Virus genome (UHGV): UHGV-1504643
Direction: 5' to 3' (one strand)
Length of the DNA stretch: 16,006 nt
Origin: a virus
Positions within the stretch are counted from its first letter, which is position 1, and the number at the start of each line of letters is the position of its first letter. Positions 1-16,006 of this stretch are shown here, piece by piece. A program made the position numbers and the translations under genes. Below the pieces are notes generated by a model, which was not told the DNA's origin, did not search any database, and worked only from the letters and a program-made list of their open reading frames with translations.

Positions 1-216
1 GATTGGCAGCTCTTCCTGTGCTAGGTATCCGATCTTGATCGTCTCTCCTACTTCCACATGACCTTCATCCGGCTGTTCAAGTCCTGCCATAATCTTTAAC
101 AGGGTAGATTTTCCACAACCATTTTGTCCATACAATATGTTTATTTTTTTGGATAAATCTAACTCGGTAAAATATTCTTTATGATAGCTTGTTACGTTTT
201 TGAGTTTTAATTTCAT
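1..216 (-). CDS. ABC-type ATPase, N-terminal 72 codons only (gene continues beyond window start); ABC-F-like (EttA/Uup/ARE-type) signature
   Basis: Minus-strand ATG at 216-214 preceded by GAGGG (complement of 221-225). Translation: [72 protein letters not shown]. Walker A is GQNGCGKST; the short spacing from Walker A to the IGYLxQ Q-loop-like motif resembles ABC-F nucleotide-binding domains as I recall them for EttA. No stop before position 1. Lower G+C than the phage core. Confidence 0.6.
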
Positions 217-502
217 TTTATCCCTCTTTTTATTCTTTTTATATTTAGCCTTAAGTGTTCGAGGTTGCCTTCCTCAACGATAGAGATCTAACCTAACTTT
301 TTGATTTATTCAAGAGAATTTAGTGAGTTATATGTAAAGATGTGGATGCTTAGCTATGTGGTTGGGGGTTATTTCAGTATGAATTCATTTGATGCATCAT
401 TTTGCATGTACCTGTTAGGCATTTTCTAACTTTGCAGTGTCAGAACTGGCGTACTTTAGGCCATTCATGCAAGTGCATTAAAACCGCCCCATTAAGCGGG
501 CG

Positions 503-521
503 GGCGAGGCGGGGAAAGCAC
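503..521. other. cos site (cosN cohesive-end sequence) of P2-like phage
   Basis: Sequence GGCGAGGCGGGGAAAGCAC at 503-521 matches the 19-nt P2 cohesive end as I recall it; it sits just beyond the 3' end of portal gene Q, as in P2. A 6-bp inverted repeat CCGCCC/GGGCGG (484-489 / 498-503) lies immediately to its left. Confidence 0.6.
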
Positions 522-662
522 TGCGCGCTGGCGGTGGTGCTGATTTTATTTTTTCAGCGTCTCAGCGCGTCGTGACGGCGTTTGGATTGTGCGCCGGGGC
601 GTTGGTGTGTCTGCGGGGTGTTTTGTGCGGTGGTGAGCGTGTGAGGGCGTGATGACGGGGTG

Positions 663-686
663 TAAAAAAGCCGCCCGCAGGCGGCG
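663..686 (-). terminator. Rho-independent terminator downstream of Q (minus strand)
   Basis: GC stem GCCGCC (670-675) / GGCGGC (680-685) with 4-nt loop, followed on the minus strand by a U-run (complement of the A-run at 664-669); lies 5-28 nt past the Q stop codon. Confidence 0.55.
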
Positions 687-690
687 ATGT

Positions 691-1725
691 TCAGTCGTTG
701 TCAGTGTCCAGTGAGTAGTTTTTAAAGCGGATGACCTCCTGACCGAGCCAGCCGTTTATCTCGCGGATCCTGTCCTGTAACGGGATAAGCTCATTGCGGA
801 CAAAGACCTTTGCCACTTTCTCAATATCTCCCAGTGACCCGACGTTCTCCGGCTTGCCGCCCATCAACTGAAAGGGGATGCGGTGTGCGTCCAGCAGGTC
901 AGCGGCGCTGGCTTTTTTGATATTAAAAAAATCGTCCTTCGTTGCCACTTCACTGAGTGGGATAATTTTAATGCCGTCAGCTTTCCCCTGCGGGGCATAG
1001 AGAAACAGGTTTTTAAAGTTGTTGCGGCCTTTCGACTTCACCATGTTTTCGCGAAGCATTTCGATATCGTTGCGATCCTGCACGGCATCGGTGACGTACA
1101 TGATGTATCCGGCATGTGCGCCGTTTTCGTAATACTTGCGGCGGAACAGCGTGGCCGACTCATTCAGCCAGGCAGAGTTAAGGGCGCTGAGATATTCCGG
1201 CAGGCCGTACAGCTCCTGATTAATATCCGGCTCCAGCAGGTGAAACACGGAGCCGGGCGCGAAGGCTGTCGGCTCGTTGAAGGACGGCACCCACCAGTAA
1301 ACATCCTCCTCCACGCCACGGCGGGTATATTTTGCCGGTGAGGTTTCCAGTCTGATGACCTTACCGGTGGTGCTGTAACGCTTTTCCAGAAACGCATTAC
1401 CGAACACCAGAAAATCCAGCACAAAGCGGCTGAAATCCTGCTGGGAAAGCCACGGGTGCGGGAGAAATGTCGAGGCTAGAATATTGCGTTTGACGTAAAT
1501 CGGTGAACTGTGATGCACGGCAGCACGCAGGCTTTTTGCCAGACCGGTAAAGCTGACCGGTGGCTCATACCATCTGCCGTTACTGATGCACTCGACGTAA
1601 TCCAGAATGTCACGGCGGTCGAGTACCGGCACCGGCTCACCAAAGGTGAATGCCTCCATTTTCGGGGCGCTGGCGGTCATTGTTTTCACCGCTGGCTGCG
1701 GTGTTTTCCCTTTTTTCTTGCTCAT
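691..1725 (-). CDS. Q: Portal (capsid portal) protein, P2 gpQ homologue
   Basis: 344-aa ORF; N-terminus MSKKKGKTPQPA... and length match P2 Q as I recall; start overlaps the P stop (TGATG on minus strand), consistent with translational coupling. Confidence 0.95.
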   Translation of the reverse strand: MSKKKGKTPQPAVKTMTASAPKMEAFTFGEPVPVLDRRDILDYVECISNGRWYEPPVSFTGLAKSLRAAVHHSSPIYVKRNILASTFLPHPWLSQQDFSRFVLDFLVFGNAFLEKRYSTTGKVIRLETSPAKYTRRGVEEDVYWWVPSFNEPTAFAPGSVFHLLEPDINQELYGLPEYLSALNSAWLNESATLFRRKYYENGAHAGYIMYVTDAVQDRNDIEMLRENMVKSKGRNNFKNLFLYAPQGKADGIKIIPLSEVATKDDFFNIKKASAADLLDAHRIPFQLMGGKPENVGSLGDIEKVAKVFVRNELIPLQDRIREINGWLGQEVIRFKNYSLDTDND

Positions 1726-3497
1726 CAGTAAAACTCCAGAATGGTGGATGTCAGCGGGGTGCTGATACCGGCGGTGAGTGGCTCATTTAACAGGGCATGC
1801 ATGGTCGCCCAGGCGAGGTCGGCGTGGCTGGCTTCCTCGCTGCGGCTGGCCTCATAGGTGGCGCTGCGTCCGCTGCTGGTCATGGTCTTGCGGATAGCCA
1901 TGAACGAGCTGGTGATGTCGGTGGCGCTGACGTCATATTCCAGACAGCCACGGCGGATAACGTCTTTTGCCTTGAGCACCATTGCGGTTTTCATTTCCGG
2001 CGTGTAGCGGATATCGCGCGCGGCGGGATAGAACGAGCGCACGAGCTGGAACACGCCGACACCGAGGCCGGTGGCATCAATCCCGATGTATTCAACGTTA
2101 TATTTTTCGGTGAGTTTGCGGATGGATTCCGCCTGGGTGGCAAAGTCCATGCCTTTCCACTGGTGACGCTCAAGTATTCTGAATTTGCCACCGGCCACCA
2201 CCGGCGGTGCCAGCACCACGCATCCGGCGCTGTCGCCACGGTGTGACGGGTCGTAACCAATCCATACCGGGCGGGAGCCGAACGGATTCGCGGCAAACGG
2301 CGCATAGTCTTCCCATTCTTCCAGCGTGTCGACCATGCAGCGTTGCAGCTCCTCGAACGGGAACACCGACGCCTTGTCGTCAACAAATTCACACATGAAC
2401 AGGTTTTTAAAATCGTCGGCGCTGTTTTCACGTTTGAGCTGCTCAATGTCGAACAGCGTGCAGCCACCTTTCAGGGCGTCCTCAATGGTGACAATCTGCC
2501 GCCACTGGCCGTCCGCACAGAGAAGCCCACCGGCAAGGGCGTTATGACTGACGTCGATTTCCACGCGTTCGGCGGCGCTGGCGCGTCCCCGGTTGAACAG
2601 TTCACCTGACCAGAACGGGTAGGCGTCGTGTGCCAGCGTGGACGGGGTGGAGAAATAGGTCGAACGCAGGTGACTCTGTGAGGCCATACCTGATGCCACC
2701 TTACGCAGTACCTGAAAATTCGGGATCCAGAAAATCTCGTCGACGTACAGGTCGCCGTTATGGCTCTGTGCGGTGTTGGAGTTGGTGCCGAGAAAAATCA
2801 GTTTTGCGCCGTTATTGCCCAGGACAATCGGGTCACCGGTCAGGTCAACGTCAACCAGACGGGCAAAGGCGATGATGTATTCGCGGAACACATACGCCTG
2901 CGTTTTACTGGCCGACAGAAAAATCTGGTTATGACCGGTTTTCAGGGCGCGCAGCAGCGCCTCGCGGGAAAAATAAAACGTCGCGCCAATCTGGCGGGAT
3001 TTCAGGATATCGCGGATGCGGTGCTCAAGCCCGGCGCGATACCAGTGCAACTGATATTCGAAAGACTGCTCAAAGAAAATCTGCTCCAGCTTTTCGATGG
3101 CCTCGTCACTGAAAAAATTCTTTTTCGGTTTGCGCCGCCCGCCTTTGTTGCGGTTAGCGACGTTCGGATTAAGGTCTGCCTCGTTGCCGGTCTGGCTGTA
3201 GCGGTTGACCCGTGCCAGTCGTTCAATCTGGCGTCCGAGCAGGTCAATTTCCTTGAAGTCACCGCCGGTTTTCTGCGGTTTGATGATGAGCTGGGTCAGC
3301 CGCGCTTCCAGACTCATTTCGACACGGCTGATGGGGGCAACGCTGTCCCAGCCGTCGCGCTGTTTCCAGCTCTGCACCGTCGGGCGTTTCATCTGCAACA
3401 TGGCGGCAATCTGCGGCACGGAAAACCCCTGCCAGTACAGCAGCGCCGCCTGACGACGCGGGTCGTGTAAAAGAGTGGTGTCTGTGGTGATGGTCAT
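1725..3497 (-). CDS. P: Terminase large (ATPase) subunit, P2 gpP homologue
   Basis: Track ORF is 600 aa from 3527; I place the start at the internal ATG at 3497 (MTITTDTTLLHDPRRQ...), which has a GAGG ribosome-binding site about 5 nt upstream and gives 590 aa, the P2 P length. A P-loop-like motif (GTNSNTAQS) is present. Confidence 0.93.
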   Translation of the reverse strand: MTITTDTTLLHDPRRQAALLYWQGFSVPQIAAMLQMKRPTVQSWKQRDGWDSVAPISRVEMSLEARLTQLIIKPQKTGGDFKEIDLLGRQIERLARVNRYSQTGNEADLNPNVANRNKGGRRKPKKNFFSDEAIEKLEQIFFEQSFEYQLHWYRAGLEHRIRDILKSRQIGATFYFSREALLRALKTGHNQIFLSASKTQAYVFREYIIAFARLVDVDLTGDPIVLGNNGAKLIFLGTNSNTAQSHNGDLYVDEIFWIPNFQVLRKVASGMASQSHLRSTYFSTPSTLAHDAYPFWSGELFNRGRASAAERVEIDVSHNALAGGLLCADGQWRQIVTIEDALKGGCTLFDIEQLKRENSADDFKNLFMCEFVDDKASVFPFEELQRCMVDTLEEWEDYAPFAANPFGSRPVWIGYDPSHRGDSAGCVVLAPPVVAGGKFRILERHQWKGMDFATQAESIRKLTEKYNVEYIGIDATGLGVGVFQLVRSFYPAARDIRYTPEMKTAMVLKAKDVIRRGCLEYDVSATDITSSFMAIRKTMTSSGRSATYEASRSEEASHADLAWATMHALLNEPLTAGISTPLTSTILEFY

Positions 3498-3670
3498 GAA
3501 TACCTCGCCGTGATGAATACACGGCAAGGCTACTGAGTCGCGCCCCGCGATTCGCTAAGGTGCTGTTGTGTCAGTGATAAGCCATCCGGGACTGATGGCG
3601 GAGGATGCGCATCGTCGGGAAACTGATGCCGACATGTGACTCATCTAATCACTATTCAGGACTCCTGACA

Positions 3671-4525
3671 ATGGCAAAAAAAGTCTCAAAATTCTTTCGT
3701 ATCGGCGTTGAGGGTGACACCTGTGACGGGCGTGTCATCAGTGCGCAGGATATTCAGGAAATGGCCGAAACCTTTGACCCGCGAGTCTATGGTTGCCGCA
3801 TTAACCTGGAACATCTGCGCGGCATCCTGCCTGACGGTATTTTTAAGCGTTATGGCGATGTGGTCGAACTGAAGGCCGAAAAGATTGACGATGATTCGGC
3901 GCTGAAAGGCAAATGGGCGCTGTTTGCGAAAATCACCCCGACCGATGACCTTATCGCGATGAACAAGGCCGCGCAGAAGGTCTATACCTCAATGGAAATT
4001 CAGCCGAACTTTGCCAATACCGGCAAATGTTATCTGGTGGGGCTGGCCGTCACCGATGACCCGGCAAGCCTCGGCACGGAATACCTGGAATTCTGCCGCA
4101 CGGCAAAACACAACCCCCTGAACCGCTTCAAATTAAGCCCTGAAAATCTGATTTCAGTGGCAACGCCTGTTGAGCTGGAATTTGAAGACCTGCCTGAAAC
4201 CGTGTTCACCGCCCTGACCGAAAAGGTGAAATCCATTTTTGGCCGCAAACAGGCCAGCGATGACGCCCGTCTGAATGACGTGCATGAAGCGGTGACCGCT
4301 GTTGCTGAACATGTGCAGGAAAAACTGAGTGCCACTGAGCAGCGCCTCGCTGAGATGGAAACCGCCTTTTCCGCACTTAAGCAGGATGTGACTGACAGGG
4401 CGGATGAAACCAGCCAGGCATTCACCCGCCTGAAAAACAGCCTCGACCACACCGAAAGTCTGACCCAGCAGCGCCGCAGCAAGGCCACCGGCGGTGGCGG
4501 TGACGCCCTGATGACGAACTGCTGA
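3671..4525 (+). CDS. O: Capsid scaffolding protein, P2 gpO homologue
   Basis: Track ORF starts at 3605 with a non-ATG codon; the internal ATG at 3671 (MAKKVSKFFRIGVEGDT...) gives 284 aa, matching P2 O in length and N-terminus. Divergent from P across a 173-bp intergenic region. Confidence 0.93.
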   Translation: MAKKVSKFFRIGVEGDTCDGRVISAQDIQEMAETFDPRVYGCRINLEHLRGILPDGIFKRYGDVVELKAEKIDDDSALKGKWALFAKITPTDDLIAMNKAAQKVYTSMEIQPNFANTGKCYLVGLAVTDDPASLGTEYLEFCRTAKHNPLNRFKLSPENLISVATPVELEFEDLPETVFTALTEKVKSIFGRKQASDDARLNDVHEAVTAVAEHVQEKLSATEQRLAEMETAFSALKQDVTDRADETSQAFTRLKNSLDHTESLTQQRRSKATGGGGDALMTNC

Positions 4526-4583
4526 CCGGCGTCAGTCAGTCCGGGAAAACCTTCACGATTAACCCTTAATTTCAGGAAAAACT

Positions 4584-5657
4584 ATGCGCCAGGAAACCCG
4601 CTTTAAATTTAATGCCTATCTGTCCCGTGTTGCCGAACTGAACGGCATCGACGCCGGTGATGTGTCGAAAAAATTCACCGTTGAACCGTCGGTCACCCAG
4701 ACCCTGATGAACACCATGCAGGAGTCCTCTGATTTTCTGACCCGCATCAACATTGTGCCGGTCAGCGAAATGAAAGGGGAAAAAATTGGTATTGGTGTCA
4801 CCGGCTCCATCGCCAGCACCACCGACACCGCCGGTGGCACCGAGCGTCAGCCGAAGGACTTCTCGAAGCTGGCGTCAAACAAGTACGAATGCGACCAGAT
4901 TAACTTCGATTTTTATATCCGCTACAAAACGCTTGACCTGTGGGCGCGTTATCAGGATTTCCAGCTTCGTATCCGTAACGCCATTATCAAACGCCAGTCC
5001 CTTGATTTCATCATGGCCGGTTTTAACGGTGTGAAGCGTGCCGAAACCTCTGACCGCAACAGTAATCCGATGCTGCAGGATGTGGCGGTCGGCTGGCTGC
5101 AGAAATACCGCAATGAAGCCCCGGCGCGCGTGATGAGCAAGGTCACTGACGAGGAAGGCCGCACCACCTCTGAGGTTATCCGCGTGGGTAAGGGCGGTGA
5201 TTATGCCAGCCTTGATGCACTGGTGATGGATGCGACCAACAACCTGATTGAGCCGTGGTATCAGGAAGACCCTGACCTTGTGGTGATTGTGGGGCGTCAG
5301 CTACTGGCGGACAAGTATTTCCCCATCGTTAACAAAGAGCAGGACAACAGCGAAATGCTGGCCGCTGACGTCATCATCAGCCAGAAACGCATCGGTAACC
5401 TGCCGGCGGTACGCGTCCCGTACTTCCCGGCGGATGCGATGCTCATCACGAAGCTGGAAAACCTGTCCATCTACTACATGGATGACAGCCATCGCCGCGT
5501 GATTGAGGAAAACCCGAAACTCGACCGCGTGGAGAACTACGAGTCAATGAACATTGATTACGTGGTGGAAGACTACGCCGCCGGTTGCCTGGTGGAAAAA
5601 ATTAAGGTCGGTGATTTCTCCACACCGGCTAAGGCGACCGCAGAGCCGGGAGCGTAA
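4584..5657 (+). CDS. N: Major capsid protein, P2 gpN homologue
   Basis: 357-aa ORF; AGGAAA ribosome-binding site upstream of ATG; N-terminus MRQETRFKFNAYLSRVAEL... and length match P2 N as I recall. Confidence 0.95.
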   Translation: MRQETRFKFNAYLSRVAELNGIDAGDVSKKFTVEPSVTQTLMNTMQESSDFLTRINIVPVSEMKGEKIGIGVTGSIASTTDTAGGTERQPKDFSKLASNKYECDQINFDFYIRYKTLDLWARYQDFQLRIRNAIIKRQSLDFIMAGFNGVKRAETSDRNSNPMLQDVAVGWLQKYRNEAPARVMSKVTDEEGRTTSEVIRVGKGGDYASLDALVMDATNNLIEPWYQEDPDLVVIVGRQLLADKYFPIVNKEQDNSEMLAADVIISQKRIGNLPAVRVPYFPADAMLITKLENLSIYYMDDSHRRVIEENPKLDRVENYESMNIDYVVEDYAAGCLVEKIKVGDFSTPAKATAEPGA

Positions 5658-5660
5658 CCG

Positions 5661-6404
5661 ATGACGAGTCCCGCACAGCGCCACATGATGCGGGTCTCGG
5701 CAGCGATGACCGCGCAGCGGGAAGCCGCCCCGCTGCGACATGCAACTGTCTATGAGCAGATGCTGGTTAAGCTCGCCGCAGACCAGCGCACACTGAAAGC
5801 GATTTATTCAAAAGAGCTTAAGGCCGCGAAAAAGCGCGAACTGCTGCCGTTCTGGTTGCCGTGGGTGAACGGCGTGCTGGAGCAGGGCAAAGGTGCACAG
5901 GATGACATTCTGATGACGGTCATGCTGTGGCGTCTGGATAGCGGCGATATTGCCGGTGCGCTGGAGATTGCCCGTTATGCCCTGAAGTACGGTCTGACCA
6001 TGCCGGGTAAACACCGCCGCACCCCGCCGTACATGTTCACCGAGGAGGTGGCGCTCGCGGCCATGCGTGCTCACGCTGCCGGTGAGTCTGTGGATACCCG
6101 CCTGCTGACGGAGACCCTCGAACTGACCGCCACGGCTGACATGCCTGATGAAGTGCGCGCAAAGCTGCACAAAATCACCGGTCTGTTTCTGCGTGACGCT
6201 GGTGATGCCGCAGGTGCGCTGGCGCACCTGCAACGTGCGACACAGCTCGACTGTCAGGCAGGCGTCAAAAAAGAGATTGAACGACTGGAGCGGGAGCTGA
6301 AACCGAAGCCGGAGCCGCAGCCAAAAGCGGTCACCCGCGCCCCGCGTAAGACCCGGAGCGTGACCCCGGCAAAACGTGGACGCCCGAAAAAGAAAGCCAG
6401 TTAA
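5661..6404 (+). CDS. M: Terminase small (endonuclease) subunit, P2 gpM homologue
   Basis: 247-aa ORF starting 4 nt after the N stop; basic C-terminal tail (RAPRKTRSVTPAKRGRPKKKAS); position and length match P2 M. Confidence 0.92.
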   Translation: MTSPAQRHMMRVSAAMTAQREAAPLRHATVYEQMLVKLAADQRTLKAIYSKELKAAKKRELLPFWLPWVNGVLEQGKGAQDDILMTVMLWRLDSGDIAGALEIARYALKYGLTMPGKHRRTPPYMFTEEVALAAMRAHAAGESVDTRLLTETLELTATADMPDEVRAKLHKITGLFLRDAGDAAGALAHLQRATQLDCQAGVKKEIERLERELKPKPEPQPKAVTRAPRKTRSVTPAKRGRPKKKAS

Positions 6405-6503
6405 CAACCGAATGCGCCCCGCGCCAGGGCGGCACGCCGGTCAGTGACGGTGAATCACCTGACACTGCACCGGCGTCCACCGCCCGACTTTTCAGAGGTA
6501 GTC

Positions 6504-7013
6504 ATGATGACGCTGATTATTCCGCGAAAGGAGGCTCCCGTGTCCGGTGAGGGTACGGTGGTCATCCCGCAACCGGCAGGCGACGAGCCGGTGATTAAAA
6601 ACACGTTCTTTTTTCCCGATATCGACCCGAAGCGTGTCCGGGAACGTATGCGCCTTGAGCAGACCGTCGCCCCCGCCCGTCTGCGTGAGGCCATCAAGTC
6701 AGGCATGGCGGAGACGAATGCGGAGCTGTACGAGTACCGCGAACAGAAAATTGCCGCCGGTTTTACGCGTCTGGCGGACGTCCCGGCGGACGACATCGAC
6801 GGTGAAAGCATCAAAGTTTTTTACTACGAGCGCGCCGTGTGTGCGATGGCGACCGCATCGCTTTATGAGCGTTATCGCGGCGTGGATGCCAGTGCCAAGG
6901 GCGACAAGAAGGCCGACAGCATTGACAGCACCATTGATGAACTGTGGCGGGATATGCGCTGGGCGGTGGCACGTATCCAGGACAAGCCGCGCTGCATCGT
7001 GAGTCAAATCTGA
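6504..7013 (+). CDS. L: Head completion/stabilisation protein, P2 gpL homologue
   Basis: Track ORF starts at 6444; the internal ATG at 6504 has a GAGG site 6 nt upstream and gives 169 aa, matching P2 L length. Confidence 0.9.
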   Translation: MMTLIIPRKEAPVSGEGTVVIPQPAGDEPVIKNTFFFPDIDPKRVRERMRLEQTVAPARLREAIKSGMAETNAELYEYREQKIAAGFTRLADVPADDIDGESIKVFYYERAVCAMATASLYERYRGVDASAKGDKKADSIDSTIDELWRDMRWAVARIQDKPRCIVSQI

Positions 7014-7216
7014 TGAAGACCTTTGCGCTACAGGGCGACACGCTCGACGCCATTTGTGTCCGGTATTACGGGCGCACTGAGGGCGTGGTTGAGACCGTGC
7101 TCGCCGCAAATCCGGGACTGGCTGAACTGGGTGCGATGCTGCCGCACGGCACCGCCGTCGAACTGCCCGACGTTCAGACCGCGCCCGTGGCTGAAACTGT
7201 CAATCTGTGGGAGTAA
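7013..7216 (+). CDS. X: Tail protein X (LysM-like small tail protein), P2 gpX homologue
   Basis: 67-aa ORF MKTFALQGDTLDAICVRYYGRTEGV...; ATG overlaps the L stop (ATGA). The track's longer ORF from 6944 is an upstream in-frame extension inside L. Confidence 0.85.
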   Translation: MKTFALQGDTLDAICVRYYGRTEGVVETVLAANPGLAELGAMLPHGTAVELPDVQTAPVAETVNLWE

Positions 7217-7219
7217 CGC

Positions 7220-7501
7220 ATGACAGCAGAAGAAAAAAGCGTTCTGTCGCTTTTCATGATTGGAGTGCTGATTGTTGTCGGCAAGGTGCTTGCCGGTGGT
7301 GAACCCATCACCCCGCGTCTGTTTATCGGGCGCATGTTGCTCGGTGGTTTTGTCTCGATGGTTGCCGGTGTTGTTCTGGTGCAGTTTCCTGACCTGTCAC
7401 TGCCTGCGGTGTGCGGCATCGGCTCCATGCTGGGTATCGCCGGTTATCAGGTGATTGAGATTGCCATTCAGCGCCGCTTTAAGGGCAGGGGGAAACAGTA
7501 A
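7220..7501 (+). CDS. Y: Holin, P2 gpY homologue
   Basis: 93-aa ORF with hydrophobic transmembrane segments and a charged C-terminus (RRFKGRGKQ); lies immediately upstream of the endolysin gene. Confidence 0.9.
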   Translation: MTAEEKSVLSLFMIGVLIVVGKVLAGGEPITPRLFIGRMLLGGFVSMVAGVVLVQFPDLSLPAVCGIGSMLGIAGYQVIEIAIQRRFKGRGKQ

Positions 7502-7998
7502 TGCCGGTAATGAACACGCATCAGAATATCGCCGCCTTTCTCGACATGCTGGCCGTGTCCGAAGGGACGGCGAATCATCCACTGACGAAAAACCGGGGCT
7601 ATGACGTGATAGTCACCGGACTGGACGGAAAGCCGGAAATTTTCACCGACTACAGTGACCACCCGTTCGCGCATGGCCGACCGGCGAAGGTGTTTAACCG
7701 TCGTGGTGAAAAATCCACGGCCTCCGGTCGCTATCAGCAGCTTTACCTGTTCTGGCCGCATTACCGCAAACAGCTTGCCCTGCCGGATTTCAGTCCGTTG
7801 TCACAGGACAGACTTGCCATTCAGTTGATCCGCGAACGCGGTGCACTGGATGACATCCGGGCGGGACGCATTGAGCGCGCCATTTCACGCTGTCGCAATA
7901 TCTGGGCGTCCCTGCCGGGTGCCGGTTACGGTCAGCGTGAGCATTCACTGGAAAAACTGGTCACCGTCTGGCGTACCGCTGGCGGCGTACCGGCTTAA
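7501..7998 (+). CDS. K: Endolysin (lysozyme-like murein hydrolase), P2 gpK homologue
   Basis: 165-aa ORF; start overlaps the Y stop (TAATG); position and length match P2 K. Confidence 0.92.
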   Translation: MPVMNTHQNIAAFLDMLAVSEGTANHPLTKNRGYDVIVTGLDGKPEIFTDYSDHPFAHGRPAKVFNRRGEKSTASGRYQQLYLFWPHYRKQLALPDFSPLSQDRLAIQLIRERGALDDIRAGRIERAISRCRNIWASLPGAGYGQREHSLEKLVTVWRTAGGVPA

Positions 7999-8012
7999 AC
8001 GGAGTAAACACC

Positions 8013-8438
8013 ATGAAGAAATTATCCCTTTCACTGATGCTGAATGTGTCGCTGGCGCTGATGCTGGCACTGTCCCTGATTTACCCGCAGAGCGTGGCCG
8101 TCAATTTTGTCGCCGCCTGGGCGATTCTGGCGACGGTTATCTGTGTGGTTGCCGGTGGTGTCGGCGTGTATGCCACGGAGTATGTACTGGAACGCTACGG
8201 ACGGGAGCTGCCGCCGGAATCGCTGGCCGTGAAGATTGTCACGTCGCTGTTTTTACAGCCGGTGCCGTGGCGCAGGCGGGCGGCGGCTCTGGTGGTGATG
8301 GTGGCGACGTTTATCTCGCTGGTCGCTGCCGGGTGGATTTTTACCGCGCTGATTTATCTCGTGGCATCGGTGTTCTTCCGGCTGATACGTACGGCCTGCC
8401 GTCAGCGTTTTGAGGGGCGGGAACCATGTCAAAGCTGA
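8013..8438 (+). CDS. lysA: Lysis-timing membrane protein LysA
   Basis: 141-aa ORF with multiple hydrophobic helices; synteny with P2 lysA. Confidence 0.85.
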   Translation: MKKLSLSLMLNVSLALMLALSLIYPQSVAVNFVAAWAILATVICVVAGGVGVYATEYVLERYGRELPPESLAVKIVTSLFLQPVPWRRRAAALVVMVATFISLVAAGWIFTALIYLVASVFFRLIRTACRQRFEGREPCQS

Positions 8439-8851
8439 TGACTGTGCTGGTTGTGTTGTTATCGCTGGCGGTGGCCGGTCTGTTTCTGGTGAAACACAAA
8501 AATGCCAGCCTGCGCGCCTCGCTGGACAGGGCGAATAACGTCGCCAGTGAACAGCAGACGACCATCACCATGCTGAAAAATCAGCTTCATGTTGCACTCA
8601 CCAGGGCAGACAAAAACGAGCTGGCGCAGGTGGCACTGCGTCAGGAACTGGAGAACGCCGCGAAGCGTGAAGCACAGCGCGAGAAAACCATCACGAGGTT
8701 ACTGAATGAAAACGAAGATTTTCGCCGCTGGTACGGTGCTGACCTGCCTGATGCTGTGCGCCGGTTGCACCAGCGCCCGGCCTGCACCGACGCCAGTGAT
8801 TGTCGCCAACGCCTGCCCGAAAGTGAGCCTTTGCCCGATGCCGGGCAGTGA
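8426..8851 (+). CDS. lysB: LysB, inner-membrane spanin (Rz-like)
   Basis: 141-aa ORF with an N-terminal transmembrane helix (LMTVLVVLLSLAVAGLFLV) and a charged, probably coiled-coil periplasmic region; overlaps the lysA 3' end by 13 nt. Confidence 0.85.
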   Translation: MSKLMTVLVVLLSLAVAGLFLVKHKNASLRASLDRANNVASEQQTTITMLKNQLHVALTRADKNELAQVALRQELENAAKREAQREKTITRLLNENEDFRRWYGADLPDAVRRLHQRPACTDASDCRQRLPESEPLPDAGQ

Positions 8852-8996
8852 CCCGCAGACGAACGGCGATTTAAGTGCTGATATCCGGCAGCTTGAGAAC
8901 GCGCTGGCACGCTGTGCCAGCCAGGTAAAAATGATTAAACACTGTCAGGACGAAAACGATGCTCAAACCCGACAGCCTGCGCAGGGCGCTGACTGA
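8706..8996 (+). CDS. lysC: LysC, outer-membrane lipoprotein spanin (Rz1-like), embedded out of frame in lysB
   Basis: 96-aa ORF with signal peptide and Cys-containing lipobox-like segment (LMLCAGCTS); GAGG site 8 nt upstream of ATG; begins inside lysB in another frame and runs past it into the start of R. Confidence 0.8.
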   Translation: MKTKIFAAGTVLTCLMLCAGCTSARPAPTPVIVANACPKVSLCPMPGSDPQTNGDLSADIRQLENALARCASQVKMIKHCQDENDAQTRQPAQGAD

Positions 8997-9426
8997 TGCC
9001 GTCACGGTGCTGAAAACCAGCCCCGAGATGCTGCGGATATTCGTGGATAACGGGAGTATTGCCTCCACACTGGCGACGTCGTTGTCATTCGAAAAGCGTT
9101 ACACGCTCAATGTGATTGTGACCGACTTTACCGGTGATTTTGACCTGCTCATTGTGCCGGTGCTGGCGTGGCTGCGGGAAAATCAGCCCGACATCATGAC
9201 CACCGACGCAGGCCAGAAAAAGGGCTTCACGTTTTATGCAGACATCAACAATGACAGCAGCTTTGATATCAGCATCAGTCTGATGCTGACCGAGCGCACG
9301 CTGGTCAGTGAGGTGGACGGCGCACTGCATGTGAAGAATATCCCGGAACCTCCGCCGCCGGAGCCGGTCACCCGCCCGGTGGAGCTTTATATCAATGGTG
9401 AACTGGTGAGCAAGTGGGATGAATGA
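8959..9426 (+). CDS. R: Tail completion protein, P2 gpR homologue
   Basis: 155-aa ORF; position and length match P2 R. Confidence 0.9.
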   Translation: MLKPDSLRRALTDAVTVLKTSPEMLRIFVDNGSIASTLATSLSFEKRYTLNVIVTDFTGDFDLLIVPVLAWLRENQPDIMTTDAGQKKGFTFYADINNDSSFDISISLMLTERTLVSEVDGALHVKNIPEPPPPEPVTRPVELYINGELVSKWDE

Positions 9427-9871
9427 GTTTAAGCGTTTTGAAGACCGGCTGACCGGACTGATTGAGTCGCTGTCACCGTCAGGGCGTCGGCGACTGAGTG
9501 CCGAACTGGCAAAACGTCTGCGACAGAGTCAGCAGCGTCGGGTGATGGCACAGAAAGCCCCGGACGGCACACCCTACGCGCCACGCCAGCAGCAGAGCGC
9601 CAGAAAAAAGACTGGTCGTGTTAAGCGAAAAATGTTTGCGAAACTTATTACCAGTCGTTTTTTGCATATTCGCGCCAGCCCGGAGCAGGCATCAATGGAA
9701 TTTTACGGCGGGAAGTCGCCGAAAATCGCCAGTGTGCATCAGTTCGGTCTGTCGGAAGAAAACCGGAAAGACGGTAAGAAAATTGATTATCCGGCGCGTC
9801 CTCTGCTCGGCTTTACCGGTGAGGATGTACAGATGATTGAAGAGATTATCCTGGCTCACCTCGACCGTTAG
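9419..9871 (+). CDS. S: Tail completion protein, P2 gpS homologue
   Basis: 150-aa ORF; 8-nt overlap with R; position and length match P2 S. Confidence 0.9.
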   Translation: MNEFKRFEDRLTGLIESLSPSGRRRLSAELAKRLRQSQQRRVMAQKAPDGTPYAPRQQQSARKKTGRVKRKMFAKLITSRFLHIRASPEQASMEFYGGKSPKIASVHQFGLSEENRKDGKKIDYPARPLLGFTGEDVQMIEEIILAHLDR

Positions 9872-9903
9872 TTGTGCCATTCCCGACACCTCATCGTCAC
9901 ATT

Positions 9904-9925
9904 GCCGCCGGTATGACCCGGCGGC
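9904..9925 (+). promoter_or_regulatory. Inverted repeat (8-bp stem, 6-nt loop) in the S-V intergenic region; possible regulatory element near the expected late promoter for the V operon
   Basis: GCCGCCGG (9904-9911) / CCGGCGGC (9918-9925); no U-tract follows, so not a classical intrinsic terminator. P2 has a late promoter upstream of V (established knowledge); its identity here is inference. Confidence 0.3.
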
Positions 9926-9937
9926 ATCCTTCCCGTT

Positions 9938-10573
9938 ATGAACACACTCGCAAATATTCAGGAACTCGCGCGCGCACTGCGCAACATGATCCGCACCGGC
10001 ATTATCGTCGAAACCGACCTTAACGCCGGTCGCTGCCGTGTGCAGACCGGCGGCATGTGCACCGACTGGCTTCAGTGGCTGACCCATCGCGCCGGACGTT
10101 CGCGCACATGGTGGGCACCTTCCGTGGGGGAACAGGTGCTGATTCTGGCCGTGGGCGGTGAACTCGACACGGCGTTCGTTCTGCCGGGGATTTATTCCGG
10201 CGATAACCGCGCGCCGTCTGCGTCGGCGGATGCCCTGCATATCCGTTTCCCTGACGGGGCGGTGATTGAGTATGAACCCGAAACCAGTGCACTCACGGTA
10301 AGCGGAATTAAAACGGCCAGCGTGACGGCTTCTGATTCTGTTACTGCCACGGTACCGGTGGTCACGGTGAAAGCGTCAACCCGTGTCACCCTGGACACAC
10401 CGGAAGTGGTCTGCACTAACAAACTGACTACCGGCACGCTGGAAGTGCAGAAGGGCGGGACGATGCGCGGCAACATTGAACACACCGGCGGTGAACTCTC
10501 ATCAAACGGTAAGGTACTGCATACCCACAAACACCCCGGCGACAGCGGCGGCACAACCGGGAGTCCTTTATGA
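9938..10573 (+). CDS. V: Baseplate central spike protein, P2 gpV homologue
   Basis: 211-aa ORF; position and length match P2 V. Confidence 0.92.
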   Translation: MNTLANIQELARALRNMIRTGIIVETDLNAGRCRVQTGGMCTDWLQWLTHRAGRSRTWWAPSVGEQVLILAVGGELDTAFVLPGIYSGDNRAPSASADALHIRFPDGAVIEYEPETSALTVSGIKTASVTASDSVTATVPVVTVKASTRVTLDTPEVVCTNKLTTGTLEVQKGGTMRGNIEHTGGELSSNGKVLHTHKHPGDSGGTTGSPL

Positions 10574-10917
10574 CAGCGCGTTATCTCGGAATGAATCGCA
10601 GTGATGGCCTGACGGTCACTGACCTTGAGCATATCAGCCAGAGTATCGGCGATATCCTGCGCACACCGGTCGGCTCACGGGTGATGCGTCGTGATTACGG
10701 CTCGTTGCTGGCGTCAATGATTGACCAGCCGCAGACTCCGGCGCTTGAGTTGCAGATTAAGGTCGCCTGTTACATGGCGGTACTGAAATGGGAACCCCGC
10801 GTCACCCTGTCATCCGTCACCACGGCGCGCAGTTTTGACGGGCGAATGACGGTCACGTTAACCGGTCAGCACAACGACACCGGCCAGCCACTTTCGTTAA
10901 CCATCCCTGTGAGTTGA
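10570..10917 (+). CDS. W: Baseplate wedge protein (gp25-like), P2 gpW homologue
   Basis: 115-aa ORF; ATGA overlap with the V stop. Confidence 0.92.
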   Translation: MTARYLGMNRSDGLTVTDLEHISQSIGDILRTPVGSRVMRRDYGSLLASMIDQPQTPALELQIKVACYMAVLKWEPRVTLSSVTTARSFDGRMTVTLTGQHNDTGQPLSLTIPVS

Positions 10918-10921
10918 AACC

Positions 10922-11830
10922 ATGCCGATTATCGACCTGAACCAGCTACCCGCACCGGATGTGGTCGAGGAGCTGGACTTTGAAACCATTCTTGCCGAAC
11001 GCAAGGCGACACTGATTTCCCTTTACCCGGAAGACCAGCAGGAGGCGGTCGCCCGTACCCTGACGCTGGAATCCGAGCCTCTCGTCAAACTGCTGGAGGA
11101 AAATGCTTATCGTGAGCTTATCTGGCGTCAGCGTGTGAATGAGGCCGCACGGGCGGTGATGCTGGCCTGTGCCGCCGGTAATGACCTTGATGTGATTGGT
11201 GCCAATTACAACACCACGCGCCTGATTATCACCCCGGCAGATGATTCGACCATCCCGCCGACACCGGCAGTGATGGAGTCTGACACCGATTATCGTCTGC
11301 GTATTCAGCAGGCGTTTGAGGGCTTAAGCGTTGCCGGGTCGGTGGGAGCCTATCAGTATCATGGTCGTAGTGCCGACGGGCGTGTCGCGGATATCTCTGT
11401 TACCAGTCCGTCTCCGGCCTGTGTCACTGTCTCCGTGCTGTCACGTGAAAATAACGGCGTCGCATCCGAAGACCTGCTGGCTGTGGTGCGTAACGCCCTT
11501 AATGGCGAGGACGTCAGGCCGGTGGCCGACCGCGTGACCGTGCAGTCTGCCGCCATCGTTGAATACCAGATAAACGCCACGCTTTACCTTTACCCTGGTC
11601 CCGAAAGCGAACCCATACGCGCTGCCGCCGTGAAAAAACTGGAAGCGTACATCACGGCACAGCACCGGCTGGGGCGTGACATCCGTCTGTCTGCCATTTA
11701 TGCCGCTTTGCATGTGGAAGGCGTGCAGCGTGTTGAACTGGCTTCACCACTGGCCGACATCGTGCTCAACAGTACGCAGGCGTCTTTCTGTACCGAATAC
11801 CACGTCGTGACCGGAGGCTCGGATGAGTGA
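10922..11830 (+). CDS. J: Baseplate protein J, P2 gpJ homologue
   Basis: 302-aa ORF; position and length match P2 J. Confidence 0.92.
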   Translation: MPIIDLNQLPAPDVVEELDFETILAERKATLISLYPEDQQEAVARTLTLESEPLVKLLEENAYRELIWRQRVNEAARAVMLACAAGNDLDVIGANYNTTRLIITPADDSTIPPTPAVMESDTDYRLRIQQAFEGLSVAGSVGAYQYHGRSADGRVADISVTSPSPACVTVSVLSRENNGVASEDLLAVVRNALNGEDVRPVADRVTVQSAAIVEYQINATLYLYPGPESEPIRAAAVKKLEAYITAQHRLGRDIRLSAIYAALHVEGVQRVELASPLADIVLNSTQASFCTEYHVVTGGSDE

Positions 11831-12353
11831 TTCGCGACTGCTGCCGACCGGCTCATCACCGCTTGAAGTTGCCGCCGCAAAAGCCTGTGCGGAAATTGAA
11901 AAAACGCCGGTCAGTATTCGTGAGCTGTGGAACCCGGATACCTGTCCGGCAAATCTGCTGCCGTGGCTGGCGTGGGCGTTTTCGGTCGACAGGTGGGATG
12001 AAAAGTGGCCGGAAGCGACCAAACGCGCCGTTATTCGCGATGCCTATTTCATCCACTGTCATAAAGGCACTATAGGTGCAATCCGGCGTGTGGTGGAGCC
12101 GCTGGGCTATCTCATCAACGTGACAGAGTGGTGGGAAACCAGTGACCCGCCAGGCACCTTCCGGCTTGATATTGGCGTACTGGAAAGCGGCATCACAGAG
12201 GCAATGTATCAGGAAATGGAACGGCTTATTGCTGATGCCAAACCTGCAAGCCGTCATCTTATTGGCCTGAACATTACCCGGGATATTCCCGGCTACCTGT
12301 TCGCCGGTGGTGTGGCTTACGACGGCGATGTAATTACGGTTTACCCCGGATAA
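11823..12353 (+). CDS. I: Baseplate protein I, P2 gpI homologue
   Basis: 176-aa ORF; GGAGG site upstream; 8-nt overlap with J. Confidence 0.9.
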   Translation: MSDSRLLPTGSSPLEVAAAKACAEIEKTPVSIRELWNPDTCPANLLPWLAWAFSVDRWDEKWPEATKRAVIRDAYFIHCHKGTIGAIRRVVEPLGYLINVTEWWETSDPPGTFRLDIGVLESGITEAMYQEMERLIADAKPASRHLIGLNITRDIPGYLFAGGVAYDGDVITVYPG

Positions 12354-12363
12354 GTGAGGAATA

Positions 12364-14613
12364 ATGAGCACAAAATTCAAAACCGTTATCACCACTGCCG
12401 GTGCAGCAAAGCTGGCAGCGGCAACCGCACCGGGAGGGCGGAAGGTCAACATTACCACGATGGCCGTCGGGGATGGCGGTGGTAAATTGCCTGTCCCGGA
12501 TGCCGGACAGACCGGGCTTATCCATGAAGTCTGGCGACATGCGCTGAACAAAATCAGCCAGGACAAACGAAACAGTAATTATATTATCGCAGAGCTGGTT
12601 ATTCCGCCGGAGGTGGGCGGTTTCTGGATGCGTGAACTTGGCCTGTACGATGATGCGGGAACGCTAATTGCCGTGGCGAACATGGCCGAAAGTTATAAGC
12701 CAGCCCTTGCCGAAGGCTCAGGGCGTTCGCAGACCTGCCGCATGGTCATCATCGTCAGCAGTGTGGCCTCAGTGGAGCTGACCATTGACACCACAACGGT
12801 GATGGCAACGCAGGATTACGTTGATGACAAAATTGCAGAACATGAACAGTCACGACGTCACCCTGACGCCTCGCTGACCGCAAAAGGTTTTACTCAGTTA
12901 AGCAGTGCGACCAACAGCACGTCTGAAACACTGGCTGCAACTCCGAAAGCGGTTAAGGCCGCATATGACCTTGCTAACGGGAAATATACCGCACAGGACG
13001 CTACCACCGCGCGAAAAGGCCTTGTTCAGCTCAGTAGTGCGACTAACAGCACGTCTGAAACGCTCGCCGCAACGCCGAAAGCGGTAAAGGCAGCATATGA
13101 CCTTGCTAACGGGAAATACACTGCACAGGATGCCACAACAGCGCGAAAAGGCCTTGTTCAGCTCAGTAGCGCCACCAACAGCGATTCTGAAACGCTTGCG
13201 GCAACGCCAAAGGCGGTTAAGACAGCATATGACCTTGCTAACGGGAAATACACTGCACAGGATGCCACCACGGCGCGAAAAGGTCTTGTCCAGCTCAGTA
13301 GCGCCACCAACAGTGATTCTGAAACGCAGGCTGCAACGCCAAAGGCGGTGAAGTCTGCCTATGACAATGCTGAAAAACGTCTTCAGAAAGATCAAAACGG
13401 TGCGGATATCCCTGATAAAGAACGCTTCCTGAGTAACATTAATGTTTACAGCAAAGGTGAAGTGGATAAGAAAAAGGGAATGCGAAAGTATTCGTTTGCA
13501 GCCCCTGCAAATGTCGTTGCCGGGAAGTGGTACCCCGTTATCTTTCGCCGTGCTGCCAGCCTTTCAGGAGAAATGGCATCCCGCGTTGTTATTTCCACTG
13601 GTTGTTATAACGGCGATTATGTAATGAATAACTGCGAGTTTAATGGCATGGTTATGCCCGGAGGCTGGACTGATCGTGGTTCATATGCGGCAGGTTATTT
13701 CTGGACGTATCAGACTAATGAGCGTTCAATCCATTCCATTGTTACAAGCCTGAAAGATGATGATGTATGTAGTGTTTTTTATGTTGAAGCCAGAGCTTTC
13801 CCTGTACAAATTCTTGCAGAGGAAGGGCTAACGGTTATTGTTCCGACAGAGGATTATGTCGTCGGTCAAACGACATATAAGTGGGGAGCAACTAATCCCG
13901 CTACAGAAAGCACGAACGCACAGGCTATTCTGGATTTTAAAAATGGACGTGGTTATTACTGTTCACATCCATTTATTTCCAGCCTTTCAGGAAATGCTGC
14001 AACAGCAACGAAGTTAGCGAACGCAAGAAATATTAATGGTGTCAGATTTGATGGCTCTGCCGATATAAATATTAATACACTGGTATCCAGAAACCGTGTT
14101 AATGCATTAGGTGGGAGCGTAAAGGGGACACCAGGTATTCAGATGTATGAGGCATACAACAATGGCTACCCAACAGCCTATGGTAATGTGCTTCATCTCA
14201 CTGGCGTAACCGCAGTAGGAGAGGGTGAGTTACTTATTGGCTGGAGTGGAACCAGCGGTGCTCATGCTCCGGCATATATTCGTTCCCGACGAGATACCAC
14301 AGATGCAGACTGGTCTGGATGGGCGCAACTATATACAACTGCTCATAAACCCTCAGCGGGAGATGTTGGTGCATACACCAAAACTGAGTCAGATTCACGT
14401 TATGTGAGAGACATGCGGCTGGGCGGTGCATCTACATATAAACCAGCAAATAATGGTACTACATGGACGCATCAGGCTCCGTCAGGTTGCGTATATACCG
14501 GCATTATTGTTCAGGATACCGGCTCAAACTCTGCCGATAACATTGGTGGCGTATATTACAGACCGGTGCAGAAATACATTAACGGGACATGGTATAACGT
14601 GGCGCAGGTATAA
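12364..14613 (+). CDS. H: Tail fibre protein, P2 gpH homologue: conserved N-terminal baseplate-attachment domain, tandem fibre repeats, and a divergent lower-GC C-terminal receptor-binding region
   Basis: 749-aa ORF; N-terminus MSTKFKTVITTAGAAKLAAATAPG... is P2 H-like as I recall; contains about 3.7 tandem 44-aa repeats and the widespread fibre motif NAATATKLANARNINGVRFDGSADININ in the C-terminal half. Confidence 0.93.
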   Translation: MSTKFKTVITTAGAAKLAAATAPGGRKVNITTMAVGDGGGKLPVPDAGQTGLIHEVWRHALNKISQDKRNSNYIIAELVIPPEVGGFWMRELGLYDDAGTLIAVANMAESYKPALAEGSGRSQTCRMVIIVSSVASVELTIDTTTVMATQDYVDDKIAEHEQSRRHPDASLTAKGFTQLSSATNSTSETLAATPKAVKAAYDLANGKYTAQDATTARKGLVQLSSATNSTSETLAATPKAVKAAYDLANGKYTAQDATTARKGLVQLSSATNSDSETLAATPKAVKTAYDLANGKYTAQDATTARKGLVQLSSATNSDSETQAATPKAVKSAYDNAEKRLQKDQNGADIPDKERFLSNINVYSKGEVDKKKGMRKYSFAAPANVVAGKWYPVIFRRAASLSGEMASRVVISTGCYNGDYVMNNCEFNGMVMPGGWTDRGSYAAGYFWTYQTNERSIHSIVTSLKDDDVCSVFYVEARAFPVQILAEEGLTVIVPTEDYVVGQTTYKWGATNPATESTNAQAILDFKNGRGYYCSHPFISSLSGNAATATKLANARNINGVRFDGSADININTLVSRNRVNALGGSVKGTPGIQMYEAYNNGYPTAYGNVLHLTGVTAVGEGELLIGWSGTSGAHAPAYIRSRRDTTDADWSGWAQLYTTAHKPSAGDVGAYTKTESDSRYVRDMRLGGASTYKPANNGTTWTHQAPSGCVYTGIIVQDTGSNSADNIGGVYYRPVQKYINGTWYNVAQV
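12883..13365 (+). repeat. Tandem direct repeat, 132-bp unit x about 3.7 copies, in frame within H (phage tail-fibre repeat)
   Basis: Near-identical units starting at 12883, 13015, 13147 and 13279, each encoding KG(F/L)(T/V)QLSSATNS(T/D)SET(L/Q)AATPKAVK(A/T/S)AYDLANGKYTAQDATTAR; the fourth copy diverges after AYD. Confidence 0.9.
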
Positions 14614-14616
14614 TTT

Positions 14617-15144
14617 ATGCAGCATTTAAAAAATATTACGGCGGGTAATCCAAAAACGGTTGAACAATATCAATTGACAAAGGACTTTGATGTTGTCTGG
14701 TTTTTTTCAGAAGATGGTAAGAACTGGTACGAAGAACAAAAGTATTTTGCTGATGACACGATAAAAATAGCGTACGACAAAGATAATATCATCCACTATG
14801 TGGAAAAGGATGTGACAGCTATCAGACCGGATGGATTAAGTGTTGTTGAAGTGGCGGATATTACTGCTAACCGACGGGCGGACATTTCAGGGAACTGGAT
14901 GTTTAAGGACGGCAAAGTGATTAAACGCATTTATACGGCAGAGGAATTACAGCAGCAGGCAGAAATTCGGAAAGCCAGACTTCTTGCAGATGCTGAATCC
15001 GTGATTTTGCCGCTGGAGCGCGCGGTCAGACTGAACATGGCAACAGATGAGGAGCGTAGCCGACTGGAATCATGGGAACGCTACAGCGTTCTGGTCAGTC
15101 GTGTGGATCCTGCAAATCCTGAATGGCCGGAAATGCCGCAATAA
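14617..15144 (+). CDS. G: Tail fibre assembly protein (fibre chaperone), P2 gpG homologue
   Basis: 175-aa ORF starting 3 nt after the H stop; position and length match P2 G; lower G+C, like the H C-terminal half. Confidence 0.9.
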
Positions 15145-15167
15145 GTTGTATTAGCTTACATATCTAT

Positions 15168-15207
15168 GGCACAGAGTAAAGCCTAATCTGACAGTCCGCT
15201 CTGTGCC
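15168..15207 (+). repeat. Inverted repeat / stem-loop (9-bp stem, 22-nt loop) 24 nt downstream of G
   Basis: GGCACAGAG (15168-15176) and CTCTGTGCC (15199-15207) are exact reverse complements; no U-tract follows. Confidence 0.5.
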
Positions 15208-15501
15208 AGGAGCAGACATTGCCAACGTTATGACCCTCGATTACATCAAAGAGCCCTATAGCCGAAACCTGCACCATAGCCATCTCTGTAGAATTCGTCC
15301 TAGGGGCTTTTAACAGACCTAGTTGTATGGATCGGAAGGAAATATTAAAGCTCAAGGCGTCAGTCCAGTGCTGTCCTGTTTGCTTACCACACGAAAGAGT
15401 GCTGCTTGTACCTGCTAACTAATGGATGCGGAGTGAGGGGGGCGGGTAGAACCAAAAGCACTTACTACGTGTGGCGCTCTCCTGGAAGAGGAGACGTCGA
15501 A

Positions 15502-15588
15502 GTGATAACGCTAACAACAGTCTTACTGGTGATGCAAATAATGCTAGCTGGTCTGGTTGCCATCAAGCAACTGACCGGACGCCCGTAA
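15502..15588 (+). CDS. Hypothetical 28-codon hydrophobic peptide (candidate small membrane protein or type I toxin-like peptide)
   Basis: GTG start at 15502 with AGAGGAG (15487-15493) 8 nt upstream; encodes (M)ITLTTVLLVMQIMLAGLVAIKQLTGRP, one predicted transmembrane helix plus a short basic tail; stop TAA at 15586-15588, about 22 nt before an intrinsic terminator. No homology evidence available. Confidence 0.3.
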   Translation: MITLTTVLLVMQIMLAGLVAIKQLTGRP

Positions 15589-15610
15589 GGGATGGAGGAA
15601 CTTGATTAAA

Positions 15611-15639
15611 GGCAGGGGGGTACCTCCCCTGCCTTTTTT
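15611..15639 (+). terminator. Rho-independent terminator (plus strand)
   Basis: GGCAGGGG (15611-15618) / CCCCTGCC (15626-15633) stem with a 7-nt loop, followed by TTTTTT (15634-15639). Confidence 0.65.
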
Positions 15640-15702
15640 CGTTTCTGCGCAAGTTAGCTCTGTTATTATAATCTTTACTCACACTGTAAGGACATAGTTC
15701 AA

Positions 15703-16006
15703 ATGACTGAATGGCTTAATGCACATTTTGGTGCAGACGCAGCTACCTATCTTAGCTTATTAGTCGGCGTACTGGCACTGTTTGGTATTGGGGGCGGTGT
15801 TACATATAGAATCAGACAGCAAAACAACATAAAACAGAAGGCAAAGAAAACCGAGGGTGATGTGAACCAGGCCGGGCGGGATATTAATCAGACCACCAAC
15901 GTTTACCACACATCCAATGAATCTACTGAGGACCCTGTAAAAAAAAAGCAAGATGAACAAGATCTGAAAATAATCGACCAGATCCTTGAATTGCTGCCTT
16001 ATGAAG
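15703..16006 (+). CDS. Hypothetical membrane-anchored protein, N-terminal 101 codons only (continues beyond window end); cargo gene at the P2 G/FI (Z/fun) position
   Basis: ATG at 15703 with AAGGA about 9 nt upstream; open to the window end, which is why it is absent from the ORF track. Translation: MTEWLNAHFGADAATYLSLLVGVLALFGIGGGVTYRIRQQNNIKQKAKKTEGDVNQAGRDINQTTNVYHTSNESTEDPVKKKQDEQDLKIIDQILELLPYE... One N-terminal transmembrane helix followed by a polar, charged region. Not recognisable as P2 FI or any P2 late protein. Confidence 0.6.
   Translation, partial: MTEWLNAHFGADAATYLSLLVGVLALFGIGGGVTYRIRQQNNIKQKAKKTEGDVNQAGRDINQTTNVYHTSNESTEDPVKKKQDEQDLKIIDQILELLPYE

Follow-up and report, generated by a model that had tools for sequence, protein, structure and literature searches.

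Tail fibre gene H and chaperone gene G of a probable P2-like Escherichia coli prophage resemble a mosaic of separately exchanged segments

Since 1992, phage tail fibres have been known at textbook level as patchworks of parts exchanged among phages, and binding of the fibre tip by the chaperone, together with trimerisation from the C-terminus, has been shown for the S and U proteins of Mu. Haggard-Ljungquist et al. (1992, J Bacteriol 174:1462), whose title names a shared fibre gene pool, reportedly describe exchange of fibre and chaperone genes among phages of the P2, Mu, P1 and lambda types. The fibres of P2 attach to LPS, and their assembly depends on gpG (PMC9594776). The Tfa protein of Mu combines a variable N-terminal part with a conserved C-terminal part (PMC9608196), and in the P2-like phage P88 a swap of 31 residues near the fibre C-terminus altered host range (PMC5285337).

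We analysed a window of 16,006 nucleotides from the virus genome UHGV-1504643, in which positions 12364-15144 very probably hold, as judged from its sequence, the tail fibre gene H and the chaperone gene G of an E. coli prophage of the P2-like (Peduovirus) type. Gene H (12364..14613) encodes a tail fibre protein of 749 aa and gene G (14617..15144) a tail fibre assembly protein of 175 aa; both are intact open reading frames (ORFs), they and all their parts described below lie on the plus strand, and only 3 nt separate the stop codon of H from the start codon of G. As in P2 (gpH/gpG, NC_001895), H is located between the baseplate gene I and G in the late operon order V-W-J-I-H-G. The two loci share the domains PF12571, PF03406 and PF02413, a G protein of equal length and the same C-terminal ending, ...YINGTWYNVAQV. 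The ORFs of the upstream 12 kb correspond in size and order to the portal, terminase, capsid, lysis and baseplate genes of P2, J and I have Pfam matches, and the operon is collinear with the annotated P2 record, with a nucleotide identity of 96.5% from gene V through position 13089. Beyond this point the nucleotide comparison with P2 gave no match over 13090-14558, a match of 76% over 14559-15220, and 92-98% identity from ~15050 onward. The closest relatives of the intervening segments are lambdoid, P1-like, Mu-like and siphophage fibres. This course of identity and these relatives in other phage types support the original prediction of a horizontally exchanged receptor-binding module. Neither near-identity to P2 nor a uniform composition was found when both were looked for, and the idea of exchange survives.

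The portion of H held in common with P2 begins with a tail-collar N-terminal domain (aa 1-151, 12364..12816; PF12571, 197.7 bits, cut-off 23). Residues 1-165 are 97% identical to P2 and 86-100% identical across all nine peduovirus fibres compared. The first ~170 residues had been expected to be P2-like, which is correct as far as it goes; the likeness extends to ~residue 250, with 95.6% aa identity to P2 H over aa 1-251. Four tandem Phage_fiber_2 units of 44 aa follow (aa 170-340, 12871..13383; PF03406, 266.5 bits), whereas P2 has two fibre repeats. These four units and the TRF result (period 132, 3.5 copies, 88% matches, 12910-13365) confirm the predicted repeat block, which corresponds to direct-repeat family D1. 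It is within this block that the nucleotide match to P2 stops. A conserved linker (YDNAEKRLQKDQNGADIPDKERFLSNINV; aa 333-361, 13360..13446) is common to Mu S, and the linker region aligns to Mu S/S' residues 99-173. Breakpoints relative to other peduoviruses sit in the linker as well, where the nucleotide match to 12474III stops at 13412 and the protein match to Ec1604D011 at aa 359. The repeat block has the appearance of both a shaft and a crossover zone.

Over H aa 340-676, similarity to P2 H is undetectable. Segment M3 (aa 361-544, 13444..13995), a mid-fibre, predicted beta-rich domain that seems to be exchanged alone, shares 99.4-99.5% aa identity with phage P2_2H4, 57-59% with the siphophages JenK1 and 9g, and 30-40% with T5-like, rV5-like and Aeromonas T4-like fibres. 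The 75% match to the side fibre of a lambdoid prophage takes in M3 along with the linker and the final repeat, and a segment-wise comparison of peduovirus fibres found no counterpart of M3 in P2 H. The AF2 model of M3 is beta-rich (pLDDT 62.7), and the search for a confident structural relative of this segment found none. Beyond a role in the shaft, M3 may conceivably be a second, lateral glycan-binding site, a suggestion that we consider doubtful. If it is true, specificity would be set at two places in the fibre that can be swapped independently, M3 and the tip, and the combination of the two would decide host range. Segment M4 (aa 545-676, 13996..14391), which likewise appears to be exchanged alone, holds the NAATATKL...FDGS motif (NAATATKLANARNINGVRFDGSADININ, at H aa 544-571, 13993-14076). 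This fibre motif had been thought to be kept from P2, a claim that fails, because a pattern search of P2 H finds no match. M4 is 76% identical to the S protein of a P1-like plasmid, with which it is the sole shared segment, and 73-75% identical to SSU5 and P1.

The distal tip of H (aa 677-749, 14392..14613) is homologous to the tip of Mu S/S' and, on this basis, is probably both the receptor-binding end and the docking site for G. Mu S/S' and U (PDB 5YVQ, 8JU3) align with H over aa 288-362 and aa 638-749 and with G over its full length, and H aa 638-749 also aligns to a solved 'short tail fiber'. Compared with the tip of P2 H, the final 73 residues of H show ~42-45% identity (45% for P2 H aa 605-669, E 1e-11). 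The tip is present at 93-96% identity in ~20 isolated peduoviruses, with the match beginning exactly at aa 677, and the stretch 14392-15144 alone is present at ~94% identity in many E. coli genomes. As to the host range, which had been predicted to differ from that of P2, E. coli C is the recorded host of some phages that carry this tip and, in the collection examined, is listed for P2-family phages too; sequence cannot reveal host range.

G had been described as different in sequence from its P2 counterpart. We find instead a full-length homologue of P2 G, aligning end to end at 76% aa and 76% nt identity. It carries the Caudo_TAP domain PF02413 (aa 40-175; 116.8 bits, cut-off 22.1) and matches phrog_136 'tail fiber assembly protein' (E 4.5e-79) and Mu U (PDB 5yvq_B; E 5.9e-84), the latter from residues 1-175 to 1-175 at 74% identity. 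Its N-domain (aa 1-95, 14617-14901), which would pair with the tip, is 68% identical to P2 G, and its conserved C-domain (aa 96-175, 14902-15141) is 85% identical, which fits the variable-N, conserved-C design of Mu Tfa. Across P2, Wphi, 12474III and Mu, the corresponding values are 67-72% and 81-86%. G N-domain identity follows tip identity with a Pearson r of 0.89 across 11 pairs that are phylogenetically non-independent and form two clusters, and the correlation of the G N-domain is 0.09 with M4 and 0.51 with M3. Common to this locus and the phages fiAA91-ss, NC_070905 and Ec1604D011 are the tip (94-96%) and G (~95-97% in the N-domain), but neither M3 nor M4. The linkage of tip and G is not absolute, since in the Mu-like Yersinia phage vB_YpM_41 a tip of 89% identity adjoins a chaperone with only 72% (N) and 39% (C) identity.

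Taken together, these sequence relationships indicate that at least three segments, namely M3, M4 and the tip with G, reassort independently. The original prediction of one cassette gives way to at least three segments with separate relatives and breakpoints at ~aa 360, 545 and 677. The closest isolated phage, Peduovirus P2_2H4 (NC_049385), illustrates this arrangement. Its H of 748 aa is 88% identical overall to the 749 aa found here, with G at 97%, the near-identical M3 and a tip at 98.6%, but M4 is only 39% identical in protein and has no nucleotide match over ~14007-14313, suggesting that another mid-distal segment was swapped in. A match on either side of this interval and not within it is difficult to reconcile with arrival of everything after the repeats, the C-terminal half of H and G, as a single foreign block of low G+C. 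The same applies to the clean breakpoints and to nearest relatives that differ from part to part. Such a one-step arrival, which we regard as improbable, would account for the joint presence of the whole block at 97-99.7% identity in E. coli, where 67 of the 5,426 complete genomes carry the variable part of H-G (at least 80% of 13381-15144 present; best identity 99.7%). Partial matches occur in 1,711 E. coli genomes. The protein homologue search, used for alignment, returned only proteins of less than 400 aa, nearly all of them E. coli fragments.

A single foreign block would also agree with base composition. G+C falls from 0.57 to 0.45, and the uniformly lower value of 0.451 over 13381-15144 compares with 0.535-0.604 in all 1764-nt intervals of the backbone (464-13380), in agreement with the lower G+C predicted for the C-terminal half of H and for G. 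However, the distal half of H and G of P2 itself show the same drop, with a G+C of 0.38-0.48. A low G+C is characteristic of this common pool of fibre genes, to which the P2 copy belongs as well. Because P2 H and G are also low in G+C, composition is no marker of difference from P2, and it neither dates nor delimits a transfer. The low G+C of this locus should not be taken as a sign that a P2-like phage differs from P2.

The same H-G arrangement is found at 97-99.7% nucleotide identity in prophage fibres of E. coli 120899, A30, TUM18781 and others, and the cargo 3' of G varies between strains. The fibre module is thus an ordinary and already known one, as dozens of E. coli genome sequences contain this version. 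Some related copies decay: H is annotated as broken, in pseudogene pieces, in 120899 and similar strains, unlike here, and E. coli cM2a retains only the part from 14167 onward. It is nevertheless very unlikely that H and G of this window are remnants, that is, fibre genes of a defective prophage or of a tailocin-like, tail-only particle that no longer determine which hosts a phage can infect, because both genes are uninterrupted and, in the 16 kb seen, the upstream ORFs are P2-like in size and order and V-W-J-I match P2 at 96.5% identity. Scarcely tenable is divergence in place, in which fast diversifying selection on receptor-binding residues without recombination would explain distal H and G: receptor-binding regions do evolve quickly and the full-length similarity of G to P2 G alone could be divergence, but identity falls abruptly from 96.5% to undetectable within one gene and then returns to 92-98%, and M3 and M4 are 57-76% identical to siphophage, lambdoid and P1-like plasmid fibres yet absent from P2 H.

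The variable part ends in a conserved right flank (15050..15220, plus strand) that consists of the last ~90 nt of G and ~75 nt downstream and includes an inverted repeat (15167-15176 / 15199-15208). In 60-nt intervals from 15052 on, this flank is 92-98% identical to P2, Wphi and 12474III, compared with 58-78% in the body of G, and it is nearly invariant among six P2-like phages; 12 nt directly after the G stop codon are missing from the window. We considered the stem-loop at 15167-15208 as an RNA element and rejected it, because its folding energy is at chance level (z = -1.58; 11 of 200 shuffles gave an equally good fold). Rfam gave no match in the whole window at gathering thresholds, and only chance-level matches over 15100-16006 at E <= 1. 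Two small ORFs after G (15164-15355 on the minus strand and 15406-15588 on the plus strand) have no Pfam match.

An invertible host-range switch of the type of the Mu G or P1 C segment, in which a second fibre-tip and Tfa set lies in opposite orientation between inverted crossover sites beside a Gin/Cin/Hin invertase, was likewise rejected, as G is followed by neither an opposing copy of a fibre tip or Tfa gene nor an invertase ORF. A template repeat for the tip was rejected too: a search of 12000-16006 for inverted and direct repeats yielded nothing meaningful for the distal region, its sole inverted repeat being a 20-nt, 80% pair at chance level. The locus therefore differs from those of Mu and P1 in having, within the window, no invertible segment, invertase, opposing S'/U' copy or long inverted repeats, and also in its N-terminal attachment domain, which is the P2 collar and not that of Mu or P1. 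The loci of the P1-like plasmid and of vB_YpM_41, by contrast, do have such an opposing Tfa gene and invertase.

We propose that the collar of H would anchor a trimeric fibre to the baseplate and remain with the phage backbone. The four repeats and the linker would form the proximal shaft and, because they are repeated and conserved, could double as homologous crossover points. The distal fibre would be composed of M3, M4 and tip modules drawn from a pool common to P2-, Mu-, P1- and lambda-like phages and some virulent phages. By analogy with P2, the tip would contact the receptor, probably the LPS core. By analogy with Mu S/U, to whose chaperone G is so similar, the variable N-domain of G would bind the tip, and its conserved C-terminal helices would drive trimerisation from the C-terminus of the fibre. 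The receptor, the formation of trimers and the binding of G are thus all predicted from homology. If the N-domain binds the tip, tip and G would be inherited as one unit, with M3 and M4 swapped separately from them.

Public genomes of phages and of E. coli already contain the allele, which carries little weight as a discovery. Its segment boundaries, at ~aa 360, 545 and 677 and at the conserved 3' end of G, would be of modest practical use as natural joining sites in engineered P2-based particles, in which the tip and G would best be moved jointly. In nature, the near-invariant flanks, formed by the collar and repeats on the left and by the 3' end of G with ~75 nt on the right, may allow the variable part to pass from one P2-like genome to another by homologous recombination.

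The window spans the late-gene region of an E. coli prophage of P2-like type (Peduovirus). ORFs 5′ of V match the P2 portal, terminase, capsid, lysis and tail-completion genes in size and order, and the order V-W-J-I-H-G from V onward was confirmed by a collinear P2 match, with P2 I and J identified by Pfam as the two genes directly before H. The tail fibre gene H (12364-14613, 749 aa) and the chaperone gene G (14617-15144, 175 aa) are both uninterrupted ORFs. Pfam assigns aa 1-151 of H to a tail-collar domain (PF12571) and aa 170-340 to four Phage_fiber_2 repeats (PF03406), compared with two such units in P2 H, and detects Caudo_TAP (PF02413) in G; Tandem Repeats Finder detected a 132-nt period in 3.5 copies at 12910-13365. 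The N-terminus of H is P2-like, as originally predicted, but the proposed extent of about 170 residues was too short: aa 1-251 share 95.6% identity with P2 H, and the nucleotide match runs from V to 13089 at 96.5%.

The predicted fall in G+C downstream of the repeats is real. The interval 13381-15144 has a G+C of 0.451, beyond any fluctuation of the backbone (464-13380), where all 1,116 windows of equal length lie at 0.535-0.604. However, P2's own genes behave similarly, with 0.46-0.48 in the C-terminal half of H and 0.38 in the N-terminal half of G, and the sliding G+C profile of P2 drops to 0.38-0.46 across the same genes. Composition therefore marks the gene pool of these segments rather than a difference between the prophage and P2, and the G+C argument does not discriminate between the two.

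Sequence divergence from P2 is narrower than the proposed replacement of the C-terminal half of H and the whole of G. No similarity to P2 H was detectable for H aa 340-676, but the last 73 residues align with the P2 tip at about 42-45% identity, and all 175 residues of G align with P2 G at 76%. G also matches Mu U over its full length (PDB 5yvq_B, E 5.9e-84), and is an ordinary P2/Mu-type chaperone. The fibre motif NAATATKLANARNINGVRFDGSADININ (H aa 544-571), thought to have been kept from P2, was not found in P2 H; it lies within a segment that P1-like fibres also carry.

A segment-wise protein comparison of eleven fibre/chaperone pairs, extended by further relatives, gave each part of H a different distribution. 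The collar (aa 1-165) is 86-100% identical in all nine peduovirus fibres compared, and absent or weak in the P1-like and Mu-like fibres of the panel. The segment at aa 361-544 (M3) is 99.5% identical in the P2-like phage P2_2H4, 75% in the side fibre of a lambdoid prophage at the bio locus, 57-59% in siphophages JenK1 and 9g, and 30-40% in T5-like, rV5-like and Aeromonas T4-like fibres; it is absent or weak in P2, Wphi, fiAA91-ss and most other peduoviruses of the panel. A search for its fold gave no convincing structural match (model pLDDT 62.7). The following segment (M4, aa 545-676) is closest to the S protein of a P1-like plasmid (76%) and to SSU5 and P1 (73-75%), with only 39% in P2_2H4. 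The tip (aa 677-749) is 94-99% identical in P2_2H4, fiAA91-ss, NC_070905 and E. coli 1604D011, and at least 93% in about 20 isolated peduoviruses, the match invariably starting at aa 677, with 41-45% in P2, Wphi, P37, AC1 and 12474III.

Nucleotide breakpoints also vary by relative: the P2 match ends within the repeats, that to 12474III at 13412 in the conserved linker, and P2_2H4 matches at 96.9% up to 14006, not at all over 14007-14313, and at 95.5% again from 14314. In many prophages of complete E. coli genomes, only 14392-15144 (tip and G) is common (~94%), accompanied by other mid-fibre sequences. The original observation thus largely holds, and an exchanged receptor-binding module was right in kind, but the distal region is a mosaic of three independently shuffled units, not one cassette.

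Identity in the N-domain of G (aa 1-95) tracks that of the tip (Pearson r = 0.89, Spearman 0.93); the corresponding values are r = 0.09 for M4 and r = 0.51, not significant, for M3. Because the 11 pairs are non-independent, the correlation supports co-travel of tip and chaperone but is no formal test of it. Against the P2, Wphi, 12474III and Mu chaperones, G is 81-86% identical in the C-domain and 67-72% in the N-domain. This pattern fits the published design of Mu Tfa, a chaperone that remains on the virion, with a variable N-domain for binding the distal fibre and a conserved helical C-domain that drives trimerisation (PMC9608196). In P2, the fibres bind LPS and depend on gpG for assembly (PMC9594776). 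The host range of the P2-like phage P88 was altered by a swap of 31 residues near the fibre C-terminus (PMC5285337), and specificity therefore sits in the region equivalent to the tip of H. Since PhiR44_1 and PhiR44_2 have the same tip and E. coli C as host on record, overlap with the range of P2's laboratory hosts is possible.

Most of G is 58-78% identical to P2, Wphi and 12474III, and windows starting at or beyond ~15050, covering the last ~90 nt of G and ~75 nt beyond, reach 92-98%; this stretch is nearly invariant in six P2-like phages. An island at 14572-14630, which runs from the last part of H (YINGTWYNVAQV) into the beginning of G, is 82-92% identical to the same three phages in surroundings otherwise at 50-78%, and could serve for crossovers within the region. 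Homologous exchange would find obvious substrates in the collar and repeats to the left and in the conserved islands at the H/G junction and the G 3′ end.

The ~75 nt 3′ of the G stop (15145-15220) are 91-98% identical across P2-like phages, compared with 76% for G. They contain a 10-bp inverted repeat (15167-15176/15199-15208), although the predicted fold is no better than that of shuffles (z = -1.58), and 12 nt present in five relatives just 3′ of the stop codon are missing from the window. The adjoining 15220-15700, the position of fun(Z) in P2, has no Rfam or Pfam match and comprises ~390 nt without a convincing gene, ending in a strong terminator-like hairpin (15608-15636 plus T-run). Just 5′ of the hairpin, a 28-codon hydrophobic ORF (GTG at 15502 to stop at 15588, VITLTTVLLVMQIMLAGLVAIKQLTGRP), with GGAGA 7 nt upstream, could encode a small membrane peptide or be due to chance. 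A further ORF, hydrophobic at its N-terminus, begins at 15704 and continues past the window end (15704-16006). Its counterpart in E. coli cM2a, where identity is 99.8% (locus L004, 6559-9296), encodes a hypothetical protein of 227 aa; next come another of 261 aa, an opposite-strand DUF6650 protein with an N-terminal match to PADLOC nuclease effectors (PDC-M68A, E 3.6e-24), and then the tail sheath gene. The genes between 15704 and the sheath gene may be anti-phage cargo occupying the G-FI variable spot. At the other end, 1-463 is AT-rich (G+C 0.36), had no nucleotide match in the phage collection, and encodes on the minus strand the N-terminus of an ABC-type ATPase (Walker motif, then KIGYLAQE), cut off at the left edge of the window. 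The stretch adjoins the portal gene, and therefore probably belongs to the other variable locus of P2 as cargo.

At least 80% of 13381-15144 is present in 67 of 5,426 complete E. coli genomes (best 99.7%), and some part of it in 1,711. Among isolated phages, P2_2H4 comes closest (H 88%, G 97%). Relatives of the prophage show decay. E. coli cM2a has kept it only from window position 14167 on, abutting yegR, and 120899-type strains carry the same H allele, 97.8% identical over V to G, annotated as a pseudogene in pieces. Haggard-Ljungquist et al. 1992 reportedly dealt with the exchange of fibre and chaperone genes among P2, Mu, P1 and lambda-type phages; the phenomenon in general is well established, and the H/G fibre mosaicism seen here is an ordinary, already-described feature.

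What the first reader, a model, noticed from the sequence alone, without database searches (positions are those of the whole stretch)
15145..15702. 560-bp lower-GC non-coding segment after G with hairpin, small hydrophobic ORF and strong terminator
At the position where P2 carries Z/fun, this prophage has a segment with no convincing protein gene of 60 aa or more. It contains a perfect 9-bp inverted repeat (15168-15207), a 28-codon hydrophobic ORF with a good Shine-Dalgarno site (15502-15588), and a strong intrinsic terminator (15611-15639). That architecture (short membrane peptide, long structured leader, terminator) is reminiscent of type I toxin-antitoxin loci or of a small-RNA gene, either of which could be part of a phage-exclusion or addiction module. 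This is inference from layout only.
Basis: partly seen in the sequence, partly recalled or inferred. Interest (0 to 1): 0.6.

Follow-up and report, generated by a model that had tools for sequence, protein, structure and literature searches.

The report
Truncated type I toxin gene relic
The "non-coding" stretch after the P2 tail gene G is mostly the leftover toxin half of a plasmid-type small-peptide toxin/antisense-RNA (type I toxin-antitoxin) module that has lost its antitoxin RNA gene and promoter, and it revealed a family of such modules that is absent from the family libraries and papers I could search.

Summary
All the described features are real, but the 558 bases are a composite. (1) 15145-15217 is P2 backbone. 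(2) 15218-15367 is an orphan 150-nt spacer. (3) 15368-15652 matches (nhmmer E 2e-67) the 3' half of a ~590-nt locus found on Pantoea, Erwinia, Serratia, Mixta, Klebsiella, Providencia and Proteus plasmids. That locus has a 31-codon GTG-start hydrophobic ORF (…KQLTGRP), a hairpin that sequesters its SD, a terminator, and a divergent ~95-nt sRNA. The sRNA's 5' tail is complementary to the toxin 5' UTR and co-varies with it in five sequence classes, the same layout as TisB/IstR-1 and ZorO/OrzO. The window keeps the sRNA target site, the SD hairpin, the ORF (with a 3-codon in-frame deletion, 28 aa) and the terminator. It lacks the sRNA gene, the toxin promoter and the first ~70 nt of the mRNA. (4) 15653-15702 is the extended -10 promoter and RBS of the 227-aa cargo gene. 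I read the segment as a carried-along relic whose terminator probably insulates the cargo gene.

The parts
15145..15217 (+). P2-backbone tail after gene G, annotated as 'left inverted repeat' of the variable Z region in P2-EC45. It contains the 10-bp hairpin 15167-15176/15199-15208.
   Evidence: 85-97% identical over roughly 70-87 nt to P2, L-413C, P2-EC45 and many other P2-like phages. Annotation of AJ512679. Hairpin. 914 of 5426 E. coli genomes match this part.
15194..15217 (.). Cassette-boundary core site GTCCGCTCTGTGCCAGGAGCAGAC: 8-bp inverted arms around an 8-nt spacer. It marks the left edge of the cargo cassette.
   Evidence: Unique in the window, with 0 expected by chance. It recurs directly after the 227-aa gene and, inverted, where the P2 FI side resumes. 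It also lies on both sides of the same cassette in CP4-57-like islands. It occurs in 51 IMG/VR contigs.
15218..15367 (.). 150-nt spacer of unknown origin that belongs to the cassette. It has no detectable relative outside the cassette lineage.
   Evidence: No nhmmer hit to the TA-family profile, no blastn hit in other loci, and no protein relative in six frames. It tolerates 12-nt and 40-nt insertions in the Serratia copy. It contains only a weak promoter-like TAGAAT at 15289.
15368..15652 (+). 5'-truncated toxin transcription unit of a plasmid-type type I TA family. It holds the distal 5' UTR, ORF and terminator.
   Evidence: nhmmer profile of 11 full-length plasmid loci: E 1.8e-67, profile positions 294-578 of 594. 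blastn identity of 67-77% to plasmids of 9 genera.
15399..15420 (+). Target site for the missing antitoxin sRNA (GTGCTGCTTGTACCTGCTAACT).
   Evidence: Identical to the UTR copy of the 22-nt direct repeat in L018, L019 and L022, whose upstream copy forms the 5' tail of the divergent sRNA. There is a single copy in the window. Two substitutions fall inside it in most E. coli alleles.
15472..15499 (+). Hairpin that sequesters the Shine-Dalgarno sequence (TCTCCT 15478-83 pairs with AGGAGA 15489-94).
   Evidence: -14.6 kcal/mol. The anti-SD/SD pair CTCTCCT...AGGAG is kept in all family members.
15502..15588 (+). Toxin ORF of 28 codons, the family's 31-codon ORF with an in-frame 9-nt deletion.
   Evidence: Start (GTG), frame, stop and the ...KQLTGRP end are kept in all full-length copies fetched (25 loci listed; only L027 lacks the start). 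The window copy is 51.6-72.4% aa identical to the plasmid copies. Mean pN/pS is 0.55. The two substitutions among E. coli alleles are both synonymous.
15608..15645 (+). Intrinsic terminator of the toxin unit. Here it is also the first terminator after the P2 late tail-gene G.
   Evidence: 13-bp stem plus T-run. Conserved across the family, with compensatory changes in the stem. Disrupted by IS421 in strain RS571 and by IS2 in viral contig L042.
15653..15702 (+). Promoter and RBS of the 227-aa cargo gene, whose ATG is at 15703. Extended -10: TG 15661-2 plus TATTAT 15664-9 (TATAAT at 15667-72). SD AAGGA at 15688-92.
   Evidence: This is the only part of the segment shared with distant homologues of the 227-aa gene (70-78% identity; aligned TGnTAAGAT).

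Best explanation
The segment is a composite. Its core (15368-15652) is a 5'-truncated, antitoxin-less copy of the toxin gene of a plasmid-borne type I toxin-antitoxin family.

In the complete loci a ~370-nt mRNA carries the toxin. It has a promoter TTGCGG-17-TATACT, a ~200-nt structured 5' UTR and an SD locked in a hairpin. It encodes a 31-aa single-helix membrane peptide. A divergently transcribed ~95-nt sRNA has a single-stranded ~22-nt 5' tail, one stem-loop and a terminator. Its tail pairs with the UTR about 75-100 nt upstream of the start codon. By analogy with TisB/IstR-1 and ZorO/OrzO, this would block ribosome loading and/or trigger cleavage (inferred).

In this prophage only the distal UTR (with the sRNA target), the SD hairpin, the ORF (shortened by 3 codons) and the terminator survive. 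The truncated piece travels with the 227-aa gene as one cassette bounded by a 24-nt repeated site. It moves between CP4-57-like islands and the P2 Z/fun position.

The most likely present-day activity is passive (inferred). The strong terminator ends read-through from the late V-W-J-I-H-G transcript and shields the cargo gene, which has its own extended -10 promoter just downstream. The toxin ORF is probably silent or disabled.
For: Shown:
- Homology of 15368-15652 to profile positions 294-578 of the family.
- The peptide ORF is conserved across genera with many synonymous changes.
- sRNA gene in full-length loci: promoter TTGACN-16-18-TAAnAT, ~93-96 nt (124 nt in Rts1), with 10 of 17 pairs showing compensatory changes.
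- A covariance model built from 11 loci finds the sRNA at 46-107 bits in 13 places in 12 loci not used to build it, always opposite the toxin.
- The 14-24-nt repeat (sRNA tail / UTR target) co-varies in five sequence classes, with predicted duplexes of -43 to -63 kcal/mol.
- The mRNA structure has 20 of 74 covarying pairs.

Absence here:
- No sRNA hit in the window, in the related P2-like loci or in the island loci.
- No sRNA gene in 5426 E. coli genomes.
- No sigma-70 consensus promoter upstream of the ORF.

Relaxed constraint:
- Independent in-frame deletions of 9 nt (E. coli) and 21 nt (Serratia).
- Insertions of 12 nt and 40 nt.
- IS66, IS421 and IS2 insertions.
- Substitutions clustered in the orphan target site.

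Cassette structure.

Cargo promoter downstream of the terminator, conserved in distant homologues that lack the segment.

Layout parallels: PMC8594479 and PMC4147584.
Against: - There are no expression or toxicity data for any family member, so 'type I TA' rests on comparative sequence evidence only.
- The ORF is still open in every copy seen. Both deletions are in frame, and both E. coli substitutions are synonymous. These are weak hints that the peptide may still be made.
- A weak promoter-like TAGAAT (15289) exists.
- Late-operon read-through would transcribe the ORF during lytic growth.
- All copies of the truncated form are at least 96% identical, so neither selection nor decay can be measured well.
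- The insulating role of the terminator is inferred. Two copies have it disrupted by IS elements.
Confidence: 0.7

Rival explanations
1. Functional orphan toxin. The 28-aa peptide is still produced, either from late-operon read-through at the end of lytic growth or from a weak internal promoter. It acts on the membrane, for example by aiding lysis timing, abortive infection or exclusion. It would be controlled only by its SD-sequestering mRNA fold.
For: The ORF, start codon, SD and SD hairpin are intact. Both deletions seen in the truncated lineage are in frame. Both E. coli substitutions in the ORF are synonymous. There is no terminator between the G stop and 15608, so late transcripts should cover it. 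A 20-residue hydrophobic stretch remains.
Against: There is no antitoxin anywhere in E. coli genomes and no recognisable promoter. Three to seven codons are lost from the transmembrane segment. IS insertions and indels are tolerated. Two in-frame deletions and two synonymous changes are statistically weak evidence (roughly 1 in 9 and about 1 in 16 by chance).
Confidence: 0.15
2. The RNA itself is the functional part. One version is a decoy that carries the sRNA target site and titrates the antitoxin sRNA of an incoming plasmid of this family. The other is a cis-regulatory leader for the 227-aa gene.
For: The 22-nt target site is identical to that of the Pantoea/Erwinia-type sRNA. The segment always travels with the 227-aa gene in E. 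coli.
Against: Most E. coli alleles have two substitutions in the target site. No plasmid of the family is seen in E. coli complete genomes. The cargo gene has its own promoter after the terminator. Distant homologues of the gene lack the segment. No promoter is found for the RNA.
Confidence: 0.07
3. Decayed remnant of a larger protein-coding gene (frameshifted pseudogene), or plain spacer whose ORF, hairpins and terminator are chance features.
For: There are open stretches of 62-84 codons in several frames. One gives a weak, sub-threshold Rad50 zinc-hook match (E 0.005, 17 bits against a cut-off of 24.3). An indel polymorphism lies at 15425.
Against: A concatenated six-frame translation found nothing at E<=10 among 5.8 billion proteins, and there are no Pfam or NCBIfam hits. 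The ORF, SD hairpin and terminator are conserved as a unit in other genera, which excludes chance for 15368-15652. This reading remains possible only for the 150 nt at 15218-15367.
Confidence: 0.05

Closest known systems
TisB/IstR-1 (E. coli chromosomal type I TA)
   Same: For the full-length plasmid relatives:
- A ~30-aa single-helix hydrophobic peptide (TisB is 29 aa).
- A long structured 5' UTR.
- A divergently encoded, non-overlapping sRNA.
- About 21-22 nt at the sRNA's 5' end pair with the UTR far upstream of the RBS.
Sources: PMC4147584, PMC8594479.
   Different: There is no sequence similarity to TisB or IstR (no Pfam, NCBIfam or Rfam hit) and no conserved LexA box. The family is plasmid-borne. 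The window copy lacks the sRNA, the promoter and the 5' UTR start. The standby-site mechanism is not tested.
ZorO/OrzO, ShoB/OhsC, DinQ/AgrB (other 'sRNA 5' of mRNA, non-overlapping' type I families)
   Same: The gene layout is the same (PMC8594479). The peptides are small and hydrophobic, 26-29 aa from my own knowledge. Tandem duplication, as in zorO-orzO/zorP-orzP, is seen in Winslowiella arboricola.
   Different: The peptide (...IVAIKQLTGRP) and the RNAs are unrelated in sequence, and Rfam models do not match. The family occurs on Erwiniaceae, Yersiniaceae and Morganellaceae plasmids rather than the E. coli chromosome.
Hok/Sok-type plasmid post-segregational killing loci (hok/sok, flm, srnB, pnd)
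   Same: For the full-length relatives, the genomic niche is similar. They sit in maintenance or leading regions of conjugative plasmids, next to psiA, parM, umuC and a DNA methylase. The SD is sequestered. MFE folds of single copies predict a long-range pairing of the 5' UTR with the 3' end of the ORF.
   Different: Hok is about 50 aa and is translationally coupled to mok, and Sok overlaps the mRNA in cis. Here the peptide is 31 aa, there is no mok-like frame, and the sRNA is trans-encoded. There is no HOK_GEF or Sok match.
P2 Z/fun variable locus (moron hotspot between G and FI)
   Same: The position in the prophage is the same, as is the conserved 'left inverted repeat' after G. Foreign cargo is bounded by repeats. 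Compare Nilsson et al. 2004, Mol Biol Evol 21:1, listed in the references of PMC3448106; its content is recalled from memory.
   Different: There is no similarity to Z/fun itself. The cargo here is a cassette shared with CP4-57-like islands.

Membership tests
Unnamed plasmid type I TA family (31-aa ...KQLTGRP toxin plus divergent ~95-nt sRNA) | Sequence homology of the toxin transcription unit | tested here: met
   nhmmer E 1.8e-67 over window 15368-15652, profile positions 294-578 of 594. The peptide is 51.6-72.4% identical, full length.
Unnamed plasmid type I TA family (31-aa ...KQLTGRP toxin plus divergent ~95-nt sRNA) | Divergent sRNA gene upstream of the toxin | tested here: not met
   Profile positions 1-293 are absent. 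The covariance model R1 gives only a 19-bit hit on the 22-nt target repeat, against 46-107 bits in full-length loci. No match in E. coli genomes.
Unnamed plasmid type I TA family (31-aa ...KQLTGRP toxin plus divergent ~95-nt sRNA) | Toxin promoter (-35 / 17 nt / TATACT or TATAAT, about 200-225 nt upstream of the GTG) | tested here: not met
   The corresponding profile positions are missing, and no consensus promoter lies in 15218-15500.
Unnamed plasmid type I TA family (31-aa ...KQLTGRP toxin plus divergent ~95-nt sRNA) | 31-codon ORF | tested here: not met
   28 codons, from an in-frame 9-nt deletion inside the hydrophobic helix.
Type I toxin-antitoxin systems (general) | Small hydrophobic peptide ORF with an RBS | tested here: met
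   28 aa with a 20-residue hydrophobic stretch and SD AGGAG 8 nt upstream.
Type I toxin-antitoxin systems (general) | RNA antitoxin that base-pairs with the toxin mRNA | tested here: not met
   The target site is present (15399-15420), but no partner RNA gene lies in the window, the related loci or E. coli genomes. An overlapping antisense promoter is only weakly suggested: TTGATG-17-CATTAT on the minus strand at 15566-15538.
Type I toxin-antitoxin systems (general) | Peptide is toxic when expressed, and the RNA neutralises it | not testable with these tools
   This needs expression experiments. None were found in the literature searched.
Hok/Sok | Hok/Gef-family peptide (~50 aa), mok leader frame, cis-overlapping Sok RNA | tested here: not met
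   No Pfam or NCBIfam hit for the peptide and no Sok or other Rfam hit.
TisB/IstR-1 | TisB peptide family, IstR RNA family, LexA-controlled toxin promoter | tested here: not met
   No Pfam or Rfam match. No conserved LexA box in the family promoters. Only the layout is shared.
Rho-independent terminator | GC-rich stem-loop followed by a U-tract | tested here: met
   13-bp stem with 8 GC pairs, a 3-nt loop, then TTTTTTCGTTT. -26 kcal/mol.
Stand-alone small-RNA gene (any Rfam family) | Match to a curated RNA family, or own promoter plus terminator and a conserved structure | tested here: not met
   All Rfam hits are far below gathering scores. The fold z-score is only -2.35 with the terminator included. 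No promoter was found.

The most novel reading that the evidence does not exclude
The truncated toxin transcript is not junk but a weapon or sensor. It would be made as the 3' tail of the late tail-fibre mRNA or from a weak promoter. In one version it supplies an unguarded membrane peptide that contributes to killing or lysis timing. In the other, its retained 22-nt target site soaks up the antitoxin sRNA of an incoming plasmid of the same family, unleashing that plasmid's own toxin. That would be an RNA-decoy form of anti-plasmid or anti-MGE defence, carried in a defence-cargo cassette.
Probability: 0.06. Interest if true: 0.75.

Novelty: new member of a known kind. Interest (0 to 1): 0.42.

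Why it matters
For this prophage the result is mostly clarifying. The odd "non-coding" block at the Z/fun position is a dragged-along fragment plus a terminator, not a hidden working module.

The wider value is twofold.

First, it exposes a coherent type I toxin-antitoxin family with strong comparative support. The evidence is a conserved 31-aa peptide, a covarying sRNA structure, and co-variation of the sRNA tail with its UTR target in five sequence classes. I found no description of it in the libraries available to me, and no record I fetched annotates it. It sits on plasmids of plant-associated and clinical Enterobacterales, including IncT Rts1. Its toxicity, its sRNA control and its effect on plasmid stabilisation are directly testable.

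Second, it shows that a short 8-8-8 repeated site delimits cargo cassettes that move between P2-like prophages, CP4-57-like islands and plasmids. A recent preprint on P2/P4 defence hotspots says the recombination processes there 'still need to be elucidated' (bioRxiv 10.64898/2026.02.27.708500).

Tried and rejected
- Rfam scan of the region and of a full-length relative: only chance-level hits.
- tRNA/tmRNA scan: none.
- Covariation within E. coli: impossible, because the 33 genomes with the segment are at least 98% identical.
- Phage collection: no match beyond the first ~80 nt.
- Linkage to the 227-aa gene as an obligate RNA partner: rejected. Homologues at 46-59% identity lack the segment and share only the last ~46 nt.
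- Decayed-gene hypothesis: the six-frame pseudo-protein found nothing. The Rad50 zinc-hook hit on a 31-aa ORF is below threshold and unsupported.
- MITE or terminal-repeat idea (arms 15174-15194 / 15660-15680, 71%): rejected, because the left arm is conserved P2 backbone.
- Leader-peptide attenuator for the cargo gene: rejected, because the gene's conserved promoter lies downstream of the terminator and I saw no convincing antiterminator by eye.
- The search for related loci with the 28-aa peptide: query too short.
- Degenerate peptide pattern in IMG/VR: only near-identical P2-like copies.
- Literature searches for the peptide motif and for a described family: nothing.
- Odegrip 2006 is not held.
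- LexA box search in family promoters: none conserved.
- AlphaFold model of the 227-aa cargo protein: too poor (pLDDT 55) for a fold search.

Full report
**Setting**

The window is a P2-like prophage running from Q/P through H and G. G is at 14617-15144. The finding covers the 558 bases between the G stop and the next gene, whose ATG is at 15703. In strain cM2a the identical segment is followed by three genes and then the tail sheath gene FI. These are a 227-aa hypothetical membrane protein, a 261-aa hypothetical protein, and a DUF6650 nuclease-like protein on the other strand. This is the Z/fun moron position.

**Observation**

All three features exist.
- Hairpin: 10 bp, at 15167-15176/15199-15208.
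- Small ORF: 28 codons from GTG 15502 to 15588, with SD AGGAG 8 nt upstream.
- Terminator: 13-bp stem plus T-run at 15608-15645.

GC is 47.7% against 54.3% for the window, but it is not below the adjacent G gene or the cargo gene. Rfam and tRNA scans were negative.

**The segment is a composite**

The first ~70 nt are P2 backbone. They are 85-97% identical in P2, L-413C and others, and are annotated 'left inverted repeat' in P2-EC45.

The remainder (15183-15702) together with the 227-aa gene occurs in only 33 of 5426 complete E. coli genomes, at 98% identity or more. Most of these copies are not in P2. They lie in CP4-57-like islands, between a divergent YeeP/YfjP-type GTPase gene and the 227-aa gene.

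Homology between the phage and island contexts begins and ends at a 24-nt site, GTYCGCTYTGTGCCAGGAGCRGAC (window 15194-15217). The site has 8-bp inverted arms around an 8-nt spacer. It recurs directly after the 227-aa gene, and inverted where the P2 backbone resumes.

**What the middle is not**

- Distant homologues of the 227-aa protein (16 clusters, 36-63% identity) sit in other contexts. The eight loci fetched for four of them (46-59% identity) share only the last ~46 nt upstream of the start, which contain an extended -10 promoter. The long segment is therefore not an obligate partner of that gene.
- A concatenated six-frame translation found no protein relative among 5.8 billion sequences. 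Pfam and NCBIfam were empty apart from a sub-threshold Rad50-hook match.

**Plasmid relatives**

A sensitive blastn search against plasmids matched window 15368-15650 at 67-77% identity. The hits were on plasmids of Pantoea, Erwinia, Serratia, Mixta, Klebsiella, Citrobacter, Providencia and Proteus, the last being IncT Rts1, where the match lies next to psiA. tblastn with the 28-aa peptide hit nine of these plasmids (Pantoea, Erwinia, Serratia, Klebsiella) along its full length.

Alignment shows a conserved locus. Its parts are:
- a 31-codon GTG-start ORF, M-I-[TS]-L-x-[TS]-I-L-...-I-V-[AV]-[IV]-K-Q-L-T-G-R-P;
- an anti-SD/SD hairpin;
- an almost invariant ORF 3' end;
- the terminator.

Start codon, frame, length and stop are kept in every full-length copy. 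Many changes are synonymous or conservative (mean pN/pS 0.55).

**The antitoxin**

Each full-length locus carries a 14-24-nt direct repeat. One copy lies about 95 nt upstream of the GTG and the other about 300 nt upstream. The repeat sequence differs between subfamilies but is the same in both copies of a given locus. Five classes were seen.

The upstream copy lies just downstream of a minus-strand promoter, TTGACN-16-18-TAAnAT. It forms the single-stranded 5' tail of a ~93-96-nt RNA (124 nt in Rts1) that continues into a stem-loop and a terminator with U8.
- RNAalifold finds compensatory changes in 10 of 17 pairs.
- Predicted tail:UTR duplexes are -43 to -63 kcal/mol.
- A covariance model built from 11 loci finds this RNA at 46-107 bits in 13 places in 12 loci not used to build it, always opposite the toxin.
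- The toxin mRNA has promoter TTGCGG-17-TATACT, a ~200-nt 5' UTR, and 20 of 74 predicted pairs with compensatory changes.

This is the gene layout of TisB/IstR-1, ZorO/OrzO, ShoB/OhsC and DinQ/AgrB (PMC8594479; PMC4147584). There is no sequence similarity to any of them, nor to Rfam, Pfam or NCBIfam models.

A scan of species-representative genomes found the toxin in 11 genomes: Winslowiella (a tandem pair in W. arboricola), Pantoea, Sodalis, Serratia, Providencia and Mixta. I found no description of this family.

**What the window retains**

A profile of the full locus matches the window only at 15368-15652, which is profile positions 294-578 of 594 (E 1.8e-67).

Present:
- the sRNA target site, 15399-15420, identical to the Pantoea/Erwinia class;
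- the SD hairpin, 15472-15499;
- the ORF with an in-frame 9-nt deletion;
- the terminator.

Absent:
- the sRNA gene, the toxin promoter and the first ~70 nt of the mRNA;
- any copy of the sRNA gene in E. coli complete genomes;
- any detectable relative for the 150 nt at 15218-15367.

The same truncated form occurs in a Serratia proteamaculans chromosome. That copy has an independent in-frame 21-nt deletion (24 aa) and insertions of 12 and 40 nt. The truncated form also occurs in a P2-like viral contig with IS2 in the terminator. E. coli RS571 has IS421 in the terminator, and E24377A has IS66 at 15370. Most E. coli alleles carry two substitutions inside the orphan target site.

**Interpretation**

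Shown:
- homology to the toxin half of the family;
- absence of the antitoxin and of the toxin promoter;
- the cassette structure;
- the cargo promoter downstream of the terminator.

Inferred:
- the family works like TisB/IstR-1;
- this copy is a relic whose terminator ends late-operon read-through and insulates the cargo gene.

The ORF is still open, the deletions are in frame and the few substitutions are synonymous. I therefore keep a functional orphan toxin at about 15% and an RNA-level role at about 7%. Chance or a decayed larger gene is essentially excluded for 15368-15652.

**Verdict**

The hairpin belongs to a different feature. For the window itself this is ordinary. The interest lies in the apparently undescribed TA family and in the cassette-boundary site.

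Noticed in passing
window 15194-15217; L001 10412-10435 and (inverted) 12443-12478; L006 4970-4993 and 6333-6356; L033 5674: A 24-nt site, GTYCGCTYTGTGCCAGGAGCRGAC, has 8-bp inverted arms around an 8-nt spacer. It bounds exchangeable cargo cassettes in the P2 Z/fun hotspot and in CP4-57-like islands. It also lies near or next to the TA loci on Pantoea and Mixta replicons, and it occurs in 51 IMG/VR contigs of various sizes. It looks like a recombination site. The enzyme is unknown.
   Followed up: partly
window 15703-16006 (continues in L001 9559-10242): The cargo gene encodes a 227-aa protein with an N-terminal transmembrane helix, a low-complexity linker and a helical C-terminal domain. The family is rare (16 clusters in 5.8 billion proteins) and has no Pfam or PADLOC hit. 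It is always found in MGE or defence-like neighbourhoods (KAP NTPase, Abi_2, phage tail ends, integrases). The AlphaFold model was poor (pLDDT 55).
   Followed up: partly
L001 10597-12296 (same prophage cargo, beyond the window end): A second cassette holds a 261-aa hypothetical protein and a DUF6650 protein. The N-terminal ~120 aa of the DUF6650 protein match PADLOC nuclease effector models (PDC-M68A, CBASS-type endonuclease effectors, SduA), so it is a candidate defence system.
   Followed up: no
L038 7413-7685 versus window 15502-15588: Two independent in-frame deletions have shortened the hydrophobic helix of the orphan toxin: 9 nt in E. coli and 21 nt in Serratia proteamaculans. This is consistent either with attenuation after loss of the antitoxin or with chance.
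   Followed up: partly
L003 (RS571) about 5405-6743; L042 about 8190; L004 (E24377A) 5146: Three different IS elements have inserted into the relic in different strains: IS421 and IS2 in the terminator, and IS66 at the position of window 15370.
   Followed up: partly
L031 4381-4944 and 5082-5632 (Winslowiella arboricola): There are two tandem full-length copies of the TA locus. A clear sRNA-tail/target repeat, of a distinct sequence class, was detected only in the second copy. The tandem arrangement resembles the zorO-orzO/zorP-orzP duplication.
   Followed up: partly
L021 2459-2713 (plasmid Rts1, NC_003905): RefSeq annotates an 84-aa 'hypothetical protein' that overlaps the toxin unit and ends out of frame with the conserved 31-codon ORF (2625-2720). 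This is probably a mis-call. None of the fetched records annotates the toxin ORF. The sRNA could not be checked, because the plasmid gene tables list no RNA genes.
   Followed up: no
L010 2760-2812: In a lambda-like (GpJ-type) phage contig, a homologue of the 227-aa gene follows the tail-fibre genes. It is preceded by a sequence 74.5% identical to the P2 post-G hairpin region (window 15155-15209). This suggests that the same boundary element is used in unrelated tail modules.
   Followed up: no
window 15538-15566, minus strand: A weak promoter-like site (TTGATG-17-CATTAT) lies inside the small ORF. It would give an RNA antisense to the start codon and SD. It is at chance level and was not examined in the relatives.
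   Followed up: no

What the first reader, a model, noticed from the sequence alone, without database searches (positions are those of the whole stretch)
15703..16006. Unannotated partial gene for a membrane-anchored protein at the G/FI hotspot (missed by the ORF track)
An ORF starts at 15703 with a ribosome-binding site and stays open to the window end. It encodes an N-terminal transmembrane helix followed by a highly polar, Lys/Gln/Asp-rich region. It is not a P2 tail sheath (FI) N-terminus, so it is accessory cargo inserted between G and the tail-sheath operon. Single-pass membrane-anchored proteins are common effectors or sensors in anti-phage systems, so this could be the first gene of a cargo system, but only about 100 residues are visible.
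Basis: partly seen in the sequence, partly recalled or inferred. Interest (0 to 1): 0.6.

Follow-up and report, generated by a model that had tools for sequence, protein, structure and literature searches.

The report
Membrane-anchored orphan gene in P2 hotspot
The open reading frame at the right end of the window is a real gene: the first 101 of 227 codons of a rare, uncharacterised membrane-anchored protein that travels as its own small cassette in a known anti-phage hotspot of P2-like prophages, and it is probably, though not provably, a phage-defence gene.

Summary
An ATG at 15703 opens a frame that runs to the window end. It encodes a conserved N-terminus, one Gly-rich transmembrane helix and a polar linker. 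Near-identical loci (99.8%) show a 227-aa protein (RefSeq WP_000141343.1, 'hypothetical'), one residue different in the window (H86Q).

The cargo between G and the tail sheath is 3.4 kb, in two modules bounded by repeats:
- Module A: a 480-nt leader plus this gene.
- Module B: the validated single-gene defence DS-29, plus an HNH-DUF6650 gene.

Module A occurs without B in 18 of 33 E. coli genomes. Relatives are single-gene integron cassettes or sit in other prophages, plasmids, an ICE and defence islands.

The family is tiny and matches no Pfam, NCBIfam, PADLOC or PHROG model. Substitution patterns show purifying selection (dN/dS 0.12-0.34). The C-terminal domain models confidently as a four-helix bundle with no specific solved relative. 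Distant relatives carry it behind multi-TM segments or a TIR domain.

DefensePredictor lists the protein as a predicted defence gene, and it was not among the units cloned. My best reading is a stand-alone, membrane-acting abortive-infection protein (0.45). The main rival is a partner of neighbouring HEPN RNases, which recur beside it. It is a new candidate family in a known kind of locus, of moderate interest.

The parts
14617..15144 (+). P2 G (tail fibre assembly protein). It is the conserved left flank of the hotspot.
   Evidence: PF02413 Caudo_TAP on the identical protein in 8 loci. Annotated as tail fiber assembly protein in L001.
15185..15221 (+). Left arm of the 37-nt inverted repeat, core GCTCTGTGCCAGGAGCAGACATTG at 15198-15221. 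It marks the left edge of the variable cargo and every module boundary.
   Evidence: Arms at L008 6569-6605 and 9970-10006 are 86% complementary, with a third copy at 7944-7967 just after the 227-aa gene. Copies lie at each module edge in L001-L003, L018 and L019. P2 relatives with other cargo diverge at window 15213-15221. The equivalent sequence is annotated 'left inverted repeat' in P2-EC46.
15222..15702 (+). Leader of module A. It is conserved wherever the gene occurs in E. coli. It contains a 60-aa ORF (15406-15588), a strong terminator and an AT-rich stretch with TATAAT at 15667-15672.
   Evidence: 98.7-99.6% identical in CP4-like island copies. No consensus promoter passed the scan. No Rfam family matched.
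15608..15636 (+). Intrinsic terminator (13-bp stem, 8 G-C pairs, T tract). It probably insulates the gene from read-through of the late H-G transcript.
   Evidence: RNA fold of 15440-15645 gives z = -4.7. The insulation role is inferred.
15703..16006 (+). Codons 1-101 of the 227-aa membrane-anchored protein (TM-4HB family), cut by the window end.
15739..15807 (+). Single Gly-rich transmembrane helix (aa 13-35). The predicted topology is N-terminus out, C-terminal domain in the cytoplasm.
   Evidence: Hydropathy and flanking charge across ten homologues. Helix 12-29 in the model. The topology is inferred from the positive-inside rule.
15808..15933 (+). Disordered polar linker (aa 36-77) carrying the QAGRDIN motif, which is repeated up to three times in homologues.
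   Evidence: pLDDT below 50 for aa 30-72. Repeat copies visible in P0008.
15934..16006 (+). Start of the conserved C-terminal four-helix-bundle domain (aa 78-101 of about 78-220), including the HDLKII..IL.LLPYE motif. Codon 86 (15958-15960) is Q here and H in most relatives.
   Evidence: pLDDT 97-99 for aa 80-220. H86 is nearly invariant and D87 invariant. The window reads DEQDLK against DEHDLK in L008.
15939..15947 (+). A9 homopolymer inside the ORF. It is a recurrent frameshift site in other copies.
   Evidence: A8 in L040 and in the truncated 87-aa cluster P0027 (20 member sequences, 9 contigs). G3 instead of G4 at the 15791-15794 run in L039.

Best explanation
The ORF is the 5' part of a real 227-codon lysogenic-conversion gene. 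It sits on its own repeat-bounded cassette in the P2 G/FI defence hotspot.

The protein has three parts:
- a short conserved extracytoplasmic N-terminus and one Gly-rich TM helix;
- a disordered linker of about 45 residues;
- a cytoplasmic four-helix-bundle domain of a previously undescribed family.

The most likely role is a stand-alone anti-phage protein of the abortive-infection type. The cytoplasmic bundle would sense an infection cue. The membrane module would then act as the effector by self-association and loss of membrane integrity, as a TIR NADase would in the TIR-fused relative.

Shown: gene reality, architecture, independent mobility, defence-rich contexts and a machine-learning defence call.

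Inferred: topology, the split into sensor and effector, membrane damage, and any anti-phage phenotype.
For: 1. Real, constrained gene.
2. Independent unit.
   - The same 24-37-nt repeat lies on both sides of the gene.
   - Module A is present without module B in 18 of 33 E. coli genomes, and B is never present without A.
   - In Vibrio the gene lies between two attC-type repeats 874 nt apart.
   - In Marinobacterium it is the first ORF beside an integron integrase.
3. Always on mobile or defence-rich DNA.
   - P2 hotspot in the window, L001, L008 and L038-L040.
   - CP4-like islands, stacked with DS-29 and a DS-38-like gene.
   - After the tail-fibre genes of a lambdoid prophage.
   - At prophage edges beside repressor modules.
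   - Between KAP NTPase and Abi_2 genes.
   - On an ICE and on conjugative plasmids.
   - The same P2 site holds GAPS4 in prophages with the identical G gene.
4. Modular architecture typical of defence proteins.
   - The C-domain follows one to three TM helices in most relatives.
   - In P0058 it follows a TIR domain: PF13676 at 32.7 bits against a gathering score of 28, and hhalign 95% probability for the C-domain.
   - The N-module occurs alone and also fused to an LPO_1073 domain.
5. DefensePredictor gives WP_000141343.1 a mean log-odds of 5.34 against a cut-off of 4, labelled 'predicted novel defense gene' (PMC13092281 supplement).
6. Recurrent inactivating homopolymer frameshifts fit a costly or toxic gene.
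Against: - There is no experimental phenotype. The protein is absent from the table of cloned units.
- The DefensePredictor score uses neighbouring genes, so it may partly reflect DS-29 next door.
- A single moderately hydrophobic TM helix is a weak pore former on its own.
- In Yersinia and Salmonella plasmids the homologue sits 10-15 nt upstream of a HEPN gene, which argues for a two-gene unit there.
- The TIR fusion rests on one representative sequence.
- The window allele has H86Q at a nearly invariant position, and the rest of the gene cannot be seen.
Confidence: 0.45

Rival explanations
1. The protein is a partner or accessory of a neighbouring HEPN RNase. It would be a membrane tether, regulator or second effector, and the functional unit would be TM-4HB plus HEPN. 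This resembles the way the membrane protein Csx28 works with Cas13b (comparison from my own knowledge).
For: HEPN-type genes of at least five unrelated families lie next to homologues:
- DS-29 ('HEPN-like integron domain') after module A in 15 E. coli genomes.
- A DS-38-like HEPN-zinc-finger gene, convergent, in L002 and L018.
- A RiboL-PSP-HEPN gene on the same strand with a 10-nt gap, annotated or scored as HEPN in L029 and L030 (30.4 bits against a gathering score of 28.4 in L030); its homologues hold the same position in L031 and L032.
- A 196-aa protein with an RDEIAH motif, 15 nt downstream, in a Salmonella plasmid.
- Abi_2, convergent, in L022 and L023.
Against: - DS-29 and DS-38 each protect when cloned alone.
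- A recombination repeat and a 355-nt gap separate the gene from DS-29.
- The gene has no recognisable HEPN neighbour in the Vibrio and Marinobacterium integrons, the lambdoid prophage, the ICE, plasmid L026, SE11 or Serratia.
- HEPN genes are common in defence islands, so some adjacency is expected. I did not compute a background rate.
- The partners are not homologous to each other, so a specific protein-protein interface is unlikely to be conserved.
Confidence: 0.22
2. The protein is a superinfection-exclusion protein. As an inner-membrane protein made by the lysogen, it would block genome entry of incoming phages rather than kill the infected cell.
For: - It is a membrane-anchored prophage moron at positions typical for such genes: after the tail-fibre genes and beside repressor modules.
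- The P2 gene at this site, fun(Z), is a known exclusion or defence gene (PMC9519451).
- The extracytoplasmic N-terminus is strongly conserved: W4, N6, G10, D12, A14 and Y16 are invariant.
Against: - The large conserved domain is predicted to be cytoplasmic.
- A relative carries that domain on a TIR domain with no membrane anchor. This fits intracellular sensing better than a block at the envelope.
- The family also sits in integron cassettes, plasmids and an ICE, not only in prophages.
- No homologue was found in 50,697 deposited phage genomes.
Confidence: 0.13
3. The gene has no defence role. It could be an addiction or toxin-like membrane protein, another fitness factor of mobile elements, or a decaying passenger gene.
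For: - No phenotype is known.
- Frameshifted copies are frequent.
- The leader carries a possible small hydrophobic peptide ORF with a sequestered ribosome-binding site, which resembles a type I toxin.
- The window allele has H86Q.
Against: - Purifying selection across the family.
- Intact copies at 98-100% identity in E. coli and Serratia.
- Consistent placement among defence genes, and the machine-learning defence call.
Confidence: 0.12

Closest known systems
Cargo of P2 defence hotspot #2 (the Z/fun locus between G and FI; Vassallo et al. 2022, PMC9519451; inverted repeats annotated in P2-EC46, AJ512680)
   Same: Same position, directly after G. Same conserved flank and the same repeat at the boundary. 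The content varies among prophages that share an identical G gene.
   Different: The gene has no sequence relation to fun(Z) or to any validated occupant of the site. Here the cargo is a stack of two repeat-bounded modules. The same stack also occurs in CP4-like integrative islands.
DS-29 (working id HEP3), a single-gene HEPN-like defence system of DefensePredictor (PMC13092281)
   Same: It is the immediate downstream neighbour in every P2 copy examined. The L008 protein is 98% identical to the tested WP_061089765.1.
   Different: It is a different protein with no similarity to the 227-aa protein. It was cloned and shown to be active without the 227-aa gene, and a repeat separates the two. It lies outside the window.
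Defence proteins that carry either a TM or a TIR effector on a common sensor domain (Pycsar and CBASS effectors, Thoeris ThsA variants); comparison from my own knowledge
   Same: One conserved domain sits behind alternative N-terminal modules: one to three TM helices, or TIR.
   Different: No cyclase or other signal-producing gene is linked to it. The conserved domain is a four-helix bundle, not a SAVED, SLOG, CARF or cNMP-binding domain. Its function as a sensor is not shown.
Type VI Thoeris (TIR plus the DUF6650 effector ThsG; bioRxiv 10.64898/2025.12.03.692087)
   Same: A DUF6650 protein, here with an N-terminal HNH domain, lies in the same cargo in related loci.
   Different: No TIR gene is present in the cargo. 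Neither the 227-aa nor the 261-aa protein matches TIR. The DUF6650 gene is on the opposite strand, in the other module.
Cas13b accessory membrane protein Csx28 (my own knowledge; a Csx28-like hit is listed for the unrelated system DS-13)
   Same: A small membrane protein encoded beside a HEPN RNase.
   Different: No sequence or fold similarity was detected. The HEPN neighbours are diverse and are active alone.

Membership tests
P2 G/FI (Z/fun) hotspot cargo | Lies between the tail-fibre assembly gene G and the tail-sheath gene FI. | tested here: met
   G ends at 15144 and the gene starts at 15703. FI is outside the window, but it follows in L001, L008 and L040, which are 99.4-99.8% identical over the shared part.
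P2 G/FI (Z/fun) hotspot cargo | Conserved flanks with variable content among close relatives, bounded by the inverted repeats. | tested here: met
   Seven prophages share the G sequence up to window 15213-15221 and then diverge. The 37-nt inverted repeat flanks the cargo. Only the left arm (15185-15221) is inside the window.
Phage tail sheath or other morphogenetic protein | Sequence match to sheath, tube or other structural families. | tested here: not met
   No Pfam or PHROG family at E below 0.1. The sheath gene is a separate ORF about 2.9 kb downstream.
Any catalogued defence protein family (PADLOC 2.0, NCBIfam, Pfam) | Profile match above threshold. | tested here: not met
   No PADLOC, Pfam or meaningful NCBIfam hit for the 227-aa protein. 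No solved-structure relative by sequence.
DS-29 system | Homology to, or requirement for, the 261-aa HEPN-like protein. | tested here: not met
   The two proteins are different. DS-29 was cloned alone and was active. Module A occurs without it in 18 genomes.
Type VI Thoeris | A TIR signal producer encoded with a DUF6650 effector. | tested here: not met
   No TIR domain in the 227-aa or 261-aa proteins. The DUF6650 protein carries an HNH domain and sits in the other module.
Abortive-infection membrane effectors (functional class) | Infection-triggered loss of membrane integrity, and population-level protection. | not testable with these tools
   Only the architecture is available: a TM helix and a cytoplasmic domain.
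Superinfection-exclusion proteins (functional class) | Block of phage DNA entry by a prophage-encoded envelope protein. | not testable with these tools
   Position and membrane anchoring fit. The predicted cytoplasmic domain and the TIR-fused relative argue against it.
Integron gene cassette (for the Vibrio and Marinobacterium homologues) | A single ORF flanked by attC-type repeats, in an array next to an integron integrase. | tested here: met
   Six copies of a 157-nt repeat. The homologue lies between copies at L012 5814 and 6688. In L037 it is the first ORF beside an IntI-like gene, which I identified by its motifs.

The most novel reading that the evidence does not exclude
The TM-4HB protein founds a new family of compact anti-phage proteins. 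A previously undescribed cytoplasmic four-helix-bundle sensor would be coupled to interchangeable effectors: a conserved single-TM module, multi-TM segments or TIR. The family would spread as one-gene cassettes through P2 hotspots, CP4-like islands, integrons and plasmids. It might also cooperate with neighbouring HEPN RNases. The repeats that bound its cassette could be sites of a recombinase-driven cassette-exchange system shared by P2 phages and integrative islands.
Probability: 0.3. Interest if true: 0.65.

Novelty: new variant of a known kind. Interest (0 to 1): 0.45.

Why it matters
P2 hotspots supply a large share of E. coli's anti-phage repertoire, and most of their genes are still 'hypothetical'. 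This gene is one of the smallest candidates. It belongs to no described family, and its domain models with very high confidence. It has a clear modular logic and is ready for a simple plaque-assay test.

If it defends, it adds a new sensor fold and a new membrane effector module. Its repeat-bounded cassette would also help explain how defence genes move between phages, islands and plasmids. If it does not defend, the recurrent HEPN neighbourhood points to an accessory role that current single-gene screens would miss.

Tried and rejected
- Morphogenetic or tail protein: no PHROG or Pfam match.
- Known defence family: no PADLOC, NCBIfam or Pfam hit.
- RNA element in the leader or elsewhere: no Rfam family at gathering score in the whole window, and only chance-level hits at 15100-16006.
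- Sigma-70 promoter upstream of the gene: the scan found none. Only a TATAAT with a poor -35 is visible by eye.
- Fold-based function:
  - The second (38 sequences) was excellent for the C-domain.
  - The afdb50 library was unavailable.
- Deposited phage genomes: no homologue.
- Homology between the Yersinia HEPN partner and DS-29: none by BLASTP.
- GC shift at the cargo boundary: none evident.
- The search for related loci with the wide alignment failed for lack of a conserved stretch. The narrower alignment found only 4 loci in 185,579 species genomes.
- Three-gene operon reading (227-aa + DS-29 + HNH-DUF6650): rejected because of the internal repeat, the opposite strand of the HNH gene, and A-only genomes.

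Full report
**1. Observation**

The window is the late region of a P2-like prophage. It carries portal Q and terminase P on the minus strand, then capsid, lysis, baseplate and fibre genes up to H (12364-14613) and G (14617-15144) (Pfam labels for the identical genes).

After G comes 558 nt without a convincing gene. An ATG at 15703 then opens a frame that is still open at 16006. The ORF list omits it only because ORFs that run off the source are not listed.

The 101 visible residues are MTEWLNAHFGADAATY, then a Gly-rich hydrophobic stretch (aa 13-35), then a K/Q/N/D/T-rich segment. The last residues are the start of a conserved motif, DLKIIDQILELLPYE. AAGGA lies 8 nt upstream of the ATG.

**2. 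The full gene**

Megablast of 15140-16006 against 5,426 complete E. coli genomes found 31 records covering at least 80% of the query. A look-up of the window's G protein found a P2 prophage, L008, that is 99.76% identical to window 9673-16004.

In L008 and L001 the frame runs to 227 codons. RefSeq annotates the product as hypothetical protein WP_000141343.1.

The window allele differs at one visible residue: Q86 instead of H86. That position is H in at least 90% of close homologues.

The gene is real and constrained:
- Fourteen homologues at 36-65% identity keep the start, the length and 40 invariant columns.
- dN/dS is 0.12-0.34 for unsaturated pairs.

**3. Surroundings and cassette structure**

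In the P2 copies, the cargo between G and the sheath gene is about 3.4 kb. It holds three genes:
- the 227-aa gene;
- a 261-aa gene;
- a 250-aa HNH-DUF6650 gene on the other strand.

A 37-nt inverted repeat flanks the whole cargo. Its left arm is window 15185-15221. A third copy lies just after the 227-aa gene. The repeat core GCTYTGTGCCAGGAGCRGAC recurs at every module edge in P2 prophages and in CP4-like integrative islands. The matching sequence was annotated as the 'left inverted repeat' of the Z region in P2-EC46.

Prophages with an identical G diverge from the window at 15213-15221. They carry other cargo instead: GAPS4, a 125-aa gene, or a 476-aa gene with a small recombinase.

Across E. 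coli genomes:
- 15 carry module A plus module B.
- 17 carry module A only, ending exactly at the internal repeat.
- One plasmid has a truncated copy.
- None has B alone.

In the islands, A is followed by B, then by a DS-38-like gene, or by that gene directly. IMG/VR holds three more P2 proviruses with A plus B at this site.

A strong terminator at 15608-15636 lies between G and the gene. The gene is therefore probably expressed from its own weak, AT-rich promoter in the lysogen. That point is inferred, because no consensus promoter was found.

**4. What is published**

The G/FI site is the second P2 defence hotspot of Vassallo et al. (PMC9519451).

In the DefensePredictor study (PMC13092281):
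- The 261-aa neighbour, WP_061089765.1, was cloned alone from contig NZ_RRWI01000012.1 and protected E. coli. It was named DS-29. The L008 protein is 98% identical to it.
- On the same contig, WP_000141343.1 scores a mean log-odds of 5.34 against a cut-off of 4, and is labelled 'predicted novel defense gene'.
- It does not appear in the table of cloned units.
- The HNH-DUF6650 gene scores 5.48 and was also not cloned.

DUF6650 is the effector domain of type VI Thoeris. No TIR gene is present in this cargo.

**5. The protein**

No Pfam, NCBIfam, PADLOC or PHROG model matches. The family is very small:
- 16 clusters among 5.8 billion proteins.
- 60 representatives at E up to 0.001 among 1.84 billion.
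- 4 loci in one genome each of 185,579 species.
- 8 plasmids.
- None in 50,697 phage records.

The profile search splits the protein into two modules.

The N-module (aa 1-61: conserved N-terminus, TM helix, QAGRDIN motif) occurs:
- alone, in proteins of 60-70 aa;
- fused to an LPO_1073/Vpar_1526 domain.

The C-domain (aa about 65-224) occurs behind:
- one to three unrelated TM helices;
- TM helices followed by a stretch that weakly matches PADLOC 'CARF3--CARF' models (P0035; I read this stretch by eye as helix-turn-helix-like);
- in P0058, a TIR domain. PF13676 scores above its gathering threshold, and the C-domain match is 95% probable by hhalign.

With a 38-sequence alignment, AlphaFold2 models residues 80-220 at pLDDT 97-99. 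The model is an up-down four-helix bundle with a conserved Pro-rich loop (P..DWK). Residues 30-72 are disordered.

The charge distribution is no K/R before the helix and five to seven after it in the enterobacterial members. This predicts a cytoplasmic C-domain (positive-inside rule).

**6. Contexts of relatives**

- A single-gene cassette between attC-type repeats in a Vibrio alginolyticus chromosomal integron.
- The first ORF beside an integron integrase in a Marinobacterium genome, two cassettes from a TIR gene.
- After the tail-fibre genes of a lambdoid prophage.
- At a prophage edge beside an ImmA/IrrE-HTH gene.
- A distant relative beside a cI-like repressor.
- Between KAP NTPase and Abi_2 genes.
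- On an ICE and on conjugative plasmids of Yersinia, Salmonella and Citrobacter.
- A 98% identical copy in Serratia, beside DUF2971 and helicase genes.

Integron cassettes are a reported source of phage-defence genes (bioRxiv 10.1101/2024.07.02.601719).

**7. Interpretation**

Three facts argue that the gene works on its own and benefits the host of a mobile element:
- It is independently mobile.
- It is always placed among defence or lysogenic-conversion genes.
- It shows a swap of effector-like N-terminal modules on one conserved domain.

The most economical mechanism is an abortive-infection protein. Its cytoplasmic bundle would sense an infection cue, and its membrane module would be the effector. 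I give this 0.45. I give about 0.6 to the broader statement that the gene is anti-phage in some way.

The chief rival comes from an unexpected regularity. HEPN-type genes of five unrelated families sit next to homologues. In Yersinia and Salmonella plasmids they are on the same strand, only 10-15 nt downstream.

That suggests a two-gene unit in some lineages. Three points weigh against it for this locus:
- DS-29 and DS-38 are active alone.
- A repeat and a gap separate the gene from DS-29 in E. coli.
- Many contexts have no HEPN neighbour.

Superinfection exclusion and a non-defence role remain possible.

**8. Novelty and score**

The locus type is known and the neighbour is already validated. 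The protein has been flagged by a published predictor. What is new is the characterisation of an undescribed family:
- a two-module architecture;
- a confident new helical domain;
- a TIR-fused relative;
- a cassette bounded by the hotspot repeats;
- the recurrent HEPN neighbourhood.

None of this has been tested at the bench. I rate it a new variant of a known kind, with interest 0.45.

Noticed in passing
window 15185-15221; L008 6569-6605, 7944-7967, 9970-10006; L018 4977, 6340, 8366, 8416, 11915: A 24-37-nt repeat (core GCTYTGTGCCAGGAGCRGAC) bounds every cargo module. It occurs both in P2 hotspot #2 and in CP4-like integrative islands, where modules stack as A, B (DS-29 plus HNH-DUF6650) and C (DS-38-like). 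Genes for 200-aa tyrosine recombinases sit in some arrays (L002 8940-9542, L007 8703-9305). This looks like a site-specific cassette-exchange system shared by phages and islands.
   Followed up: partly
window 15406-15588 (+), internal GTG at 15503: The leader of module A holds a 60-aa TTG ORF. An internal GTG preceded by GAGGAG would give a 28-aa hydrophobic peptide (VITLTTVLLVMQIMLAGLVAIKQLTGRP). The ribosome-binding site lies inside a CTCCT/AGGAG hairpin, and a strong terminator follows. This resembles a type I toxin. It has no Pfam match and is unannotated in RefSeq.
   Followed up: partly
window 15939-15947 (A9) and 15791-15794 (G4): Homopolymers inside the ORF are frameshift sites in other copies. 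L040 and the 87-aa cluster P0027 (Morganella and others; 20 sequences, 9 contigs) have A8, and L039 has G3. The Serratia montpellierensis copy is also split. These could be real on/off switching, decay or sequencing error.
   Followed up: partly
window 15958-15960: The window allele has Gln at residue 86. Close homologues have a nearly invariant His, next to the invariant Asp87.
   Followed up: no
window 1-211 (-): An ORF starting at about 211 on the minus strand runs off the left edge ([16 protein letters not shown]...[11 protein letters not shown]...). It is the N-terminus of an AAA_23/ABC-type ATPase, probably cargo of P2 hotspot #1 next to the portal gene Q (hotspot described in PMC9519451).
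   Followed up: partly
window 9871-9938 (between S and V); L004-L011 positions 1-1240: Prophages with the same G gene carry extra genes between S and V: a 261-aa gene, a 450-aa protein with weak Guanylate_cyc and AGS_C Pfam matches, or a Mu-type transposase. In the window S and V are adjacent, so this third variable site is empty here.
   Followed up: no
L008 9072-9824 (-) / L001 11549-12301 (-): The third cargo gene fuses an N-terminal HNH nuclease (PADLOC PDC-M68A at 3.6e-24, and CBASS HNH effector models) to DUF6650, the effector domain of type VI Thoeris. No TIR gene is nearby. It scores 5.48 in DefensePredictor and was not cloned.
   Followed up: partly
L039 3595-4922: One IMG/VR P2 provirus has an insertion of about 1.3 kb at the position of the leader terminator (window about 15625-15632), and further insertions downstream.
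   Followed up: no
L012 4562-5290, L019 7219-7947, L034 793-1572, L036 1216-2031: DUF2971 proteins lie within a few kb of the homologue in L012, L019 and L034 (Pfam or RefSeq label). The L036 (Citrobacter) protein I read as DUF2971-like by motif only, so it is untested.
   Followed up: no
L034, L035: Serratia proteamaculans and S. montpellierensis carry copies 98% identical to the E. coli protein. This implies recent transfer between genera.
   Followed up: no
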